Part shown: piece by piece, positions 1 to 62,711 of the stretch | Layout of the letters: each line of letters opens with the position of its first letter | How positions within the stretch are numbered: the stretch's first letter is position 1 | NCBI GenBank assembly: GCA_018662305.1 | Contig: JABJGI010000148.1 | Location: 1 to 62,711, forward strand | Direction of reading: 5' to 3' | Length of the DNA: 62,711 nucleotides | From: Porticoccaceae bacterium | GTDB lineage: Bacteria; Pseudomonadota; Gammaproteobacteria; Pseudomonadales; GM7GCV1 | The notes under the pieces: generated by a model | Seen by the model: only the letters and a program-made list of their open reading frames with translations | Told to the model about the DNA's origin: nothing | Databases searched by the model: none | Translations under genes and position numbers: made by a program

Positions 1-204
1 CAGCCTACCGCGGGTGATTATGAGATCGCGTTTGATAATTACACCGCAGATTTCCCAGTTCAGGTTTGGGGATCACTCTACAAGCCCACAGGAGAAGTGG
101 TAATTGCTCCATTTAATCTCAGTGGGTCTTCCGAGCCTGTTTCCGTTTTAGGGTTTTCGATTTCAAATGAATTTGAATATCAGGAGACTTTCCGTGGACC
201 ATAA
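1..204 (+). CDS. 3' end of an ORF that begins upstream of the window; hypothetical protein
   Basis: Frame 1 is open from base 1 to TAA at 202-204 (QPTAGDYEIAFDNYTADFPVQVWGSLYKPTGEVVIAPFNLSG...). No motif recognised. Confidence 0.3.
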   Translation, partial: QPTAGDYEIAFDNYTADFPVQVWGSLYKPTGEVVIAPFNLSGSSEPVSVLGFSISNEFEYQETFRGP

Positions 205-261
205 ACTAATCATATTCATGGCTTTGCCGGATGTTATATCGGACGCAATAGGAGGGGCCCT

Positions 262-660
262 ATGAAAACTTACATTGTCGGACGAAGTGATTCTGCCGAT
301 ATTCAATTGGAAGATTCTTCAGTATCAGGTCAGCACTTGAGCATTACTCCGCAGTCAGGTCGATGGCACGTAAAGGACTTGGACTCTACCAATGGGACAT
401 TTGTGATGAATACCCAAGGAAAGCATGAGATCAAAGAAGAGACGCTAGAAGGATCAGAGCGACTGCTTTTAGGAAACTGTGTGGTTGCTCTGGCGGATTT
501 GACAGCAGGAATCCAGCCCCAGTCCCAATCTCAGCTAGAGTCAGGGGCAGGGGCAGGTGCAGGTGCACAGAAGGACACAGGTAGACAAAGCTCTGAAGAC
601 AGTGGTTTTAGTCGATATATACGGACCGAAGATGGTCGCTACGTGAGGAAATCAAAATAA
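262..660 (+). CDS. small single-domain FHA protein
   Basis: 132 aa. FHA core IVGRSDSADIQLEDSSVSGQHLSI...VKDLDSTNGTFV. AGGAGG at 250-255. Stop overlaps the next start (TAATG 658-662). Confidence 0.75.
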   Translation: MKTYIVGRSDSADIQLEDSSVSGQHLSITPQSGRWHVKDLDSTNGTFVMNTQGKHEIKEETLEGSERLLLGNCVVALADLTAGIQPQSQSQLESGAGAGAGAQKDTGRQSSEDSGFSRYIRTEDGRYVRKSK

Positions 661-1487
661 TGCTATCACATGCCGTTTTGGTCCGAATTATCGGAATAGT
701 TGTGGGTGTTTTATGGGTGGTACTCCTGAGTTTCGGGTTGCCCATTAGTGTTGACGAGTCCGGTTTCTCCTGGCATGCGTTTTTAATAGCCACTCAAGAC
801 CCCATGTATCCCTTCAATGTGCAGGTGCTGATGTGGATTGCATTCTTTTATTGCCTATCTGAGGTCGCAATAAAAAGTTTTGGACAAATTGAAGAGCGTC
901 GCTGGATGAACGCCTTCTCGCTTTACCAGAACCCGAGCGCTGTCACCGTCTATACCGCAAAGGGGGAAGAGGTTCGCGTTGATCTGGACTCCAATGAAGC
1001 CCTTAAGCCCGAGCTGTTGGCGGCAATTTTTTATGCAAAACGCAAACAGCTGAATCCCAAAGCGGCAATCACAGCTATCTTCAAAAAGATCAATCATCAG
1101 TTTCAGAGTACCAACGACGTGGGTGACGTCTACAGCGCAGTAACAGCGGACATTGATATGCGGTTGCATCAGGTAGACCTGAGCTACACCGTTATTCGCT
1201 ATCTGGTTTGGCTAATCCCCACGCTTGGCTTTATCGGCACGGTTATTGGCATTGCGCTGGCCTTAGGTCAGGCGGCTGCACTGGGAACCGGCGATCCGGA
1301 AATGCTTGAAAAAGTCATTCCCATGCTCGCGACAGCCTTCTACACAACTTTGCTGGCCCTCCTGCAATCTGCCGTGCTTATGATTCTGATTCAAGTAGTA
1401 CAGGCGAAGGATGAGCAATTGGTCAACACAGTGGGTGCCTTCTGTATGGATGAGATAGTGACTAACCTGAAACCCGGCTCAAATTAA
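660..1487 (+). CDS. MotA/TolQ/ExbB-family-like integral membrane protein
   Basis: 275 aa. N-terminal TM segments, a long soluble loop, then LIPTLGFIGTVIGIALAL ... PMLATAFYTTLLALLQSAVLMILI, which resembles the MotA/ExbB channel signature by eye. No ExbD/TolR/MotB-like partner nearby. Confidence 0.5.
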   Translation: MLSHAVLVRIIGIVVGVLWVVLLSFGLPISVDESGFSWHAFLIATQDPMYPFNVQVLMWIAFFYCLSEVAIKSFGQIEERRWMNAFSLYQNPSAVTVYTAKGEEVRVDLDSNEALKPELLAAIFYAKRKQLNPKAAITAIFKKINHQFQSTNDVGDVYSAVTADIDMRLHQVDLSYTVIRYLVWLIPTLGFIGTVIGIALALGQAAALGTGDPEMLEKVIPMLATAFYTTLLALLQSAVLMILIQVVQAKDEQLVNTVGAFCMDEIVTNLKPGSN

Positions 1488-1501
1488 TCTGGTGTATCAC
1501 G

Positions 1502-2173
1502 ATGAGTAGAATTGGCGATGACGACAAGAGTGCAACCCGCATTATCCGTAGCGATCCTACGCGATTAGTGCGCAAGTCCAAGGACAAAAAGCCCGATCAG
1601 GAAAACGCGACAGTCAAGATTAATCCTGCGTCTACGGGGAATAGCAGCAATGCACTATCTCCCGCCGAAGAGGCAACAAAAAAGCTCGACCCAGCTGTCC
1701 AGAAAAAGATTGAAGCAACTGGCAGGCGCGATCAGCCAGAGTTTATGAAGACGGGCGATAAAACCAAGGTGTTCAAGCCATCATCGGACAGTGGCTCCGA
1801 AGAAGATGTTAAAGAGAACGAAACACCTGTCGTGGGCTGGTTGGTTATTGTCGATGGGCCGGGGAAAGGGACGGCACTGGAGTTCAGTTTTGGACTACAG
1901 ACCATCGGGCGAGATTCTGGTCAGTCAATTTCCCTGGATTTTGGCGATGAAGAAATATCTCGTGAAGCACACGCCACCCTTGAATACGACCCCCGAGAGC
2001 GAAAGGTGTACCTGAGCAAAGGCGCAAACCTTGTGTACCTAAACAGCGAACGTGTAGGTCAGGGCGCAGAAATTGGTCTCAAATGGGGTGATGTCATCGA
2101 ACTCGGGGCTACCAAGCTACGATTTGTCTCATTCTGTAGCCCGGATTTTTGCTGGACGGACGGCGACGGCTGA
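1502..2173 (+). CDS. FHA-domain protein with a Lys/Ser/Asp-rich disordered N-terminus
   Basis: 223 aa. C-terminal FHA: VVGWLVIVDGPGKGTALEFSFGLQTIGRDSGQSISLDFGDEEISREAHATLEYD...VYLNSERV. Confidence 0.75.
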   Translation: MSRIGDDDKSATRIIRSDPTRLVRKSKDKKPDQENATVKINPASTGNSSNALSPAEEATKKLDPAVQKKIEATGRRDQPEFMKTGDKTKVFKPSSDSGSEEDVKENETPVVGWLVIVDGPGKGTALEFSFGLQTIGRDSGQSISLDFGDEEISREAHATLEYDPRERKVYLSKGANLVYLNSERVGQGAEIGLKWGDVIELGATKLRFVSFCSPDFCWTDGDG

Positions 2174-2178
2174 TCTAA

Positions 2179-3069
2179 ATGAAAGCAGTCTGGAGCGCAG
2201 CTCAGATTCAGGGATCACGTGATTATCAGGAAGATTTTTTTGCCGTGGTTGATTCCGACCTGGTCTATTACCGTGATCAAGAATACGAACTTGAAGAAGG
2301 CATCGCTTTGCAGGGGCAGACATTGCTCATACTCGCCGATGGCATGGGGGGAATGGGGCACGGTGATTTAGCCGCCGCTCAGATAATCGAAAATTTTATA
2401 AAGTACTACTTAGCGGAATATCAGGATACGCAGGATATTGGCGATAGCATGTTGTCCGGTATGCAGAGCGCAAATCAGATACTCACCGGCCTTGTCGCTG
2501 AAAATTCTGATTATGAAGGTATGGGCGCTACGCTTATCGCGCTGTTGTGGGATGAAGTTGAGAGCAAGATTTACTGGGTAAGCGTGGGTGACTCCATGCT
2601 CTACTTATACCCTCAAGGTGCAAAGCCGAGAAGGCTGAATGAAAAACACACTTGGAGTGAGCAGTCGGAAAAACTCGCCGCTCAGATTAGCCATCTCTCA
2701 GAAAAAGAGTTTACCGAAATCAAGGATGTGCTTTGTTCAGCTGTAGATGGCTCTGAACTGGAAATGTACGACTTGCAGACTGAAGGTATTGAAATCGGGT
2801 CAGGAGATTTTGTGCTGATAGCTTCAGACGGACTGGAAACACTGAGCCTCGATGCTATTGAAGCCTGTGTGAACGACAGTGAGCAAAGTGTGACGCCGGC
2901 AGATGTTGATACTCTAGTTGAAAGGGTTAGCCATACAGTCGCCTCGCTTATCGAGGATGTGGAGGCAGCGGGCCGGCCCGGACAAGACAATACTACGGTG
3001 ATATTACTTAGCAGTTACCAGGACGTTGATTTGAATATAAATGCAGAACAAGAGGCCGCTGCACAATGA
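2179..3069 (+). CDS. PP2C-family Ser/Thr protein phosphatase
   Basis: 296 aa. Motifs QGSRDYQEDFF, ILADGMGGMGHGDLAA, GMGATLIAL, VSVGDSMLY, IASDGL, QDNTTVILL. Confidence 0.85.
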   Translation: MKAVWSAAQIQGSRDYQEDFFAVVDSDLVYYRDQEYELEEGIALQGQTLLILADGMGGMGHGDLAAAQIIENFIKYYLAEYQDTQDIGDSMLSGMQSANQILTGLVAENSDYEGMGATLIALLWDEVESKIYWVSVGDSMLYLYPQGAKPRRLNEKHTWSEQSEKLAAQISHLSEKEFTEIKDVLCSAVDGSELEMYDLQTEGIEIGSGDFVLIASDGLETLSLDAIEACVNDSEQSVTPADVDTLVERVSHTVASLIEDVEAAGRPGQDNTTVILLSSYQDVDLNINAEQEAAAQ

Positions 3070-3833
3070 ATAAAAATATACTTATCTCGGCGTTAGTGTT
3101 TCTCGTTGTACTCGTAGGCGGGTACTTTTTGGTTGCCGGGGGTTCTTCCAGTGATACGTCGGGAAGCGGATCTGCCGGCAGCGAGACAGCTGGTGAGGGA
3201 GTGGCTAACAGCGCTGCTCAATCGACGGACAAGCCCGCGACTGGGGTAAGCACCTCAAATGGCAGTCCAGACAAGGATGCTGACGAGTTGCTTGTCGGTG
3301 AAAGTGGTTTGCCAAGTGTGCGTTATGTTGAGATTGAAGCGGGAACCCTTGTGGAATCGGTCGCACAGGCACAACAAGTGGTCGATCAACAGTCAGCGGC
3401 ACTAGGAATTGAATTTCCAGCGTCCTTAGCAGTGGTAGACAACACCGAGGACGGATTGGGAAACAGCTACTACCAAATAGACCAGTATTATTCGGAGATT
3501 CCAGTCTACGGCGCGAGTGCTCTGCTGGAAGTTCAGAACAATGAGGCAGAGTTTCTTTCGGGTATCTGGGAAGACAATATTGAGCTAGTTACGGAACCGA
3601 CCTACTCTGCAGAAGAGGCACTAACAATCGCTGCGAACAATCTCGGATCAACACAAGAGACATCTCTCGAGTTTCTCGGACAGCCGGCACTGGTTATTTA
3701 CATATCTAACCTGGATACACATCTAGCATGGCATATGAAGGCCAGAATCTTTGCCGGAAGTGACTACGAAGAGCTGATAGTGGATGCCCACAATCCCAAC
3801 TTCCTACTCCAAGTCAGTCTGGAACTTCACTAA
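3066..3833 (+). CDS. membrane-anchored protein resembling an M4-protease propeptide (FTP/PepSY-like)
   Basis: 255 aa. TM anchor ILISALVFLVVLVGGYFLVAG, Ser/Gly-rich spacer, then YYQIDQYYSEIPVYGASALLEVQNNE and AEEALTIAANNLG, reminiscent of FTP + PepSY modules. ATGA overlap at 3066-3069 and TAATG overlap at 3831-3835. Confidence 0.4.
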   Translation: MNKNILISALVFLVVLVGGYFLVAGGSSSDTSGSGSAGSETAGEGVANSAAQSTDKPATGVSTSNGSPDKDADELLVGESGLPSVRYVEIEAGTLVESVAQAQQVVDQQSAALGIEFPASLAVVDNTEDGLGNSYYQIDQYYSEIPVYGASALLEVQNNEAEFLSGIWEDNIELVTEPTYSAEEALTIAANNLGSTQETSLEFLGQPALVIYISNLDTHLAWHMKARIFAGSDYEELIVDAHNPNFLLQVSLELH

Positions 3834-5602
3834 TGAATAGGGTCCTAAACAGCACAGCCCTACTTATTTTGATGCTGGTTTCAGCGGCGGCATCTGCTCA
3901 ATACAACCTGGTTCACTTCGATATGCAGGAGACTTGTATCGCTGATTCGGTGATAAATCGACTCTACGAAGATATCGCCAGCGGAGGGGCCTCTCGTGTC
4001 GGTCAGACAGGTCAGCAGATGGGTGTGGATGTCACAGATGGCATCGGATTGAGCAGCAAGTCGCAACAATCCGTAGAGGACTTATTGTCAGTAATCGATT
4101 TCTTTGGCGAGCTGGGCTGGAATGCCGCAGGGACTTCAGAGCCAATGCTGCTGTTGTCTAATCTAGCCGACTCAACCTGCGATGGGATGAATGCCTGGTA
4201 CATGAATGTCGAAGACAGCGCGCACATCATGGCGATCTATTATGGGCATGAAGATAGCCCGGATAGCATGGCGAAAGACTATGACTTTGCCAGTCATGAA
4301 TATGGGCATGGTTTCTTTGGGCGGCATCAGCGTGCTCGTTCCCATGAGATAAGCGCATTGAATGAATCCGTATCTGACATGTTTGGGGCTGCCTACAAAG
4401 CCTGGATGACGACGGGCAAAAGCATGGACACCCTGACTGCCCGGCAAGACAGCTATTTGGTCGGCGAGTTTTGGGCGGAAGTTATGCGCGACTACTTTGG
4501 CTATGACGTAGATATTATGCGGGATATGGCCAATCCGGCTGTGGCTGGAGACCCAGACTATTACACGCGAGAAACGGCACGAAACACACCGATCCATTCA
4601 TTGGGCGGCGTTTCCAATCTGGCTTTCGTACTGATGTCGCAGGGAGGTTCACATCCCCGCGGCGCTAGCTCGATTGAGGTTCAGGGAATCGGCATTAAGA
4701 AAGCGATTGAAATTGTCTACTACGCTTTCTTTCATCGTATTCCCTTTAACAATATGCCGGAGTTCGGTGATGCGGTGCGAAAGGCGGCAATACGAATGCA
4801 CGGGCCTGAAAGTGTCGAATATCGTTCGGTAGATATGGCATTTCAAGCAGTTGGCCTAAACAACGGGCTGCCGGCAGCGGAATTGCAGCAACCACAGGAA
4901 GAAGCTGAAGAGTCGCAAAGGGAGCAAGCGCAGCCCGAACCCGAGGTTGTGCAAGAAGAAACAGCAGAAATCGAAGTAGCAGACGAAACCCAACAGGAAG
5001 AAACAGCCGCTCAGCCTGTAATAAGCATCTCAGGACCAACCTTTATGGTCATTCTTCTGGCGGCCATTTTTGCCGGCAGCATGTGCATGGTCTGGTTGGG
5101 CCGCAATCAATCAAAAACAGCCAACGCCGCAAACGAGATGATTGTTGATCATTCAGGCGAAGGCATGCTGGACATGGAAAAACGTAACAGGCCAGCGCAG
5201 GCCGATACAGGAGTCGAACCAAAACAGGAAGCATCTCAGGCTACAGAGGTATTCCGCCCCGCAAAAGTAAAAACAAGCCTAGCGGCAATTTTGACAGTTG
5301 CCGGGCAACGTTTTGAGTTAAGCCTGGATTCTGAACCATTAGAGCTTGGTCGAAGCGCTGAACTGAATCTTCCCGGTGCTTTAAAAGCGGTGCTGGCCGA
5401 GCAGGCCCACATTTCCCGAAGGCATTGTGCAATCTGGTACAAAAGCGCAACAGGCGAGCTCTATCTGGAGTCTCGCAGTGACAATGTTTTGCAATTGGCA
5501 GGACAAAGCATCGCGCCACATTCCAAAGCCAAGATTGATTTTGATCAGCCGATAGAAATCACATTGGCGACATTGATCATCACTCTCGAGCCGATCTCCT
5601 GA
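3833..5602 (+). CDS. thermolysin-like (M4) metallopeptidase domain - acidic linker - TM helix - cytoplasmic FHA domain
   Basis: 589 aa. Signal peptide LLILMLVSAAASA|Q. HEYGH (nt 4295-4309) followed 19 residues later by NESVSDMFG (thermolysin NEAISDIFG-type third zinc ligand). IHSLGGVSNLAFVL resembles the M4 C-terminal VH.NSGI.NKA motif. Linker QQPQEEAEESQREQAQPEPEVVQEE. TM FMVILLAAIFAGSMCMVWLG. C-terminal FHA LELGRSAELNLP...ISRRHCAIWYKSATGELYLESRSDNVLQLAG. Confidence 0.7.
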   Translation: MNRVLNSTALLILMLVSAAASAQYNLVHFDMQETCIADSVINRLYEDIASGGASRVGQTGQQMGVDVTDGIGLSSKSQQSVEDLLSVIDFFGELGWNAAGTSEPMLLLSNLADSTCDGMNAWYMNVEDSAHIMAIYYGHEDSPDSMAKDYDFASHEYGHGFFGRHQRARSHEISALNESVSDMFGAAYKAWMTTGKSMDTLTARQDSYLVGEFWAEVMRDYFGYDVDIMRDMANPAVAGDPDYYTRETARNTPIHSLGGVSNLAFVLMSQGGSHPRGASSIEVQGIGIKKAIEIVYYAFFHRIPFNNMPEFGDAVRKAAIRMHGPESVEYRSVDMAFQAVGLNNGLPAAELQQPQEEAEESQREQAQPEPEVVQEETAEIEVADETQQEETAAQPVISISGPTFMVILLAAIFAGSMCMVWLGRNQSKTANAANEMIVDHSGEGMLDMEKRNRPAQADTGVEPKQEASQATEVFRPAKVKTSLAAILTVAGQRFELSLDSEPLELGRSAELNLPGALKAVLAEQAHISRRHCAIWYKSATGELYLESRSDNVLQLAGQSIAPHSKAKIDFDQPIEITLATLIITLEPIS

Positions 5603-5616
5603 AGCCCCAGATAAAT

Positions 5617-6369
5617 ATGAGCTCCTCAGACAAGGTATTTGGAGCCCAGATTCAGGGCGATCGTAAATTTCAGGAGGACGCGTTTCAGATTGAAAAACGC
5701 GATGAAGGAGTGCTGCTTGTCCTTTGTGATGGAATGGGTGGCCATTCCGGCGGAAATCAGGCGAGCAAGTTAGCCATTGCTACTTTCATCGACAGTTTTT
5801 TCAGCACGAGCGACAGCTTGACTTCCCGTTTGAGGGCGGGTGTCGAAGAAGCCAATAATCGGATTCTTCAGGCGGGCGTAGAGAACCCCGAGCTGAATAA
5901 AATGGGTACCACCTTATTGGCGGTATTTGTTCAAAACAGCCAGATAAATTGGATAAGTGTAGGGGATTCGCCACTCTGGCTTATACGCGGTGGCAATATA
6001 CAACGCCTCAATGCGAACCACTCTCTAGCGGCAGTATTTGAAGAGATGGTTAAAACAGGCCATATGAGCGCCGAGGATGCAGCGACAGATCCAAATCGAC
6101 ATTCGCTTCGCTCTTCATTGTCTGGCGACGAGATCAAGTTAATTGACGAGCGTGAAACGCCATTCGAGCTTCAAGTAGGGGACTGTCTGCTACTCGCAAG
6201 TGATGGTTTGGAAACGCTCCCTGAACAGAAGATACTCGACTTGTGGCAGTCCGAGCCGGACCGTTACATTGAGATGCTTTTGGACGCAGTAGAACAAGCG
6301 GGCAAAGAAAATCAGGATAATACGAGTGCCCTATGCTATTTACTCGGTCAGACGGAGACGACAAACTAA
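5617..6369 (+). CDS. PP2C-family Ser/Thr protein phosphatase (second copy)
   Basis: 250 aa. QGDRKFQEDAF, VLCDGMGGHSGGNQAS, MGTTLLAV, ISVGDSPLW, LASDGLETL, QDNTSAL. Confidence 0.85.
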   Translation: MSSSDKVFGAQIQGDRKFQEDAFQIEKRDEGVLLVLCDGMGGHSGGNQASKLAIATFIDSFFSTSDSLTSRLRAGVEEANNRILQAGVENPELNKMGTTLLAVFVQNSQINWISVGDSPLWLIRGGNIQRLNANHSLAAVFEEMVKTGHMSAEDAATDPNRHSLRSSLSGDEIKLIDERETPFELQVGDCLLLASDGLETLPEQKILDLWQSEPDRYIEMLLDAVEQAGKENQDNTSALCYLLGQTETTN

Positions 6370-6474
6370 AAGCCTGGCATCGCTGGAGAGCGGCATCTAG
6401 AACGGCAACTAGAGCGGCGATTAAGGGGCCAACAGAAATTGATAGATACATACTAATGGCAGGTATTTTCACCT

Positions 6475-8586
6475 ATGGATCATCACGCGCTACCTAACGG
6501 CTTCATGCTGTCTGAGTACCGAATCGACAAGCTTTTGGGCGAAGGCGGTTTTGGTCTGACCTATTTGGGTTTTGATACTCATCTGGAAAAGACGGTTGCG
6601 ATCAAAGAATACTACCCAGCGGATTTTGCATTTCGAAAGGATGGTACGACTGTTGTTGCCAAGAGTGATGCCAGCGCGAAGGATTACGACTGGGGGTTGC
6701 AGGCCTTTTTAAGTGAAGCCAAAACTCTCGCCAAATTTACCGATCCAAATATCGTACAAATATTCCGCTTTTTTGAGGCTCACGGCACCGCTTATATGGT
6801 GATGGAGTTCTGTGAGGGCGGAAACCTGAAAGAGCGCCTAACGCCCGATCAGCCCATGAGCGAAGAGGAAGTTAAGGCGTTCATGATTCCTATCATGAAC
6901 GGTCTGCAACTGGTTCATGAGAGCGAGATATTGCATCGCGACATCAAGCCAGAAAACATAATGTTTCGCCGGAATGGCACGCCCGTCCTTATCGATTTTG
7001 GTGCCGCGCGACAGGCGATTGGCGCCAAAAGTCGATCAATCACGACCATTGTTACTCCAGGTTTTGCTCCGATCGAGCAATACAGTTCAAAAGCAGTAGT
7101 GGGTCCCTCAAGTGATATTTATTCCTTGGCTGCCGTTGTATACAACTGTCTGACTGGCCAGAGACCTGATGATGCAATGGATCGCATAATGGTCGATGAA
7201 CTCGATAAATTAGGAGAGAAACCAAACTCCTCAGCATTTTTAAAGTCGATAGACAAAGCTCTGTCCGTTCACGCGGAGCAGCGTCCGCAGAACCTGATTG
7301 ACTGGTATGAAGCCTGGCAAGAGCAAGACGAAGAAGGCGAAGATTCAGTCGCAGCAGAATCTGACCGTTCAATTCGCAAACCGGCAGACCCCACAGTCGT
7401 TATCCCCCGCGAAGAGCAAACTAAAGAAGGGAAAAACAGCGGAGGAAATAATTTCCGCGCACTACCAGTAATCATTATCGTTTTCGTTCTTGCCGGACTA
7501 GGTATTGGGGCCTATAACTTTATGGGCTCACCGGATCCCGACATAACCGATACCACAGGTGAACAAGGCGTCGGGGAAGGAAATGGAGATGTATCTAATG
7601 TGCAAGAAACTGTTGCGGAAGAAATATTACCAACTTCCTCGTCGGAAGAATCTGAGGCTGAAGCCCTGCGCCAGCTGGTGATGGATGTACAGTCCGAATT
7701 GCTGCGATTGGGCTATGACATCGGCACCGCAGATGGTGTTTTAGGTGCGCGAACTACCGCGGCGGTCGGTTATTTTCAGGCGGCTACCGGAACGACGGTG
7801 GACGGTGAAATTGACGAGGTTTTGTTATCTGCCCTGCAATCCACACAAAGCCGCCCCGGGCCTTCACCAGGCGACAGCATTCAGGACTGTGATGAGTGCC
7901 CGCAACTGGTTGTCATCCCAGAAGGAAGTTTCGACATGGGCTCCAATTCTGAAGGGGAAAGCGAGCGGCCTCTAACTTCGGTCAGTATTCGCCAGCCCAT
8001 TGCTATTGGTGTCTATGAAGTTACTTTTGACGAGTGGGGCACTTGCATTCTCGAAGGCGGTTGTTCGACAAGACCCTATTCAGAAGGTTGGGGCCGAGGT
8101 ACTCGCCCGGTGATGAATGTGAGTTGGGAAGATACTCAGCAATATCTTGCCTGGCTAAATAATAAAACCGGTGAGTCCTACCGATTACCCTCAGAAGCAG
8201 AATGGGAGTACGCGGCACGTGCCGGCACATCTACAGATTATTTCTGGGGTACTGATGTCGGTTCATATCGAGCCAACTGTGATGGTTGTGGCAGCGAGTG
8301 GGACAATGAACAAACGGCGCCAGCCGGAAGCTTCTCACCAAACAATTTTGGTCTCTATGACGTTCATGGCAACGTCAATGAATGGGTACAGGATTGCTGG
8401 TACGACAATCACGCTGGGGCTTCCGGAAATGAGGCAGCCCGAGAGTACAGTGGCTGTACTGACCGCGTATACAAAGGCGGATCTTGGTATAGCTACGCTG
8501 AGTTTCTGCGAGTTAGCAACCGAACCCCACAGGCCGCGTCAGAAATTCGCTCCTGGACTGGATTTCGTGTCGTTAGAGACCTCTAA
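6475..8586 (+). CDS. Hanks-type Ser/Thr kinase - TM - peptidoglycan-binding domain - FGE/SUMF1-like domain
   Basis: 703 aa. GEGGFGLTY, VAIKEY, HRDIKPENIM, DFGAAR, GFAPIEQY. TM LPVIIIVFVLAGLGIGAY. PG_binding-like LLRLGYDIGTADGVLGARTTAAVGYFQ. C-terminal FGE-type CDECPQLVVIPEGSFDMGS...YRLPSEAEWEYAARAG...GLYDVHGNVNEW...KGGSW...GFRVV. Confidence 0.85.
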   Translation: MDHHALPNGFMLSEYRIDKLLGEGGFGLTYLGFDTHLEKTVAIKEYYPADFAFRKDGTTVVAKSDASAKDYDWGLQAFLSEAKTLAKFTDPNIVQIFRFFEAHGTAYMVMEFCEGGNLKERLTPDQPMSEEEVKAFMIPIMNGLQLVHESEILHRDIKPENIMFRRNGTPVLIDFGAARQAIGAKSRSITTIVTPGFAPIEQYSSKAVVGPSSDIYSLAAVVYNCLTGQRPDDAMDRIMVDELDKLGEKPNSSAFLKSIDKALSVHAEQRPQNLIDWYEAWQEQDEEGEDSVAAESDRSIRKPADPTVVIPREEQTKEGKNSGGNNFRALPVIIIVFVLAGLGIGAYNFMGSPDPDITDTTGEQGVGEGNGDVSNVQETVAEEILPTSSSEESEAEALRQLVMDVQSELLRLGYDIGTADGVLGARTTAAVGYFQAATGTTVDGEIDEVLLSALQSTQSRPGPSPGDSIQDCDECPQLVVIPEGSFDMGSNSEGESERPLTSVSIRQPIAIGVYEVTFDEWGTCILEGGCSTRPYSEGWGRGTRPVMNVSWEDTQQYLAWLNNKTGESYRLPSEAEWEYAARAGTSTDYFWGTDVGSYRANCDGCGSEWDNEQTAPAGSFSPNNFGLYDVHGNVNEWVQDCWYDNHAGASGNEAAREYSGCTDRVYKGGSWYSYAEFLRVSNRTPQAASEIRSWTGFRVVRDL

Positions 8587-8628
8587 TTGAGCGAATGGGG
8601 TGACATACCTCTGAAATACCTCCCCTTG

Positions 8629-9648
8629 TTAGTCTGAAGCTCGCAAGAACATGCTTGCCGCTTCAGGGTCGCAGTTATAGGGCTCGGGAACTACGTGGGG
8701 GGAATAGATCAATTCGCGTGCGTGGCGAATAGGTGATGCCATGAATTCAGGGTCTTCGACAACAAATTCAAGGGCAATACGCTCTCCATTATCAATTAAC
8801 CTATAACGCTCCACGACGCGCTTCTGCGCGCCAGAGGGAACGCCAATTTGGTAAGGCGCACGGTGATCGGTGAAATTTGCCGTGTTGACCACTAGCGTGT
8901 CACCTTCCCAGTGACCGATCGAATGACCTGTCTGGAAACGCTCACTGATGTCGGGATGCCCACGACCATCCATATGGACGACCCGAACCTCGTCCCAATA
9001 TTCTGTTTGGATGAGGATAGTGTCTTCATCTTGAAAAACGAATTCGATAGGGAAGAGAGTGCTTGAAAGGAGCATTCCTGGTGTCGGTCGACCGACGCAG
9101 CCCGCCATAGGATTTTCGGCGGACAGAGGTTCAAATGCCTCCAGAGCAGCGCGTCCCTTTTCGGTCAGTTCGATGTGAGCCAGAATAAATGCGTCAAATT
9201 CGAACTCACCGTCCGGCAGGCTAGCGTGATCGGTCATCCACAATCCCTCTAGGGTTGTTGCAGCAGCCTGAACAGCGGGCGTATAAAAATTCACGCCTGA
9301 AATCATGCCCTGTTCTAAGTCGACTGAGTCGACCAGACCGTAAGGACGACCATTGACCGCGGCGTGCACTCTCGTCACCACCTGGTCTCCGACACTCAAG
9401 GTGTTCTCCGTCCATCCCATACGCGATGCGGAAGGGATTGAACCCAGTTGCATGGACCACTCCTCGGTCTCACCAGATTCCCCCATTGTCTCGAGCGTGA
9501 AATATGCGTGGGGATTACGCCAATAGAACCCAGTGATGCTTCCTTCAAAGCTTGTGAGGTTCTCCATATCCAAACCTGCATCGCTGTGATGTGCGCTTGC
9601 GGTTGCCGCAAAAAATAAAGCCAGGCTGCATAAGATTAGGGTTTTCAT
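8629..9648 (-). CDS. secreted HH-NPH family protein, long form (P1; DUF6152-like N-terminal module, recalled from memory)
   Basis: 339 aa. Signal peptide ending ATASA then HHSDAG. WRNPH. C-terminal GHSIGHWEGDTLVVNT, VVERY, EDPEF, two Cys in the mature part. AAGGAG upstream. Confidence 0.7.
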   Translation of the reverse strand: MKTLILCSLALFFAATASAHHSDAGLDMENLTSFEGSITGFYWRNPHAYFTLETMGESGETEEWSMQLGSIPSASRMGWTENTLSVGDQVVTRVHAAVNGRPYGLVDSVDLEQGMISGVNFYTPAVQAAATTLEGLWMTDHASLPDGEFEFDAFILAHIELTEKGRAALEAFEPLSAENPMAGCVGRPTPGMLLSSTLFPIEFVFQDEDTILIQTEYWDEVRVVHMDGRGHPDISERFQTGHSIGHWEGDTLVVNTANFTDHRAPYQIGVPSGAQKRVVERYRLIDNGERIALEFVVEDPEFMASPIRHARELIYSPHVVPEPYNCDPEAASMFLRASD

Positions 9649-9696
9649 CGTCGCTCTCCTTTAGTGAGGCTTCATCTCGCTAGATCAGAAAATCAC

Positions 9697-10617
9697 TTAT
9701 CCGAGTGAATGGAAGTGTTCAAACATCCTTTGTCGCATCGCTTCGTCGGGCAGACGTCCAAATCCTGAACTCATATTGTCTAGGGCGTAACGGGGGTTTC
9801 TGGTTTCCGACAGGGCGCATGTCACAGCGGGATGAGAGAGGATGTATTTGAGTGAAAACTGGGCCCAGGAAGTACAATCGAATTCCGCTGCCCAATCTGG
9901 AAGTTCGTGTCCAGCTACCGTGCCAAAGTAGGCGCCATTAACAAAGGGCCGGGTGGTTATCACGGCGACGCCGTTCGCCATTGCCGCAGGCAGAACACGG
10001 TTCGCCGCGTCAGGCTGAAGCATGGAATAGTTGACCTGCATAATATCCAATTCGCCGGCCTCGATAAGTTTCAGAGTTTGCTCTTCTTCTACCTGGTCAG
10101 TGGTATGAGTTATGCCAATGTAGCGCGTTCGTCCCGCATCCTTCCAATCTTTAAGAGTGGGCCAATGGTTGTCCATATCCATCAAGAGGTTGACCATTAA
10201 AAGGTCGGCGGGATTTTTACGCATCGAACGCTGCAATATCTCAAGGTGCTCAATTCCCTCCTGTTTTCCAGTCACCGTGATTTTTGCAGAGAGAAAGGTC
10301 TCGTCCAGCACGTCCATCTCTTCGAGAAGAGAGCCCAAAACCGGAATTCGGCCCCGCAGAATCGAAGGGTTATCTATCACTTTTCCACCCATCTCAAGCA
10401 TGGTCTGAACTACGGACATAGGTACTTCCTTGCCGCCCTCCGGAAGTTCCATAAACACCGGTGAGGAGCCGAGCCCGCACACAGGTAACTCCTCGCCAGT
10501 TTTGGGTATCGCCCGTCTGCGCATGCTCTCCTGAGCTAGTGCAGGAGTTGGCAGCGTTGCAGCAACTGTGGAGGCTGCGCTAGCTGAAAGAAATTGTCTT
10601 CGGTTAAAGCTATTCAT
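9697..10617 (-). CDS. Tat-signal aldo/keto-reductase-fold protein
   Basis: Start moved to the internal ATG (MNSFNRRQFLSASAASTVAATLPTPALA), 8 nt after the stop of the upstream gene. Twin-arginine motif RRQFL. AKR-like (beta/alpha)8 motifs FLSAKITV, YIGITHTT, ITTRPF, SETRNPRYALDNM. Confidence 0.65.
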   Translation of the reverse strand: MNSFNRRQFLSASAASTVAATLPTPALAQESMRRRAIPKTGEELPVCGLGSSPVFMELPEGGKEVPMSVVQTMLEMGGKVIDNPSILRGRIPVLGSLLEEMDVLDETFLSAKITVTGKQEGIEHLEILQRSMRKNPADLLMVNLLMDMDNHWPTLKDWKDAGRTRYIGITHTTDQVEEEQTLKLIEAGELDIMQVNYSMLQPDAANRVLPAAMANGVAVITTRPFVNGAYFGTVAGHELPDWAAEFDCTSWAQFSLKYILSHPAVTCALSETRNPRYALDNMSSGFGRLPDEAMRQRMFEHFHSLG

Positions 10618-10625
10618 CACAGATC

Positions 10626-11654
10626 CTATTGGCTGTCCGTGGCACATTGATAAGGTTTGATTTCTTCACCAGGAACCCAAGGGAAAACTTGTTCCTGTAC
10701 AACGGGCTCGGTAAAGGTATTGGGATCATTGATAGTTGCTTGCCAATGTAGGCCGGTTTCGTCTTCATTGACTGTCCATCGTTCCATAACATGCACTTCG
10801 TTAGACATCGGCGTGCCTCTGTCATCAAATGATTGAGCTTGAATATTGGTTGTTTCAACAACCAAAGTGTCGCCTTCCCAGTGTCCTACTGAATAGCCCT
10901 CGCGTGACGCCGGGAATTCAGCTGCGACGGAAATGTCTCCTCCCATGTGGATAGTGCGCACCGTATCCCATGATTCCAAGCGCAAGATGATGTCGTCGCC
11001 CTGCTGGCTAAATTCAATAGGCATGGAGACGTCCATAACAGCCGGCATGGCAGTGGGAATGCAGTTTAAAACAGGGTCTTTCGTAGGGTCGTAGGCTTCT
11101 TTCGACGCGGCTGCCGATTCAGTTAGAGGCAGTGGATCGTTGAGGTTTCGAACAAAGCCGCGAGACCAGGTGCGGAAAATGCCGTCCGCCTGAGCGATGT
11201 ATTCCTCAATATTTCGAGTTTCGATCTCCGGAACTGAGATGACCAGCTCCCGATCGGGCCAGCGACGTTCGGGAGGATTTCGAGGCCACAAGATAACCTC
11301 GAATTGATCTGCTACCAGGAGGTTGTAGGCGCGCATTTGATTACTGGCACGTCTGGCTGGTGGACCCCAAAAAGAAACAGTATCACCAAGGCTAAGTGTG
11401 TCCGGGCTTACACCCAGTCGTTCCAGCTGGTTTACAGCATTGCTTTCCACAATCCACTCTTCTTCCTGACCACTTTCGTTTGTGACTGTCAGAGTGAAAG
11501 ATGAATGCGGATTGCGCCAGGCGGCATCGGTTACCACTCCGGAGATCTCGACGCGCGAGTCGCCATCAAAAAATACCGCGCCGGAATGATGCGCATAAAG
11601 TTCGGGGGCAACTAGAAAGAGACCGGTAATGATGGCTGCTGAGATTAGTTTCAT
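10626..11654 (-). CDS. secreted HH-NPH family protein, long form (P2)
   Basis: 342 aa. ...PELYA then HHSGAV. WRNPH. GYSVGHWEGDTLVVET. Conserved Cys pair (VLNCIPT, YQCATD). Confidence 0.7.
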   Translation of the reverse strand: MKLISAAIITGLFLVAPELYAHHSGAVFFDGDSRVEISGVVTDAAWRNPHSSFTLTVTNESGQEEEWIVESNAVNQLERLGVSPDTLSLGDTVSFWGPPARRASNQMRAYNLLVADQFEVILWPRNPPERRWPDRELVISVPEIETRNIEEYIAQADGIFRTWSRGFVRNLNDPLPLTESAAASKEAYDPTKDPVLNCIPTAMPAVMDVSMPIEFSQQGDDIILRLESWDTVRTIHMGGDISVAAEFPASREGYSVGHWEGDTLVVETTNIQAQSFDDRGTPMSNEVHVMERWTVNEDETGLHWQATINDPNTFTEPVVQEQVFPWVPGEEIKPYQCATDSQ

Positions 11655-11687
11655 TGCGGATTTATCCTATGGCGTGTCTTGCTTGTC

Positions 11688-12707
11688 TTACTCCGAAAAA
11701 CGTTTGGCAGAATCGACTTCGCATTCGAAGGGCTGAACGGAGACGCCCGTTGCGGCGCGGTTCATGATCATGCTCCCAGTATAGAGATCTGTGAGATATA
11801 CCGGGTCTTCAATATCGTAATCGAGTGTAAGCACCTGCCCATCTTCGCTGACTGAATATCGCTCAACCACCCGTTTTTGCTCACTTGATGGGATATCTGC
11901 AGGAGGCCCCTTAGGTTGTGCTTCAGATGAAAGCCCCCAACGAGAAGCCGGATAAGCCTGACTTTCAATCACCATGACATCTCCTTCCCAACTGGCAGCA
12001 GCTACTCCCATATAACCGGTAGGATCGGCTGGGATAGGATCGGAATCAAAAGGAATGGTTCTGGTTATGCCGTAAGCCTCGTGCACAAAAATCACTTTTT
12101 CATCATCGATCTGAATATCCGTCAGATAGGGTGAAAGCTGGAGATCTGGAATGGAGAAGGGCTCACAGGTTGTCGCGGGCGAAAGGGTATGGTCGTAGTT
12201 CTCCGCAGCGATTTGTCCAGCTTCGTTCAGAGGTAAAGCCGGTTGAGGGTTCAGGAAGGGCAGGGGCGATGTCCACATGCCTTCGATGCCCATTCCGGCT
12301 TCTTCTTGGGCTGCTTGCGCGGACAGGTCAGGGTGCTCCCCGTAAACCGCACCAGATACTGCGGTCATGGCTCGACCGTAAACTAGGTTTCTTCCTTCTA
12401 CTCGGTTCGGCCACACCACTGCGGAGACATTGTCTCCCGGGCTAAAGGTACTCTGGGCAATACCCATACGCCGTAACATGATGCTCGAGGGGAGTTCGAC
12501 CTCCCAGACAAAGGTTTCACCGCGCTCATCTAGAGACTCGAGCGTGAAAAAAGAATGCGGATTGCGCAAATTAAAATCGGTAACAATACCTTCGATCTCC
12601 ATAGTCCTGCTGGGATCAAAATGCATGGCAAAAGCGTGATGAGATTGCGCTGTTGAGCAAAGCAAGCTGACTACGACAGCTAAGATCGAGAACAGAATGG
12701 CCTTCAT
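11688..12707 (-). CDS. secreted HH-NPH family protein, long form (P3)
   Basis: 339 aa. ...TAQS then HHAFAMHFD. LRNPH. SWEGDVMVIES. VVERY. Cys pair (TTCEPF, FECEVD). GGGGGAAG upstream. Confidence 0.7.
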   Translation of the reverse strand: MKAILFSILAVVVSLLCSTAQSHHAFAMHFDPSRTMEIEGIVTDFNLRNPHSFFTLESLDERGETFVWEVELPSSIMLRRMGIAQSTFSPGDNVSAVVWPNRVEGRNLVYGRAMTAVSGAVYGEHPDLSAQAAQEEAGMGIEGMWTSPLPFLNPQPALPLNEAGQIAAENYDHTLSPATTCEPFSIPDLQLSPYLTDIQIDDEKVIFVHEAYGITRTIPFDSDPIPADPTGYMGVAAASWEGDVMVIESQAYPASRWGLSSEAQPKGPPADIPSSEQKRVVERYSVSEDGQVLTLDYDIEDPVYLTDLYTGSMIMNRAATGVSVQPFECEVDSAKRFSE

Positions 12708-12972
12708 TTGCTTCCCCCAAGCATCATTGAACCAATTGGTAAGTGTGACTTGATCGCTAAAATTTGCAACCGAGCCTAATGCTGTTCCTTTCCCGAGAAA
12801 TCATGCGCCAAAGAGTCCCTTTGTGTCAGGATTTAGGGTCCAGGTCTTCAGAGTTTCTTAACAACCCTAATGCCGTCCTTATGCTAGTATTTTTGCGTGG
12901 CCTGCCGAAGTTGTTCTTCTGCAGGCGTATGGTTTAACCCTTCGGTATCCACTCCAACAGAGGAATAGTTAA

Positions 12973-13443
12973 TTGAAAAAACTGATATCCGCACTCACCT
13001 TTTTAACCCTCACTTTCTTCGGCTCGAATGCCTTTGCTCAGTACTCAGAGTACGGAGATCCCATTGGCACTGAGTTGGCCAAGGAAGCAGCAGCTGCGGC
13101 GCTAGCTGTTGTCGAGGAGAACGGATGGCAGATGGCTGTTTCGGTTGTCGATCCTTCCGGTAATCTTGTCTACTTTGAGAAAGTAGATGGCACTCAGCAT
13201 GCCTCCATTGAGATCTCAATGGCCAAAGCACAAGCTGCTGCCGGTTTTAGACGACCATCTTCAGTCTGGGTAAACGTTATTGCGAATGTCCCCTCCATTA
13301 CTACATTGCCTGGCGTTGTAGGCTCACCTGGTGGAGTTCCTATCGTAGTTGATGGCGCGGTCATCGGCGCTATCGGTTGTTCAGGAGCGACTGGCGAGCA
13401 AGACGGCATCGCCTGTGACGCGGGTGCTGCAGCAATAGACTAA
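12973..13443 (+). CDS. exported GlcG/HbpS-like (DUF336) protein
   Basis: 156 aa, TTG start. Signal peptide LTFFGSNAFA|Q. WQMAVSVVDPSGNLVYFEKVDG...ISMAKAQAAA...GGVPIVVDGAVIGAIGCSGATGEQD is typical of the GlcG/DUF336 family. Confidence 0.65.
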   Translation: MKKLISALTFLTLTFFGSNAFAQYSEYGDPIGTELAKEAAAAALAVVEENGWQMAVSVVDPSGNLVYFEKVDGTQHASIEISMAKAQAAAGFRRPSSVWVNVIANVPSITTLPGVVGSPGGVPIVVDGAVIGAIGCSGATGEQDGIACDAGAAAID

Positions 13444-13483
13444 GACACTAAATGAATATCTTGGGCCTGTGTGATGTCCAGGT

Positions 13484-13517
13484 AAAAAAAAGCCCTACCA
13501 AGTTGGTGGGGCTTTTT
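13484..13517. terminator. bidirectional intrinsic terminator between convergent genes
   Basis: A-run, stem GCCCTACCA / TGGTGGGGC (one G-U), 3-nt loop, then TTTTT. Confidence 0.6.
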
Positions 13518-13568
13518 ATTTAGGAGTTTTTATTTAGGGCTTCCCCCTAGGCTATTTTTTGAGCAAGG

Positions 13569-14528
13569 CTATTGAGGATTGCATTCGTAGGAATAAAGTT
13601 GCAGCTCTGGGGAATACACCAGAGTGGTTTGGCCCCTAAAGGGTTCTGAGAGATATTCCGGATCTTCAAACCAGATATCGACAATGGCCCGGGTGCGGTC
13701 TTCGCTAAGAGAATACTTTTCGATGACATGTTTGCCCGCGGTTGAGGGAAGGCCGAAAAACGCTCCGCCGATTCTGTGATCTGCCAGCAATCGAGTCTCG
13801 ACTACAAAGACATCATCTTCCCACCAACCAATGGAATGCCCCTGTGGGGTTCGTGCGCCATTTTCTGGATGAGTCCTTCCATCCATGTAGATAGTGCGCT
13901 CTACATCGAAAAATTCGTTTCTAATAAATGCAGCGTCCTCCGCGAATTCTATCTCTGTGAGGTAAAGAGCGTTTGAATTCAAGAAGGGAGGCGGCAAGGG
14001 TTCGCAGCGTAAGTTTTGCGTATGCGATGACTCCTCATATGCGCGCTCGGCTTGCGTACCCGCCTCTGTAAACTGAAAGCTGGTGTTGTTCAGGCTGAGC
14101 TCGGTTGAAGGCTCACCACGCCATACGCCCTCAATGCTTTCCGCAGCTGCAGTTACTTCAGGCGCTTCTTCCACCTGAATCCAGGTGTTTCCGTCTGCAG
14201 ACTGAATGCTGTTAAGAATAGCCTTTAGCTGACCGGTTTGAGCTGGGTGTGCTCTGACCTGAATCGCGTCACCCACCGCAAATAATTCTTCCGACCAGCC
14301 ACTTCTTCGCATTATGGGAGTCGATCCCGTCTCAATTTCCCATTGGCGGCGATCACCTTCTTCTTCCTGAACAAAAATGGTGACGTGGGGATTTCTGAAC
14401 TCGAATCCCACAACGGTTGCGTTAAAAGCGACAAGCTGACTGCGGTCATAAATAGCGTCGCTGTGGTGCGACCAACTAGCGCTTGCTATCAGACAACCGA
14501 GAACAATGAGATAGCTTTTCAGGAACAT
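13569..14528 (-). CDS. secreted HH-NPH family protein, long form (P4)
   Basis: 319 aa. ...SASWS then HHSDAI. FRNPH. GHSIGWWEDDVFVVET. VIEKY. Cys pair (LRCEPL, YECNPQ). Confidence 0.7.
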   Translation of the reverse strand: MFLKSYLIVLGCLIASASWSHHSDAIYDRSQLVAFNATVVGFEFRNPHVTIFVQEEEGDRRQWEIETGSTPIMRRSGWSEELFAVGDAIQVRAHPAQTGQLKAILNSIQSADGNTWIQVEEAPEVTAAAESIEGVWRGEPSTELSLNNTSFQFTEAGTQAERAYEESSHTQNLRCEPLPPPFLNSNALYLTEIEFAEDAAFIRNEFFDVERTIYMDGRTHPENGARTPQGHSIGWWEDDVFVVETRLLADHRIGGAFFGLPSTAGKHVIEKYSLSEDRTRAIVDIWFEDPEYLSEPFRGQTTLVYSPELQLYSYECNPQ

Positions 14529-14848
14529 CGGTAATCTCCAAATTGAATCGATCGAAGATTGTATGTCGCCAAGCTAACTTTGTCAGTTTGTGAGCTTATG
14601 AAAGTGCGAGCTGGCTGCACTAGGAGTCGCCGAGATTCAGTGATTCTTTTTCATCCAAGGAAGAGGTTGGATTCGATGGTTCTGTTTTGTGTTCAGTCTT
14701 CAGCGTTCAGGTTTCAAACTTCGGTAACTAAGACTAACCACCTGGTCAAATCTGCTTCAATGGTCACACCTCGTTAGGGCACTTATACTTTCTGCCTTGT
14801 TGCATTCCATACTCACGGGATGCCCGTCTATCAAAACGAGAATTATTT

Positions 14849-15550
14849 ATGTATCCCTTGCGGTCGCTCTTGATTTTATTCTTCAGTTTTTCTGCTGCTC
14901 AGGCGTTTGCTCAATCCGAATGGGAAACCCCCAATGAGCAGGTTACCGGCGAAGAACTCTATGTCGCCTGTACTTTTTGCCATGGTCTGGAAGCCCAAGG
15001 GAATGATAGAAGAGACGGTCCGGCCCTTGCTGGACTGCAAGCTTGGTATATCGAAAAGCAGATCTACAATTTCAGAAATGGTTTGCGCGCGTACTCTGAA
15101 GAGGATATTCCAGGCAAGATAATGCATGGCAGCACGCCCATGATCAGAGACGAATTCACCATTAAGAGTATTTCCGAATACATAGCAGGACTTGAGCCCG
15201 GGCTACCTATGGCGAGAAACGCGGTAGGTGATAGGCCATTCGTTTGGGATTCTCCCTATGCGGGTTTAGATGAATCGATCGTTGGCGATGCCGCTGCTGG
15301 TGCCTCAACCTACAACGGTATCTGCATGATCTGCCATGGAGCTGAGGGTAGCGGCAATGAAGCGCTCGGCGCAGGCAGCTTAAAGTACCTCTCCGGTATG
15401 TATATGGAGCGCCAGCTGATGTATTTCAGAGATGGAATACGGGGAGCGCATCCGGAGGATGTAACTGGGCAGCAGATGGCGGCAATGGCCAAAACCCTAA
15501 CAACAGATCAAGCAATCGCCGACGTGGTTGCCTATATATTGGAGCTTTGA
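14849..15550 (+). CDS. periplasmic diheme c-type cytochrome (cytochrome c4-like), copy 1
   Basis: 233 aa. Signal peptide. Two CxxCH sites (CTFCHG, CMICHG), each followed by a W/M-Y-x-E-K/R-Q-x-x-x-F-R-x-G-x-R motif and a Met-rich distal segment. Confidence 0.8.
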   Translation: MYPLRSLLILFFSFSAAQAFAQSEWETPNEQVTGEELYVACTFCHGLEAQGNDRRDGPALAGLQAWYIEKQIYNFRNGLRAYSEEDIPGKIMHGSTPMIRDEFTIKSISEYIAGLEPGLPMARNAVGDRPFVWDSPYAGLDESIVGDAAAGASTYNGICMICHGAEGSGNEALGAGSLKYLSGMYMERQLMYFRDGIRGAHPEDVTGQQMAAMAKTLTTDQAIADVVAYILEL

Positions 15551-15588
15551 TTGTGAGACAGAATAGACAGTTCCGGAGTATCGAGACT

Positions 15589-16215
15589 ATGAAGAGTATA
15601 CGAACCTTGGCAAGCGCTCTTTTTGTTTTATGCGCACTAAACCTTAACGCCCAAACACCGGCAGAGGTGAAACTGGTTGCAGCTCTGGAAGAAGATAGAG
15701 GCTGGTGTCTTGATCTGCGTGGCGCACAGCAAAACGCAGCGCCCATAGGTGGCGTGCATGGACACACCTGTTATACCTATCAGGGCAATGGTGTGGCGCT
15801 TGATCAGGGGTTTTTTGTAGAGAACGTTCAGGAGAACAATGAGTTTCGGATGTCGGGATTCCCAGATCTCTGCATGACGCTCTACGAGCCAATAGCTGGT
15901 TCCTTTATCTCCATCGAAACCTGTGATGATCGTGCTTCACAAGACTTTGTATTGGATGAAAGTGGAAAGATTTATTCCGAGACGCATCCCGAATTGTGTA
16001 TGACTTTGGACGATTTTGTTCTACCCGGTGGCGGTGGTCGACCCTTGCATATCATGCGGGATGTCAGCTTCGAAGAATGCGGCAGCGTGGACAGTGTTCT
16101 ACAGACTTGGGAACTGCGGTCCGAGTGGAACGGCCTTGAAGAAACAACGCTTCCGCGACCTTACGAAGTTGGAGCACCTCCTCCAGGTGCGCCCGGAGGA
16201 ATGGGGGCTGGTTAG
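15589..16215 (+). CDS. secreted ricin-B/beta-trefoil-like protein, copy 1
   Basis: Start moved to MKSIRTLASALFVLCALNLNA. Three-fold internal pattern WCLDL / LCMTL / LCMTL with Q-x-F/W motifs (QDFVLDESGKI, QTWELR). Gly/Met-rich tail PGGMGAG. Confidence 0.5.
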   Translation: MKSIRTLASALFVLCALNLNAQTPAEVKLVAALEEDRGWCLDLRGAQQNAAPIGGVHGHTCYTYQGNGVALDQGFFVENVQENNEFRMSGFPDLCMTLYEPIAGSFISIETCDDRASQDFVLDESGKIYSETHPELCMTLDDFVLPGGGGRPLHIMRDVSFEECGSVDSVLQTWELRSEWNGLEETTLPRPYEVGAPPPGAPGGMGAG

Positions 16216-16224
16216 CCCCCTCAT

Positions 16225-17268
16225 TTAATCCGTCAGAAAGTGATACATCCCTAAAACATTCTCATTTAGCCAGTTGTATCCAGCCCAATGCGCAAAGTCT
16301 GGAATCTCGATACTGGTGCGCATTTCTTCCAGTGATTGCCCATCATCAATAGCCTGAGACACGGCGTCTTCCAATTGTTGAAAATAACCGCGCAGCTCAG
16401 CGATGCTATCTGCATTTCCAAGTGGGCCGTGGCCAGTCGTGACGTATTCGTAGTCTCTGGCAATCACTTCGGTTGATTCGATCGCCGCCATCCATTCTGG
16501 ATACATGCCATTTTCAAAATCCATCTCTCGGAAGGGGAGGCGTCCGAAGGTGATGTAGTCCACCAGGAACATTACGCTATCCTCGGGAAAGCTTATCCGG
16601 CTCACATCATCGGAATGATTCATCTCTCCAACCCAGGTGGCAGTGACTTGCTTTCCGCCCAGCTCGATTTTTAGATGCTCGGTATAGGTGATATTGGGAG
16701 GCTGTACAAATGATAAGGGGCCTCGAACAATTTCTGCTCCGTTAAGAAGGCGATCTCCGTTTTCGTCGAACGCATCGAACTGGAGTTGGGAGATACTGTC
16801 GCCCGCTTCACTTTGGTCAACAAAGCCGTCTCCGTTAGAGTCCAGCGCAGCAACTGGTGCGTATTGCCCAATTACATTGGATAGAGTTGTGCTTTCTGGG
16901 GGCATTGCCAAGTTCTTTAGCATATTGGCGTGGCCCACATATTGAGCGGTGTCTGCAAAGACAGCTCCGCCCGACGCGTGATCCCAGTGGTTATGGCTAT
17001 AAACGACATATCTTACCGGCAGGCCGAATCTGGTATCGAGCTCGGTTTTTAACCATTCAGCGAATTCGGCATTAAGAGGGTCACCCAAAATAATTCCCTC
17101 GGAAGTCACCATAAAGGCGGTATTGTGATTGTTGTTCTGAGCACGATACACATCGCCTGCAATGTGGCTGATCACGCGTTGTGGTGCATTCTGAGCGCTG
17201 GCCGTATTTACCAGAAAAAATAGGCACAGGCCGACAAAGATCAAAATTGAGTGGCACAGGTTTTTCAT
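16225..17268 (-). CDS. exported metallo-beta-lactamase-fold hydrolase with an inserted EF-hand pair
   Basis: Start moved to MKNLCHSILIFVGLCLFFLVNTASA (GAGGAAGGGGGA upstream). HNHWDH (HxHxDH). Insert DSNGDGFVDQSE and DENGDRLLNGAE. Distal TGHGP. Confidence 0.75.
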   Translation of the reverse strand: MKNLCHSILIFVGLCLFFLVNTASAQNAPQRVISHIAGDVYRAQNNNHNTAFMVTSEGIILGDPLNAEFAEWLKTELDTRFGLPVRYVVYSHNHWDHASGGAVFADTAQYVGHANMLKNLAMPPESTTLSNVIGQYAPVAALDSNGDGFVDQSEAGDSISQLQFDAFDENGDRLLNGAEIVRGPLSFVQPPNITYTEHLKIELGGKQVTATWVGEMNHSDDVSRISFPEDSVMFLVDYITFGRLPFREMDFENGMYPEWMAAIESTEVIARDYEYVTTGHGPLGNADSIAELRGYFQQLEDAVSQAIDDGQSLEEMRTSIEIPDFAHWAGYNWLNENVLGMYHFLTD

Positions 17269-17359
17269 TGGATTCCCCCTTCCTCGAATCGATATCAATC
17301 AGGGTAGCATCAGACAATCTGAAATATCCTATTTTGGTCTCATCCCTTAACGATTCTTA

Positions 17360-17405
17360 CCTTTCCCTCTTCCTTTCCCTCTCCCTCTCCCTCTCCCTCT
17401 CCCTC
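17360..17405. repeat. 46-nt pure polypyrimidine tract ending in (TCCCTC)x5; reads (GAGGGA)x5 on the minus strand
   Basis: Five perfect hexamers at 17376-17405 with degenerate copies upstream. Lies between the stop of 17422-17709(-) and the start of the MBL gene (17268). Confidence 0.9.
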
Positions 17406-17421
17406 GTGATATTTAAGTATC

Positions 17422-17709
17422 TTATATGACCCTAGATACCAGCACTAAGCTGGGAAAATAAAATGCTATGGACAATACGCAATCCACGGTTGTGAGAATT
17501 CCAAAATGATCTTGAAACCAAGGTTGTTTCCGTAAATAGAAATCTATACTCCAGACCACTGCAATCACTCCAGGAAGACCGAACACGCCCAATGACCAAT
17601 GGGTCGCGCCAACATCATGGATAAATTTGCCATAGAAAATTGTGCTCGAGTACCAAAATGCTAAAAAAATTAGCGTAGAAATAACAAGTCTAAGGGCGAC
17701 GTTTTGCAT
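17422..17709 (-). CDS. small integral membrane protein, unknown function
   Basis: 95 aa with three hydrophobic segments. No recognisable motif. Confidence 0.4.
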   Translation of the reverse strand: MQNVALRLVISTLIFLAFWYSSTIFYGKFIHDVGATHWSLGVFGLPGVIAVVWSIDFYLRKQPWFQDHFGILTTVDCVLSIAFYFPSLVLVSRVI

Positions 17710-17767
17710 TCAATTCCGCTTCTGATTTACCCAGTTGTCCGTTCCTGAAAATCCTCGTACAAACTTA

Positions 17768-18175
17768 TCAAGTGGATTGATTTGTAAAACCTACGAACAA
17801 CCAACAATCGTTGACCTCAGAGAATCGGTACTCGATGTTGAAGCCGCTGTCGGGACTACGAAAGATTACATTTATTGCACGCCCATTGTTTTCAGTGATT
17901 TGCTCAGCACCGATTGATATAGCGTAGTCATACGAGTCGATGAAAATATCGACATGTTTCTGCAACGAGGTCTGATCTAACACCTCTCGTCTAAGTGTTG
18001 GCTCATAGCCGTCATCCACAAGGTACGAATAGTTGAACGGAGCGTTAACCGGCTGCCCATTCAATAAATCGCCAAATATAGATTCTTCGTTGAAATCGCG
18101 AACACAATCCGCCTGAACAGAAACCATAGGGAGCGCAAAGATAAGGAGTGTAGAGAGGCTAACGTCACGATTCAT
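17768..18175 (-). CDS. secreted hypothetical protein
   Basis: 135 aa. Signal peptide LLIFALPMVSVQA. No recognisable motif. Confidence 0.4.
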   Translation of the reverse strand: MNRDVSLSTLLIFALPMVSVQADCVRDFNEESIFGDLLNGQPVNAPFNYSYLVDDGYEPTLRREVLDQTSLQKHVDIFIDSYDYAISIGAEQITENNGRAINVIFRSPDSGFNIEYRFSEVNDCWLFVGFTNQST

Positions 18176-18248
18176 GCTTAGCTTTCCATGTTGTGCTTGT
18201 CCAAGTGTGAGAAGGCATGAGAGCCTATGTTCCTATGCAATGCATTTC

Positions 18249-18764
18249 TTAGCCCAACTCAATTGGAGATGAGGCATATATTTCTGTTTCACACACAGCC
18301 AAACTCTTTCCGGGCTGCTTGATACATGTGAACGCTGGGATGGGTCTTCCAAGAATTTCAGACGCCTCTTCTCGATTCCCATCAGTATGACGCTCAGGCT
18401 GTTCCAACAAAATCTCTCCATCAGTTGTTCGGATGATGGAATAGCTGCTTTCGGAGCACCCCGTTCCACCGCACATATGATTCACGAGAATTACACTCTC
18501 ATCGAGAGAATTGGTAGTGCATGAAACCTGCAGGAAATCTTTTCTAACATGAAAGGGATAGGTTCTTTCGTTGTCGACGGATAAAACCACTAATGAAAAA
18601 TACGGATAGCTGCTTGTTGCGCTATTTAGAACTTGAACCTGGGAATCCCCACAAGGGATAGAATTTCCAGGGGCGACAGTCGTCTGTGCCGAACTATGGG
18701 AAGTCAGGAAAAAGAGCCAAAGTATTAGTAGATAGGAGATCGGCGAACAATATCGAATATCCAT
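18249..18764 (-). CDS. secreted hypothetical protein
   Basis: Start moved to MDIRYCSPISYLLILWLFFLTSHSSA, which avoids overlap with the GNAT gene. Cys-rich mature part. Confidence 0.35.
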   Translation of the reverse strand: MDIRYCSPISYLLILWLFFLTSHSSAQTTVAPGNSIPCGDSQVQVLNSATSSYPYFSLVVLSVDNERTYPFHVRKDFLQVSCTTNSLDESVILVNHMCGGTGCSESSYSIIRTTDGEILLEQPERHTDGNREEASEILGRPIPAFTCIKQPGKSLAVCETEIYASSPIELG

Positions 18765-18843
18765 ACTCACTGCTTCGTCCAAGTCTTGTTGTTTAATTCG
18801 CTCACGAGAATACATGAGATTACTTGAGAAGCTCTGCCAGCGT

Positions 18844-19317
18844 TCAGCGTTTTTGCGAATCATCATTCAGCAATTTAGAAAATAGAATAGTCGGAGGAGG
18901 GTCTCCTCCGTCCATTTCTGTGCCGCTAATCTGAAAGCCTTCTTGAATGTTCAAAATCATCATCTTTGGAAATGAATTTCGGGAATTAGTGAGAATTTTT
19001 TCGTATCCCTGTTCTTCACACCATTGGTGCTGTCGCTGCAACAATTCCCGCGCAATACCCTGTCTTCTGTATTCTGGCCGGACGCAACCCAACCAGCTAA
19101 AAAATGTGCCCTGCCATCTTTCGTAGCCAAGTTTGAACCCCACAACCTCGTTGGCGTTTTTGGCCAGTATCACCATGGGATGGGATTTAGTGCGAACACG
19201 CTCTGGAAAGTTCGGCTCTGGATATTGTTCGCCAAATGTCTCAGAGATAAGACGAGCCATGGCCTCAATTACAGAATCGGCGATGTCGTTTTGGTGCATT
19301 GTGAAGATAAACTTCAT
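18844..19317 (-). CDS. GNAT-family N-acetyltransferase
   Basis: 157 aa. Motif A VRPEYRRQGIARELL followed by GYEKI. Confidence 0.7.
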   Translation of the reverse strand: MKFIFTMHQNDIADSVIEAMARLISETFGEQYPEPNFPERVRTKSHPMVILAKNANEVVGFKLGYERWQGTFFSWLGCVRPEYRRQGIARELLQRQHQWCEEQGYEKILTNSRNSFPKMMILNIQEGFQISGTEMDGGDPPPTILFSKLLNDDSQKR

Positions 19318-19492
19318 CTAATGTCATATCTCCTTCGCTGTGGGCTTGGTATTAGCCAAAGTACCACGCACTAGAGCTCATGAGAATGCATGAAAAACCA
19401 AATTGGGAAAGGTCGTGCAACCTGTAATTGGTACCTTGATGGCAATAGATATAACCTGACAAGAATTCAATTTCTTCCGAGATAGAGGCGAC

Positions 19493-20353
19493 ATGCTTAA
19501 TCTTCTTGGCTTTGCTCGATCAAAAGCTATCTTGTGCATAGCTTCCGCGCTGGTATCAATTTCTCTCATTGGATGCACGAACTATCCAACGTCCGCCGGA
19601 ATCGAGTTAGCCGATGAGGCTGGTGCATCAAGAATCAATACACCAGCACGAATTCTTTCGGCCTATCACGGCCTGGATTCACTGCCTGCACTGGGTACGG
19701 GTCTTTGCGGGATACGGATTACCGGCGAGGATGGAATGCCCGTCGTCTTTTCTGTTCAGATTGATAACGATTCGATTTCGCCGGAGGTATTCGCAGTTGA
19801 AACTTCCGCTGAAGATATTGTGACACCAGTTTGCGCGACGCTTAGACCGGCAGTGGAACCTCTCGAGCAACGAACGATTCTTCTTGTCGGACCTTTTAGT
19901 AGCAGTGATTCACATCCCACTGGGGTGGAGGTAGTAGGGGAGCTCAAAGGTCGCAACGGCAATTCGCTGCTTGGATTGCGTATAGGAGAGGTCACTGCGC
20001 TCGCCGCTGGCCCAAGCCTGGTATTTGCCGAGCGGTTTTCGCCAAATACGCGGGGGATAGCAGGTGAGTGCCCGGAAGAATCAGTTCAGGCCATTCAACT
20101 AACCTGGGAAGGCGGGGTTACCGGGCCTCAGGGAGAAGATCTGGCTGAGGAGCAACGAACGGCTATCTCTGTGCTGCTCGAAAACGGTGATCTAGTGCAC
20201 CCGATCTCGCTTGGTGAAGATGATCCCGACAATCACATAATTGCCTGCTTGGCAGAAAGCAGTAGGGCTGTTTCGGTGAGTGTTCTGCCGGGATATTTCC
20301 ACGACCCGGGCGACGATGCGAATCCCGCTACTAGCATAGTGGTTGGCTATTGA
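19493..20353 (+). CDS. lipoprotein, unknown function
   Basis: 286 aa. Lipobox SISLIGC. Confidence 0.45.
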   Translation: MLNLLGFARSKAILCIASALVSISLIGCTNYPTSAGIELADEAGASRINTPARILSAYHGLDSLPALGTGLCGIRITGEDGMPVVFSVQIDNDSISPEVFAVETSAEDIVTPVCATLRPAVEPLEQRTILLVGPFSSSDSHPTGVEVVGELKGRNGNSLLGLRIGEVTALAAGPSLVFAERFSPNTRGIAGECPEESVQAIQLTWEGGVTGPQGEDLAEEQRTAISVLLENGDLVHPISLGEDDPDNHIIACLAESSRAVSVSVLPGYFHDPGDDANPATSIVVGY

Positions 20354-20356
20354 TCC

Positions 20357-21031
20357 ATGTGTGGTCGTTACAACATCATCGACGATCCAGTTATTCATGT
20401 ACTGCTGGATATTTTGGGGGTCGATCTCGGGCCTCTCCCGACTCGACTCAATGTCGCTCCAACCGAGTCTGTGCCCGTAATCCATCGGCATGAAGGCCGT
20501 AATCAATTGTCGGAAATGCGGTGGTGGTTAGTTCCTCATTGGTCCGATGGACCCTCACAGAAATACGCCATGTTCAACGCGCGATGCGAAAATCTTGAGA
20601 AAAGCAGGGCGTTTAAAGGGCCTTTCAGTCGACGCCGTGCGGTTATTCCGGCGAGTTCATTTATTGAATGGCAGAAACAGGAGGGCGGCAAGCAACCCTA
20701 TTTGATTCAGGCCGAAGATCAGGCGCTAGCCTTTGCAGGACTATGGGATTATTGGAGCGATGGCACTGACCACCTGCTCTCATGCACCATAGTGACCACG
20801 GAGGCGTCAGAGGCTTTTCGGCCGATTCATACAAGGATGCCAGTGATACTGGATCAGGAAAGTCTTGATATTTGGCTTGACGAAGAGTCCTCCCCGGAGG
20901 TGCTCAAGCCGATGTTCAAGCCCTTCGCTGGTTCGTTAATTGCGACACCGGTAGATCGAAGGATTGGTAATTCTCGATTTAAAGAAATGCCAGAGCCCTT
21001 AGGTGATTCCTATGAAATTAGCCAGAAATAA
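20357..21031 (+). CDS. SOS-response-associated peptidase (SRAP/YedK family, abasic-site processing)
   Basis: 224 aa. N-terminal MCGRY with catalytic Cys2, WWLVPHWS, and family-typical length. Confidence 0.75.
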   Translation: MCGRYNIIDDPVIHVLLDILGVDLGPLPTRLNVAPTESVPVIHRHEGRNQLSEMRWWLVPHWSDGPSQKYAMFNARCENLEKSRAFKGPFSRRRAVIPASSFIEWQKQEGGKQPYLIQAEDQALAFAGLWDYWSDGTDHLLSCTIVTTEASEAFRPIHTRMPVILDQESLDIWLDEESSPEVLKPMFKPFAGSLIATPVDRRIGNSRFKEMPEPLGDSYEISQK

Positions 21032-21165
21032 AAACTCACGAGATTGCTAGAGGATTTTTACAGATAAATAGGAGTCGCTTGAGGCATGCACTTGGTAACC
21101 GGAGAAATAGGGGAGCTCTATCAGAGGAGTTTGATTTCTCAAGAGGTTGATTCTGCCGAGTCTGA

Positions 21166-21915
21166 CTAATGGGTCATTGAGTAGATAACCGCATTGGTTC
21201 CCAGCCGAAACGCATCGGTTGAGGGTTTGAGTGGCATTGATCCGTCGCCGTACCAATCCCAGAAATTGGCCAGATCGTTATTGTGTCCCGCCATAATGGC
21301 CAGGCGGCCATCGTCGGTGTAAATGCCATAGTAGGTTATGCCGCCTCCAGGCACATACTGTGACATGGCTTGCAGGTTCTCCAGCGTTTCATGGGCGCGA
21401 AAAACAATGTGATTTTCGTCTATGGGCACAAAGACTCTTTCAGGAAATGCTCTGCGCACCTGTGATTCCATCTGATCCCACTGTCGAGTTCCATCGAAGT
21501 CGTCCATGATGATGGTGCCGCCTCTCAGTATGTATTCACGCAGATGCCTGACTTCAATCTCAGATAGCAGCATTTCCCCAGGCTCTGAAAGGTAGACAAA
21601 GGGGAAATCAAAAATTTTCTCATCGCTTAGGTCGACGATCTGGAAAGAGAATTCCTCGACATCAATAGAAGTAGACCTTTCCAGAAAAGAATTAAGGTGC
21701 CGATCTGAGCCCGGGTAGTTGTGAGACCAGCCGGGATAATTACTAAAACTGTTCGAGTTAAATCTCAGGCGTGCAACAACAAGTTCCGTGTTGGGCGGAC
21801 TATTCTGAGCGGTGCTTCGAAAAGAACCACCAAAAAACTGCGCTTGAACGGGCTGAATAAAACTGCCAAAGGCCACCCATATTGCGAAAATCAGAATATA
21901 TTGCAGTCGAGACAT
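21166..21915 (-). CDS. exported DUF4159-like protein
   Basis: 249 aa. Signal peptide. ARLRF...YPGWSHNYPGSDRHL...FPFVYLSEPGEMLLSEIEVRHLREYILRGGTIIMDDF matches my recollection of DUF4159. Confidence 0.55.
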   Translation of the reverse strand: MSRLQYILIFAIWVAFGSFIQPVQAQFFGGSFRSTAQNSPPNTELVVARLRFNSNSFSNYPGWSHNYPGSDRHLNSFLERSTSIDVEEFSFQIVDLSDEKIFDFPFVYLSEPGEMLLSEIEVRHLREYILRGGTIIMDDFDGTRQWDQMESQVRRAFPERVFVPIDENHIVFRAHETLENLQAMSQYVPGGGITYYGIYTDDGRLAIMAGHNNDLANFWDWYGDGSMPLKPSTDAFRLGTNAVIYSMTH

Positions 21916-22057
21916 AAGTCGGACATCTACGAAAACGTCTGGGGAAATATATCAGTCGGTTTGATAAGGGTCGAACCCGATACTCGATACTCAATACTCA
22001 ACAGATATTCACAAAGGCAGTGTAAAATCTGGCTGATTAGGTTTAGGAGGAGCTGTA

Positions 22058-23014
22058 GTGCTCGAATTTCCACAACCAGCAAAGGAAGATCCAAGAATCT
22101 TTATTGAAGATACGGATGCTTCTCTGCCTGAAAAACTCAATCCAAATACTCGCTACGCCTTTTTCAGCACCATTGCTACGGGTGGCAAATCCTTAATCAA
22201 ATCCTGTAAAGATCTCCACTTGGGGCGGACTATTGCTTACAAGACGCTTCGCCCCGAATTTGTCGACGATCCCATTGAGAATAATCGGTTATTAAGAGAA
22301 GCGCGTATCTCGTCAATGTTGCAGCACCCCAATACAGTTCCGACATATGAACTGGGGCGAGACAATCGAGGCAGCTATTACTTCACGATGAAGCTGGTGC
22401 ATGGCTATACCCTGCGCGAAATTCTCAACTATAGAGAGCGCTACGACTTGGGTCAGTTGATGGATGTTGTTATCCAAATAGGATTGGCCTTAGGTTACGC
22501 CCATTCCCATGGTGTTCTGCATAGAGACATAAAACCAGACAACATTCTTATAGGGCCCTTCGGAGAGGTGCTACTTCTCGATTGGGGGCTGGCAAAAGTA
22601 TGGAGTAAGGAAGGTGAAGCTGATCTGTCCGAGGCGGAAATTGACGAGTTTGATGCCGAGCAGGGAATGACGGGTCAAGGCAAGCTTCAGGGCACTGTCA
22701 TGTATATGTCACCTGAGCAAATTAAGCGCGACCCCTCTATCGGCTATTCATCGGATATTTACAGTCTTGGAGCCGTACTCTACGAAGTTCTGTCTGGTCA
22801 GACTCCCTTTACTGGGGACAAGATACAGGCGCTGTTGCTGCAGATAGAAAATGATGTGCCCGCCGACCCTCGAGAGGTGGCTGGCTTTGCTATACCCAAT
22901 GTACTTGCGACTTTAGCCATGAGTTGCCTGCAAAAGGACCCGCAAACAAGGCCTTCTTCAGCCGAGGAAGTTGTGCGCATTATGCGAGAGAATTGGCGTA
23001 TCTCGGAAAGCTAG
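22058..23014 (+). CDS. stand-alone Hanks-type Ser/Thr kinase catalytic domain
   Basis: 318 aa, GTG start 8 nt after AGGAGG. IAYKTL, HRDIKPDNIL, DWGLAK (in place of DFG), MYMSPEQ. No TM or sensor domain. Confidence 0.8.
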   Translation: MLEFPQPAKEDPRIFIEDTDASLPEKLNPNTRYAFFSTIATGGKSLIKSCKDLHLGRTIAYKTLRPEFVDDPIENNRLLREARISSMLQHPNTVPTYELGRDNRGSYYFTMKLVHGYTLREILNYRERYDLGQLMDVVIQIGLALGYAHSHGVLHRDIKPDNILIGPFGEVLLLDWGLAKVWSKEGEADLSEAEIDEFDAEQGMTGQGKLQGTVMYMSPEQIKRDPSIGYSSDIYSLGAVLYEVLSGQTPFTGDKIQALLLQIENDVPADPREVAGFAIPNVLATLAMSCLQKDPQTRPSSAEEVVRIMRENWRISES

Positions 23015-23168
23015 CGAGTGGTAATTCCTGTTTCTTCCTGGGCAATAATTCTTTCGTGGTTAGGCAAACTTAGGGATAGGCTAAAAATCTTTGTGTAAAG
23101 GATTGATGTCTCTAATAGACAGGAATCCCCGGAGAAAAATAGACTGCGGACTACCATAGGGGGAGATT

Positions 23169-24230
23169 ATGTTCGAACAATTCAACACCAAAAGGAGTGC
23201 ATTTGTAGCACTTCTGTCAGCTCTTTTGTTTTACCCGCAGGCAGTTCTGTCTCACCACGGGGCAAACAACAACCCTGAAATGTATCTGGCAGAGAATCTG
23301 GTTCGCATAGAAGGCAGTGTCAGCAGAGTTTTTTGGCGCAACCCCCATCCAAGAATTATGGTCACTTCAGTTGACGAGTCCGGCGAAGAAATGGAGTGGG
23401 AGCTTGAAATGGGCTCCAATGTAAATGGCTACAACGCTATGGGTATTAGCGCCGATTTTGTAAAAGTCGGTGATCGAGTTCGAGCGGCAGGCGTGGTCTC
23501 ACGTCGTGATCCAAGCTCGATGGGACTACAGAATTTACTTCTCCCCAATGGTGAAGAACTCGTTACCCGAAATAACAGTCCAACGCTTTGGTCGGATGAC
23601 CGTATCTCCTCTGAACGGCGCGGTCCTACAGCAGAGCAAATTCGTGAAGCCGAAGCTACTGCCGATGGGCTGTTTCGTACTTGGGGCCGGCGCACTGGAC
23701 CTCGTCCGAGCCCAGAGGAATATTCACACCTCTTGACGGAGGAGGGCAGAGCGATGCAGGAAGCCTACGACTTCGCATTTGACAATCCTGAGTTGGACTG
23801 CCAATCAGGTCTAGCCTCAAACATGTTTGATCCAACCCCGATGCAAATCATTAATAACGGGGACCACCTTGTGATTTACACTGAGGAATACGACCTTATG
23901 CGTTCTGTATACATGACCGACGACCGTCCGGAACCTGAATACTCGAATCTCGGCTATTCTGTGGGCCGTATGGAGGGTGAGGTACTGGTGGTAGAAACCA
24001 GTCACATCGATTGGCCAAACTTTGATCCATACGGTACGCCACAATCCAGGGAAATGACCTATGTGGAGCGCTTCTGGGTCGCGGAGGATGACAGCCGACT
24101 GCAGTACCGTATCGAAGCAACGGATCCTGTCTATTTAACCGACACGATCATGCTAGAGAGAGAATGGATGTGGCAGCCGGGTGTGCAAATGGTGGAGTTT
24201 AACTGTGCCGCTGAAGTAGCTGCCGACTAA
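23169..24230 (+). CDS. secreted HH-NPH family protein, long form (P5)
   Basis: 353 aa. ...QAVLS then HHGANN. WRNPH. GYSVGRMEGEVLVVET. YVERF. Cys pair (LDCQSG, FNCAAE). GGGGGAG upstream. Confidence 0.7.
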   Translation: MFEQFNTKRSAFVALLSALLFYPQAVLSHHGANNNPEMYLAENLVRIEGSVSRVFWRNPHPRIMVTSVDESGEEMEWELEMGSNVNGYNAMGISADFVKVGDRVRAAGVVSRRDPSSMGLQNLLLPNGEELVTRNNSPTLWSDDRISSERRGPTAEQIREAEATADGLFRTWGRRTGPRPSPEEYSHLLTEEGRAMQEAYDFAFDNPELDCQSGLASNMFDPTPMQIINNGDHLVIYTEEYDLMRSVYMTDDRPEPEYSNLGYSVGRMEGEVLVVETSHIDWPNFDPYGTPQSREMTYVERFWVAEDDSRLQYRIEATDPVYLTDTIMLEREWMWQPGVQMVEFNCAAEVAAD

Positions 24231-24260
24231 CTTTTCTTTTCTTTCATTTTAGATTTAAAA

Positions 24261-24289
24261 AGCCCAGCTCTGAGTAGCTGGGCTTTTTC
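24261..24289 (+). terminator. intrinsic terminator
   Basis: AGCCCAGCT / AGCTGGGCT stem, 6-nt loop, then TTTTT. Confidence 0.75.
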
Positions 24290-24385
24290 ATGGGCGACTT
24301 TTGTAAAGAGACTTGCGCTCAATACACTCTTATTAGAGTCTTAATTCTCGGATTTAAATCGAGCCAGGCTTAAAGGGGTAAGCAC

Positions 24386-24784
24386 ATGCGCATTTTATTA
24401 TTTTCTCTCTCCGTTCTGATCCTATTGCTTAGTTCTAGCGCAGCCTTTTCCCAAGCGACCGGTGTTTCAACGCCAGAAATGACGATGGTAAACTTTAACG
24501 ACGGCGAGCCGAGAGTGATGGCAGATGGTCGAATCGTGCATCGCGTCAGCGCCGCCACAACTGGCCTTGTCTATGTCGAGTGGCCCGAGGGATCTTCGAC
24601 TACGCCGCACAATCACGCCAATGAACTGGTATTAGCAGTCGTGTCAGGTAGTCTTCGCGCCATCAGTGGGGATAAGGAATTCATAATGGAGGCCGGTGAT
24701 GTTGTCATTATCCCGGCCTGGGTGGAACACAGTTATACAGCCTTGGAAGACACACTGACTTACGAAGCATCGGGGCCGGGCTAA
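24386..24784 (+). CDS. exported cupin-domain protein
   Basis: 132 aa. Signal peptide. TPHNHANELVLAVVSG...AGDVVIIPAWVEHSY (cupin motifs 1 and 2). Confidence 0.65.
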   Translation: MRILLFSLSVLILLLSSSAAFSQATGVSTPEMTMVNFNDGEPRVMADGRIVHRVSAATTGLVYVEWPEGSSTTPHNHANELVLAVVSGSLRAISGDKEFIMEAGDVVIIPAWVEHSYTALEDTLTYEASGPG

Positions 24785-24825
24785 AACGAGAAACTTGCAT
24801 ACTTGCTAATTCAACTGGGGGACTA

Positions 24826-26337
24826 ATGTACTTTTTAACAAAGATCAGATGGGTGCTAACAGCGCCTCTATTAATTGCAGCATTTTTTGTTCATTCGCAG
24901 GAATATGGCTCTACCGATTTTGAAGCCACTGGTCTGCCCGAGGCACACGAAGCCTTTACCCTGGGGCTTCTAAAGATGCATAACTTTGAATATGCAGATG
25001 CTTTAGAGTCATTTAAAGAAGCACAAGCTATAGACCCCAATTTTACGATGGCCTATTGGGGCGAAGCTCTCGCCTACGATCAATTCTTCTGGCATCGGCA
25101 TGATCTAGAAAAGTCTCGAGCCGCGATGGCCAAGCTTGGAAGTACAGCTGAAGAGAGAGCATCCCGAGCGGTTACTCAAAGAGAGAAGGACTACTTACAT
25201 ACTATTGAAGTTCTTTTTGGTGAGGGAAGCGAGCATGAGAGGGAAGTGGCCTATTCTGATGCCCTCCAAGCCCTCCATGAGAAATATCCCGAAGATCTTG
25301 ATGCGGCTGCATTTTATGCTCTGTCCATATTAGCGACTAGCTATGACGGACGAGACTACGCTCGCTATATGAAGGCTGGGGCTATAACGGAAAGTATTTT
25401 GGCGGTGAACCCCCGGCATCCAGGGGCACTCCACTACAACATTCACAGTTATGACGACCCAATCCACGCGCCTCTCGGGCTGCGTTCCGCCAAAACCTAT
25501 AACGAAGTAGCCCCTTCTGCCGTGCATGCGCTGCATATGGGATCTCATATTTACTATGCTTTGGGCATGTGGGAGCTAGGTGTTGAGCGAAACATCCGTT
25601 CCTATGAGGAAGATGTTTCTCGCCAAGCTGATCCAAACGATCCATATGGTGGGCAGGCCTATCACGCGCTAACCTGGGTCCCCTATGGTTATCAGCAGAT
25701 GGGTGATTTTGAAACAGCGAGAGAATATATCGGTCGAATTGAAAAGCAGGTTGAGCAATATGGTGATCAGGCGTCAGTGCACCGAAATCACTATGTCACA
25801 ACTAGAGCCTCCTTCCTTGTGGATTCTCTGGATTGGGATGGAGATTTGGCGGATGTACAGATTAGCCATGACGGACTTAGTGACTACGCCATAACAACTG
25901 ACCTCTATGTGGATGGATTAGTGGCTTTAAACAGAGGCGATGTAGATAAAAGTCGCTCAGCCTTGAGAATGATGAATATGCACGCCGGTGAAGAGATGGG
26001 CGGTATGAGTTCAATGGAAGGCATGGTGATGACGTCAGCCAGGAGAGCGGATACGGCTCCACTCTTGTTACGTCTGGCGCTCGAAGGACAAATTGAGCTT
26101 GCCAGCGGAAATGCCGAAAAGGCAGTTGAACTGATTTCTCGTGCCGAGCAGATTGAGGGTGCGTTGGCCTCCGAATATGGCCCGGCAGTGCCTGTGCAAC
26201 CTATGGCGGAACTTTTGGCCGACGTCTACAGAGAGACTGGCGATAATGAAATGGCTCGCAAATATTACGAGCTCTCGCTAACCCGAGCTGTTGGTAGACA
26301 TCGCTCGCTTGAGGGATTGGCCAAACTGTCGGACTAA
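24826..26337 (+). CDS. exported helical-repeat (TPR-like) protein
   Basis: 503 aa. Signal peptide. Repeated A-x-x-x-F/Y-x-x-A helical-pair patterns (YADALESFKEAQAIDPNFTMAYWG...). Confidence 0.4.
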   Translation: MYFLTKIRWVLTAPLLIAAFFVHSQEYGSTDFEATGLPEAHEAFTLGLLKMHNFEYADALESFKEAQAIDPNFTMAYWGEALAYDQFFWHRHDLEKSRAAMAKLGSTAEERASRAVTQREKDYLHTIEVLFGEGSEHEREVAYSDALQALHEKYPEDLDAAAFYALSILATSYDGRDYARYMKAGAITESILAVNPRHPGALHYNIHSYDDPIHAPLGLRSAKTYNEVAPSAVHALHMGSHIYYALGMWELGVERNIRSYEEDVSRQADPNDPYGGQAYHALTWVPYGYQQMGDFETAREYIGRIEKQVEQYGDQASVHRNHYVTTRASFLVDSLDWDGDLADVQISHDGLSDYAITTDLYVDGLVALNRGDVDKSRSALRMMNMHAGEEMGGMSSMEGMVMTSARRADTAPLLLRLALEGQIELASGNAEKAVELISRAEQIEGALASEYGPAVPVQPMAELLADVYRETGDNEMARKYYELSLTRAVGRHRSLEGLAKLSD

Positions 26338-26442
26338 CAGTAAAAACTGTATTCGAGGTAAAAACTGCCGAACCAAAAGGGTTCAATTTTCAGGTTCAAT
26401 TCGGGCCTCTTTAGCAACAAGTTATTCAACTCTGGGGGCTCG

Positions 26443-28065
26443 ATGTTTTCTATCCAAAGGCAAAACCTGACTGTTCTGCTTTCTCTTTCTTTGTGGGCTG
26501 GCGTTGTTGCGGCCCAGCAGAACCCGCTGCTGCTAACCAACGGAAAAATTCTTACGCTCGATTCGGAAAACTCCATTGCTTCCAGCATGCTCCTATACCG
26601 GGGTCAGATTGAAGCCGTCGATGATCTATCCCATGGCCTGATTCGGGACGCAGAAGTTTTGGATCTTGAAGGGCGGACTGTAATTCCCGGTATGTATGAC
26701 TCCCATATGCACTTTATCCGAGGCACCTTGCGACCTGGCTACGATATGCGTCGAGTTGAAGAAGCCAGTTCCATAGCGGAGTTGCTCGAAGAAATTGAGG
26801 ACCACTCTTCGCAGGTGCCGGCAGGGGAGTTTATTACCGCGATAGGCGGTTGGGATCCGATTCAGTTTCTTGGTGAAAACCGGTTTCCCACTTTGGATGA
26901 GCTCGACTCTGTGGCAACCGAACACCCTTTCTATATGCATCTGCGTGCAAACGGTCCAGCGGTTACCAACTCTCTAGGCAAAACCATTCTTGAGAACGCC
27001 GGTATCGAGGTCGCAGAAGATGGAATGATTACCACTGGCGAACAGGCTGTTGCTGCTTTCAATTATCTTAAGAGCCAACAAACAGATGAAGACAGAGTCC
27101 GAGGCGCTCGTGATTTTATGCATTACGCTAATAGCCTTGGTTTGACCGCTGTCCGGGACCATGGTGGTACACCAATAGCCGGCGCTCAGCTTTTTGAACC
27201 CTATAACGACTACGACACCATGCTTGACCTCTGGCGCAACGATTTGATGAGTATGAGAGTGCGGCTTGGATTAATGAATTCGGATGAGATGGTAGGTGAT
27301 GGCACCGGAAACTCGGGCGTCGAACAGAGATTGCGGAATAATTTCATGGGCCTGGGTGACGACATGCTTAAAGTTTCCGGGTTGGGGGAGAACAACGTCA
27401 GAAACGCAACAGGTGAAGCTTTCGTCAATATGGCTAAATTGGCCGCTCAAGCTGGTTGGAGTTTGGAGCAGCACTCTTCTCAGCTGGCTCAAAACGAATT
27501 TCATATTGCAGCCTTTGAGGCGGCAAACGAAGTTGCCTCAATAGAAGACCTTCGTTGGACGCTTACCCATGTGCAGCAAATTACTCCTGATATTGCACAG
27601 CGCCTCTTAAATTTGGGCGGCGGCGTAACCGTTCAGGTGCATCGGTATTTGAATAGAGGGAATGTCACCAATAATCAGGGTGGCCCACCTCTGCGAATGC
27701 TGACAGATATGGGAGTTCCCATCGGTGGTGGAACGGACAGCACAAATGCACAACCCATGAATCCCTGGTACTCCATCTATTACATGGTAACGGGCAAAAA
27801 TGTTGGCGGATACGAAGTAAACGCTGGGCAGCAACTTACGCGTATGGAAGCTCTACGTACCTACACCATGGGTAGCGCCTGGGTTACGAAAGATGATGAG
27901 AAGTTTGGTTCTCTCGAGGTGGGTAAGCTTGCCGACCTAGTGGTGCTAAATGAAGATTATCTGGAAGTCTCGGATAGCGAGATTCGAGACTTGAGTTCAG
28001 TTCTGACTCTGCTCAATGGGGAGATTGTTTATACTGACCCGAGCGTTAACCTGATGGCGCATTGA
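26443..28065 (+). CDS. exported amidohydrolase-superfamily metallo-hydrolase (Amidohydro_3/YtcJ-like)
   Basis: 540 aa. Signal peptide. GMYDSHMHF (HxH), GGGTDS, KLADLVVLNEDY C-terminal motif. Confidence 0.7.
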   Translation: MFSIQRQNLTVLLSLSLWAGVVAAQQNPLLLTNGKILTLDSENSIASSMLLYRGQIEAVDDLSHGLIRDAEVLDLEGRTVIPGMYDSHMHFIRGTLRPGYDMRRVEEASSIAELLEEIEDHSSQVPAGEFITAIGGWDPIQFLGENRFPTLDELDSVATEHPFYMHLRANGPAVTNSLGKTILENAGIEVAEDGMITTGEQAVAAFNYLKSQQTDEDRVRGARDFMHYANSLGLTAVRDHGGTPIAGAQLFEPYNDYDTMLDLWRNDLMSMRVRLGLMNSDEMVGDGTGNSGVEQRLRNNFMGLGDDMLKVSGLGENNVRNATGEAFVNMAKLAAQAGWSLEQHSSQLAQNEFHIAAFEAANEVASIEDLRWTLTHVQQITPDIAQRLLNLGGGVTVQVHRYLNRGNVTNNQGGPPLRMLTDMGVPIGGGTDSTNAQPMNPWYSIYYMVTGKNVGGYEVNAGQQLTRMEALRTYTMGSAWVTKDDEKFGSLEVGKLADLVVLNEDYLEVSDSEIRDLSSVLTLLNGEIVYTDPSVNLMAH

Positions 28066-28100
28066 ACTGAATTTTGTTGTCAGTATTTAAGGAATAAGGA

Positions 28101-28826
28101 ATGAAGCGGTTTAAGGTTCTACTCTTTGTCGTTGCTAATCTCTGCGTCTCTGCGAGCATTGCTCAAATGTATCCTGCCGACGGCAATGTCGGTGTGCCGG
28201 GAGAGGAGATGTTCCAGGCCTGCGGATTTTGCCACGGCAATCAGGGGCAGGGCCGTCAACGTCTGGACGCGCCGCCCATTGCGGGTCTGCAAGCATGGTA
28301 CGTGGAACGCCAGCTCAACAATTTCGACAACGGGGTTCGCGGCCAACATTCAGAAGACCTTCCCGGTGCACAGATGGATATTATTTCCGTGATGTTGCGA
28401 AATGAGGCAACAGTCGAGAATGTTGCAGCTTATGTGGAAACTCTGGAACCGGGAGGCCCGCGCATGACTATTGGACCTCCCGGGCAAGAGCGCCCCGAGC
28501 CCTTGGAACGGCCTTTTACCTGGGAGTCCGAATATGCTTCTCTCGATGTGCCAGAGCCAGGCAATGCCGAACGTGGCGGGAATTTATATAACGCCGTCTG
28601 CCTCGCCTGCCATGGCGCAACGGGGCTTGGCTTGGAGACTCTGGGCGCGCCTAACTTAACCGTATTGCCCGGTTGGTATATGGAGCGGCAGATGGAGTAT
28701 TTCCGCGACGGTATTCGCGGGGCCGACACTCGGGACAGCTATGGTCAACAGATGGCGGCTTTCGCACAATTTCTCGCAGACGATCAGGCAATCGCTGATG
28801 TGGTTGCTTACATCGAAACTCTATAG
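28101..28826 (+). CDS. periplasmic diheme c-type cytochrome (cytochrome c4-like), copy 2
   Basis: 241 aa. CGFCHG and CLACHG. Same motif layout as 14849-15550, with roughly half the positions identical by eye and an identical DQAIADVVAYI tail. Confidence 0.8.
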   Translation: MKRFKVLLFVVANLCVSASIAQMYPADGNVGVPGEEMFQACGFCHGNQGQGRQRLDAPPIAGLQAWYVERQLNNFDNGVRGQHSEDLPGAQMDIISVMLRNEATVENVAAYVETLEPGGPRMTIGPPGQERPEPLERPFTWESEYASLDVPEPGNAERGGNLYNAVCLACHGATGLGLETLGAPNLTVLPGWYMERQMEYFRDGIRGADTRDSYGQQMAAFAQFLADDQAIADVVAYIETL

Positions 28827-28852
28827 AACTCATTGGATCGGAAGTGACTCAG

Positions 28853-29434
28853 ATGAAACCTGTACTTAGATCAACCGCCTTTCTAATGGCATTTTTCTTT
28901 TCACACTTAAGTTCAGCAGCGACTCTCGCAGAGCTCAAATTAATAGCACCCTTGGAAGAAGAGCGGGGCTGGTGTGTCGATCTTTTTGCCCACCTAACCG
29001 GGGGACTGCCTATTGGCGGTTTCCAGGGGCACAATTGCTTTTCCTATTTCAACGAAACTCCGACGGAGGATCAGGGCTTTGATGCCGAGATGTTTCTGCA
29101 GGAGGGAGTGATCCGTCTAGCCTATTTTGATATTTGTATGACGGTGCATGAGCCCAGAGCGGGTTCCTTTGTCGCCTCGGAGCCTTGTACCGGAGAAGAT
29201 GTTCAGAAGTTTGATATCCAGGAGAGTGGGGAGATTGTTTCGGTCTCTTCTCCTAGCCTTTGCCTAACAGCGGGAACGAGGTTGGTGACTGGCGGCGGTG
29301 GTGATCCAATTCATCTAATCCGTGGGCTAACATTTGAGGAGTGCGATGCGGCAATTGCGGAGAGACAGCAATGGGAACTGCGCTATCAGTGGGAAGGGCC
29401 AGAAGAGGCCACCTTGCCTAGACCCTATAATTAG
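28853..29434 (+). CDS. secreted ricin-B/beta-trefoil-like protein, copy 2
   Basis: Start moved to the ATG (MKPVLRS) after GGAAG. WCVDL / ICMTV / LCLTA, QKFDIQESGEI, QQWELR. Shares the ...TLPRPY C-terminus with copy 1. Confidence 0.5.
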   Translation: MKPVLRSTAFLMAFFFSHLSSAATLAELKLIAPLEEERGWCVDLFAHLTGGLPIGGFQGHNCFSYFNETPTEDQGFDAEMFLQEGVIRLAYFDICMTVHEPRAGSFVASEPCTGEDVQKFDIQESGEIVSVSSPSLCLTAGTRLVTGGGGDPIHLIRGLTFEECDAAIAERQQWELRYQWEGPEEATLPRPYN

Positions 29435-29474
29435 CCAGACTCTATTTTTAGAAAACAATTAGAACCCCATAAAT

Positions 29475-29505
29475 AAAAAAAAGAGGCCAGTTGGCCTCTT
29501 TTTTT
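29475..29505. terminator. bidirectional intrinsic terminator
   Basis: A-run, GAGGCC / GGCCTC stem, then T7. Lies between convergent genes. Confidence 0.7.
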
Positions 29506-29518
29506 AGATGCCTTACTG

Positions 29519-29953
29519 CTACTCGAAAATAACACTTTGATTGGAAAAATTGACGCGGATATTAAAAGTGCCCTCGTTAAGGCTCCAGCGCCTGAGGGTG
29601 TATGTCCGCAACCCGTTTGCATGCATTGGGTCTGAGTCGGCAATTTCTCGTGCGTGCTCAAAGGAATCCGCACGAATAATAATCAGTCCTGAAGTGGGTG
29701 GACCTCCCTCGACGCCTTCTTCACGCAGAGATCCGGCACCAAACATAATGCCTCTTCTTTCAAGATCATCCTGGTGGGCGAGGTGGGACTGCATGAAGTT
29801 TCCGGCCTCTGATGCTCGTTCGGGAACTCCTGTTGTTTCGATCACATACAAAGCCATGCGCAGCGGATTGCGTTCTTGTGCTAGAGCCGGTTGGATACTC
29901 GCAAAGACCAATATCGCCAGCATGCTTAAAGCCTTAATCACTCTAATTTTCAT
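29519..29953 (-). CDS. exported YciI-like protein
   Basis: Start moved to MKIRVIKALSMLAILVFASIQPALA. ALYVIE...HLAHQDDLERRGIMFGAG...IIRADSFEHAREIADSDPMHANGL is typical of the YciI family. Confidence 0.6.
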   Translation of the reverse strand: MKIRVIKALSMLAILVFASIQPALAQERNPLRMALYVIETTGVPERASEAGNFMQSHLAHQDDLERRGIMFGAGSLREEGVEGGPPTSGLIIIRADSFEHAREIADSDPMHANGLRTYTLRRWSLNEGTFNIRVNFSNQSVIFE

Positions 29954-30120
29954 TTTCTGTCCCTTCCCCACAATCAAAAAATTGAATCTCCATTCTAGAC
30001 CTTTGCACTAGACCTTCGCCCCATGGTCGCGCCCAACTTAGCAAAAGTTTTCAATCTAAAGCAGTTGGCGCTTAAGTGAAGGGAAGGCTAACATCTAGGT
30101 TATTCTCTGAGACTTGATTT

Positions 30121-31386
30121 GTGAGGCAGAACTTCTTGCGTAAAGATTCTAATAACCGACTAATCGCGTTGATGCTTCTGCTATTTCTCTCGAGTCTGGC
30201 GGCGCAGTCTCTAGCACAGTCGCAGGCAGAGAAGTTTAACGATGCCCGCTATGCCACCTATCGAACTTGGGCTTTGGCTCCGCCCTGGGCTGAAAATGGA
30301 TACAAGATTGTTTCCTTTATTCCGGAGAGCTATTTGCTCTTCCTCTCAGACGACGATCCTATCTATGTCTCCGGTCAAGAATACCGACTTGCTCTGACTC
30401 AAGACGGCGCAGAGGTCTTGGTCTTTTCCGAAGCTATATCTGAGCTGAGCTTTCAACGTTCCGTAGGCGACCATCAAGTAATTTTTAACGCTGACTATTT
30501 GCTTTGTAAGACAGTAGGTTGTTCTCCTGCTCTGGAAAGAGATTGGCTTGTGGCTCGGGGTGAGGCATTTCGGATCACCTCTTCGAGTCAGAGCTTGATC
30601 ACCTTAAGAGGAACTCGTGCAGGGCAAGTTGTAGAGGGATATGTGACACCCTCTGAATTAGATCGGCTGGCTCGTGTGGGTAAGGTCACTCGAGCAGATT
30701 TGCCGCAGCCGAGATACCAGATTGACAAGTATCTAGTGCCAACACTTTCTACAACCTGCGGACAAAGAAGAGAAGTTGGCGAGCAGATTCTGCTATCTGA
30801 AGAGGATATGGTCACGCGGGATTTGATCGAGCTGATTCCCATCGCACAGGCCAGCACAGAAGGACTTGAAGAAGAGCCTGAAAGTGAAAACGAAGAGACC
30901 GAACAGCTTTCCAGCACTGAGATAACCATTACCAGTGGATTTGGTGGGGAAGGCTATGCCAACGCTTTTTATCTCTACCGAATACGCAACTTCGAAACCG
31001 TATTTGATTCAGAAGAAGGCTATTTTGAAGTGGCCACTGCCCTGAAGATCGATTGCACCAGTTACGAGGATGGTTCCTATACGGAGAACTTTATTCAGCA
31101 TATGACCTTGGTCAATTCCAAGAATTTCTTTAATGGTCGGCCAATACCCAATGAAATACCCATCGACTATTTCGATACACCGAGAGACTTGCTGGATTAC
31201 ACAGGTGACGCCTACATGGTTAGCATCAACAAACCAGACCACTTCGAAGACGCACTGGAAATTCTGACCAGTCGCATAGGAGACAGACAGCTGTCAGGCT
31301 TTCTGCTCACCGAGCTGAACCGCAGTTGCCGATCCAGTATGCGCAACCCTTATTCCGAAAGTCCCTGCGTTTCCTACGACTATTAG
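30121..31386 (+). CDS. secreted hypothetical protein
   Basis: 421 aa, GTG start. Signal peptide LLLFLSSLAAQSLA. Acidic internal stretch. No motif recognised. Confidence 0.4.
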   Translation: MRQNFLRKDSNNRLIALMLLLFLSSLAAQSLAQSQAEKFNDARYATYRTWALAPPWAENGYKIVSFIPESYLLFLSDDDPIYVSGQEYRLALTQDGAEVLVFSEAISELSFQRSVGDHQVIFNADYLLCKTVGCSPALERDWLVARGEAFRITSSSQSLITLRGTRAGQVVEGYVTPSELDRLARVGKVTRADLPQPRYQIDKYLVPTLSTTCGQRREVGEQILLSEEDMVTRDLIELIPIAQASTEGLEEEPESENEETEQLSSTEITITSGFGGEGYANAFYLYRIRNFETVFDSEEGYFEVATALKIDCTSYEDGSYTENFIQHMTLVNSKNFFNGRPIPNEIPIDYFDTPRDLLDYTGDAYMVSINKPDHFEDALEILTSRIGDRQLSGFLLTELNRSCRSSMRNPYSESPCVSYDY

Positions 31387-31585
31387 TCGAACCGCTAGGG
31401 GCGGCAAGAACGCTGGGGCAAACCATCTCTTTTTCAAGAGCGATACTGTCACCTCTTTGACGTCGGTCAAGCAAATTCCCAAATAACTTTTTGAGGCCTA
31501 CTCCCTCATTCTCAGGTTGATGAAGATCAAATTTCTTCAGCCAATCTGGCGGGATGATGTGCTTATCCAATAAGGGAGAAATCAG

Positions 31586-32023
31586 ATGAATTCAAAATTT
31601 TTTATATCTTTATTACTTGTCTCAGGATTGGGACTTGGCGCGCATTCGGTTGTTGCTCAGGACGAAGTGCAAGATTTGGCCAATACCTGGGTAGCGGCCT
31701 ACAACTCATTTGACGGCGACGCTCTGGGCGATCTTTATACCGACAACGCCCACCTCTATGTGCACGGCTCACCTATGGTAATTGGGAGGGAGAGTATTCA
31801 GGCATTTTGGGAAGAGGATTTTCAGATCGATGTGCCTATGACTTTACTCACTGTGACCCACAGCGTGGAGGGGTACGACATGATGTTGGTTCACGGCAAC
31901 TATCAGGTAGTAGGTCGAGACACTGGCGAGCTTCTAGGGTCCGGACGTTTTGCTCATATTTGGCATGATGTCGAAGGTGGGTGGAAGTTGGATCAAGACC
32001 TCTGGAACCAGCCATACGACTAG
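31586..32023 (+). CDS. exported SnoaL/NTF2-like (DUF4440-type) protein
   Basis: 145 aa. Signal peptide. WVAAYNSFDGDALGDLYTDNAHLY...GRFAHIWHDVEGGWKL. Confidence 0.55.
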   Translation: MNSKFFISLLLVSGLGLGAHSVVAQDEVQDLANTWVAAYNSFDGDALGDLYTDNAHLYVHGSPMVIGRESIQAFWEEDFQIDVPMTLLTVTHSVEGYDMMLVHGNYQVVGRDTGELLGSGRFAHIWHDVEGGWKLDQDLWNQPYD

Positions 32024-32041
32024 AGCCCCAGTCGGGCATGG

Positions 32042-32069
32042 AAACCCAGCGCATCAGCTGGGTTTTTTT
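32042..32069 (+). terminator. intrinsic terminator
   Basis: AAACCCAGC / GCTGGGTTT stem, 6-nt loop, T-run. Confidence 0.7.
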
Positions 32070-32195
32070 GTTCCAAATAATAATTCGTATATCTATCGCA
32101 TCACTCCCTCTTTGTGCTGATAGGAAGTGTGGTCTCTGGCTAGTACTCGTATAATCGCTTTTTTTGAAGTGAGCGCTCTTCAACTTGAGTGAGCT

Positions 32196-32942
32196 ATGAC
32201 TACCCTTTATGTAGATTCCGGTAATACCAACGTGAAATGGCGGATGGGTGAAGTGGAAGAGGTATTTACCTCGCCGTCGAACTCGCCAAAGCTATTTGAC
32301 TGGATACTAGGCAATAGAGCAAAGCTGGAATTTGTAGCAGTTAGCAGTGTTCAGACAGACAAGTGGAATCTTGAGTTGCAGCAATTCTGCCAACAACAGG
32401 AGTTAGAGCTCTGGTTCGCCAGCTCGCCGGCAGAGGCGCAGGGACTACAATCCGCCTATTCCTCTGCTGAACAACTCGGTGTGGACAGGTGGTTGGCGCT
32501 ATTGGCGCTTTGGTGCCGATTTAGAAATGGTTTTTTGTTAGTTGACTCTGGTACAGCGATCACCCTGGATGTGGTCGATAACCAAGGCCAGCATTTGGGC
32601 GGCTTTATCTTGCCGGGGCTGGCGTTGCAGAGGGCTACATTAATGCAGGCAAGTGAAAACCTTGCGGCCTTAGTTAAATCCACTCCAACTTATAGTTCCT
32701 CCCTTGGCAAAAATACAGCTGAGGCCATCGACCATGGAGTCATCGCCTCAACAGTAGCTCTGATTGAAAAACAATTACGGCTCACGGGTTGCCCTGAAGA
32801 GAGGCTAATATTCGCTGGAGGAGGAGCTGGCGCACTGCGAGACGAGGTGGGCGCAGGTATTCTTGTAGAGGGCTTAGTATTACAAGGTTTATCCCTCGCT
32901 TGGGATAGGCATCGGGCATTGGAGGAAAATAACGAATCATGA
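32196..32942 (+). CDS. coaX: type III pantothenate kinase
   Basis: 248 aa. LYVDSGNTNVKW, LGVDRW, LLVDSGTAITLD. Position just before the SPOR gene and the tRNA-tuf cluster. Confidence 0.85.
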   Translation: MTTLYVDSGNTNVKWRMGEVEEVFTSPSNSPKLFDWILGNRAKLEFVAVSSVQTDKWNLELQQFCQQQELELWFASSPAEAQGLQSAYSSAEQLGVDRWLALLALWCRFRNGFLLVDSGTAITLDVVDNQGQHLGGFILPGLALQRATLMQASENLAALVKSTPTYSSSLGKNTAEAIDHGVIASTVALIEKQLRLTGCPEERLIFAGGGAGALRDEVGAGILVEGLVLQGLSLAWDRHRALEENNES

Positions 32943-33712
32943 AGTGGATGGCGCTAATCTTGATTGTTGCCAATATGGCTGCCTTCTACCTTTTTCATGA
33001 CGATGATAGTCAGGAGGCTGTTAGCGATTTGCCGCGGCCTGTTGGCGCCGCTCGCCTAATATTGATTGATGAGCTGAATTTCACCGAGCGCGACGCATTG
33101 CGGATTCAGGAAGATGAGTCCCGACAAGTCAGCGCGCCAGCTCCTGATAGTTTTAACCTGCTTCGACAACCCTTGGTTGGAGAGGACGAGGTTGTTCAAG
33201 CGCAGCCCTTTGAGCCCGAACCTGAACCTGAACCAGAAATCGATCCAGCACTGGAAGGCCTCTGTGAAATTTTGCGCGCGGATCAAAATCAACTGAGCCG
33301 AATTGTTGAACGACTCGAAGCCGTCGATATGAATCCCTATATAGTGGAAGAGGTGGTTGAGAGCCCTGGTCCTATCATGGTGTATATCCAGCCTTTTGAT
33401 TCATACCGAGAAGCCTCACTAGAAATAAACGTGCTTCGCCGGGAGAACGTTGAGAGTTTTATTATCGCCGATGGCGAATTGCAAAACGGTATCTCTGTCG
33501 GAGTATTTGGAACCCAGGAAAATGCGCTTACCAGGGCCAACCAGATGCAAGCTCTTGGGTACCAGACTGGAGAGTATCAATACACCGTTGAAAACTCTGA
33601 ATATTTGGCCCATTTACCCCTTCAGGAATCGATAAATCTGTCAGCAAATTATTGGCTCGAACTGGAGTCAGATTTCCCTTCACTAAACCGCGAGCAAAAT
33701 TCCTGTTTTTAG
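32939..33712 (+). CDS. SPOR-domain protein
   Basis: 257 aa. N-terminal TM, (EP)n acidic linker, C-terminal SPOR-like VYIQPFDSYREA...ISVGVFGTQENA. ATGA overlap with coaX. Confidence 0.6.
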   Translation: MKWMALILIVANMAAFYLFHDDDSQEAVSDLPRPVGAARLILIDELNFTERDALRIQEDESRQVSAPAPDSFNLLRQPLVGEDEVVQAQPFEPEPEPEPEIDPALEGLCEILRADQNQLSRIVERLEAVDMNPYIVEEVVESPGPIMVYIQPFDSYREASLEINVLRRENVESFIIADGELQNGISVGVFGTQENALTRANQMQALGYQTGEYQYTVENSEYLAHLPLQESINLSANYWLELESDFPSLNREQNSCF

Positions 33713-33713
33713 G

Positions 33714-33742
33714 TTGCTTCGGCGCATAAGTTTCAATAGAAT
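33714..33742 (+). promoter_or_regulatory. sigma70-type promoter for the tRNA-tuf cluster
   Basis: TTGCTT, 17 nt, TAGAAT, followed by the GC-rich discriminator CCCGCCTCC. About 45 nt upstream of the first tRNA. Confidence 0.5.
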
Positions 33743-33789
33743 CCCGCCTCCACTGCGCCCAGCCAATTTGGTTGGGCTATTTGAGTAAA

Positions 33790-33865
33790 GCTGGTGTAGC
33801 TCAATTGGTAGAGCAGCTGACTTGTAATCAGCAGGTCGGGGGTTCGACTCCTCTCACCAGCTCCA
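33790..33865 (+). tRNA. tRNA-Thr (anticodon UGU)
   Basis: Cloverleaf read by eye: acceptor GCTGGTG/CACCAGC, anticodon loop CTTGTAA, GTTCGACT T-loop, encoded CCA. Confidence 0.9.
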
Positions 33866-33911
33866 TCAAATTTGGCCGAGTTGTCAGGTGGAGTTATAAG
33901 AATTTGAGTTT

Positions 33912-33995
33912 GGTGGGGTTCCCGAGCGGCCAAAGGGATCAGACTGTAAATCTGACGCGAAAGCTTCGGTGGTTCGAATCCACCCCCCACCACCA
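33912..33995 (+). tRNA. tRNA-Tyr (anticodon GUA)
   Basis: Acceptor GGTGGGG/CCCCACC, anticodon loop CTGTAAA, long variable arm, GTTCGAATC T-loop, CCA. Confidence 0.9.
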
Positions 33996-34095
33996 AGTTT
34001 TAGGTCGGGGAGAGAGAATCTTTCTTGAGACTGGGAAATGCTCTGGAAAGAGCAGGTGAGAACCGGAATTGGACTCGCCAATTGAGTTAGGTACG

Positions 34096-34169
34096 GCGGG
34101 TATAGTTCAGTGGTAGAACGTCAGCCTTCCAAGCTGAATATGCGGGTTCGATTCCCGCTACCCGCTCCA
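34096..34169 (+). tRNA. tRNA-Gly (anticodon UCC)
   Basis: Acceptor GCGGGTA/TACCCGC, anticodon loop CTTCCAA, GTTCGATTC, CCA. Confidence 0.9.
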
Positions 34170-34204
34170 ACCCTTCTTAGTGAAGAGTGAGCGGACAAGG
34201 GTTT

Positions 34205-34280
<76 letters not shown>

Positions 34281-34377
34281 AATTTTTGGGTAGTTATAGG
34301 TAGGTGGTTGATTTTCAGGTTTGGAATGAATCATCAAATTAAATTGCAATACAGGCTGACTTGAGGAGAAGCTAGAG

Positions 34378-35571
34378 ATGGCAAAAGAGAAGTTTGAGCG
34401 GAGTAAGCCGCACGTAAATGTGGGCACCATTGGTCACGTCGATCACGGTAAAACTACACTGACGGCTGCGCTAACACGCGTATGTGCAGAAGTATGGGGT
34501 GGTGATGCGGTTGCATTTGACGGTATCGATAACGCACCAGAAGAAAGAGAGCGTGGTATTACCATTGCGACTTCTCACGTGGAATATGAATCACCAACGC
34601 GTCACTACGCACACGTTGACTGTCCAGGACACGCCGATTATGTGAAAAACATGATTACTGGTGCTGCTCAGATGGACGGTGCGATTCTGGTTTGTTCTGC
34701 AGCTGACGGCCCCATGCCTCAGACGCGTGAGCACATCCTACTTTCTCGTCAGGTTGGTGTTCCATTCATCGTAGTATTCCTGAACAAAGCTGACATGGTT
34801 GACGACGAAGAGCTCCTAGAGTTGGTTGAAATGGAAGTTCGTGAACTTCTCGACCAGTACGAGTTCCCAGGTGACGATACTCCAATCATCACTGGTTCTG
34901 CTCTTATGGCGCTGAACGGTGAAGACGACAACGAAATGGGCACAACTGCGGTTAAGAAGCTTGTTGAAACTCTGGATGAATACATCCCAGAGCCTGAGCG
35001 TGCAGTTGATGGTGCGTTCCTTATGCCTATCGAAGACGTATTCTCTATCTCTGGTCGAGGAACTGTTGTAACAGGTCGTGTTGAGCGCGGTATCGTTACA
35101 GTGGGCGACGAAATGGAGATTATCGGAATTAAGGACACTGAAACTACCACTTGTACTGGTGTTGAAATGTTCCGCAAGCTGCTTGACGAAGGTCGTGCTG
35201 GTGAGAACGTTGGTGTTCTTCTGCGTGGTACCAAGCGTGAAGAAGTTGAGCGTGGTCAAGTTCTGGCTAAGCCAGGTTCTATTACGCCACACACCAAGTT
35301 TGAGGCCGAAGTTTATGTTCTGTCCAAAGACGAAGGTGGTCGTCACACTCCATTCTTTAAAGGCTATCGCCCACAATTCTACTTCCGTACTACGGACGTA
35401 ACTGGTGCGTGTGAGCTGCCTGATGGTGTTGAGATGGTAATGCCTGGTGACAATGTACAAATGACAGTTGATCTGCATGCTCCTATCGCGATGGAAGAAG
35501 GTCTTCGATTTGCGATTCGTGAAGGTGGTCGTACTGTTGGTGCAGGTGTTGTAGCCAAAATTATCGAGTAA
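34378..35571 (+). CDS. tuf: elongation factor Tu
   Basis: 397 aa. [24 protein letters not shown]. Unmistakable EF-Tu. Confidence 0.98.
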
Positions 35572-35588
35572 TAAGAAATACGACTAAA

Positions 35589-35620
35589 AGCCGGGGCGCA
35601 AAAGCGCTCCGGCTTTGTCC
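35589..35620 (+). terminator. hairpin after tuf (terminator/attenuator)
   Basis: 11-bp stem AGCCGGGGCGC / GCGCTCCGGCT (one G-U), AAAA loop, short T-run. Confidence 0.5.
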
Positions 35621-35640
35621 GTTTCTTTAAAAGAGGTTTT

Positions 35641-35716
35641 AGGCCAGTAGTTCAATTGGTAGAGCACCGGTCTCCAAAACCGGGTGTTGGGGGTTCGAGT
35701 CCCTCCTGGCCTGCCA
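35641..35716 (+). tRNA. tRNA-Trp (anticodon CCA)
   Basis: Acceptor AGGCCAG/CTGGCCT, anticodon stem-loop CCGGT-CTCCAAA-ACCGG, GTTCGAGTC, CCA. Confidence 0.9.
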
Positions 35717-35756
35717 AATAGACGCTGTCTCTTAGACAAGGTTTTAGATAGAAAGT

Positions 35757-36128
35757 ATGAGTACTGAAGAAGTTAAGCAAAAAAACGGTGCGCTGAATGT
35801 TGTGCTTTGGCTAGTAGTCTTAGTGCTGATAGCAGCGGTGCCGGTGATTAACTCGGTATATGCCGACGAATCGCTTCTTTATCGAGTGATGGGAGCCTTA
35901 GTTATAGCAATCATCGCCTGTGCTATTGCTGTGCAAACCTCTCAAGGGGCAGCTTTTTGGCACATTGCCAAAGGCGCTCGTACTGAGGTACGTCGCGTTG
36001 TTTGGCCCACTCAGGATGAGCGCAACAAAGCCACTCTTATGGTTGTTGCTGTGGTTGCCTTTATGGCAGTAGTTTTGTGGGGTTTAGACGCGATATTTGG
36101 CGCCTTGGCTCAGTGGTTGCTTGGATAG
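35757..36128 (+). CDS. secE: preprotein translocase subunit SecE
   Basis: 123 aa, three TM segments. ARTEVRRVVWPTQDE motif. Position between tRNA-Trp and nusG. Confidence 0.9.
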   Translation: MSTEEVKQKNGALNVVLWLVVLVLIAAVPVINSVYADESLLYRVMGALVIAIIACAIAVQTSQGAAFWHIAKGARTEVRRVVWPTQDERNKATLMVVAVVAFMAVVLWGLDAIFGALAQWLLG

Positions 36129-36665
36129 GTGACGAATTTGCGTTGGTACGTAGTACATGCCTTTTCAGGCTATGAAAAAAAAGTTGTAGGTTCCCTCCGT
36201 GAGCGAATTGAGCTGTTGGGGATGGAAGACAAATTCGGTGAGATCCTAGTTCCCACTGAAGAAGTCGTAGAAATGAAAGATGGTCAGAAGCGCAAGAGTG
36301 AGCGCAAGTTTTTCCCTGGCTATGTGTTGGTGCAGATGGAACTCGATGACGATTCATGGCACCTAGTTAAAGAAACACCTCGTGTTATGGGCTTTATTGG
36401 TGGCAAGGCAGACAAGCCGGCACCTATTACTCAGCGCGAAGCAGATTTGATTTTGCAAAGGGTGCAGGACTCTGGTGAAGCGCCACGTCCAAAAACGGTA
36501 TACGAGCCTGGAGAAATGGTTCGCGTTACCGATGGGCCCTTTAACGACTTCAACGGTGTTGTTGAAGAAGTTAACTACGAGAAGAGCAAGCTGCGTGTTG
36601 CAGTAACAATTTTCGGTCGATCTACTCCGGTGGATCTCGAATTTACTCAGGTCGAAAAAGCCTGA
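36129..36665 (+). CDS. nusG: transcription termination/antitermination factor NusG
   Basis: 178 aa, GTG start. [18 protein letters not shown] motif [21 protein letters not shown]. Confidence 0.95.
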
Positions 36666-36761
36666 TTAAAAAAATGTCTTTCACAATGGTGTGAAAGGCG
36701 GGGAGCCTAAGACGGGTGGAGACACCTTGAGGCGATAACACCCAATTTGGAGAAAGCTAAA

Positions 36762-37193
36762 ATGGCGAAGAAAGTAGAAGCCTACATCAAGCTGCAGGTG
36801 CCAGCTGGTCAGGCAAACCCAAGCCCCCCTGTTGGACCAGCTCTTGGTCAACACGGCGTTAATATTATGGAATTCTGTAAGGCCTTCAATGCTCAAACTC
36901 AGGGCACTGAACCTGGTCTTCCTGTTCCAGTAGTAATCACTGTTTATGCAGATCGCAGCTTCACCTTTGTGATGAAGACGCCGCCGGCAGCTATTTTGTT
37001 GCTAAAAGCGGCAGGCATTAAGTCTGGAAGCGGCCGACCTAACACTGAGAAAGTGGGCAAGGTTAATCGAGGTCAACTCGAAGAGATTGCTAAAACTAAA
37101 GAACCTGATTTGACGGCTGCAGATATGGACGCAGCGGTAAGAACAATTGCCGGTACTGCTCGCAGTATGGGTCTTGACGTGGAGGGTGTCTAA
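36762..37193 (+). CDS. rplK: 50S ribosomal protein L11
   Basis: Start moved to [43 protein letters not shown]. Confidence 0.97.
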
Positions 37194-37194
37194 G

Positions 37195-37893
37195 ATGGCT
37201 AAAGCATCAAAACGCGTTCGTGCGTTCCAAGAAAAAGTAGAAACGGGTAAGCCATATCCATTTGATGAAGCGGTTTCCCTATTAAAAGAATTCGCTTCTA
37301 AAAACTTCAGCGAAACCGTTGAAGCGGCGATCAAGCTAGGTATTGATGCTCGTAAATCAGACCAGGCTGTTCGAGGTGCAACTACTCTCCCTTCAGGCAG
37401 CGGTAAGTCTGTTCGTGTTGCTGTCTTTGCCCAAGGCGAGAATGCGGAAGCTGCAAAAGCAGCTGGTGCGGACGAAGTGGGTATGGATGACCTGGCCGAG
37501 AAAATGAAAGGCGGTGACCTGGATTTCGGCGTGGTAATTGCCACTCCAGACGCAATGCGCGTTGTTGGTGCTCTGGGTCAGGTTCTGGGTCCACGTGGAC
37601 TTATGCCAAACCCAAAAACCGGCACAGTTACGCCAACGCCAGCGGTTGCAGTTGAAAACGCGAAAGCGGGTCAGGTGCGTTATCGAACCGATAAGAACGG
37701 CATCATTCACGGCGGCATCGGCAAAGTTGATTTTGAAGGTCCAGCGCTAAAAGCGAATCTTGAAGCGCTTGTTGCTGATCTCAGAAAACTTAAGCCTGCT
37801 GCTGCAAAAGGCGTATATCTTCAGAAAATCGTGCTCTCGACCACTATGGGCCCGGGCGTGACTCTGGATAGCACAACAATCGAGGCTGATTAG
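37195..37893 (+). CDS. rplA: 50S ribosomal protein L1
   Basis: Start moved to [11 protein letters not shown], 1 nt after the rplK stop. Typical L1 sequence throughout. Confidence 0.97.
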
Positions 37894-38111
37894 CCCGATA
37901 AAAAATTTGGGGGTCTGCTTTTTCTCTTTAATTAGGGGCAGAGCAGGCTGTCAAAGACCGCAGGAGCTGAGAGTGTTGAACTCAAGGCTTAATAAGCAAT
38001 ACATCCTGCGCAGATGGTGAACCCCAGCGAAATTTGCTGGTTACTTCACTGATTAGGTGGGTATTCGAATTTTGAATGCCTTAACAGTAACCAATTCCAG
38101 GAGTAGCACAA
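37894..38111 (+). promoter_or_regulatory. rplJ 5' leader region (expected L10/L12 autoregulatory leader and internal promoter)
   Basis: 218-nt untranslated gap between rplA and rplJ. In Gammaproteobacteria this position carries the L10 leader. The structure was not verified here. Confidence 0.35.
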
Positions 38112-38639
38112 GTGGCACTTGGATTTGAAGACAAGAAAACGATTGTCGCTGACGTAAGCGAGACTGCTTCCAATGCGCTGTCATTAGTCGTTGCTGACGC
38201 CCGTGGGGTGGAAGTAGGGGATATGACAGAGCTGCGTAAGAAAGCTCGTGAGAATCAGATTGTTCTGCGTGTAGTCAAAAATACTTTGGCAAAGCGTGCA
38301 TTTAAGGACACTGATTTTGAGTGTGTAGACGACGTGCTGAAAGGCCCATCAATATTTGGCTTTTCTATGGAAGACCCAGGTGCAGCCGCAAGGTTGTTCA
38401 AGGCGTTTGCCAAAGAAAATGACAATTTTGAAGTTAAGGCTTTATCAGTTGGTGGAGAGCTTCTCGACAAAGGTCAGATTGACGTATTGGCAACCTTGCC
38501 GACGCGTGATCAGGCACTTGCGATGCTCGCCGGCGTCATGCTTGCACCCGTCACTAAGATGGTTCGTACCTTCAATGATGTACCCGGACGTGTTGTCCGC
38601 GTAACTGATCAGGTGCGTGTCCAGAAAGACGCGGCTTAA
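38112..38639 (+). CDS. rplJ: 50S ribosomal protein L10
   Basis: 175 aa, GTG start after AGGAG. Typical L10 sequence. Confidence 0.95.
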   Translation: MALGFEDKKTIVADVSETASNALSLVVADARGVEVGDMTELRKKARENQIVLRVVKNTLAKRAFKDTDFECVDDVLKGPSIFGFSMEDPGAAARLFKAFAKENDNFEVKALSVGGELLDKGQIDVLATLPTRDQALAMLAGVMLAPVTKMVRTFNDVPGRVVRVTDQVRVQKDAA

Positions 38640-38692
38640 ATTAATCGACTGTTTATTTATAAACATAGCAAAAATTATTTGGAGTTATAAAA

Positions 38693-39076
38693 ATGGCACT
38701 TTCAAAAGACGAAATCCTCGACGCTATTGCCGAAATGAGTGTAATGGACGTTGTTGAGCTTGTTAGCGCAATGGAAGAAAAGTTTGGTGTATCTGCACAA
38801 GCTGCTGCGGCAGTAGTTGCAGCTCCTGCTGCTGGCGGTGACGCTGGTGGTGCGGCTGAAGAGCAGACTGAATTTGACATCGTTCTGACCGCTGCTGGCG
38901 AGAAGAAAGTTAACGCTATTAAGGCAGTTCGCACTATTACAGGTCTTGGCCTGAAAGAAGCGAAAGAGCTTGTTGACGGCGCACCTTCTACTCTTAAAGA
39001 AGGCGTAGCGAAGGAAGAAGCTGAAGAAGCCAAGAAGGCACTTGAAGAAGCTGGCGCATCTGTAGAGCTGAAGTAA
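38693..39076 (+). CDS. rplL: 50S ribosomal protein L7/L12
   Basis: 127 aa. Ala-rich hinge. [27 protein letters not shown]. Confidence 0.97.
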
Positions 39077-39110
39077 TTCAGCTCTTGATAAGCCTAGTTG
39101 CTTGAATACC

Positions 39111-39138
39111 AAGGCTGGCGGATTTATCCGTCGGCCTT
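39111..39138 (+). terminator. rplL-rpoB intergenic hairpin (attenuator position)
   Basis: 11-bp stem AAGGCTGGCGG / CCGTCGGCCTT (two G-U), 6-nt loop. A partial terminator is known at this position in enterobacteria. Confidence 0.45.
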
Positions 39139-39286
39139 GTGTTGCTTCTGAGAAAGCATAAGTAACTGAATTTGTAGAATTTCTGCGGCTGGCCCATTTG
39201 CTGGGGCGGTCGATTCAACTCTTGGACTGCGGGTTGAATAGAGTATGCAGGCAGTCCACCTACTGAAAGCTAGGGAGCTGAAACTG

Positions 39287-42200
39287 ATGGCGTTTTCTTA
39301 TACCGAAAAACAGCGAATTCGTAAGACCTTTGGCACATTGCCGAAAGTGATGGAGCAGCCTTATCTGCTCGCGATTCAGCTGGATTCGTACCGCGAATTT
39401 ACTCAAGCCGATACCCCCGCTGAAGAGCGTGAGGACAGAGGCTTGCACGCAGCCTTCCAATCCATTTTTCCGATTATCGCCAACTCTGGTAATGCGGCAC
39501 TTGAATACGTCGATTACCAACTAGGCAAACCTGCCTTTGATGTAAGCGAATGTATTTTGCGTGGCGTCACATACTCTGTGCCATTGCGAGTTCGTGTTCG
39601 TCTGGTAATTTACGATCGCGAAACTTCTTCCAGGTCTGTTAAAGACATTAAAGAGCAAGAAGTTTATATGGGCGAAATTCCGCTCATGACCGAAAACGGT
39701 ACCTTTGTTATTAATGGTACCGAGCGCGTTATTGTTTCTCAGCTACACCGTTCGCCTGGTGTGTTCTTCGATCACGATAAAGGCAAGACACACTCATCAG
39801 GTAAGCTGCTTTATTCAGCGCGGGTTATTCCCTACCGTGGTTCATGGTTGGATTTTGAATTTGATCCAAAAGATCAGGTTTTTGTTCGTATTGACCGTCG
39901 TCGAAAATTGCACGCCACTATCTTGTTGCGTGCGCTTGGGTATACCTCAGAAGAAATTCTGGCGATGTTCTTTGAGACCACATCATTTAAGTACCAGAAA
40001 GATGCTTATTTGATGGAGCTTGAGCCTAGCCGTCTGCGCGGCGAGATCGCTCAATTTGATATCAAGGGTGCTCGTGGCAAGGTGCTTGTCGAGCAAGGCC
40101 GTCGTATCACCGGTCGTCACATACGCGACCTGGAAAAGGCTGAAATCAATCAGCTCGAAGTTCCTGAGGAATACCTCTGGGGTAAGGCTCTAGCCAGGGA
40201 TCTTATCGATCCAGAGACTGGAGAGCTTTTACACGAGTGTAATACCGAGCTGACAACCGAGGTTCTGGAATCTCTGGTTGAAGCGAATATCAGCGAATTT
40301 GATGTTCTCTATACCAACGATCTAGACGCAGGTCCTTTCGTATCTGAAACTCTGCGAAACGATCCTACCCGTACTCAGCTTGAAGCGCAGGTAGAAATCT
40401 ACCGCATGATGCGCCCAGGCGAGCCACCAACTAAAGATTCTGCGGAAGGCTTATTCCACAATCTTTTCTTCAGTGGAGAGCGTTATAACCTGTCCGCTGT
40501 TGGGCGAATGAAGTTTAACCGCCGTCTCAACATTGAGACTGACACTGGTTCTGGTGTCCTCGTTGATGGCCGTTACTTTGGCATCAAATACGCCGACAAA
40601 AAGCCAGAAAACAAGATCGATGTCTCCAATCTGCCCGACGAGATTCAGAAGCTTGTGGCATCTGTTGGTGCCGAGCCAAAAACACACGGCGAGCTGCGCG
40701 AAGTATTCGAAGCAATGCGCTCTGACATCGTTAACGTGATGGAAACATTGATTGATATCCGTAACGGTAAAGGCATGGTCGACGATATCGATCACCTGGG
40801 TAACCGCCGTATTCGCTCTGTTGGTGAAATGGCTGAAAACCAATTCCGTGTTGGCCTAGTTCGCGTAGAACGTGCCGTACGTGAAAGACTATCTGTTGCG
40901 GAAAGCGAAGGCTTGATGCCACAAGATCTTATCAACGCTAAGCCAGTTGCCGCAGCGGTTAAAGAGTTCTTTGGTTCTTCTCAGTTGTCGCAATTTATGG
41001 ATCAAAACAACCCACTTTCCGAAGTGACGCACAAACGCCGTGTTTCGGCTCTTGGGCCAGGTGGTTTGACCCGTGAGCGAGCTGGCTTTGAGGTTCGAGA
41101 TGTGCATCCAACGCATTACGGTCGAGTTTGCCCAATTGAGACTCCGGAAGGCCCAAATATCGGTCTGATTAACTCTCTGGCAACCTATGCTCGAACCAAC
41201 AACTACGGCTTCCTCGAAGCGCCATATCGTAAAGTTGTTAACGGTAAGGCCACTGATGAAATCGAATTCCTGTCTGCCATTAACGAAGCCCAATTTGTAG
41301 TTGCACAGGCTTCAGCCGGACTGGACAAAAACAACAAGCTAACGGATGAGTTGGTTGCGGTGCGTCACCTCAACGAATTTACCGTTAAGCCACCAGAAGA
41401 AGTTCAATATATGGATGTATCACCTCGTCAGGTGGTGTCCGTTGCAGCTTCTTTGATTCCATTCCTTGAGCACGATGATGCTAACCGCGCCTTGATGGGC
41501 TCGAATATGCAACGTCAGGCAGTGCCTGCATTACGTGCAGACAAGCCTCTGGTGGGGACTGGTATCGAGCGCGATGTAGCCAAAGACTCCGGTGTTTGTG
41601 TGGTTGCGCGACGCGGTGGCGTGATCGACAGCGTTGATGCTGCTCGAATTGTGATACGTGTTGATGAAAAAGAGATCGAGCCAGGCGAAGCCGGTATTGA
41701 TATCTACAACCTGACCAAATACACCCGTTCTAACCAGAATACCTGTATTAACCAGACGCCTATCGTTAAGCGTGGCGCCAAAGTAGCCAAGGGCGACATT
41801 GTTGCTGACGGCCCTTCCGTTGATATTGGTGAACTGGCTCTCGGGCAGAATATGCGCATCGCATTTATGCCTTGGAACGGTTACAACTTTGAGGATTCCA
41901 TCCTTGTCAGCGAGCGTGTTGTTGAAGAAGATCGCTTCACCAGCATCCATATTCAGGAACTTACCTGTGTGGCTCGGGATACCAAGTTGGGGCCAGAGGA
42001 AATTACAGCAGATATCCCCAATGTGGGTGAAGCTGCGCTTGGCAAACTGGACGAGTCCGGCATTGTTTACGTAGGTGCTGAAGTGAACGCCGGCGATATT
42101 CTGGTGGGCAAGGTAACACCTAAGGGTGAGACCCAGCTGACTCCGGAAGAAAAACTGCTGAGAGCAATCTTTGGTGAAAAAGCCTCTGACGTGAAAGACA

Positions 42201-43519
42201 CTTCATTGCGTGTGCCTGGAAGTACTAAGGGTACCGTTATTGATGTTCAGGTCTTCACTCGTGATGGCTTGCCAAAAGACGATCGCGCCAAGTCGATCGA
42301 AAAAGCTGAGCTTGAGAAGGTTCGTAAAGACCTGCGCACAGAGGAATCTATCTTCGAAGGCGCGGTTAAGACTCGATTGGTTAAAGCCTTGGTTGGCAGC
42401 AAAGTCACTAAAGCCCCAGGCCTGAAAAAAGGCGCCAAGCTTGAGCTGGACGGTGCAACTCAATACAGCATGGAAGACTGGAGCAAGGTCCGTATGGAAA
42501 CGGCGGATCAGAACGAAGTTCTTGATCGTGCTTTGGGTTATCTGGAAGAGCGTAAAGCTGAGCTGGAAGCTCGCTACGAAGACAAGCGTGGCAAGCTGGA
42601 ATCAGGCGATGACCTGGCTCCTGGTGTGCTGAAAATCGTCAAGGTTTATATGGCCATTAAGCGTCGTATTCAGCCAGGCGACAAGATGGCGGGTCGTCAC
42701 GGAAACAAAGGTGTTATCTCGGTAATTAAGCCGGTTGAAGATATGCCTTATGACGAACATGGCGTGCCGGTAGATATCGTTCTCAACCCACTGGGTGTGC
42801 CTTCGCGGATGAACGTTGGTCAAATTCTAGAAACCCATCTCGGCTTAGCAGCTAAGGGACTGGGCGAAAAGATCGACCAAATGTTGGTAGAACAAAAAGC
42901 TGCCGGTGATCTGCGTAAGTTCCTAGAGAAAATTTACAACCTCGGAAATGGCTCTATCCAAACTTCGCTGAAAGATTTCAGTGATAAGGATGTGTTTAAC
43001 CTGGCCAATAATTTGCGCGGTGGTGTACCGATGGCGACACCGGTATTTGATGGCGCGGACGAAGCCGAAATTAAAGGTCTATTGGAGCTTGCAGGGCAAC
43101 CTACGAGCGGCCAAGTCACTTTATATGATGGGCGCACAGGCGATGCCTTTGATCGACCCGTCACCGTTGGCTACATGTATATGCTCAAACTCAACCACCT
43201 TGTGGATGACAAGATGCATGCACGTTCCACTGGCTCCTACAGCTTGGTTACTCAGCAACCGCTGGGTGGTAAGGCTCAGTTTGGTGGTCAGCGCTTTGGT
43301 GAGATGGAGGTCTGGGCACTGGAAGCTTATGGCGCCGCTCATACATTGCAGGAAATGCTTACGGTCAAATCCGATGACGTTAATGGTCGTACTAAGATGT
43401 ATAAAAACATCGTTGACGGTGACCACAGAATGGAGCCCGGCATGCCGGAATCCTTCAACGTACTGGTACGAGAGATCAGATCTCTGGGTATCAACATCGA
43501 ATTGGAAGAAGATAATTAA
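39287..43519 (+). CDS. rpoB: DNA-directed RNA polymerase beta subunit
   Basis: Start moved to [16 protein letters not shown] (AGGGAG upstream). Rif-region [23 protein letters not shown]. Conserved throughout. Confidence 0.98.
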
Positions 43520-43571
43520 AACAGTAAGTGATACGCCCCTTACTGTTTAACTCTCTATTGGAGGAAAGGCC

Positions 43572-46500
43572 TTGAAAGACCTGTTGAAAATGCTGAAGTC
43601 CCAGACTGAAGTCGAAGAATTTGATTCGATTCGTATCAGTCTGGCCTCCCCGGACATGATTCGTTCGTGGTCCTTTGGTGAAGTAAAGAAACCTGAAACC
43701 ATTAACTATCGGACTTTTAAGCCCGAACGTGATGGTCTCTTCTGTGCCAAGGTGTTTGGTCCTATTAAGGATTACGAATGCCTTTGTGGTAAGTACCGAC
43801 GCATGAAGCATCGCGGCATCGTCTGTGAAAAGTGTGGTGTTGAAGTTACTGTTGCCAAGGTTCGTCGTGAGCGTATGGCCCACATTGAACTGGCTACGCC
43901 CTGTGCACACATCTGGTTCCTGAAATCTCTGCCTTCTCGTATCGGCTTAATGCTGGATATGACACTGCGCGAGATTGAGCGAGTGCTTTACTTTGAATCC
44001 TATATCGTCACCGAACCTGGTATGACCGATCTGGAGCGTGGTCAACTACTGACCGACGACCAGTACTTTGAAGCCATGGAAAACTATGGTGATGAGTTTG
44101 AAGCCAAGATGGGTGCTGAGGCGATTCAGGCACTATTGGCTGATATCGATCTGGATTCAGAAATTGCTCAGCTGCGCGAAGAAATTCCTGCGACCAATTC
44201 AGAAACCAAAATCAAGAAACTGTCCAAGCGCCTAAAACTGCTTGAGGCCTTTCACGGTTCCGGCAACAAGCCAGAGTGGATGGTTCTGGAAGTACTTCCA
44301 GTTCTGCCACCTGATTTGCGTCCTTTGGTTCCATTGGACGGTGGTCGTTTTGCGACTTCCGATCTGAATGATCTCTACCGTCGTGTGATTAACCGAAATA
44401 ATCGTTTGAAGCGTCTGCTTGAACTGAACGCGCCAGATATTATTGTTCGCAACGAAAAGCGTATGCTGCAAGAAGCAGTTGATGCGCTTCTCGATAACGG
44501 CCGTCGCGGCCGAGCCATTACGGGTTCCAACAAGCGTCCTCTGAAATCTTTGGCCGATATGATCAAAGGTAAGCAAGGTCGTTTCCGTCAGAACCTTCTT
44601 GGTAAGCGTGTTGATTATTCAGGACGTTCGGTAATTGTTTGTGGTCCTACACTGCGTTTGCATCAGTGTGGTCTGCCCAAGAAAATGGCGCTAGAGCTAT
44701 TTAAACCCTTTATTTTCAGCAAGTTGGAATTGCGTGGCATGGCCACCACCATCAAGGCTGCGAAGAAAATGGTTGAGCGCGAAGAAGCCATGGTATGGGA
44801 CGTTCTTGACGAAGTAATTCGCGAGCATCCGGTACTGCTTAACCGTGCACCAACGCTTCACAGACTGGGTATTCAGGCTTTTGAACCTATCCTGATTGAA
44901 GGTAAGGCGATTCAGCTTCACCCGCTGGTATGTTCAGCATTTAACGCTGACTTCGATGGTGACCAGATGGCGGTTCACGTACCCCTGACTCTGGAAGCTC
45001 AGCTCGAAGCTCGTGCCCTGATGATGTCTACCAACAACATCCTGTCGCCAGCCAATGGTGACCCGATCATCGTTCCTTCGCAGGACGTTGTATTGGGCCT
45101 CTATTACATGACGCGTTCAAAAATTAACGCTCGTGGTGAAGGTATGCGTTTTGCCAACACGGCGGAAGTTTCTCGCGCTTACGATTCCGGAAAAGTAGAT
45201 CTTCACGCCAAAGTATCTGTGCGCGTCGAAGAAACGGTAAACGGTGAAGATGGTGAGGAAGCTAACCGCACTATGATGGTGGAAACCACCGTTGGTCGAG
45301 CTCTGATCTGGCGCATAATTCCAACGGGAATGGCCTTTGAACTGATTAATCAGCCCCTGAGCAAGAAGGCGATCTCTCGTCTGATCGACGTTTGCTATCG
45401 AACGGTTGGTCTGAAAGCGACAGTTATCTTTGCTGACCAGTTGATGTACACAGGTTTTGCCTACTCAACTCGTTCCGGTGCTTCTATTGGTGTTAACGAC
45501 TTCGTTATCCCAGATGAGAAAGAAGAAATCATCGCCAAAGCCGATGCTGAAGTGAAAGAAATCGAAACCCAGTTTGCTTCCGGTCTGGTAACTCAGGGCG
45601 AGAAGTACAACAAGGTGATCGATATCTGGTCGCGTGCCAACGATGTGGTTGCCAAGTCTATGATGAAAGGCATCAGCACTGAGATGGTGACCAACGCCAA
45701 AGGCGAAGAGGAAGAACAAGATTCCTACAACAGCGTCTTTATGATGGCTGATTCTGGTGCTCGGGGTTCCCCCGCACAGATTCGTCAACTCGCGGGTATG
45801 CGTGGTCTGATGGCTCGACCAGATGGTTCTATTATTGAAACACCAATCGTTGCGAATTTCCGTGAAGGCCTGAACGTACTCCAGTACTTCATCTCTACTC
45901 ACGGTGCTCGTAAAGGTTTGGCGGATACCGCACTCAAGACAGCTAACTCCGGTTACCTGACCCGTCGTCTAGTAGACGTCGCTCAGGATGTTGTAATCAC
46001 CGAAGTTGATTGTGGCACTACAGAAGGCGTGCTGATGACGCCAGTAATCGAAGGTGGTGACATCATCGAATCTCTGGGTGATCGAATCCTCGGTCGTGTT
46101 GTTGCCAAGGACGTAGTTCGCGGTGATGACGAAGAAGTGGTGGTTCCAAAGGCTACTATGATCGATGAAGCCTGGATGGCTCGTATTGAGCAGATGGGTA
46201 TCGATGAAGTTCTGGTTCGCTCACCAATCTCTTGTGAGAGTTCCCACGGTATTTGTGCCGAGTGTTACGGCCGTGATTTGGCCCGTGGACACAAAATCAA
46301 CCAGGGCGAGGCCGTCGGTGTTATTGCCGCGCAGTCCATTGGTGAGCCTGGCACACAGCTGACAATGCGTACCTTCCACATTGGTGGTGCAGCATCTCGA
46401 GCTTCAGCAGCCGACAGCATTCAAGTTAAACAGGAAGGTATTGTCCGTCTGGTTAACGTGAAGGTTGTTGAGCGTAAAAATGGTGAGCTGGTAACGGTAT

Positions 46501-47843
46501 CCCGTTCCGGTGAACTGGTAGTGGCTGAGAAAGAAACTGGCCGTGAGCGTGAGCGCTACAAGCTGCCATACGGTGCAACCATTAAGGTTCAGCACGGTGC
46601 AGAAGTTGAAGGTGGTGCTGTCGTAACTACCTGGGATCCACACACTCACCCCATCGTTGCTGAAGTGGCTGGTAAAGCTAAGTTCAGTGGTATGGAAGAG
46701 GGACTCTCAATCCGTCTGCAAACAGATGAGTTGACAGGTCTGAGCAGTGCTTCGGTTATCGATCCAAACGAACGTTCTGCTGCTGGTAAAGATCTTAAGC
46801 CTGCTATTACTTTGGTTGACGGCAAAGGCAAAGAGCTTTCATTGCCGAATTCCAAGGCTCCGGCTCACTACTTGCTGCCCGCTGGCGCAATTGTGAACAA
46901 AGCCGACGGCGACAAGATCGAAGTGGGTGACGTTATTGCGAGAATTCCTCAGGAAGGCTCCAAGACACGTGACATCACAGGTGGTCTGCCACGCGTTGCT
47001 GACTTGTTCGAAGCGCGTAAGCCGAAAGAGCACTCCATACTTGCAGAAATCGCCGGTACTTTTGCATTCGGTAAAGAGACCAAAGGCAAGAAGCGTATTC
47101 AAATCTTCCCACTTAACGGTGAGTTGCTAGAAGATGGTTCAGATCACTGGGAGATGTTGATTCCTAAGTGGCGTGCCACTCAAGTATTTGAAGGTGAAAC
47201 GGTAGAGAAGGGCGAGGTGATCTGTGACGGACCTCCAAGCCAGCACGATATTCTGCGTCTCATGGGTGTTGAGGCATTGTCCAAGTACATCACTAATGAG
47301 ATTCAGGAGGTTTACCGCCTGCAGGGTGTGAAAATCAATGATAAACACATTGAAGTTATCGCCCGTCAAATGCTGCGTAAGGTTGAAATCACCGATATGG
47401 GTGACTCACCTTATATTCGCGGCGAGCAGGTTGAGTACAACCGTGCAGTAGCCATGGTTGAGAAATTGGAGAAAGAAGGTAAGCAGCCGCCCAAGTTTGA
47501 GCGCCTGTTGCTGGGTATCACCAAAGCTTCTTTGGCTACCGAGTCCTTTATCTCAGCGGCTTCCTTCCAGGAAACCACGCGTGTTCTTACCGAAGCTTCG
47601 GTTACCGGTAAGTCCGACATACTGCGCGGTCTAAAGGAAAATGTGGTTGTTGGTCGTCTGATACCTGCGGGTACTGGTCTGGCTTACCACGAGAACCGTC
47701 GCAAACAGCGTGAAGCAGGTTATGAAATGACCGGTGAAGTGCTGGAAGCACAGCTTGCAGAAGCCCTCGGAGATTCAGGTGAAGGAGCAGAAATTGATGC
47801 TCCAGAAGCGATTCTCGACGAGCAGCCGGCTGCTGAAGAGTAA
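43572..47843 (+). CDS. rpoC: DNA-directed RNA polymerase beta' subunit
   Basis: 1423 aa, TTG start after GGAGGAAAGG. Zn-finger [20 protein letters not shown]. Catalytic NADFDGDQM. Confidence 0.98.
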
Positions 47844-47860
47844 GTCGATCTTGACTGACA

Positions 47861-47889
47861 AAAAAGACCCCTGAAAAGGGGTCTTTTTT
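47861..47889 (+). terminator. intrinsic terminator after rpoC
   Basis: AAGACCCC / GGGGTCTT stem, then T6. Confidence 0.8.
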
Positions 47890-47926
47890 AATTTCATTTT
47901 TATAAAAACAAAGAGCCCGCAAGCGC

Positions 47927-47955
47927 TTGACGCTGCTACAGCCACTCATTAGAAT
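47927..47955 (+). promoter_or_regulatory. sigma70 promoter of the str (rpsL) operon
   Basis: TTGACG, 17 nt, TAGAAT. A/T-rich UP-like tract upstream (47885-47915). GC-rich discriminator GCGCGCTCGC. Confidence 0.6.
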
Positions 47956-48034
47956 GCGCGCTCGCTAAATTCAGCTGAAAACCGCCTATTTACTAAGGCC
48001 GATCGCTGATTTAACCCAATTTACGGAGCATTGA

Positions 48035-48406
48035 ATGTCCACAATTAACCAGTTGGTGCGCAAACCTCGTAAGCGCAAAGTTGCCAAGAGTGACGTACCA
48101 GCGCTACAAGCGAGCCCACAGCGCCGTGGCGTATGTACTCGCGTGTACACCACCACGCCTAAGAAGCCTAACTCGGCACTACGCAAAGTTTGTCGTGTTC
48201 GTCTAACGAATGGCTATGAAGTGAGTTCTTATATCGGCGGTGAAGGCCATAATCTGCAAGAGCACAGTGTTGTGCTGATTCGCGGTGGCCGGGTGAAGGA
48301 TCTTCCAGGTGTTCGCTATCACACTGTGCGTGGATCACTGGATTGCTCTGGTGTATCTGACCGCAAACAGCGCCGTTCCAAGTACGGGGCTAAAAAGCCA
48401 AAATAA
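48035..48406 (+). CDS. rpsL: 30S ribosomal protein S12
   Basis: 123 aa. [15 protein letters not shown]...[11 protein letters not shown]. Confidence 0.98.
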
Positions 48407-48506
48407 GAAAGCCTAAGTAGCTTTAAACAAATAATTTAACAACAACCAGTAAGGCCGGGCTGAAGTTCGAAAGAACGTCCCGGGTTAACCTGAAGAGGAA
48501 ATAGAA

Positions 48507-48977
48507 ATGCCAAGACGTCGCGTCGCCGCCAAACGAGAAATTCTGCCAGATCCTAAATTCGGCAACATCGTTCTCGCAAAATTCATCAACCATGTCATGG
48601 AAAGCGGTAAAAAATCTATCGCTGAAAAGATCGTCTATGGCGCGATGGATATCGTTACTGAAAAATCCGATAAAGAGCCTATGGAAGTATTTGAGCTGGC
48701 TCTAGACAACATCGCTCCACACGTAGAGGTTAAATCTCGTCGTGTTGGTGGTGCTACCTACCAAGTACCCGTAGAAGTTCGTCCATCACGTCGCAACGCT
48801 TTGGCAATGCGCTGGTTGGTTGAATACGCTCGCGCCCGTGGTGAAAAATCCATGCGTCAGCGTCTGGCTGGTGAATTGCTCGAAGCAGCAGAAGGTCGTG
48901 GTAACGCGGTCAAGAAGCGTGAAGACGTTCACCGTATGGCTGAAGCTAACAAGGCGTTCTCGCACTTCCGCTTCTAG
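48507..48977 (+). CDS. rpsG: 30S ribosomal protein S7
   Basis: 156 aa. [18 protein letters not shown]... Confidence 0.98.
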
Positions 48978-49137
48978 CTGAAAACTATCTGCGTTGCCGC
49001 TGCGGTGTTAGCGGCTGGCTGCAAAATGCTCATTTACCAGTTGTAAACTGCGCTCTTTCGCCAACCACTGCCTAGCAGCGCCTGCCTCGATAACCTTTTC
49101 AGAACTTTTGACAGGGCAGATATTTAAATTCACTTAA

Positions 49138-49164
49138 AAGGCAGCTTTAATAGCTGCCTTTTTT
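49138..49164 (+). terminator. canonical intrinsic terminator inside the rpsG-fusA spacer
   Basis: 9-bp stem AAGGCAGCT / AGCTGCCTT, 5-nt loop, followed by TTTT. Confidence 0.7.
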
Positions 49165-49209
49165 GTATCACAAGATTATTGATCTAGAGACTCACCGGAG
49201 AAAACAGAA

Positions 49210-51303
49210 GTGGCACGTAAAACTCCCATCGCCCGTTATCGCAACATCGGAATTGCTGCGCATGTAGACGCAGGCAAGACCACGACGACAGAGCGGGTGC
49301 TTTTCTATACCGGAATTTCTCACAAGATTGGTGAGGTACATGACGGTGCCGCCACCATGGACTGGATGGAGCAGGAGCAAGAGCGCGGAATTACCATTAC
49401 CTCTGCGGCTACCACCTGTTTCTGGCGCGGTATGGATGCTCAATTCGACGAACATCGCATCAATATCATCGATACACCGGGACACGTAGACTTCACCATT
49501 GAAGTTGAGCGATCTTTAAGAGTTCTCGATGGCGCCGTGGTGGTGCTTTGTGGCTCCTCAGGCGTACAGCCCCAGACAGAAACCGTATGGCGACAGGCCA
49601 ATAAATACGAAGTGCCACGTATGGTATTCGTCAACAAGATGGATCGTGCCGGTGCAGATTTCATGATGGTGGTAAACCAGCTGAAAGAACGCCTGGGTGC
49701 CAACCCCGTTCCTCTGCAAATGACCATTGGCTCTGAAGAAGATTTCAAGGGTGTGGTTGATCTGGTGAAGATGAAAAACATCATCTGGAGTGAAGAAGAT
49801 CAAGGCGCAAGCTTCGAGTATCAGGACATTCCCGAAGACCTCTTGGCTCAGTGCAAAGAGATGCGTGAATTTCTGATTGAGTCAGCGGCCGAAGCCAATG
49901 ACGAGCTGATGGATAAATACCTCGAAGGTGAAGAGCTTAGCGAAGAAGAAATTAAGCAGGGTATTCGCGCTCGAACTCTGGCCAACGAAATTATTCCGGT
50001 AATTGGCGGATCAGCCTTCAAAAACAAAGGTGTGCAAGCCATGTTGGATGCGGTGGTGGAATACTTACCGGCACCGACCGAAGTAAAAGCCATTCAGGGC
50101 ACTCTGCCGGACGGTGAGACCCTTGAATCCCGTGAAGCAGATGATCAGGCGCCTTTCTCCGCATTGGCCTTTAAGATCGCTACAGACCCCTTTGTGGGCA
50201 CTCTGACCTTCTTCCGTGTGTATTCCGGTCGCTTGGAAAGCGGTACAGCGCTATACAACTCAGTTAAGCAGAAGAAAGAGCGTGTCGGCCGTATGGTGCA
50301 GATGCACGCAAATAGTCGCGAAGAGATTAAAGAAGTGCTGGCTGGTGATATCGCTGCGGCGGTAGGCCTGAAGGACGTAACGACGGGCGATACGCTCTGT
50401 GATGCCGATCAGCAAATCGTACTCGAACGTATGGAGTTCCCCGAGCCTGTTATTTCGGTTGCGGTCGAACCTCGTTCAAAACCCGATCAGGAAAAAATGG
50501 GTGTCGCACTGGGTAAACTGGCGCAAGAAGACCCTTCTTTCCGGGTAAAAACCGATGAAGAGACCGGCCAGACCATTATTTCCGGTATGGGTGAATTGCA
50601 CCTGGACATTATTGTCGATCGTATGAAGCGGGAATTCTCCGTCGACGCCAATATTGGTAAGCCTCAGGTTGCCTATCGTGAAGCCATCAAAAACACCTGT
50701 GAGATTGAGGGCAAGTTTGTACGTCAGTCCGGTGGTCGTGGTCAGTACGGACACGTTTGGGTGAAGTTCGAGCCAACCGAGGAAGAAGGTCTCGAGTTTG
50801 TGAACGAGATCGTCGGCGGTACGGTTCCCAAGGAATACATCCCTGCCGTTCAAAAAGGCATCGAAGAACAAATGCAGAACGGTGTGGTAGCCGGGTATCC
50901 ACTACTTGGCCTCAAAGCGACTCTCTATGATGGTTCATTCCACGATGTCGACTCCAACGAAATGGCATTTAAGATTGCTGGTTCTCTGGCGACCAGAGAA
51001 CTTTCTGAACACGGCGGTGCCGTGGTGCTAGAGCCTGTGATGTCTGTGGAAGTAGTCACACCCGAAGCAAATATGGGTGATGTAGTAGGCGATTTGAATC
51101 GTAGACGTGGCCTGATTCTGGGCATGGATGAAAACCCATCCGGTAAGGTAGTTAACGCCGAAGTGCCTCTAGGTGAGATGTTCGGTTACGCCACGGATTT
51201 GCGTTCAGCAACTCAGGGTAGGGCGACCTATACCATGGAGTTTTGTAAGTATGCTGAGGCGCCTAGTGCTGTGGCGCAGGCGATTATTGAGCGTTCTACC
51301 TAA
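49210..51303 (+). CDS. fusA: elongation factor G
   Basis: 697 aa, GTG start after [29 protein letters not shown]. Confidence 0.98.
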
Positions 51304-51305
51304 AG

Positions 51306-51902
51306 CTAGGTAATTTCTTTCTCCCATACAACACATCGATTGTTAGCGGGCATGGAAATGTCTTCAATCAGTTTGAATCTTTCCGCTTCGGCCAAAGAGT
51401 TCACCCATTCAAAGTCGCGAATTGCACTTTCGGGGTTTTGCGACTTTAGGTGCATATCAAATTGCTGGTTACTTGGTGAGCTGTACTCCCCCTTGTGGTT
51501 AAAGGGCCCATAGACAACCAGTTTGCCGCCTTCTCCTAGCACGCTACCAACCAGTTCAAAGAACTGCTCAACGGCGTCGGCCGACATGATGTGTAAGGTA
51601 TTGGCAGAAAAGACGGCATCGTATTCGCTGGATGGCTTTTTACTCGAGCGGACATCTAGCTCTAATGCTCCGCGCAGATTGGGCAATGGGGATGTTTGTA
51701 ATCTGGCTCGCAGGCCTGGCAGGTAATTACCAAAGTCTGAGGGCTGCCAAACTAGGTGAGGAAGGTTATGTGCAAAGTGAAGAGCGTGCTGGCCTGTGCC
51801 GCTTCCGATTTCTAGTACAGATTGTCGGTCGGCAAAGGCCTGCTTAAGAACCTCAAGTATTGGGCCCTTATTGCGTTCGCAGGCTTCGGAAATGGGTAAC
51901 AT
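51306..51902 (-). CDS. DUF938-family (class I SAM-methyltransferase-like) protein
   Basis: 198 aa. ACERNKGPILEVL...VLEIGSGTGQHALHFA...LVWQPSD...YDAVFSANTLHIM...MPANNRCVVW matches my recollection of DUF938. Confidence 0.7.
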   Translation of the reverse strand: MLPISEACERNKGPILEVLKQAFADRQSVLEIGSGTGQHALHFAHNLPHLVWQPSDFGNYLPGLRARLQTSPLPNLRGALELDVRSSKKPSSEYDAVFSANTLHIMSADAVEQFFELVGSVLGEGGKLVVYGPFNHKGEYSSPSNQQFDMHLKSQNPESAIRDFEWVNSLAEAERFKLIEDISMPANNRCVVWEKEIT

Positions 51903-52129
51903 GGGATTGATCTGTCTAATTTATGTGTAGACCGCAGTATGCCAATTCTTTTCGCATACGTGGGTTCGGAGTCCTTTTTTGGTCACTCTATTACGGTTCG
52001 TAAAGTCTTTAGTTTCGGGCCTTTGGGGTTGGTAAAGTGCCTTGGTAAGAGTTTTTCTTTGGTCGTACTTAGCTGTCCGAAGTGCGGCATCCAAATTCAA
52101 ATTTACTGATAAAACCAATGAGGTTTTCT

Positions 52130-52699
52130 ATGAGATTAGTTTCCAAGTCCTTCGTCGCCCTTGCGTCTTTAGTTCTCGCAGTGTCGACGGTATCCGCCGA
52201 TGAGTATTTGATTGATACAAGAGGCGGTCATGCTTCTGTAGCTACCAAGTTCTTACACCAAGGTATTAGCTGGCTAACAGCAGAGTTTAAAGTGTTTGAA
52301 GGAAGCTTTTTCTACGATCCAGACAACGTGGAAGCCTCGTCAATCAACTTGACCGTCAATGTGATGAGCCTGGATTCGAATCATGAAACCCGGGACAGCC
52401 ATATACTGGCTGCCGATTACTTGGACGCTGAAAACTTTGCTCAGGCCAGTTTTGTCAGTACTAGCGCTATGGATAAAGGCAATGGAAGCATGATGCTTAC
52501 CGGCGATATTACTTTGCACGGTGTAAGCAAAGAGATCACTGTTGATGTTGTTATGGTTGGCGAAGGAGAAGTACGTGGAACTCCGAGACTTGGTTTCGAA
52601 GGAACCACTACACTTGATTTAAGAGACTTTGGCTATGATAGGTTTGCGCCTACTCACCAGGTTCATCTCGAAGTTAATGTCGAAGGTATTCAGCAGTAA
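52130..52699 (+). CDS. periplasmic YceI-family protein
   Basis: Start moved to MRLVSKSFVALASLVLAVSTVSA (GAGG 6 nt upstream). SNHETRDSHI...LTGDITLHGVSKEITVD is typical of YceI. Confidence 0.75.
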   Translation: MRLVSKSFVALASLVLAVSTVSADEYLIDTRGGHASVATKFLHQGISWLTAEFKVFEGSFFYDPDNVEASSINLTVNVMSLDSNHETRDSHILAADYLDAENFAQASFVSTSAMDKGNGSMMLTGDITLHGVSKEITVDVVMVGEGEVRGTPRLGFEGTTTLDLRDFGYDRFAPTHQVHLEVNVEGIQQ

Positions 52700-52713
52700 C
52701 TGGCTTTTGTTTT

Positions 52714-52751
52714 AAAAGGCCGCTGCCTAACTAGGTGAGCGGCCTTTTTTA
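52714..52751. terminator. bidirectional intrinsic terminator
   Basis: AGGCCGCT / AGCGGCCT stem flanked by an A-run and T6. Lies between convergent genes. Confidence 0.7.
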
Positions 52752-52794
52752 TGTCCGCAACTAATCTATGAGGCGGATGTGCTGAATATTTCCA

Positions 52795-54540
52795 TTAGTC
52801 CAACAAGGGCACACCAGCCGCTGGATTAATTCCATTGTGGAATCCTCCCTGATCACGTACTACCAAAGCTTGACCTTCTTCGTCATATTTCACCCAGACT
52901 AATCCGTGGGGTTCGCCGTAGTTAGGCATGGGAATCACATCGAGCTGCTCTCGAGATTCCGCATCAAATACGTAGAGACTGCCGTCTCCCATGCTGCTTG
53001 CCCAAATTTCCTTACCGTTAGGGGCGAGCAATACATGGTCTGATTTATAGCCAGAAAATAGCGTCGCCAGACCTCGACCATTGTTGGCATCCAAGACCGT
53101 TATGGTGCGGCCTATCTGCCCGGAAGACTCGCCTTTATTGGTGACCCAGAGTTCCGATTCGTCGGCATTCAAAGTAGCGGCGTAGGGGCCTACTCCCGTA
53201 GGGCTAGACCATAGGGTTTCACCCGTCTCCGTGCTGATTTTGGACACCGCCGAAGAGGCGGTGGGTACATAAATATGCTCACTGTTGGAGTCAATAACAA
53301 TCCAGTCGCCTCGGTAGCCTTTGTGGGGGTATTCATCAACGACCTCCCATGTTTCAGGATCGAGCTTGGCAACCCAATAGGGCCGCAGGGCCGTATTCGA
53401 ACCAACGATCAGGTCGTGCGCGCCATCTCTGGGAAGCCCTTCGATGGGCGGTGGCATCATCAGGATGTAGATAAATTCGTTGTCGGTAAATGCAGTGTAG
53501 TTGATGCCCCCAAGGTCTCTGGCGTTAACGCCGCCAACGACCTCATCGGTCTCAGGGTCGTATAGGAATACATTTAGACCATCAGGTTCTGCCACAAAGG
53601 TATCCAGCAGGAGATAGCGGTCTTGGAATATTTGTCCGTGGTGCAGGCGGCCACCCACAGTGATTTGCTTGATCGGTTGCAGAGTTAAGGCGTCGATTTT
53701 TAGCAGAGTTGCAGAGCCGCGTAGCCCCGCAGGTGCTCCACCAGCCTCGGGGCCTCCAATGCCAGATGCCGCTGGGGGGCCGACCATATAGACGTAGCGC
53801 CCATCGGGAGACAAAACCGTTGTATGCATTGCGCCACGCATATCTTGAGGAATGAGCTTGGATACCAGAACCTCTCGAGTGGTAGCATCGCCTACGACCA
53901 CTTGATTGGTTCGTATGGGGTTTTCGGGCGTTACGCCTATGGAAGCGGACACTCCGGTGTTTTCATAAAAATAGGTTTTACCGGGTTCTGGAAAGAATAT
54001 TTGTTCACCGGGGTCATATTCAGCAACTATGCGCGAAGGGTAGGTGCGTTTGAGGGGGCCATCCTTAGAGCGTTTTTGCCAATCTTCCATAACTGAATCG
54101 AAAGACATTATTTCCAATATCAGGCGGTCCCTTTCGGTTATCAGATACTCGGTATTGTCTTGTGTGGCTTCAATATAGGCGGCCAATTCGGTGCGCCAAA
54201 TGCCTGTTTGCTCGTCAGAGATCGCAACACCACCCAGAGAGGAAAGGTAGGTAGATAAGGCCACCAGATCGTCTGCATCGGGGTTAAGCTCGGAAACGAT
54301 GACAGCCATCTGAGGATTACTGTCCAACTGTTCCTGAATTTGCTTTGGTGTCGGTCCGTATTGGATAGAAGGCCCAACACGCCCTGCAGCATCATCACCG
54401 TGACAAACCCAGCAGGAAACCTGTTGAAAATAGAGCTCCTCGCCTTGGGTAAGTAACTCATCCATTTCTGATTGAGCATAGGCAAAGTTGACAGCCGCAG
54501 CGCTCAACAAGGCACTTATAGATATTCGAAACATAGTCAT
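52795..54540 (-). CDS. exported mono-heme cytochrome c domain fused to a beta-propeller domain
   Basis: 581 aa. Signal peptide. CWVCHG within the first ~60 mature residues. The rest has repeated propeller-like blades (YVYMVGP, LWVTNKGES, EIWASSMGDGSLYVFD). Confidence 0.6.
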   Translation of the reverse strand: MTMFRISISALLSAAAVNFAYAQSEMDELLTQGEELYFQQVSCWVCHGDDAAGRVGPSIQYGPTPKQIQEQLDSNPQMAVIVSELNPDADDLVALSTYLSSLGGVAISDEQTGIWRTELAAYIEATQDNTEYLITERDRLILEIMSFDSVMEDWQKRSKDGPLKRTYPSRIVAEYDPGEQIFFPEPGKTYFYENTGVSASIGVTPENPIRTNQVVVGDATTREVLVSKLIPQDMRGAMHTTVLSPDGRYVYMVGPPAASGIGGPEAGGAPAGLRGSATLLKIDALTLQPIKQITVGGRLHHGQIFQDRYLLLDTFVAEPDGLNVFLYDPETDEVVGGVNARDLGGINYTAFTDNEFIYILMMPPPIEGLPRDGAHDLIVGSNTALRPYWVAKLDPETWEVVDEYPHKGYRGDWIVIDSNSEHIYVPTASSAVSKISTETGETLWSSPTGVGPYAATLNADESELWVTNKGESSGQIGRTITVLDANNGRGLATLFSGYKSDHVLLAPNGKEIWASSMGDGSLYVFDAESREQLDVIPMPNYGEPHGLVWVKYDEEGQALVVRDQGGFHNGINPAAGVPLLD

Positions 54541-54820
54541 CGGATCCCCCTAGATCTCCAGCCAATTGGCACACTGGCGAGTATTGCACTCCATAATATG
54601 TGATGCTCAATAATTAACCCATTGTTTGCCAAGTGGTTTTTGGTACTTATTTATGAACCAGAAGGTCAGTGTCTTTGAATAATGAATTTCGCAGAAATTG
54701 TGCAATTTATTTCCGGAAGGGTTTTTCGTTGGGCGACCGGGTCAATTTGGGTTAGATTTGCTTCTTAACGAATAGGTTCTGGCCTCTTTGGTCGGAGCCT
54801 AATAACTATTGGGGGACTAA

Positions 54821-55933
54821 ATGAATAAATCACTTTTTGCATCCGCTGTATTGGCGCTGGTTTTAGGAGCGGCGCCTGCGGCAATAGCTCATCACGGGCC
54901 TGGTCAATTTCGAGGTGGTGAAGTCACCGTGACTGGTGTCGTAACTAATATCCGCTTTGTGAATCCGCACGCCTATATTTATATGGATGTGGTTGGAGAA
55001 GACGGCGAAACCGAGGCCTGGCGATTTGAAATGCAGGCAGGATCGCTCTTGCGACGAGCGGGCTGGGACGAGAGCATGTTCCCAGAGGGCACTGAAATCA
55101 CCATTACCGGTGCAGCGGGAACCAGAGAAAGAACAGCGGCTCTGTATTCAACCGGCGTATTTGCGGATGGTACGGAGCTTGGTCGTTCAACCCAGCGTCG
55201 AGAAGTAGTCGATGATGTCAGCGCCATGGAAGTCGAAAGCAGGTTGGCTAGCGGCACATTAGACTTAAATGGCACTTGGGCCGCGCCGCAGAGATATTTT
55301 GATCCAACGGAAGCGGCGCGTCGCGCCAACGCAGCAGCGGGTGGCGGCATGGGTGCGCCCACTGGTAGGGGCGGTGGCGGCGGTGGTCTGCCTAATGGTG
55401 TTTCTGGTCTAACCGAAGCGGGCGAGGCGGCTGTTGAGCGTTATGCAGCTGCGGGTGGTGGTAACCCTCGCCACAGATGTGAAGCGGTCAATATCTTCCA
55501 CGACTGGACCTTTGATCGTCACGTAAACGAAATTATTCAGACTGAAGATACTATCGTTATGAAGATGGGGCTTATGGATATTGTTCGTACGATCCACCTG
55601 GATATGGATGAACACCCTGCCAACATCGTACCTTCCAAAGGCGGTCACTCAATTGGGCGCTTGGACGGAGCCACGCTGCATGTCGACACCATTGGTTTTA
55701 CCGGCGACGGCTATCTTTCCGCTAGTCTGTTGCACAGTGACCAGTTCCATGTGACCGAGACCTTCACCTATAACCCGGAAGACCACAGTCTGACTCGCGT
55801 ATATTCCGCGGTTGATCCAGTTAACTTTACTGGAACCTACAGTGGCGAGGACGTTGTTTACATATCTAACACTCCTTTTGAAGACTACGCCTGTGTTGAA
55901 TTGATGGACGATTTCATCGAACCAATTGAGTAG
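54821..55933 (+). CDS. secreted HH-NPH family protein, long form with Gly-rich insert (P6)
   Basis: 370 aa. ...PAAIA then HHGPGQ. FVNPH. GHSIGRLDGATLHVDT. Cys pair (HRCEAV, YACVEL). Insert AAAGGGMGAPTGRGGGGGG. Confidence 0.7.
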   Translation: MNKSLFASAVLALVLGAAPAAIAHHGPGQFRGGEVTVTGVVTNIRFVNPHAYIYMDVVGEDGETEAWRFEMQAGSLLRRAGWDESMFPEGTEITITGAAGTRERTAALYSTGVFADGTELGRSTQRREVVDDVSAMEVESRLASGTLDLNGTWAAPQRYFDPTEAARRANAAAGGGMGAPTGRGGGGGGLPNGVSGLTEAGEAAVERYAAAGGGNPRHRCEAVNIFHDWTFDRHVNEIIQTEDTIVMKMGLMDIVRTIHLDMDEHPANIVPSKGGHSIGRLDGATLHVDTIGFTGDGYLSASLLHSDQFHVTETFTYNPEDHSLTRVYSAVDPVNFTGTYSGEDVVYISNTPFEDYACVELMDDFIEPIE

Positions 55934-55950
55934 TACATTGCTCATATAGA

Positions 55951-55976
55951 AAAAGGCAGCTGAGGCTGCTTTTTTG
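55951..55976. terminator. short hairpin with flanking A/T runs between convergent genes
   Basis: GCAGC / GCTGC stem, A-run before and T6 after. The stem is short. Confidence 0.35.
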
Positions 55977-56000
55977 TTCTCAAAGAATATTAGGTGGAGA

Positions 56001-57056
56001 CTATTGCTCAGTAATCGATCCTGCGCAGTCGTAGGGTTGAATCTCCTGGCCTGGAACATACTGCCACCACTTCTGCGCAACGTTTGACGTTCGTTGCATC
56101 AGTGGGTCAATTTCTACTCTAGTGTAGGCAAGTTGATTGCGATCATGGCTAAGGTTAAAGGTCTCAACTGCCTGTACAAAATCGAGGCCATCAGTACCAC
56201 CCTCGCGATATTGGATAGTTTCAACAACCAGTGTATCTCCTAGCATTCGGCCTCGAGAATAGCCGAGATGATCCCTTGGGATCTCATTCGGAATAGCCTT
56301 GTTCGGATCCATATAGACGGTGCGAACAGTATCCAAAAACTCGAATTGAATTTCGATGGTATCGCCATTATTAACGAGAGCCATGGGGTAGGGTTCACCG
56401 ATAACTGACAGCGCAGGTCTAGCCGAACAGTCGTGTCTGTCTGGCCTTCCGCCGAGCCCAGCTGCTTGCCGTGCAGCTTGATATTCCAGAGCATATTCAG
56501 TTGGATCACCGCCCCTTGCTCGACCAGCTCCATGGCTTCCCTCGGCACCATAGACAATGTGCCAACTGCCAAAGATCGAAGTCGGGCGCTCATCAAGATT
56601 ATCTTCAACAACGCCACCATGGAGTGCCGCAGTATCACCAATTAGACCAGAGGCTTCATCTGTCCAGCGACGCCCTGCCGTTCTCGACATAACCACTTCA
56701 GTGTTGTCTGCCAGCAGTAAGTGATTTACAAACATTTCTGGTCTGCCCTGAAGAGAGGGTAGACCAGCGGCCTTCACCTGATCGCCAATTTTAATTACAT
56801 CTCTGGATACCCCCATACGAGTCAGTCTGGCGACTGCGTTACTTTCAATGGTCCAGACCGTTTCGTTCGCCGTATCTTGATCCACGGTAATCTGGAACTG
56901 GACATGTGGATTGCGCCAAAGAATTTTTGATACGACGCCCTCAATTTCTACGTCGCCATCGGCATCAAAGATAGCGGCCCAAGTGTGATGGGCGTTTACC
57001 TGACTTGAGGCGAGTACTATGAAACATAGGACGGTTAACTTTCTTAGAATTGACAT
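56001..57056 (-). CDS. secreted HH-NPH family protein, long form (P7)
   Basis: Start moved to MSILRKLTVLCFIVLASSQVNA (GGGGA upstream) then HHTWAA. WRNPH. GYSRGRMLGDTLVVET. Cys pair (HDCSAR, YDCAGS). Confidence 0.7.
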   Translation of the reverse strand: MSILRKLTVLCFIVLASSQVNAHHTWAAIFDADGDVEIEGVVSKILWRNPHVQFQITVDQDTANETVWTIESNAVARLTRMGVSRDVIKIGDQVKAAGLPSLQGRPEMFVNHLLLADNTEVVMSRTAGRRWTDEASGLIGDTAALHGGVVEDNLDERPTSIFGSWHIVYGAEGSHGAGRARGGDPTEYALEYQAARQAAGLGGRPDRHDCSARPALSVIGEPYPMALVNNGDTIEIQFEFLDTVRTVYMDPNKAIPNEIPRDHLGYSRGRMLGDTLVVETIQYREGGTDGLDFVQAVETFNLSHDRNQLAYTRVEIDPLMQRTSNVAQKWWQYVPGQEIQPYDCAGSITEQ

Positions 57057-57229
57057 TTTTATCCCCATAATTCGCTGATATTTATTAGATACATTATTCT
57101 TGGCTTTCCTTCGAATGAAGGCGAGTCCTTTGTATTGTGTCTAAAATATGGCCAAAGTGTGCCTAATTCGAAAACGGATTGGAAATATTTCTTTCGAAAA
57201 GCCATACAAATTTACTTTAATTAGGGGTA

Positions 57230-57590
57230 GTGATGCATAAATCTTCTTGTCATTGCGGTGCGGTGGAGATTGAAATTTATCAATTGCCGGCGAGTTTGGT
57301 AGCTTGCAACTGCTCGATATGCCGTCGTTACGCATCCTTGTGGGGACATTTGACCCAGGAGACCGCTAAGGTCTCTTATGAATCCGGTGCTGCCTCATTC
57401 TATAAGTGGGGTGATGGTGCTTGAGTTTTATCACTGTAATAGCTGCGGTTGTATCACCCACTACGAGCTAATGGATAAAGATAGCGAAGCTAGATTGTCG
57501 GTGAATTTTAAAATGTTTCCGCAAGGTCTTATCGATACCCTTGAAACTAAGAGGTTTGATGGTGCGGACAGCTGGAAATTTTTGGACTGA
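57230..57590 (+). pseudogene. GFA/CENP-V-family (glutathione-dependent formaldehyde-activating-like) gene split by a frameshift
   Basis: ORF 57230-57424 carries SCHCGAV and CNCSIC. ORF 57378-57590 in the +1 frame carries HCNSCGC and the family C-terminus. The two halves join near 57410-57425. Confidence 0.6.
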
Positions 57591-57632
57591 TCAGGTTGTA
57601 CTGCTCTCGTATCTTTAGTTGCCGAACTACTG

Positions 57633-58337
57633 ATGGAAATTTATGTCCAAGCTGGGATGGAATTATGGATGCTAAAGCTTGCCCGTGGAGATAGGAAAGT
57701 GAGAGTTGGAAAGGTCGTTCAGGAAAATAGGTTTTTTATTCTGTTTTTGATTTTATGGTCTGTTGGCCGTATTAGCTTTGCAGACTGGTCACCAGTGCCC
57801 ACAGGTTCAATGGAACCGACAATAGTGCCAGGCGACGTGCTGCTAATCGACAAAACCGCATTTGGTCCTTCTGTTCCTTTTCTCAACAAGCGATTGCTAA
57901 CCTGGGGATCGCCAGATCGTGGTGACATCATCACTTTTATCCCTCCGCACGAAGATATCCTTTATGTAAAAAGGGTTATCGGTATTCCCGGAGACCTGAT
58001 TCAAATCGAGGGAGCGGCGATAAGTGTTAACGGCGCAGAATTGCCTCAGAGTTTGGTTTCTGCAGATGACGAGAGATTGATTCTGGAAGAATCTTTGGTG
58101 GATTTGGGGCATTCCATCCAATACAGCAGTTCCAGACCTGCGCCTTCCAGTCGACATTTTATTACCGTGCCAGTCGACAAGTATTTTGTGATGGGCGACC
58201 ACAGAAACAACAGTTCAGATTCACGTTATTGGGGCTTTGTGGATGCCGAGAAGATCACCGGTAAAGTTGATCGAGTGATGCTTTCTCTTTCGTCAGAATG
58301 GCCATACCTGTCGCGAGTGGGAAAGATACTGGACTAA
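57633..58337 (+). CDS. lepB: type I signal peptidase (short, single-TM paralogue type)
   Basis: SMEPTIVPGDVLLIDK (catalytic Ser), YVKRVIGIPGD (catalytic Lys), GDHRNNSSDSRYWGFV. The start codon is uncertain (alternatives at 57657 and 57669). Confidence 0.75.
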   Translation: MEIYVQAGMELWMLKLARGDRKVRVGKVVQENRFFILFLILWSVGRISFADWSPVPTGSMEPTIVPGDVLLIDKTAFGPSVPFLNKRLLTWGSPDRGDIITFIPPHEDILYVKRVIGIPGDLIQIEGAAISVNGAELPQSLVSADDERLILEESLVDLGHSIQYSSSRPAPSSRHFITVPVDKYFVMGDHRNNSSDSRYWGFVDAEKITGKVDRVMLSLSSEWPYLSRVGKILD

Positions 58338-58354
58338 TACGTGACCCTACTTAC

Positions 58355-58385
58355 AAAAAAGGCCGCTAGAAAGCGGCCTTTTTTA
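58355..58385. terminator. bidirectional intrinsic terminator
   Basis: AAGGCCGCT / AGCGGCCTT stem, 4-nt loop, A6 before and T6 after. Confidence 0.8.
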
Positions 58386-58402
58386 ATTCAGGTTCGAAAC
58401 CC

Positions 58403-59893
58403 TTAGTTTTCGCTATTGTGTAGATCTTCTATTTGGGCCTTTAAGCTAGCGAACCGGCTTCTTTCAGCATTAGAAAGTTCGCCGTCGAGTAGGTTGTTGT
58501 ACTCGTAAGGGTCCACTTCAAGATCAAAGAAATATTCCGTGCCTTCATCATTCAAATACTTGTATTTTTGGTCACGGATGGCGTATTCACCGGCTTTTAC
58601 GCCTTCTTCGGTGTTGAAACGATCCACATAGATCCAATCGCGGATCGACTCACGATCGGGGTTACTTAGGTAGGGCATCAAGCTGACGCTGTCGTGGGCA
58701 ATATTGTCCGGGACAGTCTCTTCAAAATTGATTCCCGCCATTTCCATCATGGTTGAATAGAGGTCGGTGGAATTGACCAAGGCGTGGGAAGTTTCACCCT
58801 GGGCTACACCCGGGCCAGTAATAATAAAGGGAACCATAATGCCGCCATTCCACACTGTCCCTTTGTGGGAGCTGCCACGGAAGGGTTCGTCTATTACACC
58901 TCGGCCGGTGCCGTTGTCACCGATAAAGATTACATAGGTGTTTTCCAGCTCTTCTGGGCCGATATAGTCGAGCAGGCGACCGATTTCGGTATCCATGGCT
59001 TCGATCATGGCTTTGAAGGCAGGCCTGTTACCAGCTTCTGGATCATCCAGAGCGGGATCATCGGATTGAAGCAGTTCGCGAGGCGGAATATGTATAGGGC
59101 TGTGAGGCGTGTTGAATGCCAGCCACAAAAACCATGGTTCCTCACGATCTGAAGGATTACCGAGCCAGTCGATAGCGTCGTCAACTTTGGCTGAAGGTGC
59201 ATAGCCAGTTCGTGTAGAGAATTCGCCGTTTTCCAGATCAACCCAACCGTAATAGTGCTCTGGGCAGCAACGAACAAGCCCTTTGAAGTGCTCAAATCCG
59301 GCAAGATTAGGATGGTCTTCCCAGCCATTCCGAGTATCAGCTAGATGCCATTTGCCGATAGCGGCTTTGTCATATCCAAGCTCTGGAACTTCGTTGAATG
59401 CCTGCGGAAGCGTAAATTCTTCTAGGCTAATGCCCCAGCGAGCAGAGGTGACACCTTGGCCTCCACCGCCGCCACCGCCAGCTCCCATTCCACCGTTACC
59501 AGCGCCACCACCGGCAGCTGATGAGACGGGTAGTGCGCCCAAATTAGCTGGCACGATAGCAGGGGGTGCTGGCATTTCACCACGAGCAACATTGTCCCCT
59601 GTAGGGCCCCCAACTCCGGTTCTAAATCCATAGCGTCCGGTGAGAATGGTAGCTCGGGTAGGAGAACACACAGGCTGTGCCCACATATTAGTGAAGCTCA
59701 CGCCGTTGCTAGCTAGTTCACCTAGGGTAGCCGTCTTTGGTGGATCCAAACCAATACCATAGGATTCGACGGTCTCGATTCCCATATCATCGGAAATAAT
59801 AAACAGAATGTTTGGTTTGTCGGTTTGGGCAAGCAGCGAATTGCTTGCACAAAATAAAACTGTACCCACTAGGACGGATAGAAAGCTTTTCAT
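58403..59893 (-). CDS. exported Cys-type sulfatase with a Gly-rich insert
   Basis: 496 aa. Signal peptide. ILFIISDDMG. CSPTRATILTGR (CxPxR formylglycine motif). KWHL. Insert AAGGGAGNGGMGAGGGGGGGQG. Confidence 0.8.
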   Translation of the reverse strand: MKSFLSVLVGTVLFCASNSLLAQTDKPNILFIISDDMGIETVESYGIGLDPPKTATLGELASNGVSFTNMWAQPVCSPTRATILTGRYGFRTGVGGPTGDNVARGEMPAPPAIVPANLGALPVSSAAGGGAGNGGMGAGGGGGGGQGVTSARWGISLEEFTLPQAFNEVPELGYDKAAIGKWHLADTRNGWEDHPNLAGFEHFKGLVRCCPEHYYGWVDLENGEFSTRTGYAPSAKVDDAIDWLGNPSDREEPWFLWLAFNTPHSPIHIPPRELLQSDDPALDDPEAGNRPAFKAMIEAMDTEIGRLLDYIGPEELENTYVIFIGDNGTGRGVIDEPFRGSSHKGTVWNGGIMVPFIITGPGVAQGETSHALVNSTDLYSTMMEMAGINFEETVPDNIAHDSVSLMPYLSNPDRESIRDWIYVDRFNTEEGVKAGEYAIRDQKYKYLNDEGTEYFFDLEVDPYEYNNLLDGELSNAERSRFASLKAQIEDLHNSEN

Positions 59894-59927
59894 ATTTTCC
59901 TCATAAATTCCTTATGTCATTACTGAC

Positions 59928-60344
59928 TTATTCTTGATCGCCATCCAGTCTGTCGGCTTCTTCAACTGCAGATCGTTGACGTATCTGTGGTGTTATTTCG
60001 TAGTATTCGCCTTTCAACTCAAAACCGCTGAGAACCGCTTCTGGTGAACCATTTCGCGCGGGCCATAGGCGTGCTCTAAGCTCGTCGCCGGATTGGATGA
60101 CATCGCTACTTTCCTCAAGCCCAGTATTGCTCCAATTTCTTGGCGTGATTTCAATGGTCCAGAGGCGGCCGTCGTTTTCCTGCAATTCGAGAATCGGATG
60201 GGGGCGAACGTATCTAAAGCTCTCGACCACACCGCTGATCTCCATTGGGTCGTTAATTGCGTAGGGAGAAAAGGAATGATGGGCCATACTTGTCGTCGAG
60301 AATAGCAGGGCTGTCACAGCGGTAAGCCTAAGTAAAAGTTTCAT
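59928..60344 (-). CDS. secreted HH-NPH family protein, short form (P8; DUF6152-like)
   Basis: 138 aa. ...TTSMA then HHSFSPYA. YVRPH. WTIEI. GDELRARLWP. Lacks the C-terminal module. 34 nt upstream of the sulfatase start. Confidence 0.7.
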   Translation of the reverse strand: MKLLLRLTAVTALLFSTTSMAHHSFSPYAINDPMEISGVVESFRYVRPHPILELQENDGRLWTIEITPRNWSNTGLEESSDVIQSGDELRARLWPARNGSPEAVLSGFELKGEYYEITPQIRQRSAVEEADRLDGDQE

Positions 60345-60569
60345 TGTTTAAAATCCACTGTGAGTTTTTTAAAACGTGCGCGGAATGTACCAATAAATTG
60401 GCTTGGCGTAACTACAGCTCCATTTAATTGGTAATTAAGTTTTGCTGAAGGAGATCGCGCTGAATTTAAATTGGTCGAAGAATTTTGCAGATTAAGTTCG
60501 CTGAAGGAGTATTTATCCACTAAATCTGTTGTGAAATGATGCGACCTTAATTATCCAAAAGACCACCTG

Positions 60570-61583
60570 ATGACACTTTTAATTGTCTATGCCCTAGTTG
60601 CCGTAATTTTCTCTTTTCTCTGCTCTATTGCCGAAGCGGTTCTACTCAGCGTGGACTCACCCTATCTGGCAGGCAAGGAACAGGAAGGTAAGCGCAGCGC
60701 GCCGGTACTGCGAAAACTGAAGGAGAATATTAACGAGCCTCTGGCTGTCATCCTGACACTCAATACGATCGCCCATACAGTTGGAGCAGCAGGTGTCGGT
60801 GGACAGGCAGCCATCGTCTTTGGCAGTGCCTATAAGGGCGTAATCTATGGTGTGTTGACTCTCATAATCTTGGTTTTTTCGGAGATTATTCCCAAGGCGA
60901 TTGGCGCTCAGTATTGGCGACAACTGGCTCCCGCAACCGCATTCACCTTAAGCTTTCTAGTAAGAGCTTTATACCCCTTTGTTGTGATGTCCAATTTGCT
61001 TACCAGTTGGTTTTCTCCAAAAAATCCGGAGAGAGTCTTTAACCGGGGCGAATATGCTGCCTTAGCGGATGTAGGTGAGCAGGAGGGGGAGCTCGATCCA
61101 CAGGAGGCCAAAGTACTTAGAAATTTATTCTTGTTGCGGGAAAATACAGTGCATTCAGCCATGACTCCGGTCTCGGTCATCTACTCATTGCCCGCAGATA
61201 GCAGTTGTTTAGATTATGTCGAAAATGCTGGGGAGAACCGCTTTTCTCGGATTCCTCTTACGGAAGGTATGACAGACTACATTGGCTTTGTATTGAAATC
61301 AGATGTGTTACTTGCCGTGGCCAATGGAGAGGGTGACAAACCGCTTCGTGAAATCTGCCGTGAACTGCCGGCGATCTTGGACAAGTTTTCTTTACTGAAA
61401 GCATTTGATGATTTTGTTGAGGAGAAGCATCACATCAAACTTGTCGTCAACGAATACGGTGACGGTATGGGCCTCTTAACTTTAGAGGATATTCTTGAGT
61501 CTTTAATAGGCTTGGAAATTGTCGATGAAACAGATTCCGTTATCGACATGCAGAAACTCGCGCGGCGGCTGTACAAGAAATAA
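60570..61583 (+). CDS. CNNM/DUF21 transmembrane domain + CBS-pair protein (HlyC/CorC-type transporter family)
   Basis: 337 aa. N-terminal four-TM DUF21-like region (LNTIAHTVGAAGVG), then a CBS pair (VHSAMTP...RIPL...GLLTLEDILE). Confidence 0.7.
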   Translation: MTLLIVYALVAVIFSFLCSIAEAVLLSVDSPYLAGKEQEGKRSAPVLRKLKENINEPLAVILTLNTIAHTVGAAGVGGQAAIVFGSAYKGVIYGVLTLIILVFSEIIPKAIGAQYWRQLAPATAFTLSFLVRALYPFVVMSNLLTSWFSPKNPERVFNRGEYAALADVGEQEGELDPQEAKVLRNLFLLRENTVHSAMTPVSVIYSLPADSSCLDYVENAGENRFSRIPLTEGMTDYIGFVLKSDVLLAVANGEGDKPLREICRELPAILDKFSLLKAFDDFVEEKHHIKLVVNEYGDGMGLLTLEDILESLIGLEIVDETDSVIDMQKLARRLYKK

Positions 61584-61811
61584 AAAAAGGGGCCGAGGCC
61601 CCAAATATCTCACAAAACTGAGCGTCTAGATTGTTCCGGCAACCTGAAATCTCCAGATTAGGCCAGAGCCTAGAATAGTAGGCCTTCGATCCGAAGGATT
61701 GTCTGATCCATATCAAGAGTTGCTAAATCGTTGCCCAGCAAGATTGCTGGACCGAGCTCAGGAATAACCCAAAAGTCCTTAGTCTTTTTACACTTCTTGA
61801 TGAAATAGGGG

Positions 61812-61853
61812 TTTACTCCTTGCCGACCATTAATGATAATGAGTCTCATTTAG
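61812..61853 (+). promoter_or_regulatory. candidate sigma70 promoter overlapped by a Fur-box-like sequence
   Basis: TTTACT, 17 nt, GATAAT (61835-61840). GATAATGAGTCTCATTTAG matches 13 of 19 positions of GATAATGATAATCATTATC and contains the perfect palindrome AATGAG-T-CTCATT. Confidence 0.35.
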
Positions 61854-61973
61854 AGTGATGCTTATGGTGTGGCTAGGCTGGTATAAAAAGGCGCGTAATC
61901 GACTTCGCCGCTATGCCAGAGACAGAGGTAGAAACTGAAAAGAGGAGGCCGCCTCCTTTCTTGCTTTCTCTTT
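61847..61973 (+). ncRNA. candidate Fur-controlled small RNA or terminated 5' leader
   Basis: Runs from the predicted start just after the -10/Fur box to a hairpin AGGAGGC / GCCTCCT (61943-61957) followed by a U-rich tract. No ORF with an RBS inside. Confidence 0.25.
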
Positions 61974-62030
61974 GCAAACAATTACCATTCGCGTCTCAAT
62001 TTTAAGCGGCTAGATCTACAGGAAAACCTT

Positions 62031-62711
62031 ATGAAAACACTGCTGCTCAGACAAAAAACTTTATTCCTGGCATTCGGCCTAGCAGCTTTGTTTGGCGCCG
62101 GGCAGGCCGCAGCCAATGGCGAAATTGGCGCTCATGTGAATGATTTGTCCAGCAACATTGATCACTACTCAGAGGAAGTTAGCTGGATCATTGCCGAGAT
62201 TGATAAAGTCGTCGCTCTTTATGGAGAAGATGCTGGCAGCGCGAGTCCGGAACGAGTGACCGATCTCTGGGAAGAGGTCGATTTCCATTCAGCAATTGAA
62301 GTGAATTACATTCCTATTTATGCCTCGATATGGCAGGGGCTTTTCGGGGTGCGCATGGCAATGGCTAATGGACAAGATTTGGCCAGTGTTCGTGTAGAGC
62401 AAGAAACCTTAAATCATACATTCTGGCAGGCGCTTGGTGCGGTGAAGATGGCTTCTTTGATGCAAGATCGGGGGTTGCTCCAACCGGTGGCAGTCACCGA
62501 ATCAATGACACCCATCGAAACACTGGATGAAATTAAAACCCGCCTAGACCGTGTCACGGCCAAACATGCCGAACAGCTTCCAGAAGAAGCTACCGAAATT
62601 GTCCAAGATACTTATCTGACTCTTTTTGAAGGTCTGGAAGGTATGCTGATCGAGCAGGATGCAGAATTGGTTGTGGATCTTGAAATCGACTTCAACGTGA
62701 CTCTTCTCCAG
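62031..62711 (+). CDS. 5' part of an ORF running off the window; secreted protein, possibly the periplasmic N-terminal part of an iron-uptake protein
   Basis: ATG at 62031 after AGGA. Open for 227 codons to the window end. Signal peptide LFLAFGLAALFGAGQAAA. The functional guess rests only on the upstream Fur-like box and a vague resemblance to N-terminal regions of FTR1-type permeases. Confidence 0.45.
   Translation, partial: MKTLLLRQKTLFLAFGLAALFGAGQAAANGEIGAHVNDLSSNIDHYSEEVSWIIAEIDKVVALYGEDAGSASPERVTDLWEEVDFHSAIEVNYIPIYASIWQGLFGVRMAMANGQDLASVRVEQETLNHTFWQALGAVKMASLMQDRGLLQPVAVTESMTPIETLDEIKTRLDRVTAKHAEQLPEEATEIVQDTYLTLFEGLEGMLIEQDAELVVDLEIDFNVTLLQ

What the first reader, a model, noticed from the sequence alone, without database searches (positions are those of the whole stretch)
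262..8586. Eight-gene FHA / PP2C / Hanks-kinase operon with a MotA-ExbB-like channel and a membrane protease: an uncharacterised envelope phospho-signalling module
Seen: eight same-strand ORFs are joined by overlaps or tiny gaps (TAATG 658-662, 14 nt, 5 nt, ATGA 3066-3069, TAATG 3831-3835, 14 nt), with 105 nt before the kinase. The content is three FHA domains (262-660, the C-terminus of 1502-2173, the C-terminus of 3833-5602), two PP2C phosphatases, and one Hanks kinase with extracytoplasmic PG-binding and FGE-like domains. It also includes a MotA/ExbB-like membrane protein and a two-part M4 protease. Established: FHA domains dock on phospho-Thr written by Hanks kinases and erased by PP2C. 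The well-known bacterial FHA/PP2C/kinase loci are tied to T6SS (Fha1/PppA/PpkA) or to actinobacterial wall synthesis (FhaA/FhaB/PstP/PknA/PknB). Neither partner set is present here. Inference: this is a self-contained trans-envelope circuit. Cell-wall sensing by the kinase would be relayed by pThr-FHA docking to a periplasmic protease and an ion-channel-like protein.
Basis: partly seen in the sequence, partly recalled or inferred. Interest (0 to 1): 0.78.

Follow-up and report, generated by a model that had tools for sequence, protein, structure and literature searches.

The report
Kinase-controlled TolQ-like motor with periplasmic protease
The eight genes are real and are part of a ten-gene operon, one local version of an undescribed gene cluster found in many double-membraned bacteria that joins a TolQ/ExbB-like proton-driven membrane motor to a kinase/phosphatase/phospho-threonine-reader switch and to membrane-anchored periplasmic proteases.

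Summary
All eight ORFs, their junctions and their domain calls are confirmed. The operon is cut by the window edge. The source contig shows two more same-strand genes upstream: a secreted repeat protein and a 213-aa single-pass protein whose last 67 codons are window 1-204. No T6SS or cell-division genes flank it.

The MotA/ExbB-like protein defines a distinct family, with 210 clusters at E<=1e-30 and at least 549 genome loci across Proteobacteria, Gemmatimonadota, Verrucomicrobiota, Latescibacterota, Acidobacteriota and Binatia.

In 53 loci with full flanks its commonest neighbours are:
- a single-pass protein with an invariant Asp in a near-invariant TM helix (48/53), carrying a periplasmic vWA or TerD-like domain;
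- a Hanks kinase, usually receptor-type, with hypervariable sensor domains (45/53);
- FHA proteins (42/53) and PP2C (28/53);
- a "signal peptide-protease-TM-FHA" protein (23/53), trypsin-like in most clades.

The M4 protease plus a separately encoded propeptide is a clade-specific replacement of the trypsin-like protease.

Best reading: a phospho-threonine-regulated, proton-driven 5:2-type envelope machine with periplasmic protease effectors. I found no description of it in the literature I could search. Its biological role (envelope surveillance/defence or maintenance) is open. I rate it a new variant of known kinds, interest about 0.66.

The parts
1..204 (+). 3' end (last 67 codons) of a 213-aa single-pass membrane protein ('BN'). 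The full gene is L001:8904-9545. It has an N-terminal TM helix with an invariant Asp17 and a periplasmic Cys/Pro-rich linker followed by a TerD-like/DUF2135-like beta-sandwich. It is the candidate B (stator) subunit of the motor.
   Evidence: Searches show that window 1-204 equals L001 9342-9545. Searches show the invariant N9 F11 S12 S14 A15 L16 D17 L18 F19 A20 S21 G24 A25 F26 P35. The AF2 model has pLDDT 83.5, and Foldseek places TerD (2kxt) and SAV2460 (2qng) on top with probability 1.0 and E about 3e-4. The protein is next to the MotA-like gene in 48/53 loci.
262..660 (+). Small cytoplasmic FHA-only protein (132 aa). It is translationally coupled to the MotA-like gene and has a conserved C-terminal tail motif.
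   Evidence: Pfam FHA 59.7 bits. The same gene sits immediately upstream of the MotA-like gene in most FHA-containing loci.
660..1487 (+). MotA/TolQ/ExbB-family membrane protein (275 aa), the hub of the conserved cluster.
   Evidence: Pfam PF01618, E 2.4e-12. AF2 pLDDT is 92.8. Foldseek against the PDB puts ExbB/TolQ on top (probability 1.0, TM-score 0.5-0.73), then PomA/MotA. The motifs PTLGFIGTV and AFYTTLLAL are invariant. There are 210 representative clusters at E<=1e-30.
1502..2173 (+). Cytoplasmic scaffold: an N-terminal disordered region of about 110 aa with six T-x-x-[ILVF] motifs, followed by a C-terminal FHA domain.
   Evidence: Pfam FHA 33.7 bits. Across 40 orthologues there are 116 TxxPhi motifs against 49.8 expected, with recurring PTRLVR / ATRKLD / KTVLFR motifs.
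2179..3069 (+). PP2C phosphatase (296 aa). This is the divergent extra copy found only in the M4 clade. The catalytic motifs are present (RxxxED, DGMGG, SDG, DN).
   Evidence: Pfam PP2C_2 38.2 bits and NCBIfam Stp1-like 95 bits, below the equivalog cut-off. Motifs were read from the translation.
3066..3833 (+). Membrane-anchored periplasmic protein with the FTP (thermolysin propeptide) motif. It is a separately encoded propeptide, that is, a chaperone/inhibitor, for the adjacent M4 protease.
   Evidence: Pfam FTP 23.6 bits here and 24.7-29.1 bits in four orthologues. The TM segment is residues 5-23. In the four complete M4-clade genome loci it directly precedes the M4 gene; L009 keeps FTP beside a disrupted M4 gene.
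3833..5602 (+). Signal peptide, M4 (thermolysin-family) metalloprotease ectodomain, TM helix (aa 404-422), cytoplasmic FHA domain.
   Evidence: Peptidase_M4_C 74.4 bits. The thermolysin alignment keeps HEYGH, the NES Glu and the His231 equivalent. FHA is 19.5 bits here and 22-24.6 bits in two orthologues (18.3 in a third). The same ectodomain-TM-FHA layout occurs with trypsin or vWA ectodomains elsewhere.
5617..6369 (+). PP2C phosphatase (250 aa), the copy orthologous to the PP2C of the wider family.
   Evidence: PP2C_2 61.1 bits and Stp1-like 144.8 bits. PP2Cs from other clades match this copy far better than P4, for example 3e-54 against 1e-20.
6475..8586 (+). Receptor-type Hanks Ser/Thr kinase: cytoplasmic kinase domain, TM helix (aa 329-347), periplasmic PG_binding_1 and FGE-sulfatase (C-type-lectin-like) domains.
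   Evidence: Pkinase 142.7, PG_binding_1 44.5 and FGE-sulfatase 173.3 bits. The catalytic motifs VAIK, HRDIKPEN and DFG were read. The sensor part is replaced by other modules in sister loci.

Best explanation
The locus encodes one clade-specific version of a widespread, undescribed envelope machine built from three layers.

1. A TolQ/ExbB-like membrane protein (P2) most likely pairs with the upstream single-pass protein 'BN' to form a proton-driven 5:2-type motor. BN has a near-invariant TM helix with an invariant Asp and projects a TerD-like domain into the periplasm (vWA in other clades). The ExbB/TolQ fold and the co-occurrence are shown. The pairing and the proton drive are inferred.

2. 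A receptor-type Hanks kinase (P8) with an exchangeable periplasmic sensor writes phospho-threonines, and one or two PP2C phosphatases (P4, P7) erase them. The likely targets are the repeated T-x-x-hydrophobic motifs in the disordered arm of P3. The catalytic motifs and the motif enrichment are shown. The substrates are inferred.

3. FHA domains read those marks. They belong to the small FHA protein P1, which is translationally coupled to the motor gene, to P3 itself, and to the cytoplasmic tail of the membrane-anchored periplasmic protease P6. On kinase activation the protease would be gathered at, or released from, the motor complex, and periplasmic proteolysis would be switched. The separately encoded propeptide protein P5 would act as its folding chaperone or inhibitor. 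This step is inferred.

The interchangeable sensors (FGE-lectin, LRR, Sel1, beta-helix, PEGA), the interchangeable ectodomains (trypsin, M4, vWA) and the restriction to diderm phyla point to surveillance or remodelling of the periplasm or outer envelope. They argue against motility or nutrient uptake.
For: - ORFs, junctions and domains are confirmed.
- Two extra upstream genes exist and no T6SS or division genes flank the operon.
- The family is wide: more than 1100 homologues, at least 549 genome loci in six or more phyla, and 210 representative clusters at E<=1e-30.
- In 53 fully flanked loci the neighbours are BN 48, STK 45, FHA 42, PP2C 28 and protease-FHA 23.
- In alphaproteobacterial loci BN-vWA lies directly downstream of the MotA-like gene, the canonical A-then-B order (the order rule is from PMC12505986).
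- No TolR/ExbD/MotB homologue was found in any fetched locus.
- The P2 model folds like ExbB/TolQ, and the channel-lining Thr/Pro/Gly motifs are invariant.
- Its TerD-like fold is, and vWA replaces it in 13 of 24 aligned BN-family members.
- The signal peptide-ectodomain-TM-FHA architecture recurs with trypsin, M4 or vWA ectodomains.
- TxxPhi motifs are enriched in P3-type arms, 116 against 49.8 expected.
- The kinase sensors are hypervariable.
- A precedent exists for an FHA-TM-periplasmic protein docking on a TolQR-like motor: GltG on AglR5QS (PMC11761067).
Against: - BN shows no detectable sequence homology to MotB/ExbD/TolR. It has no Pfam hit and no PDB hit. hhalign probabilities are below 1%, and the Asp is one residue out of register with MotB Asp32.
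- Five of 53 loci lack BN, so the motor pairing may not be universal.
- Gemmatimonadota versions lack FHA and PP2C, so the phospho-reader layer is accessory, not core.
- The TM helices of the protease-TM-FHA proteins are not conserved. There is therefore no sign of TonB/TolA-like helix docking.
- No phosphorylation, stoichiometry, transcript or phenotype data exist.
- The motif enrichment is counted over related sequences.
- The 105-nt gap before the kinase could hold its own promoter, although the consensus scan found neither a promoter nor a terminator there.
Confidence: 0.5

Rival explanations
1. Anti-phage or anti-invader defence system, a periplasmic 'innate immunity' module. Variable receptor-kinase ectodomains would recognise foreign structures in the periplasm. 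A Zorya-like motor would sense or transmit envelope perturbation. The proteases would destroy invader proteins or trigger abortive suicide. This is a functional sub-hypothesis compatible with the mechanism above.
For: - The sensor modules are hypervariable (LRR, Sel1, FGE-lectin, beta-helix, Ank, PEGA) and the effector ectodomains are interchangeable. This is a pattern typical of conflict systems (PMC7159879).
- The distribution across phyla is patchy.
- The vWA/TerD-like plus PP2C plus STK set recalls the TerY-P triad, versions of which act as stand-alone phage defence (PMC10542128).
- PADLOC gives weak ZorA hits to P2, strong generic hits of P8 to defence kinases (mad6, PD-T4-6), and a PDC-M21C hit to P7.
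Against: - The PADLOC hits cover only generic MotA/ExbB, kinase and PP2C cores. No ZorB/C/D or other defence component was found.
- The four neighbourhoods with full Pfam annotation (window/L001, L091, L092, L093) contain housekeeping or metabolic genes, not defence islands.
- No nuclease, NADase or pore-forming effector is present.
- The window is ordinary chromosome, about 26 kb from the tuf-rpoBC cluster.
Confidence: 0.25
2. Envelope maintenance, secretion or surface-protein processing machine, by analogy with Tol-Pal or GldKLMN/PorKLMN. The motor would energise periplasmic or outer-membrane events. The protease would mature or turn over envelope or secreted proteins, such as the upstream 411-aa repeat protein. 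The kinase circuit would tune this to cell-wall state.
For: - The fold is TolQ/ExbB-like.
- The kinase carries a PG-binding domain here and in two other lineages.
- The FGE-sulfatase domain also matches the GldK/PorK model (92 bits, below its cut-off), and GldK works with the GldLM motor (established knowledge).
- A secreted repeat protein is encoded at the head of the operon.
- The genomic context looks housekeeping.
- The system is restricted to diderm phyla.
Against: - The FGE domain was detected on the neighbouring kinase in only 7 of 53 loci, and the repeat protein occurs only in the window species.
- No conserved outer-membrane component, TolA/TonB-like protein or Pal/TolB-like protein was found in the loci.
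- The family is present in only about 0.3% or more of species (549 or more of 185,579), which does not fit an essential housekeeping role.
Confidence: 0.2
3. A loose juxtaposition. The kinase/PP2C/FHA genes would form a generic signalling cassette that happens to sit next to an unrelated ExbB-like gene and a protease, with no joint function.
For: There is a 105-nt gap before the kinase. FHA/PP2C/STK cassettes are common and promiscuous (established knowledge).
Against: The same gene set, often in the same order and with overlapping stop/start codons, recurs in Gamma- and Alphaproteobacteria, Verrucomicrobiota, Latescibacterota, Acidobacteriota and Binatia. The protease slot is kept while the protease family changes. 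FHA domains are fused to the protease itself.
Confidence: 0.03

Closest known systems
TolQR / ExbBD (and MotAB, AglRQS, GldLM, ZorAB) 5:2 ion-driven motors
   Same: - P2 matches Pfam MotA_ExbB, and its AF2 model superposes best on ExbB and TolQ chains.
- The TM2/TM3 Pro-Gly-Thr motifs are invariant.
[quoted passage not shown]
   Different: - The partner (BN) has no detectable sequence similarity to ExbD/TolR/MotB.
- BN carries vWA or TerD-like periplasmic domains instead of the ExbD/TolR periplasmic domain or the OmpA-like peptidoglycan-binding domain of MotB.
- P2 has an extra N-terminal TM helix.
- No TonB/TolA/FliG-type output partner is present.
- The cluster is embedded in Ser/Thr phospho-signalling, which none of the known motors is.
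T6SS threonine-phosphorylation pathway (PpkA-PppA-Fha1) and actinobacterial FhaA/FhaB-PstP-PknA/B
   Same: All have a receptor-type Hanks kinase, a PP2C phosphatase and FHA readers in one operon. The logic is post-translational assembly control by pThr-FHA docking.
   Different: No T6SS core genes and no RodA/PbpA/PASTA elements are present. All NCBIfam equivalog scores are far below their cut-offs. The partners here are a TolQ-like motor and periplasmic proteases.
TerY-P triad (TerY-type vWA + PP2C + Ser/Thr kinase; Anantharaman et al. 2012, as summarised in PMC10542128)
   Same: A vWA domain (in sister loci) or a TerD-like domain (here), a PP2C and an STK are encoded together.
   Different: - The vWA/TerD-like domain here is periplasmic and fused to the Asp-bearing TM helix.
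- The kinase is a membrane receptor without a Zn-ribbon or OB tail.
- MotA-like, FHA and protease components are added.
- The TerD resemblance is by fold only (Foldseek). Pfam gives only weak DUF2135 hits, in 6 of 33 members.
GltG of the Myxococcus Agl-Glt gliding machinery
   Same: It is a bitopic protein with cytoplasmic FHA domain(s), one TM helix and a periplasmic domain. It is predicted to dock on a TolQR-like motor (AglR5QS) and to bind repeated sites on a cytoplasmic scaffold (PMC11761067).
   Different: - The order along the chain is reversed: here the ectodomain is N-terminal and the FHA C-terminal.
- The ectodomain is a protease or vWA, not a TonB-C domain.
- The TM helices are not conserved.
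- No other Glt components are present.
Thermolysin-family (M4) proteases with FTP/PepSY propeptides
   Same: P6 has the M4 catalytic core (HExxH, Glu, His231). P5 has the FTP motif of M4 propeptides.
   Different: - The propeptide is a separate, membrane-anchored gene product.
- The protease is tethered to the inner membrane and fused to a cytoplasmic FHA domain.
- This fusion family is very small, about 10 clusters.

Membership tests
MotA/TolQ/ExbB family (A subunit of 5:2 motors) | Sequence match to PF01618 above the curated cut-off | tested here: met
   47.1 bits against a cut-off of 22.9, E 2.4e-12.
MotA/TolQ/ExbB family (A subunit of 5:2 motors) | ExbB/TolQ/MotA-type helical fold with two C-terminal channel-lining TM helices | tested here: met
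   AF2 pLDDT 92.8. The top 50 Foldseek PDB hits are all ExbB, TolQ, PomA or MotA chains, with probability 0.90-1.0. The GTV and TT motifs are invariant.
MotA/TolQ/ExbB family (A subunit of 5:2 motors) | Cognate single-pass B subunit with an essential TM Asp, encoded nearby | tested here: inconclusive
   A single-pass protein with invariant Asp17 is present in 48/53 loci. However, it has no Pfam, PDB or hhalign similarity to ExbD/TolR/MotB.
MotA/TolQ/ExbB family (A subunit of 5:2 motors) | A5B2 stoichiometry and ion-driven rotation | not testable with these tools
   No multimer prediction or experiment was available.
T6SS threonine phosphorylation pathway (PpkA/PppA/Fha1) | Linkage to T6SS core genes (TssA-M, Hcp, VgrG) and TagH-type FHA | tested here: not met
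   No such genes lie in the 9.6 kb upstream (L001), in the roughly 9 kb annotated directly downstream or among the ten further window ORFs sampled; about half of the window's ORFs of 150 aa or more were not scanned. The TagH model scores 35.5 bits against a cut-off of 120.
Actinobacterial FhaA/FhaB-PstP-PknA/PknB wall-synthesis locus | PASTA-domain kinase plus RodA/PbpA neighbours; equivalog-level matches | tested here: not met
   PknB_PASTA scores 146 against 450, FhaB 50.5 against 125 and Stp1 144.8 against 230. There is no PASTA domain and there are no RodA/PbpA neighbours.
Zorya defence system | ZorA with a long C-terminal tail, ZorB with a PG-binding domain, ZorC/D or ZorE effectors | tested here: not met
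   PADLOC gives only weak ZorA hits (E 1e-6 or worse) over the MotA/ExbB core. P2 is 275 aa with no tail. There are no ZorB/C/D/E hits.
TerY-P triad | TerY-type vWA protein plus PP2C plus STK (kinase with a Zn-ribbon or OB tail), cytoplasmic | tested here: not met
   PP2C and STK are present, but the window operon has no vWA domain. BN carries a TerD-like fold instead, predicted to be periplasmic. The kinase tail is TM plus PG_binding plus FGE. Sister loci carry BN-vWA.
Peptidase family M4 (thermolysin) | HExxH plus a downstream Glu zinc ligand plus the catalytic His; M4_C domain above the cut-off | tested here: met
   Peptidase_M4_C scores 74.4 bits. The alignment to thermolysin 136-315 keeps all three features. 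The N-domain is detected in orthologues.
Peptidase family M4 (thermolysin) | FTP/PepSY propeptide in the same polypeptide | tested here: not met
   The FTP motif lies in the separate upstream ORF P5 in all five M4-clade loci (the window/L001 plus L010-L013).
Hanks-type Ser/Thr kinase, PP2C (PPM) phosphatase, FHA domain | Pfam matches above the cut-off and catalytic or pThr-binding residues | tested here: met
   The motifs VAIK/HRD/DFG, the PP2C motifs RxxxED/DGxGG/SDG/DN in both copies, and GR/SxxH/N in the three FHA domains were read. The P6 FHA is 1.2 bits below the cut-off here but above it in two of three orthologues.

The most novel reading that the evidence does not exclude
This would be a previously unrecognised class of ion-driven 5:2 envelope motor. 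Its B subunit has a TM helix unrelated in sequence to MotB/ExbD/TolR and carries vWA or TerD-like heads. The motor would be wired to eukaryote-like receptor kinases with LRR, Sel1 or lectin-type sensors, and to FHA-tethered periplasmic proteases. Together they would form a bacterial periplasmic pattern-recognition and response system against phages, predators or toxins.
Probability: 0.22. Interest if true: 0.88.

Novelty: new variant of a known kind. Interest (0 to 1): 0.66.

Why it matters
Ion-driven 5:2 motors (Mot, Ton, Tol, Agl, Gld, Zor) are a small set of machines, each tied to a major envelope function. A further family conserved across phyla would add both a new output and a new mode of control. 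This one has a non-canonical partner subunit, is wired to Ser/Thr phospho-signalling, and has interchangeable periplasmic proteases.

It would also assign a concrete role to many orphan bacterial receptor kinases with FGE, LRR or Sel1 ectodomains. It offers a rare case in which FHA domains link cytoplasmic phosphorylation to an extracytoplasmic enzyme.

Cultured carriers make it directly testable: Marinobacter mobilis, M. zhejiangensis, Teredinibacter purpureus and Corallincola platygyrae.

Tried and rejected
- I searched the PDB by sequence with the 41-column BN helix profile and found no hits up to E 10.
- I compared the BN profile with E. coli TolR, ExbD and MotB by hhalign. Probabilities were 0.1-0.7%, and the best (MotB) put the Asp one residue out of register. 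Homology of BN to known B subunits is therefore not claimed.
- I scanned BN-family members against Pfam. There was no ExbD, MotB_plug or TerD hit, only vWA in 13/24 and weak DUF2135 in 6/33.
- I ran phmmer with E. coli TolR/ExbD/MotB against all ORFs of about 90 loci. None was found.
- PADLOC gave only generic core hits, so this is not a listed defence system.
- Full-text literature searches found nothing on this cluster. The terms were FHA+MotA+PP2C+kinase+ExbB, FHA+trypsin+vWA+PP2C+MotA, MotA+ExbB+ZorA+GldL+FHA and TerY+TerD+PP2C+vWA+kinase. The Aravind-lab conflict-systems paper does not mention MotA/ExbB/TolQ. Anantharaman 2012 (PMC4104200) is not held in the library.
- I tested whether the TM helices of protease-TM-FHA proteins are conserved, which would suggest TonB-like docking. 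They are not.
- I tested for TxxPhi enrichment in kinase juxtamembrane segments. The signal was weak, 21 against 13.2 expected, so I did not use it.
- Promoter and terminator scans were uninformative, at or below shuffle expectation.
- The exact RpoB sequence is not in the protein collection, so the organism is only placed as an uncultured marine gammaproteobacterium. This rests on the best homologues (Teredinibacter 72%, Marinobacter 65-66%, Hahella 66%) and on the metagenome sources.

Full report
OBSERVATION. That means single-base TAATG overlaps at 660 and 3833, an ATGA overlap at 3066-3069, gaps of 14, 5 and 14 nt, and 105 nt before the kinase. Pfam confirms each domain call:
- P1: FHA, 59.7 bits.
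- P2: MotA_ExbB, 47.1 bits.
- P3: C-terminal FHA, 33.7 bits.
- P4 and P7: PP2C_2.
- P5: FTP propeptide motif, 23.6 bits.
- P6: Peptidase_M4_C, 74.4 bits, plus a C-terminal FHA at 19.5 bits.
- P8: Pkinase, PG_binding_1 and FGE-sulfatase.

The two marginal calls are backed by orthologues. FHA reaches 22-24.6 bits in two of three orthologues (18.3 in the third), FTP 24.7-29.1 bits, and the M4 N-domain is also detected. P6 aligns to thermolysin 136-315 with HExxH, the Glu ligand and His231. Both PP2Cs and the kinase keep their catalytic motifs, and the three FHA domains keep GR/SxxH/N (read from the translations).

Hydropathy gives a coherent trans-envelope topology. P5 is anchored by an N-terminal TM helix. 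P6 is signal peptide, M4 ectodomain, TM helix and cytoplasmic FHA. P8 is cytoplasmic kinase, TM helix, then periplasmic PG-binding and FGE domains.

EXTENT AND CONTEXT. The window cuts the operon. The same sequence on a 31.8-kb metagenome contig (L001) has two more same-strand genes just upstream. One encodes a 411-aa secreted protein of four tandem repeats of about 95 aa, with no Pfam match. The other encodes a 213-aa single-pass protein, called BN here, whose last 67 codons are window 1-204. Further upstream lies a divergent NHL-repeat gene, then hydrolase, MscS and cytochrome-type genes. Downstream are opposite-strand DUF6152/aldo-keto-reductase genes. No T6SS, cell-division or wall-synthesis genes are present. 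All NCBIfam equivalog scores for those systems fall far below their cut-offs. The window is ordinary chromosome, with tRNAs, tuf and rpoBC at 34-48 kb. It belongs to an uncultured marine gammaproteobacterium whose nearest named homologues are in Teredinibacter, Marinobacter and Hahella.

COMPARATIVE GENOMICS. The MotA-like protein has more than 1100 homologues and forms 210 clusters (50% identity) at E<=1e-30 among 1.84 billion representatives. A scan of one genome per species found at least 549 loci. They lie in Gamma- and Alphaproteobacteria, Gemmatimonadota, Verrucomicrobiota, Latescibacterota, Acidobacteriota and Binatia.

I searched the ORFs of 80 such loci with the ten operon proteins plus proteins taken from three Pfam-annotated sister loci. 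In the 53 loci with at least 8 kb on both sides:
- BN occurs in 48.
- A Hanks kinase occurs in 45.
- FHA proteins occur in 42.
- PP2C occurs in 28.
- A protease-FHA protein occurs in 23.

The commonest gammaproteobacterial order is small FHA, MotA-like, arm+FHA, PP2C, one or two trypsin-TM-FHA proteins, BN, then kinase. Alphaproteobacteria have kinase, FHA, MotA-like, BN-vWA, FHA, BN-vWA. Gemmatimonadota have kinase, MotA-like and BN-vWA only.

The FTP protein, the M4-TM-FHA protein and the second PP2C (P4) occur only in the window's close clade: Marinobacter, Hahella, Teredinibacter and, in disrupted form, Methyloprofundus. There they occupy the slot that elsewhere holds trypsin-like-TM-FHA proteins. 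Every one of these proteins has the same layout of signal peptide, ectodomain (trypsin, M4 or vWA), TM helix and cytoplasmic FHA. Replacement of one protease family by another in a conserved slot argues that a tethered periplasmic protease is a functional component.

THE MOTOR. The AF2 model of P2 (pLDDT 92.8) matches only ExbB, TolQ, PomA and MotA chains in the PDB. ExbB/TolQ are best, with probability 1.0 and TM-score up to 0.73. The channel-lining motifs PTLGFIGTV and AFYTTLLAL are invariant.

BN has an extraordinarily conserved N-terminal helix (RExNIFSMSALDLFASALGAFILI..P). Asp17 and Gly24 are invariant across phyla, while the rest of the protein varies. In the window clade and in SAR86-like loci the helix is followed by a beta-sandwich that Foldseek matches to TerD and SAV2460 (probability 1.0, E about 3e-4). 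That sandwich carries DxDLHV and EDNxxGPGNE motifs. In 13 of 24 sampled members it is replaced by a coiled coil plus vWA domain.

Three observations make BN the candidate B subunit:
- It is a single-pass partner with a membrane-embedded Asp near the cytoplasmic face.
- It is encoded directly after the A gene in some clades, the order typical of MotAB-like pairs (PMC12505986).
- No canonical TolR/ExbD/MotB gene is found in any locus.

Homology to known B subunits is not demonstrable, however. This step is therefore inference.

THE PHOSPHO-SWITCH. The kinase is usually a receptor type. Its extracytoplasmic part is hypervariable: PG_binding+FGE here, and PEGA, ten Sel1 repeats, LRR+PG_binding, beta-helix, ankyrin or PPC+PG_binding elsewhere.

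The P3-type proteins have a disordered N-terminal arm enriched in T-x-x-[ILVFM]. The window protein has six motifs among nine Thr. Across 40 orthologues there are 116 motifs against 49.8 expected, with recurring PTRLVR/ATRKLD/KTVLFR motifs. pT-x-x-hydrophobic is a classical FHA ligand (established knowledge), so the arm is the most plausible multi-site docking platform. The small FHA protein P1 is translationally coupled to the motor gene. It has a conserved C-terminal tail, which is a TGEI[IV] motif in most clades.

A precedent for FHA-TM-periplasmic proteins working with a TolQR-like motor and a multi-site cytoplasmic scaffold is GltG/AglRQS/GltI of Myxococcus (PMC11761067).

MECHANISM PROPOSED. 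A periplasmic signal acts on the variable kinase ectodomain. The kinase then phosphorylates the P3 arm and possibly other sites. The FHA domains of P1, P3 and the protease tail dock on those marks, which assembles or relocates the tethered periplasmic protease at the P2/BN motor. The motor's periplasmic vWA or TerD-like head engages a periplasmic or outer-membrane ligand. PP2C resets the system. In this clade the separately encoded FTP protein P5 would act as chaperone or inhibitor of the M4 domain.

What is shown: the domains, the topology, the conservation, the ExbB/TolQ fold and the motif enrichment. What is inferred: the A/B pairing, the substrates, the direction of signal flow and the biological role.

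RIVALS. A defence or surveillance role fits the variable sensors and effectors and the TerY-P resemblance (PMC10542128; PMC7159879). It is not supported by PADLOC or by genomic context. A Tol/Gld-like maintenance or processing role fits the fold, the PG-binding domains and the housekeeping context. It does not fit the sporadic distribution or the lack of conserved outer-membrane partners. Chance juxtaposition is excluded by the comparative data.

NOVELTY. All the parts belong to known families. I found no description of the assembly: a TolQ/ExbB-like protein, an Asp-helix protein with a vWA or TerD-like head, a receptor STK, PP2C, FHA proteins and an ectoprotease-TM-FHA protein. Recent motor reviews and phylogenies list only Mot, Pom, Ton, Tol, Agl, Gld, Zor and Sii systems. 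I rate it a new variant of known kinds, namely 5:2 motor systems and FHA/PP2C/STK switches. Its gene count is too low. Its 'cell-wall sensing' reading does not hold across the family. Its emphasis on the M4 protease is misplaced, because that protease is clade-specific.

Noticed in passing
window 532-570 (within P1, 262-660): A (Gly-Ala)n-coding repeat in the tail of the small FHA protein is length-polymorphic between environmental copies. The protein is 132 aa here and 128 aa in L002, L003, L004 and L007, a 4-aa indel.
   Followed up: partly
window 8629-9648(-), 10626-11654(-), 11688-12707(-), 13569-14528(-), 23169-24230(+), 54821-55933(+), 56001-57068(-): There are at least seven paralogues of proteins of about 320-370 aa with an N-terminal DUF6152 domain in one 62-kb window. 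They are interspersed with a TAT-signal aldo-keto reductase, an HbpS-like haem-binding protein and a cytochrome c. This is an unexplained local gene-family expansion.
   Followed up: no
window 22058-23014 (+): A second Hanks-type kinase (318 aa, kinase domain only, no TM segment or sensor) lies about 13 kb from the operon, next to another DUF6152 gene. It could feed into the same FHA network.
   Followed up: no
L001:7627-8862 (upstream of the window; first gene of the operon): A 411-aa secreted protein made of four tandem repeats of about 95 aa (GYIDVTNxTGYDIYYLYVSHEDSSxWGEDVLG...). It has no Pfam match and was found only in the window species. It may be a substrate or cargo of the system.
   Followed up: partly
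L009:14512-17860 (Methyloprofundus MAG): The M4 protease gene of this orthologous operon appears to be interrupted or replaced by two opposite-strand ORFs (15081-17061). Only a TM-FHA remnant is left (17129-17860), and an extra kinase sits after the PP2C.
   Followed up: partly
L032 and L035 (same Halieaceae contig, about 200 kb apart): Two copies of the whole cluster occur on one contig, with identical gene starts and ORF lengths across the shared stretch. This may be a recent duplication or an assembly repeat.
   Followed up: no
L024:7957-9909 and other Gemmatimonadota/Longimicrobiales loci: The 'kinase' upstream of the MotA-like gene in L024 carries LRR and PG_binding domains but gave no Pkinase Pfam hit at E<=1e-4. 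Only its first 120 aa or so match P8. It may be a degenerate kinase or pseudokinase receptor.
   Followed up: no
window 58403-59893 (-): A sulfatase gene (Sulfatase + SGSH_C) lies in the same window as the kinase with an FGE-sulfatase-like ectodomain. No functional link is evident, and the FGE domain in such kinases is usually a ligand-binding module.
   Followed up: no

What the first reader, a model, noticed from the sequence alone, without database searches (positions are those of the whole stretch)
3066..5602. Thermolysin-like protease wired to a cytoplasmic FHA domain, with its propeptide encoded as a separate membrane-anchored ORF
Seen: ORF 3833-5602 has a signal peptide and an apparently intact M4 active site. 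That site comprises HEYGH at nt 4295-4309, NESVSDMFG 19 residues later, and IHSLGGVSNLAF further on. An acidic linker, one TM helix and a C-terminal FHA domain follow. The preceding ORF (3066-3833, TAATG overlap) is a TM-anchored protein whose soluble part looks like the FTP/PepSY propeptide. In canonical M4 enzymes that propeptide is fused N-terminally to the catalytic domain. Established: M4 propeptides act as folding chaperones and inhibitors, and FHA domains bind pThr. Inference: the predicted topology puts the catalytic domain in the periplasm and the FHA domain in the cytoplasm. Kinase activity could therefore recruit or regulate an extracytoplasmic protease, with an in-trans inhibitor-like partner. 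I do not know of a described M4-TM-FHA architecture.
Basis: partly seen in the sequence, partly recalled or inferred. Interest (0 to 1): 0.7.

Follow-up and report, generated by a model that had tools for sequence, protein, structure and literature searches.

The report
Membrane M4 protease with FHA tail
This is a real, conserved but unstudied membrane protein of marine bacteria: a thermolysin-type zinc protease faces the periplasm and a phosphothreonine-binding FHA domain faces the cytoplasm, the protease's propeptide is made as a separate membrane-anchored protein, and in relatives that propeptide is fused to a PP2C phosphatase.

Summary
ORF 3833-5602 encodes signal peptide, M4 (thermolysin-like) domain, acidic linker, one TM helix and an FHA domain. 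ORF 3066-3833 encodes an N-terminal TM anchor, a linker and a complete FTP+PepSY propeptide homologue.

The zinc-binding, catalytic and pThr-binding residues are essentially invariant across 28 family representatives. Charge bias places the M4 domain in the periplasm and the FHA domain in the cytoplasm.

The interpretation needs three corrections:
- **The architecture is not unique.** M4+TM+FHA proteins form about 100 sequence clusters in marine Gammaproteobacteria (Alteromonas, Thioalkalivibrio, SAR86, Marinobacter, Teredinibacter). They are annotated only as "M4 family metallopeptidase", and I found no paper on them.
- **The pair belongs to a larger conserved cluster.** It contains FHA, MotA/ExbB-like, FHA, PP2C, FTP-ORF, M4-FHA, PP2C and a Ser/Thr kinase.
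- **The propeptide module is itself wired.** In relatives it is the periplasmic half of a PP2C-TM-FTP/PepSY protein. In two metagenomic proteins everything is one chain: PP2C-TM-propeptide-M4-TM-FHA. The window's ORF boundary lies exactly at the propeptide/mature junction of those proteins.

The most likely mechanism is a trans-membrane protease/propeptide pair coupled to Ser/Thr phospho-signalling. Its substrates and biological role are unknown. I rate it as an uncharacterised new variant of known kinds, of fairly high interest.

The parts
1..203 (+). 3' end of a conserved ~212-aa protein of unknown function that precedes the cluster in relatives
   Evidence: 35% identical to the C-terminus of the Teredinibacter 212-aa protein at L001 3994-4629. 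The same family is found in the Marinobacter and JGI loci and in L019.
262..660 (+). Small cytoplasmic FHA protein (FHA1)
   Evidence: Pfam FHA 3.9e-16. Conserved position in all related loci.
660..1487 (+). MotA/ExbB/TolQ-like membrane protein, the best conserved member of the cluster
   Evidence: Pfam MotA_ExbB 2.4e-12. 63-72% identity in related loci. Hydrophobic segments. No ExbD/MotB-like partner was seen.
1502..2173 (+). FHA protein with a long N-terminal tail that gives no Pfam match (FHA2)
   Evidence: Pfam FHA 5.1e-8, residues 134-202.
2179..3069 (+). Soluble PP2C phosphatase (PP2C1). In relatives it is fused through a TM helix to the FTP/PepSY module
   Evidence: Pfam PP2C_2 1.4e-9 and NCBIfam Stp1 family 4.4e-27. 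No TM helix. Fused PP2C-TM-FTP proteins in L013-L017. ATGA overlap with the next ORF.
3066..3833 (+). Membrane-anchored propeptide homologue: TM anchor (residues 5-23, nt 3078-3134), Gly/Ser-rich linker, FTP+PepSY core (about residues 112-255, nt 3399-3830), C-terminal His
3833..5602 (+). Signal peptide - M4 peptidase - acidic linker - TM - FHA protein
3833..3898 (+). Predicted Sec signal peptide (residues 1-22, ...ASA|QY)
   Evidence: Hydrophobic segment 4-22. Every family representative has an N-terminal hydrophobic segment, and HExxH lies at about residue 141-164.
3899..4867 (+). Periplasmic M4 catalytic domain (about residues 23-345). It includes HEYGH at 4295-4309, NESVSDMFG at 4361-4387 and the H255 motif at 4592-4627
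4868..5026 (+). Acidic, Glu/Gln/Pro-rich linker (about residues 346-398)
   Evidence: Sequence. pLDDT below 50.
5042..5098 (+). Single TM helix (residues 404-422), preceded by the conserved SISGPTF motif and followed by GRNQSK
5279..5599 (+). Cytoplasmic FHA domain (about residues 483-589) with G506-R507, S528-x-x-H531 and N551
5617..6369 (+). Second PP2C phosphatase (PP2C2)
   Evidence: Pfam PP2C_2 1.4e-16 and NCBIfam Stp1 family 2.8e-42.
6475..8586 (+). Hanks-type Ser/Thr kinase - TM (residues 329-347) - PG_binding_1 - FGE-sulfatase/C-type-lectin-like domain
   Evidence: Pfam Pkinase 1.8e-41, PG_binding_1 1.7e-11, FGE-sulfatase 9.7e-51. TM helix.

Best explanation
ORF 3833-5602 is a catalytically competent thermolysin-family zinc endopeptidase. 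It is exported by a cleavable signal peptide and held on the periplasmic face of the inner membrane by one C-terminal TM helix. Its cytoplasmic tail ends in a functional pThr-binding FHA domain. ORF 3066-3833 is its propeptide (FTP+PepSY), supplied in trans as an N-terminally anchored periplasmic protein and translationally coupled to it.

Like cis propeptides of M4 enzymes, this protein most likely assists folding of the catalytic domain. It then most likely stays bound as an inhibitor until it is displaced or degraded. The FHA domain docks the protease onto Thr-phosphorylated proteins produced by the operon's transmembrane Hanks kinase and erased by the two PP2C phosphatases. Protease position or activity at the envelope and cytoplasmic phospho-signalling would thereby be coupled.

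Relatives show the logic more openly. There the propeptide is the ectodomain of a PP2C phosphatase, or the whole device is one chain (PP2C-TM-propeptide-M4-TM-FHA). Autoprocessing of that chain would yield exactly the two membrane proteins seen here.

Shown here: domain identities, conservation of catalytic and pThr-binding residues, topology bias, gene linkage, and the fusion and fission variants. Inferred: chaperone/inhibitor action, the FHA ligand, the direction of signalling, and the substrates.
For: - **M4 identity and residues.** assign the fold. In 28 representatives H155, E156, H159, D182, R230 and N120 are 28/28, E178 is 27/28, and H255 is His in 23 and Tyr in 5.
- **Periplasmic signature.** C35 is conserved in 28/28 and C116 in 26/28.
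- **FHA.** Fold match. G506, R507 and R529 are 28/28, H531 and N551 27/28, S528 24/28.
- **Topology.** Positive-inside bias of 98 K/R on the C-flank against 27 on the N-flank.
- **Propeptide homology through FTP and PepSY.**
- **The ORF ends at the pro/mature junction of fused relatives.** Window ...SLELH* followed by SP-QYNLVHFDMQETC, against P0072 ...LVFH|TRDRHVHDMSAAC and P0201 ...VTLH|GLERRVYDFGAAC.
- **Rosetta-stone fusions.** P0201 (on two independent contigs) and P0216 are PP2C-TM-FTP/PepSY-M4-TM-FHA chains inside the same gene cluster.
- **Linked genes.** PP2C-TM-FTP/PepSY genes overlap or abut the M4-FHA gene in five loci.
- **Conserved order.** The FTP-ORF then M4-FHA order, with start/stop overlap, recurs in the window, Teredinibacter, Marinobacter, Methylococcaceae and metagenomes.
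- **Signalling partners.** A kinase and PP2Cs lie in the operon.
- **From the literature.** A reference listed in PMC3327674 (Chang et al. 2007, seen) reports by its title that an M4 propeptide is both inhibitor and substrate of its enzyme.
Against: - No experiment exists for any member.
- The equivalents of thermolysin Tyr157 and Asp226 are not conserved in this subfamily, so activity may be low or the mechanism altered.
- The AF2 model of the protease is mediocre (mean pLDDT 61) and the model of the FTP ORF failed (pLDDT 38). No structural model of the complex could be made.
- The Teredinibacter locus has no kinase within 10 kb, so kinase linkage is not universal.
- In most relatives the protease has its own cis propeptide. 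The second, PP2C-tethered propeptide may therefore have a role other than folding.
- Topology rests on hydropathy and charge bias only, not on a dedicated predictor or experiment.
Confidence: 0.6

Rival explanations
1. The FTP/PepSY protein is primarily a regulated substrate or receptor ectodomain rather than a foldase. The M4 protease cleaves the propeptide-like ectodomain, which ancestrally belonged to the PP2C phosphatase, to switch phosphatase signalling. That would be a form of regulated proteolysis. In the window lineage this link has been loosened by fission.
For: In type II systems the protease has its own cis propeptide, yet a second FTP/PepSY domain is kept on the PP2C. Split-type FTP ORFs resemble that PP2C-tethered module more than cis propeptides. 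M4 propeptides are known substrates of their enzymes (reference seen).
Against: The window protease has no cis propeptide at all, so some folding help from the trans module is the simplest expectation. The ORF ends exactly at the pro/mature junction. The all-in-one proteins have only one FTP/PepSY module, directly in front of the catalytic domain.
Confidence: 0.2
2. The M4 domain is a non-catalytic or weakly catalytic ligand-binding module (a pseudo-protease sensor). It reports a periplasmic peptide signal to the cytoplasm through the FHA domain.
For: The equivalents of the transition-state residue Tyr157 and the His-orienting Asp226 of thermolysin are lost and variable in this subfamily. H255 is replaced by Tyr in 5 of 28 representatives.
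Against: The zinc ligands, the catalytic Glu, D182, R230 and the N120/A121 substrate-binding motif are invariant or nearly so over 28 divergent representatives. That is the pattern expected for an active enzyme. Tyr can substitute for His as transition-state stabiliser in other zinc peptidases (my own knowledge).
Confidence: 0.1
3. The cluster is an anti-phage or conflict system, Zorya-like through its MotA-like protein or related to kinase-based defences. The envelope protease would be an effector.
For: The MotA-like protein gives weak ZorA matches (1.4e-6) and the kinase matches defence kinase models. In L020 the system is flanked by DUF4276/AAA_15 pairs and DndB. In L015 it is followed by TIR-WD40 proteins.
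Against: PADLOC has no match for the M4-FHA or FTP proteins, and the ZorA matches are partial hits to the generic MotA/ExbB domain. No ZorB-like partner is present. In most genomes the neighbours are housekeeping genes such as recA, alaS or pyruvate oxidoreductase. The system is present in SAR86-cluster genomes.
Confidence: 0.08
4. The split into separate PP2C, FTP and M4-FHA ORFs is an artefact: frameshift, sequencing error or pseudogenisation of a longer gene.
For: Relatives do encode fused versions.
Against: The three-gene arrangement recurs in at least eight independent loci (L001, L002, L005, L006, L007, L008, L019 and the window). The junctions differ: a 200-nt spacer in Teredinibacter and a whole kinase gene inserted in the JGI locus. 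Each M4-FHA of this type has its own N-terminal hydrophobic, signal-like segment.
Confidence: 0.02

Closest known systems
Thermolysin/vibriolysin-type M4 peptidases with an N-terminal FTP-PepSY propeptide (thermolysin 5a3y; MCP-02 autoprocessed complex 3nqy/3nqz)
   Same: Same catalytic fold and zinc site (HExxH...NExxSD), the same substrate-binding Asn-Ala and Arg, and the same His. The partner ORF is homologous to the whole propeptide and ends where a processed propeptide ends.
   Different: Canonical enzymes are secreted and soluble and carry the propeptide in cis. Here the enzyme is membrane-tethered and carries a cytoplasmic FHA domain, and the propeptide is a separate TM-anchored protein. 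The Tyr157 and Asp226 equivalents are not conserved.
Lipase-specific foldase Lif with lipase LipA of Pseudomonas/Burkholderia (from my own knowledge, not tested here)
   Same: A membrane-anchored periplasmic steric chaperone encoded next to, and co-expressed with, the enzyme it folds.
   Different: Unrelated folds. Lif's client is secreted, and no link to phospho-signalling is known.
Actinobacterial FhaA/FhaB-PstP-PknA/PknB cell-envelope module
   Same: An operon combining small FHA proteins (the best NCBIfam hit of FHA1 is FhaB/FipA, 2.2e-13), a PP2C that in relatives is a TM protein with an extracytoplasmic domain, and a TM Hanks kinase with a peptidoglycan-binding ectodomain.
   Different: The ectodomains differ: PG_binding_1 plus FGE-sulfatase rather than PASTA. 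There are no rodA/pbpA genes. This system adds a MotA/ExbB-like protein and the protease-FHA and propeptide pair, which have no counterpart there.
Type VI secretion threonine-phosphorylation pathway (PpkA/PppA/Fha1)
   Same: A Gram-negative TM Hanks kinase, a PP2C and an FHA protein that is recruited to pThr to control an envelope machine.
   Different: No T6SS structural genes lie in or next to the cluster. The FHA domain here is fused to a periplasmic protease.
BlaR1/MecR1 sensor-proteases
   Same: A membrane protein that couples a zinc metalloprotease domain to a domain on the other side of the membrane for signalling (PMC3356374, listed).
   Different: The topology is reversed, with the protease cytoplasmic and the sensor outside. 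The protease family differs, and there is no phospho-signalling and no propeptide partner.

Membership tests
Peptidase family M4 (thermolysin) | HExxH plus a downstream Glu (NExxSD) zinc site with the catalytic Glu | tested here: met
   HEYGH at 155-159, with E178 and D182 in NESVSD. Invariant in 28 representatives, with one E178D exception.
Peptidase family M4 (thermolysin) | C-terminal alpha-helical domain (Pfam PF02868) above the gathering score | tested here: met
   74.4 bits against a 24.4 cutoff, E 1.3e-20.
Peptidase family M4 (thermolysin) | N-terminal beta-rich catalytic domain (PF01447) with the Asn-Ala substrate-binding motif | tested here: inconclusive
   PF01447 is not detected in the window protein. 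It is detected in family members P0010, P0023 and P0030. The NA(W/F)Y motif is invariant. Foldseek aligns 310-352 columns to 4ger and 1npc, but model confidence there is only about 65-75.
Peptidase family M4 (thermolysin) | Transition-state residues His231, Tyr157 and Asp226 (thermolysin numbering) | tested here: not met
   The His231 equivalent H255 is present (23 His and 5 Tyr in 28). The positions aligned to Tyr157 and Asp226 are Arg in the window and variable in the family.
Peptidase family M4 (thermolysin) | FTP/PepSY propeptide in cis, N-terminal to the catalytic domain | tested here: not met
   HExxH lies at residue 155, directly after a signal peptide and a domain of about 130 aa. All 28 representatives are the same. 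The propeptide homologue is the separate ORF 3066-3833.
FHA domain | Pfam PF00498 above the gathering score | tested here: inconclusive
   The window protein scores 19.5 bits against a 20.7 cutoff. Homologues P0006, P0009, P0021, P0023, P0030 and P0038 pass. An insertion between the GR and SxxH motifs (21 residues from R507 to S528, helix 515-522 in the model) probably lowers the score.
FHA domain | Beta-sandwich fold | tested here: met
   Model pLDDT about 85-90 over residues 480-589. Foldseek matches more than 40 solved FHA domains, with target TM-score 0.6-0.76 and rmsd 2.3-3.5.
FHA domain | pThr-binding residues Gly-Arg, Ser-x-x-His and Asn | tested here: met
   G506 and R507 28/28, S528 24/28, H531 27/28, N551 27/28.
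M4 propeptide (FTP + PepSY) | FTP motif (PF07504) above the gathering score | tested here: met
   23.6 bits against a 21 cutoff, E 4.8e-5, residues 120-152.
M4 propeptide (FTP + PepSY) | PepSY-type second half, contiguous with FTP | tested here: met
   There is no direct Pfam PepSY hit. The family profile aligns through the PepSY part of the thermolysin and MCP-02 propeptides, and hhalign against Bacillus propeptides gives 98.5% over 140 columns.
M4 propeptide (FTP + PepSY) | Acts as intramolecular chaperone or inhibitor of its cognate enzyme | not testable with these tools
   Needs biochemistry or a multimer co-fold. The single-chain AF2 model of the ORF failed (pLDDT 38).
Zorya (ZorA/ZorB) defence system | ZorA with its long C-terminal tail, plus a ZorB partner | tested here: not met
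   Only partial hits to the MotA/ExbB core of ZorA (E 1.4e-6, 275 aa against 461-583-aa models). No ZorB-like protein is present.
T6SS threonine-phosphorylation pathway | Linkage to T6SS structural genes | tested here: not met
   None appears in the cluster or within 10 kb in any of the loci inspected.

The most novel reading that the evidence does not exclude
The protease-TM-FHA and propeptide-TM-PP2C proteins form a new kind of trans-envelope signalling switch. In the all-in-one form, autoprocessing of a periplasmic pro-protease cuts one polytopic chain into a phosphatase-bearing half and a pThr-reader-bearing half, held together only by the propeptide-enzyme complex. Degradation or displacement of the propeptide in the periplasm would then separate the PP2C from the FHA-bound phosphoproteins. 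Protease activation outside the cell membrane would thus be converted into a change of Ser/Thr phosphorylation inside, or the reverse. No described bacterial signalling system works this way.
Probability: 0.3. Interest if true: 0.85.

Novelty: new variant of a known kind. Interest (0 to 1): 0.66.

Why it matters
Bacterial Hanks-kinase/FHA/PP2C modules are widespread, but their outputs are mostly unknown, especially in Gram-negative bacteria. Here the pThr reader is welded to an envelope protease. In relatives the phosphatase is welded to that protease's propeptide.

This gives a concrete, testable physical link between periplasmic proteolysis and cytoplasmic phospho-signalling. It also provides a natural series of the same device as one, two or three genes. 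That series shows where the propeptide/mature boundary lies and shows that an M4 propeptide can be supplied in trans by nature, not only in laboratory constructs.

The system occurs in abundant marine groups (SAR86, Alteromonas, Marinobacter) and in cultivable species, so genetics is feasible.

Tried and rejected
- **AF2 model of the FTP ORF.** The five close homologues the tool would accept gave pLDDT 38, which is unusable. A co-fold of the pair is not possible with the single-chain tool, and the two ORFs are in different frames.
- **Other loci from the genome scan.** L009-L012 turned out to be ordinary secreted M4 enzymes without FHA, in unrelated contexts.
- **PADLOC scan.** It found nothing for the M4-FHA or FTP proteins, and only generic MotA/ExbB and kinase hits.
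- **Literature.** Searches for M4/thermolysin with FHA, PepSY with PP2C, and FHA with MotA/ExbB with PP2C found no paper on such proteins or on this cluster. The eLife 2020 survey of vWA/FGS conflict systems mentions FHA and PP2C only in passing and does not mention MotA.
- **Diversity-generating retroelement.** I looked for a template/variable repeat pair near the reverse transcriptase and FGE-sulfatase genes of L002. Only kinase and FGE paralogue repeats appeared.
- **C-terminal His of the FTP ORF as a universal feature.** It is conserved in the window clade, Teredinibacter and Methylococcaceae. It is not terminal in the JGI protein (...KHM) and is absent in Marinobacter (...VLQR). I therefore treat it only as a marker of the junction.
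- **Origin of the FTP ORF.** Family-level HMMs favour the PP2C-tethered module. Single BLAST comparisons are mixed. The all-in-one proteins make the distinction partly moot.

Full report
**1. What is in the window**

Positions 262-8586 on the + strand form one tightly packed operon:
- a small FHA protein (262-660)
- a MotA/ExbB/TolQ-like membrane protein (660-1487)
- a second FHA protein (1502-2173)
- a PP2C phosphatase (2179-3069)
- the FTP ORF (3066-3833)
- the M4-FHA ORF (3833-5602)
- a second PP2C (5617-6369)
- a Hanks-type Ser/Thr kinase with one TM helix and periplasmic PG_binding_1 and FGE-sulfatase domains (6475-8586)

The first 203 bases are the end of a conserved 212-aa protein that precedes the cluster in relatives. 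PP2C1 and the FTP ORF overlap by ATGA. The FTP and M4-FHA ORFs overlap by TAATG.

**2.

*M4 domain.* Pfam gives Peptidase_M4_C at 1.3e-20. Thermolysin is the best solved relative by sequence (6e-13) and by fold (Foldseek 5.6e-8, probability 1.0). The residue-level alignment shows these equivalents of thermolysin residues:
- present: His142, Glu143, His146, Glu166, Asp170, Arg203, His231 and the Asn112-Ala113 motif
- replaced and variable: Tyr157 and Asp226

In 28 representatives of the subfamily the first set is invariant or nearly so, with H255 being His in 23 and Tyr in 5. A conserved Cys pair (C35, C116) fits a periplasmic domain.

*FHA domain.* The C-terminal 110 residues are modelled with pLDDT of about 85-90 and match many solved FHA domains. 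The pThr-binding Gly-Arg, Ser-x-x-His and Asn are conserved. An insertion between the GR and SxxH motifs (21 residues from R507 to S528, a helix at 515-522 in the model) probably explains the sub-threshold Pfam score in the window protein.

*Topology.* Hydropathy finds a signal-like N-terminus and one TM helix at 404-422. Over 28 representatives the 15 residues before the helix carry 27 K/R and 43 D/E. The 15 residues after it carry 98 K/R and 28 D/E. The FHA side is therefore cytoplasmic and the M4 side periplasmic.

*FTP ORF.* It has one N-terminal helix (5-23) after MNKN, then a Gly/Ser-rich linker, then a domain that is homologous to the whole M4 propeptide.

**3. The architecture is not unique**

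- The word-indexed search found only ten close clusters, one of them named (Teredinibacter purpureus, "M4 family metallopeptidase").
- The exhaustive profile search found about 24 clusters at 50% identity with the same full-length, propeptide-less architecture. Scores then drop sharply to generic M4 enzymes.
- Among those generic hits were proteins of about 710-860 aa with a propeptide, M4, linker, TM and FHA.
- A search seeded with one of them listed about 85 clusters at 90% identity carrying both Peptidase_M4_C and FHA. They come from Alteromonas, Thioalkalivibrio, the SAR86 cluster, Alishewanella, Arsukibacterium and many metagenomes, all with generic names.
- No paper on such proteins was found.

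**4. One conserved system in three gene configurations**

All loci inspected share FHA, MotA/ExbB-like, FHA and PP2C genes, a larger FHA protein (with a weak vWA or trypsin-like N-terminal part), often a vWA protein, one or more Hanks kinases, and the protease.

| Type | Genes | Where seen |
|---|---|---|
| III | soluble PP2C + TM-FTP/PepSY + SP-M4-TM-FHA | window, L019, Teredinibacter, three Marinobacter, a JGI metagenome. L007 (Methylococcaceae MAG) shows only the FTP ORF and M4-FHA, and no TM helix was found in its FTP ORF |
| II | PP2C-TM-linker-FTP/PepSY gene overlapping or abutting SP-FTP/PepSY-M4-TM-FHA | Alteromonas, Thioalkalivibrio, SAR86, MAGs |
| I | single chain PP2C-TM-FTP/PepSY-M4-TM-FHA, no internal signal peptide | two metagenomic proteins, one on two independent contigs |

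The junctions line up as follows:
- window FTP ORF: ...FLLQVSLELH*, and the mature protease starts QYNLVHFDMQETC
- P0072: ...LVFH|TRDRHVHDMSAAC
- P0201...VTLH|GLERRVYDFGAAC

The window's ORF boundary is therefore the propeptide/mature boundary. Family HMMs place the stand-alone FTP ORFs nearer the PP2C-tethered module (57-72 bits) than the cis propeptides (27-44 bits). Single-sequence comparisons are mixed.

**5. How it most likely works**

*Shown:*
- a conserved, apparently active periplasmic M4 domain tethered to a cytoplasmic pThr reader
- a cognate propeptide supplied in trans and translationally coupled
- genetic linkage, and in relatives physical fusion, of that propeptide to a PP2C
- a transmembrane Hanks kinase and PP2Cs in the same operon

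*Inferred:*
- The FTP/PepSY protein assists folding and then inhibits the protease, as cis propeptides do. The solved autoprocessed MCP-02 complex is listed, and the reference seen reports inhibitor-and-substrate behaviour.
- The FHA domain docks the protease onto Thr-phosphorylated system components.
- The kinase and PP2Cs thereby control where or when the protease acts, or the protease/propeptide state feeds back on phosphorylation.

I put about 0.6 on this general picture. Lower weight goes to a substrate/receptor role for the FTP module, a pseudo-enzyme sensor, or a defence function. Substrates and physiological role remain unknown. The PG-binding domain on the kinase and the similarity of the module to FhaA/FhaB-PstP-PknB suggest envelope surveillance, but that is only a lead.

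**6. Verdict**

- The finding is real and more than chance.
The protein is a member of an unrecognised, fairly widespread family, part of a larger system, and its in-trans propeptide is ancestrally or alternatively the ectodomain of a PP2C phosphatase.
- I classify it as a new variant of known kinds (M4 peptidase with propeptide; Hanks kinase/FHA/PP2C module).
- There is a realistic chance (about 0.3) that the protease/propeptide pair constitutes a new trans-envelope signalling mechanism.

Noticed in passing
window 8629-14528 (- strand): Four paralogous secreted proteins of about 320-340 aa with an N-terminal DUF6152 domain (8629-9648, 10626-11654, 11688-12707, 13569-14528), interleaved with a Tat-signal aldo/keto reductase (9697-10647). 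The same neighbours follow the cluster in the close relative L019.
   Followed up: partly
window 660-1487; L001, L002, L005, L006: The MotA/ExbB-like protein is the most conserved member of the cluster (63-72% identity). No ExbD/MotB/TolR-like partner is encoded, and none of the TM helices extracted from the operon's proteins contains an Asp. What it does without a stator partner is unexplained.
   Followed up: partly
L002 13729-16305 and 17829-21559: In the JGI metagenome locus a Ser/Thr kinase is fused to HSP70 and DnaJ_C domains. It is followed by tandem kinase paralogues (repeat families at 13729, 17829 and 20061), several with FGE-sulfatase ectodomains.
   Followed up: no
L002 1-2087: A reverse-transcriptase gene (RVT_1) and a small ORF lie just upstream of an FGE-sulfatase protein at the start of the cluster. 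This suggests a diversity-generating retroelement, but no template/variable repeat pair was found in the stretch held.
   Followed up: partly
L020 3985-6033 and 16461-19351; L015 16753-22136: In some genomes the system sits in defence-island-like surroundings: DUF4276 + AAA_15/21 ATPase pairs and DndB in L020, and two giant TIR-WD40 proteins in L015. In others it lies among housekeeping genes.
   Followed up: no
window 5021-5041 (residues 397-403 of the M4-FHA protein): An ISISGPT(F) motif immediately before the TM helix is nearly invariant in the propeptide-less subfamily and absent from the cis-propeptide type. It could be a contact site for another membrane component.
   Followed up: no
L014 4111-5616, L015 3880-5271, L016 3331-5259, L017 3390-5354, L018 2643-4358, L020 12336-13709: Type I and II clusters carry a second FHA protein of 460-650 aa whose N-terminal part gives weak Trypsin_2 matches. 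In Teredinibacter the corresponding protein gives a weak vWA match. This is possibly a second protease-FHA pairing in the same system.
   Followed up: no
L018 10001-12550 and 19657-22323: One 5.67-Mb genome carries two M4-TM-FHA paralogues about 7 kb apart. Only the second is preceded by a PP2C gene.
   Followed up: no
window 39245-47843: Two adjacent ORFs of about 1420 aa on the + strand, the size of rpoB/rpoC. I did not examine them. If they are rpoB/rpoC, the window is chromosomal.
   Followed up: no

Follow-up and report, generated by a model that had tools for sequence, protein, structure and literature searches.

A candidate metal site in the DUF6152 family: an N-terminal His-His pair and a further invariant histidine of a small barrel

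Eight genes in the window (the whole stretch of Porticoccaceae DNA that was analysed, 62,711 nucleotides) encode secreted proteins of the uncharacterised family DUF6152. Together with another invariant histidine, carried by a small barrel, two histidines at the predicted mature N-terminus of these proteins look like a candidate metal site that has not been described before. The best reading, to which we assign a probability of roughly 45%, is that they form a mononuclear metal site in which the unmasked N-terminus takes part, with copper as the favoured metal. However, a site for Zn, Ni, Co or Fe, or a catalytic role, would be just as compatible with three invariant histidines.

Eight DUF6152 genes reside in the window

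Eight ORFs had been described in an earlier note on this DNA, and all were recovered at the same positions and on the same strands (Table 1). The family name DUF6152, as given in that note, is right: a profile check placed all eight ORFs above the gathering cut-off of Pfam model PF19649 (27 bits), with scores of 46-79 bits and E-values of 4e-12 to 4e-22, a similarity far beyond chance. The view that the family has no known function also stands, as our literature search found no paper mentioning DUF6152 and no solved structure matches it by sequence. Four of the copies lie within 6 kb, as had been reported (span 5.9 kb). The program-made ORF of member 7 extends to 57068, but because a GGGGA ribosome-binding motif lies directly 5' of the ATG at 57056, this previously chosen start was retained. 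A GGGGA motif is also present ahead of the start codon of member 3. No shared regulatory motif was found 5' of the family copies in the window.

Table 1. DUF6152 genes of the window and the reductase gene of the apparent operon (window positions; barrel limits are from alignments)
Feature	Description	Gene	Strand	Evidence	Signal peptide	His-His	Pro-His	C-terminal barrel
Member 1	Two-domain, 339 aa; DUF6152 OB-fold domain ends at ~residue 112	8629..9648	-	ORF; PF19649 E 3.8e-22	9592-9648 (residues 1-19)	9586-9591	9508-9513	8632..9258 (residues 131-339)
Member 2	Two-domain, 342 aa	10626..11654	-	ORF; PF19649 E 1.6e-18	11592-11654	11586-11591	11505-11510	10629..11189
Member 3	Two-domain, 339 aa; first gene of apparent operon	11688..12707	-	PF19649 E 1.2e-19	12642-12707	12636-12641	12555-12560	11691..12296
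Member 4	Two-domain, 319 aa	13569..14528	-	PF19649 E 4.5e-19	14469-14528	14463-14468	14385-14390	13572..14144
Member 5	Two-domain, 353 aa	23169..24230	+	PF19649 E 4e-12	23169-23252	23253-23258	23343-23348	23661..24227
Member 6	Two-domain, 370 aa; Gly-rich linker	54821..55933	+	PF19649 E 9.8e-20	54821-54889	54890-54895	54965-54970	55256..55930
Member 7	Two-domain, 351 aa from ATG at 57056	56001..57056	-	PF19649 E 1.3e-20	56991-57056	56985-56990	56904-56909	56004..56585
Member 8	Single-domain (DUF6152 only), 138 aa	59928..60344	-	PF19649 E 2.9e-13	60282-60344	60276-60281	60198-60203 (YVRPH)	
Reductase	Tat-signal aldo/keto reductase; context gene in apparent operon	9697..10647	-	PF00248 E 5e-16; PF10518 TAT_signal				

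Histidines are invariant at the predicted mature N-terminus

All eight window proteins carry a Sec-type signal peptide, without a Tat motif, whose small-x-small site abuts His-His, and in every relative examined the -3/-1 site likewise borders directly on His-His. Cleavage at this position is predicted to expose His-His. In all eight proteins, the cleavage-site string and the x-x-(N/R)-P-H string read exactly as they had been quoted. Two further motifs ascribed to every copy are each present in seven: W-x-x-E is replaced by W-x-x-Q in member 1, and G-D by G-T in member 6. The invariant columns of the eight-way alignment are H20, H21, P46, H47, W64 and G87.

Conservation across the family was assessed with 135 distinct relatives from 80 other genomes (mature numbering). 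His1, His2, Pro27 and His28 are present in 135/135 of these sequences, which come from several phyla and are otherwise only ~25-35% identical. Asn26 is kept in 128 relatives, and Asp8, Glu48 and Arg57 in 79-84%. The conserved tryptophan probably belongs to the core rather than to the ligands, because it is found in only 110 relatives, with Met, Tyr or Phe as alternatives. Ala, Gly or Ser occupies position -1 in 132/135, a small or aliphatic residue occupies position -3 in 134/135, and 134/135 have a hydrophobic core. The distance from His1 to His28 is 26-29 residues overall (27 or 28 in 119 relatives). This fixed placement of His-His at the signal-peptidase site, together with the narrow range of spacing, would be expected if the free amine matters.

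DUF6152 is modelled as an OB fold with a docked N-terminal arm

The AlphaFold2 model of member 1 (pLDDT 86, pTM 0.82) has the topology b1-b2-b3-helix-b4-b5, and the mature form of member 8 was modelled with a pLDDT of 84.8. In Foldseek searches with the DUF6152 models, the matches listed were OB folds only, and the covariation contacts b1-b4, b1-b2, b2-b3 and b4-b5 agree with an OB topology. By these models, DUF6152 is an OB fold with a five-stranded barrel. The N-terminal arm is predicted to be docked on this barrel, on the basis of the covarying arm-barrel pairs 5-76, 7-48 and 10-60 (ranks 16, 24 and 41) and of a beta-bridge at residue 7 in both AlphaFold2 models. Judging from the strand register, residue 48 would adjoin His28. 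The first ten residues of the mature-form model have a mean pLDDT of only 72, and residues 15-20 of the precursor model fall below 50. Strong DCA couplings of His1/His2 with Pro27/His28 were discarded as an artefact of invariant columns.

A second barrel domain is coupled to DUF6152

The N-terminal module noted earlier is common to all eight proteins, but a second, C-terminal domain in seven of them had been overlooked. This domain is a disulfide-bonded beta-barrel of ~200 residues that has no Pfam or NCBIfam model (no Pfam match at E<=10), although public data contain 12,856 representative clusters of it. C184, G241 and E280 (member 1 numbering) are present in 143/143 aligned sequences, R222 in 142, S243 and D299 in 140 each, and C326 in every one of the 136 sequences without a gap at that position.

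In the window and the 80 other loci, 99 fused, 40 DUF6152-only and 58 barrel-only ORFs were counted, and up to nine divergent paralogues are clustered together. A standalone barrel gene with a signal peptide adjoins single-domain DUF6152 in six of seven evaluable loci, and in four of these six the two genes overlap by 4 nt. Because single-domain DUF6152 elsewhere has the barrel as its next gene, this arrangement argues that the two modules are an obligate pair and a functional unit.

Neighbouring genes encode periplasmic catabolic and redox enzymes

Three copies had been proposed to form an operon with a Tat-exported reductase. Consistent with this, members 3, 2 and 1 and the reductase gene lie on the same strand with no terminator-like site between them; the gaps are 33 and 48 nt, and there is a 22-nt overlap with the program-made reductase ORF. 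Aldo/keto reductase homologues also adjoin family members in two other loci (L036 and L006). Members 4 and 6 are divergent from genes for a di-haem cytochrome c (14849-15550) and a cytochrome c plus beta-propeller protein (52795-54540), respectively. Member 5 lies directly 3' of a Ser/Thr kinase gene (22058-23014), and member 8 is co-directional with a sulfatase gene (58403-59893), 34 nt upstream of it. An HbpS-like gene (PF03928; 12973-13443) is located within the window's cluster and occurs in only two other loci.

Among the 80 loci, MBL-fold genes are found in 12, in addition to the window (16225-17298), and PQQ dehydrogenases with a cytochrome c domain in 13. ORFs bearing CxxCH make up 13/238 adjacent ORFs versus 11/736 of those at least three genes away (p = 0.0026), and cytochrome or PQQ neighbours occur at only ~15% of loci. 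The suggestion of a redox or metal-handling neighbourhood is thus borne out in part: the CxxCH enrichment and the PQQ dehydrogenases give a weak redox flavour, but cop, cus, sco and znu-type genes are not recurrent around family members at the 80 loci. The genes beside the family encode periplasmic enzymes of catabolism and redox reactions rather than functions in copper or zinc homeostasis.

As a minor lead, a four-helix membrane protein, DUF6644, adjoins DUF6152 in loci L031, L053 and L089/L090, and no such partner is present in the window. In relative P0241, a domain resembling DUF6644 is fused to DUF6152 (weak DUF6644 match, Pfam E 0.68-0.98). The adjacent DUF6644 proteins fall below the Pfam threshold for CopD (E 0.0013-0.014; 16-19 bits vs 32), and the link to CopD did not hold up in an hhalign profile comparison with E. 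coli YebZ (probability 0.6%). Locus L089 also has a Fur-family regulator two genes from the family member.

These neighbours bear on a possible, though unlikely, role in which the histidine triad would bind a non-redox metal (Zn, Ni or Co). By analogy with the zinc protein ZinT, which is periplasmic, calycin-like and His-rich at its N-terminus, the proteins would buffer metal in the periplasm or act as chaperones that supply it to Sec-exported metalloenzymes encoded nearby, namely metallo-beta-lactamase-fold hydrolases, amidohydrolases, sulfatases and PQQ dehydrogenases. Metal-dependent periplasmic enzymes of these kinds are the recurrent neighbours, a Fur-family regulator lies near one locus, zinc is commonly held by three-histidine sites, and the lack of a Tat motif means that any metal would be acquired in the periplasm. 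However, znu, zur and nik genes are not recurrent neighbours in the 80 loci, there is no Pfam similarity to ZinT or AdcA, and a strict need for histidine at residue 1 is a more usual sign of amine coordination of Cu or Ni. Such a role would also leave unexplained the clustering of up to nine divergent paralogues and the constant coupling to an invariant Arg/Glu/Asp barrel pocket.

Comparison with known metal sites and folds

A likeness to the histidine brace of LPMO, CopC, PmoB and YcnI had been suggested. Because AlphaFold2 and Foldseek point to an OB fold and not to the beta-sandwich that these proteins share, DUF6152 is not a member of any known histidine-brace family. LPMO, CopC, YcnI, PmoB and CusF are absent from the Foldseek matches listed, and no histidine-brace protein is known to have an OB fold. 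Like DUF6152, the brace proteins (LPMOs AA9-AA17, CopC, PmoF1, YcnI, X325/Bim1 and the pMMO PmoB CuB site) are secreted and carry a distal invariant histidine; signal-peptide cleavage exposes their His1, as is predicted for DUF6152, and pMMO CuB has one further histidine, as His2 might be in DUF6152. In contrast, they have an Ig/FnIII-like beta-sandwich, no sequence similarity to DUF6152 and no invariant His2, and DUF6152 loci are without their copper-homeostasis or polysaccharide-degradation context.

CusF, a periplasmic OB-like Cu(I)/Ag(I) chaperone, is a small five-stranded barrel with a single metal ion, as is proposed for DUF6152. The CusF site consists of a histidine and two methionines capped by a tryptophan, within the barrel strands, whereas DUF6152 has no conserved methionine, a replaceable tryptophan and, as proposed ligands, three histidines plus the N-terminal amine. 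CusF is not among the best 50 Foldseek matches, and no cusCBA genes are found near DUF6152. The occurrence of DUF6152 beside DUF6644 in a minority of relatives is similar to CopC-CopD and YcnJ-type pairs, in which a periplasmic copper binder with an N-terminal histidine is combined with a CopD membrane protein. The periplasmic part of the DUF6152 pairs, however, differs in fold and is invariably accompanied by the additional barrel.

The modelled topology is common to OB-fold modules such as tRNA_anti-like and BOF/YgiW, and one relative (P0354) has a precomputed PF01336 match. The best Foldseek matches of DUF6152 are the OB domains of LysRS/AspRS (anticodon-binding), PolD, ExoVII, SSB and PriB, a likeness at the level of fold only (E ~1e-4, 10-20% identity). 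Unlike these families, DUF6152 is exported to the periplasm and has the His-His arm and the N-P-H turn. The nucleic-acid-binding nature of these closest matches, and the classical role of OB folds in binding ligands, fit a quite improbable alternative in which there is no metal site: the OB fold would be a binding module, like that of other OB-fold proteins in the periplasm, and its histidines would be catalytic (e.g. acid-base), contact a ligand (e.g. an anionic group) or dock a partner. That the arm is modelled with moderate confidence only, and that hydrolase and dehydrogenase genes, not genes for metal trafficking, lie nearby, is consistent with this. However, no reactive side chain other than histidine is invariant in the DUF6152 domain, as Asp8 and Glu48 vary, and the position of His-His exactly at the signal-peptidase site in all sequences is hard to explain unless the amine or the terminal position matters.

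The C-terminal barrel resembles FABP/calycin barrels (SAHS4, UnaG and NanoLuc; Foldseek probability ~1.0) in being all-beta, of similar size and with short helices first, although these weak matches (E ~1e-3; TM 0.47-0.58 normalised to target) indicate fold class only. It differs from them in its larger size (~200 residues), periplasmic location, genetic coupling to DUF6152, and own disulfide and Arg/Glu/Asp plus near-invariant Ser set, and it has no sequence similarity to them. It is most improbable that, by analogy with the OB-fold haem chaperone CcmE, the pair binds haem, another tetrapyrrole or a quinone-type cofactor for periplasmic haem handling or electron transfer, with the OB histidines ligating iron and the barrel holding the macrocycle: c-type cytochrome genes are enriched beside family members, the HbpS-like gene lies inside the window's cluster and bilirubin-binding UnaG is among the barrel's best matches, but those matches are weak, HbpS-like genes are rare elsewhere, every family member lacks CxxCH, His1 and His2, being adjacent, cannot both ligate one haem iron, and no haem-uptake or ccm genes recur nearby in the 80 loci.

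Proposed metal site and function

For the cleavage position, the metal site, its metal, ligand binding and any catalysis, we infer a scheme in which these Sec-exported periplasmic proteins would act through two cooperating modules. Cleavage by signal peptidase I would free His1-His2 as the N-terminus of a 12-residue arm, which folds back to dock on the OB barrel; there, His28 lies at the N-P-H turn that links strand 1 to strand 2. One mononuclear transition-metal site, most likely for copper, would then be formed by the N-terminal amine together with His1, His2 and His28. It would resemble either the CuB type of pMMO, in which one more histidine is added to a histidine brace, or an N-terminal four-nitrogen site of the NikM/GHK type. 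The chemistry of N-terminal histidine copper sites is treated in PMC10952591, and by the logic given there a brace-type site can exist only after export. Likewise, the candidate DUF6152 site would be present only once export and cleavage are complete.

The barrel module, with roughly an FABP/calycin shape, would contribute a putative small-molecule pocket lined by Arg, Glu, Asp and the near-invariant Ser. Paralogues would share a constant metal module but differ in the barrel, and may therefore constitute a periplasmic series of metal-dependent binding or redox proteins that differ in their ligands and would work beside periplasmic dehydrogenases, cytochromes c and hydrolases.

Eight exported proteins with a DUF6152 module

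The earlier note described eight open reading frames (ORFs) in the window whose products share one N-terminal module, and all eight were found as described (table below). Its quoted cleavage-site strings (ASA/HHSD, LYA/HHSG, AQS/HHAF, SWS/HHSD, VLS/HHGA, AIA/HHGP, VNA/HHTW and SMA/HHSF, with the slash marking the cut) are exact, as are the x-x-(N/R)-P-H strings in all eight proteins. The family name DUF6152, which the note had offered with a call for an HMM check, also proved right. PF19649 (DUF6152) matches all eight proteins over approximately residues 15-105 with scores of 46.5-78.6 bits (E 4e-12 to 3.8e-22), where the gathering threshold for the whole-protein HMM score is 27 bits. Because every protein passes this threshold, the resemblance does not arise by chance. 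An eight-way alignment leaves H20, H21, P46, H47, W64 and G87 invariant (positions counted in the 8629-9648 precursor). In its mature form, the single-domain protein (59928-60344) comprises 117 residues. The name DUF6152 does not occur in any paper of the library searched.

Of six start codons with upstream regions examined, five have a GGGGA-type ribosome-binding motif ahead of them. One of the five is the seventh member's ATG at 57056, not the start at 57068 that a purely mechanical call of the longer ORF would give. The four genes of the apparent operon (11688-12707, 10626-11654, 8629-9648 and the Tat-signal aldo/keto reductase gene 9697-10647) run in one direction with short gaps, and no terminator-like site was found between them on their strand. 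The upstream regions of the window's six transcription units showed no regulatory motif in common: only AT-rich 9-mers recur there, and promoter and terminator scans of the window gave results at chance level.

Coordinates and arrangements of family members, barrel domains and partner genes. L-handles denote loci fetched from other genomes and P-handles denote relative proteins.
Feature	Locus	Gene (strand)	Barrel domain or arrangement
Two-domain member	window	8629-9648 (-)	8632-9258
Two-domain member	window	10626-11654 (-)	10629-11189
Two-domain member	window	11688-12707 (-)	11691-12296
Two-domain member	window	13569-14528 (-)	13572-14144
Two-domain member	window	23169-24230 (+)	23661-24227
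Two-domain member	window	54821-55933 (+)	55256-55930
Two-domain member	window	56001-57056 (-)	56004-56585
Single-domain member	window	59928-60344 (-)	
P0302, single-domain	L085-L088		barrel gene upstream, 4-nt overlap
P0394, single-domain	L091		barrel gene upstream, 4-nt overlap
P0335, single-domain	L093		barrel gene upstream, 4-nt overlap
P0313, single-domain	L097/L098		barrel gene upstream, 4-nt overlap
P0351, single-domain	L095		tandem barrel upstream
P0329, single-domain	L089/L090		two barrel genes downstream
DUF6644 gene	L089	483-977	adjacent
DUF6644 gene	L090	279-725	adjacent
DUF6644 gene	L031	9400-9891	adjacent
DUF6644 gene	L053	12191-13146	adjacent

Two invariant histidines lie at the predicted signal-peptidase site

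A scan with one genome per species returned at least 598 family loci, and 80 loci were fetched, all from metagenome-assembled genomes. These represent Gammaproteobacteria (Rariloculaceae, Arenicellaceae, Steroidobacteraceae and Pseudohongiellaceae), Rhodospirillaceae, Acidobacteriota, Chloroflexota, Pirellulales, Opitutaceae and Sphingobium. When residues are numbered from the mature N-terminus, His1, His2, Pro27 and His28 are present in all 135 distinct DUF6152 domains, Asn26 in 128, and Asp8, Glu48 and Arg57 in 79-84%. Position -1 is Ala, Gly or Ser in 132 of the 135, with His-His directly after the site in every case; position -3 is small or aliphatic in 134, and a hydrophobic core precedes the site in 134. 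The spacing from His1 to His28 is 26-29 residues (27 or 28 in 119/135), and the signal-peptide and histidine pattern also holds in 79 close homologues.

Chelation by the N-terminal amine together with an imidazole is the hallmark of copper histidine braces, and this arrangement forms only after the signal peptide has been removed (PMC10952591). By the sequence rule for signal-peptidase cleavage, DUF6152 proteins are likewise predicted to be left with His as residue 1. The location of two invariant histidines exactly at this predicted site is the strongest comparative argument that their terminal position may be functional.

The DUF6152 module adopts a predicted OB fold

An AlphaFold2 model of the 8629-9648 protein, built on a 79-sequence alignment, yielded a pLDDT of 86 and a pTM of 0.82. 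DSSP assigns strands to residues 32-44, 47-55 and 61-70, a helix to 71-76, and strands to 89-97 and 103-111 of its N-module, which is the b1-b2-b3-helix-b4-b5 order of an OB fold; the first two strands are joined by a turn formed by N-P-H. The same order appears in the model of the mature single-domain protein 59928-60344 (pLDDT 84.8). A Foldseek search with this second model returned 92 matches at E<=1e-3, and those listed are OB domains throughout, while the N-module of the 8629-9648 protein gave weak matches in the PDB to the OB domains of lysyl-tRNA synthetase, SSB and PriB. Contacts from mean-field direct-coupling analysis (DCA) of 370 DUF6152 domains (Neff 294) agree with OB-fold strand pairing.

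No LPMO, CopC, YcnI, PmoB or CusF structure is among the Foldseek matches listed, none of the LPMO, CopC, YcnI and PmoB families is among the Pfam matches of the window proteins, and a PDB sequence search with the full-length protein gave no significant match. Because its predicted fold is OB and it matches none of these four, DUF6152 falls outside every known histidine-brace family, and a brace-like site, if present, would sit on a new scaffold.

The position of the N-terminal arm was assessed from couplings and models. DCA pairs 5-76, 7-48 and 10-60 rank 16, 24 and 41, residue 7 takes part in a beta-bridge in both AlphaFold2 models, and the first ten mature residues of the 59928-60344 model have a mean pLDDT of 72. 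The strand register would place residue 48, which is the conserved Glu in W-x-x-E, beside the start of strand 2, where His28 is located. From the DCA pairs, the residue-7 bridge and this register, we infer that the arm is docked on the barrel with His1 and His2 within reach of His28. Direct DCA scores between His1 or His2 and His28 were discarded, since the high values are artefacts of invariant columns. Trp45 (W64 of the 8629-9648 protein) was also considered as a CusF-like cap and rejected: it is present in 110/135 domains, is replaced by Met, Tyr or Phe, and lies about five residues from His28 by strand register. We read it as a core residue.

A second, uncatalogued barrel domain

The shared N-terminal module of the earlier note stands, although that account missed a second common domain at the C-terminus. 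Seven of the eight window proteins extend approximately 200 residues beyond DUF6152, and these regions align with each other. In the 8629-9648 model this C-module is a beta-barrel that follows short helices, and Foldseek against the PDB gave weak FABP-fold matches to SAHS4, UnaG and NanoLuc (E ~1e-3, TM 0.47-0.58). Searches of Pfam, NCBIfam and the PDB gave no sequence-level support for an FABP or calycin relation. No Pfam model matches the domain even at E<=10, no NCBIfam model matches at E<=1, and two barrel profiles found nothing significant in the PDB, where the best sequence match overall is a 32-residue stretch of phycocyanobilin reductase (E 0.56).

A profile built from the seven window copies was searched against representatives of 50%-identity clusters and recovered 12,856 representative proteins at E<=1e-3 and 6,459 at E<=1e-10. 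Because so many representatives exist with no Pfam or NCBIfam model, the barrel is a large domain without a catalogue entry, and it deserves a family definition of its own. Standalone barrels of approximately 220-270 amino acids occur behind signal peptides, as do tandem copies. Among 143 copies, C184, G241 and E280 are invariant and R222 (142), S243 (140) and D299 (140) nearly so, and C326 is found in every one of the 136 sequences without a gap there. The two conserved Cys residues probably form a disulfide, as would suit a protein of the periplasm, and the Arg/Ser/Glu/Asp set may mark a ligand pocket. The motif G-x-P-D-L-S/N-G-x-W often precedes the domain. One 538-amino-acid relative (L081:2647-4263) carries DUF6152, the barrel and, at its C-terminus, a third domain that contains Cys and weakly matches DUF1554 (E 0.023).

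DUF6152 and the barrel occur fused or as neighbouring genes

An ORF and HMM survey of the 80 loci plus the window identified 199 family ORFs, comprising 99 fused, 58 barrel-only, 40 DUF6152-only and 2 with a duplicated module. Copy density reaches 9 within 13 kb among the 80 loci, and the 62.7-kb window holds 8. Where single-domain DUF6152 proteins occur elsewhere, the neighbouring gene encodes a standalone signal-peptide barrel in six of the seven evaluable cases (hmmsearch E 1e-28 to 1e-51). The exception is the short window protein 59928-60344, which has a sulfatase neighbour, together with its orthologue P0128 (in L081, with Sbt_1 and YceI neighbours). DUF6152 and the barrel are fused in some genomes and translationally coupled in others, which indicates one functional unit.

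Redox enzymes recur near the family

PQQ dehydrogenases with an N-terminal cytochrome c domain are found in 13 of the 80 loci, often adjacent and co-directional, and metallo-beta-lactamase-fold proteins in 12 of the 80 as well as in the window (16225-17298). Sulfatases lie near family members in five loci and Tat-signal aldo/keto reductases in three, the window included in both counts; amidohydrolases and other periplasmic enzymes also recur. CxxCH motifs are present in 13/238 ORFs adjoining family members compared with 11/736 ORFs at a distance of three or more genes (Fisher p = 0.0026). Two window members are divergent from cytochrome c genes. One such gene, 14849-15550, encodes a di-haem cytochrome c; the other, 52795-54540, encodes a cytochrome c plus beta-propeller protein with weak cytochrome d1 and PQQ_2 matches, and homologues of it lie near family members in L002 and L024.

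The twin-arginine signal of the 9697-10647 reductase implies that it would be exported folded, possibly cofactor-loaded, to the periplasm; its homologues adjoin family members in L036 and L006. A signal peptidase I gene (Peptidase_S26, 57633-58337) lies between two family members and does not adjoin lepA. It was considered as a dedicated partner and rejected, since no homologue occurs near family members in the 80 other loci, and its placement is therefore probably incidental.

Several other genes were recorded. Two Ser/Thr protein kinase genes (6475-8586 and 22058-23014) flank window family members, one being fused to peptidoglycan-binding and FGE-sulfatase domains and the other immediately preceding 23169-24230 in the same orientation; a barrel/DUF6152 pair in L093 is likewise followed by two kinase-propeller genes. 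Within the four-copy cluster, an HbpS-like/GlcG (PF03928) gene with a signal peptide (12973-13443) is encoded on the opposite strand; it has weak homologues in two other loci. The 34378-51303 segment appears to be the ribosomal-protein/rpoB-rpoC/str region, with tuf, nusG, rplA, rplJ, two ORFs of ~1,420 amino acids, rpsL/rpsG and fusA inferred from size, order and synteny with L081; family members lie beside this region in both genomes.

A DUF6644 four-helix membrane protein is a minority partner (table). A similar domain is fused to the C-terminus of the relative P0241 (residues ~370-531; weak DUF6644 match, Pfam E 0.68-0.98). In DUF6644 proteins, helix 1 has an invariant His and an A-G-R-x-I motif lies at the C-terminus. 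Their Pfam matches to CopD (E 0.0013 and 0.014) and DUF2214 are sub-threshold. Because hhalign against E. coli YebZ was negative (probability 0.6%), we keep the DUF6644-CopD link only as a lead.

Discussion

The best-supported reading, to which we assign a probability of about 0.45, is that the unmasked N-terminus builds a metal site. The protein would be a periplasmic two-module protein in which exposed His1 and His2, with His28, form a mononuclear site on the OB module, while the barrel would hold a small molecule and would differ among paralogues. Copper is the favoured metal because of brace chemistry (PMC10952591), the periplasmic nature of the proteins and the modest association with cytochromes. 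Possible alternatives are Zn, Ni or Co at this site, a cofactor, for instance haem, or a function that involves no metal; neither copper- nor zinc-homeostasis genes are among the recurrent neighbour clusters of the 80 loci.

Known systems were compared with the metal-site reading. Histidine-brace proteins would be nearest in mechanism, including the pMMO CuB site if His2 is a ligand, but DUF6152 shares neither their fold nor detectable homology. In a brace, one copper is chelated in a T-shape by the amine N, the N-delta of His1 and the N-epsilon of the distal His. An arrangement of the CopC-CopD type would have an adjacent or fused CopD-family partner; none was established at the loci surveyed, and the window holds no DUF6644 or CopD-type membrane partner gene. 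A CusF-like Cu(I) site consists of conserved His/Met/Met plus Trp. In contrast, the 135 DUF6152 domains have no conserved Met, CusF is not among the top Foldseek matches listed, and neither RND nor cus genes recur near the family in the 80 loci. Nucleic-acid-binding OB domains have only fold class in common with DUF6152, as do FABP-like barrels with the C-module.

A more specific proposal, which we consider unlikely, is that these proteins are a new class of copper oxidoreductases in which a brace-like centre on an OB scaffold, above a ligand-binding barrel, oxidises periplasmic small molecules. The centre would be made by signal-peptide cleavage, the substrates would be small and probably hydrophobic or anionic, and neighbouring c-type cytochromes or PQQ dehydrogenases would supply electrons. 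Such enzymes would be bacterial small-molecule counterparts of LPMOs, and uncultured bacteria of the sea, sediments and soils would have expanded them into many paralogues, each specific to its substrate.

The novelty would lie in placing the brace principle on a new scaffold and coupling it to an uncatalogued barrel, a case that is comparative and predictive. In the literature searched, 'histidine brace' and 'OB-fold' did not appear together in any paper. If His1, His2 and His28 bind copper or another metal through the N-terminus, DUF6152 would be the first OB fold with a site of this kind, and a third type of scaffold would have acquired the histidine-brace principle independently. This large family spans several phyla and is strongly expanded in uncultured bacteria. 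Knowing its ligand or metal would give an annotation to tens of thousands of proteins now called hypothetical and could expose unrecognised periplasmic chemistry in marine and soil carbon turnover.
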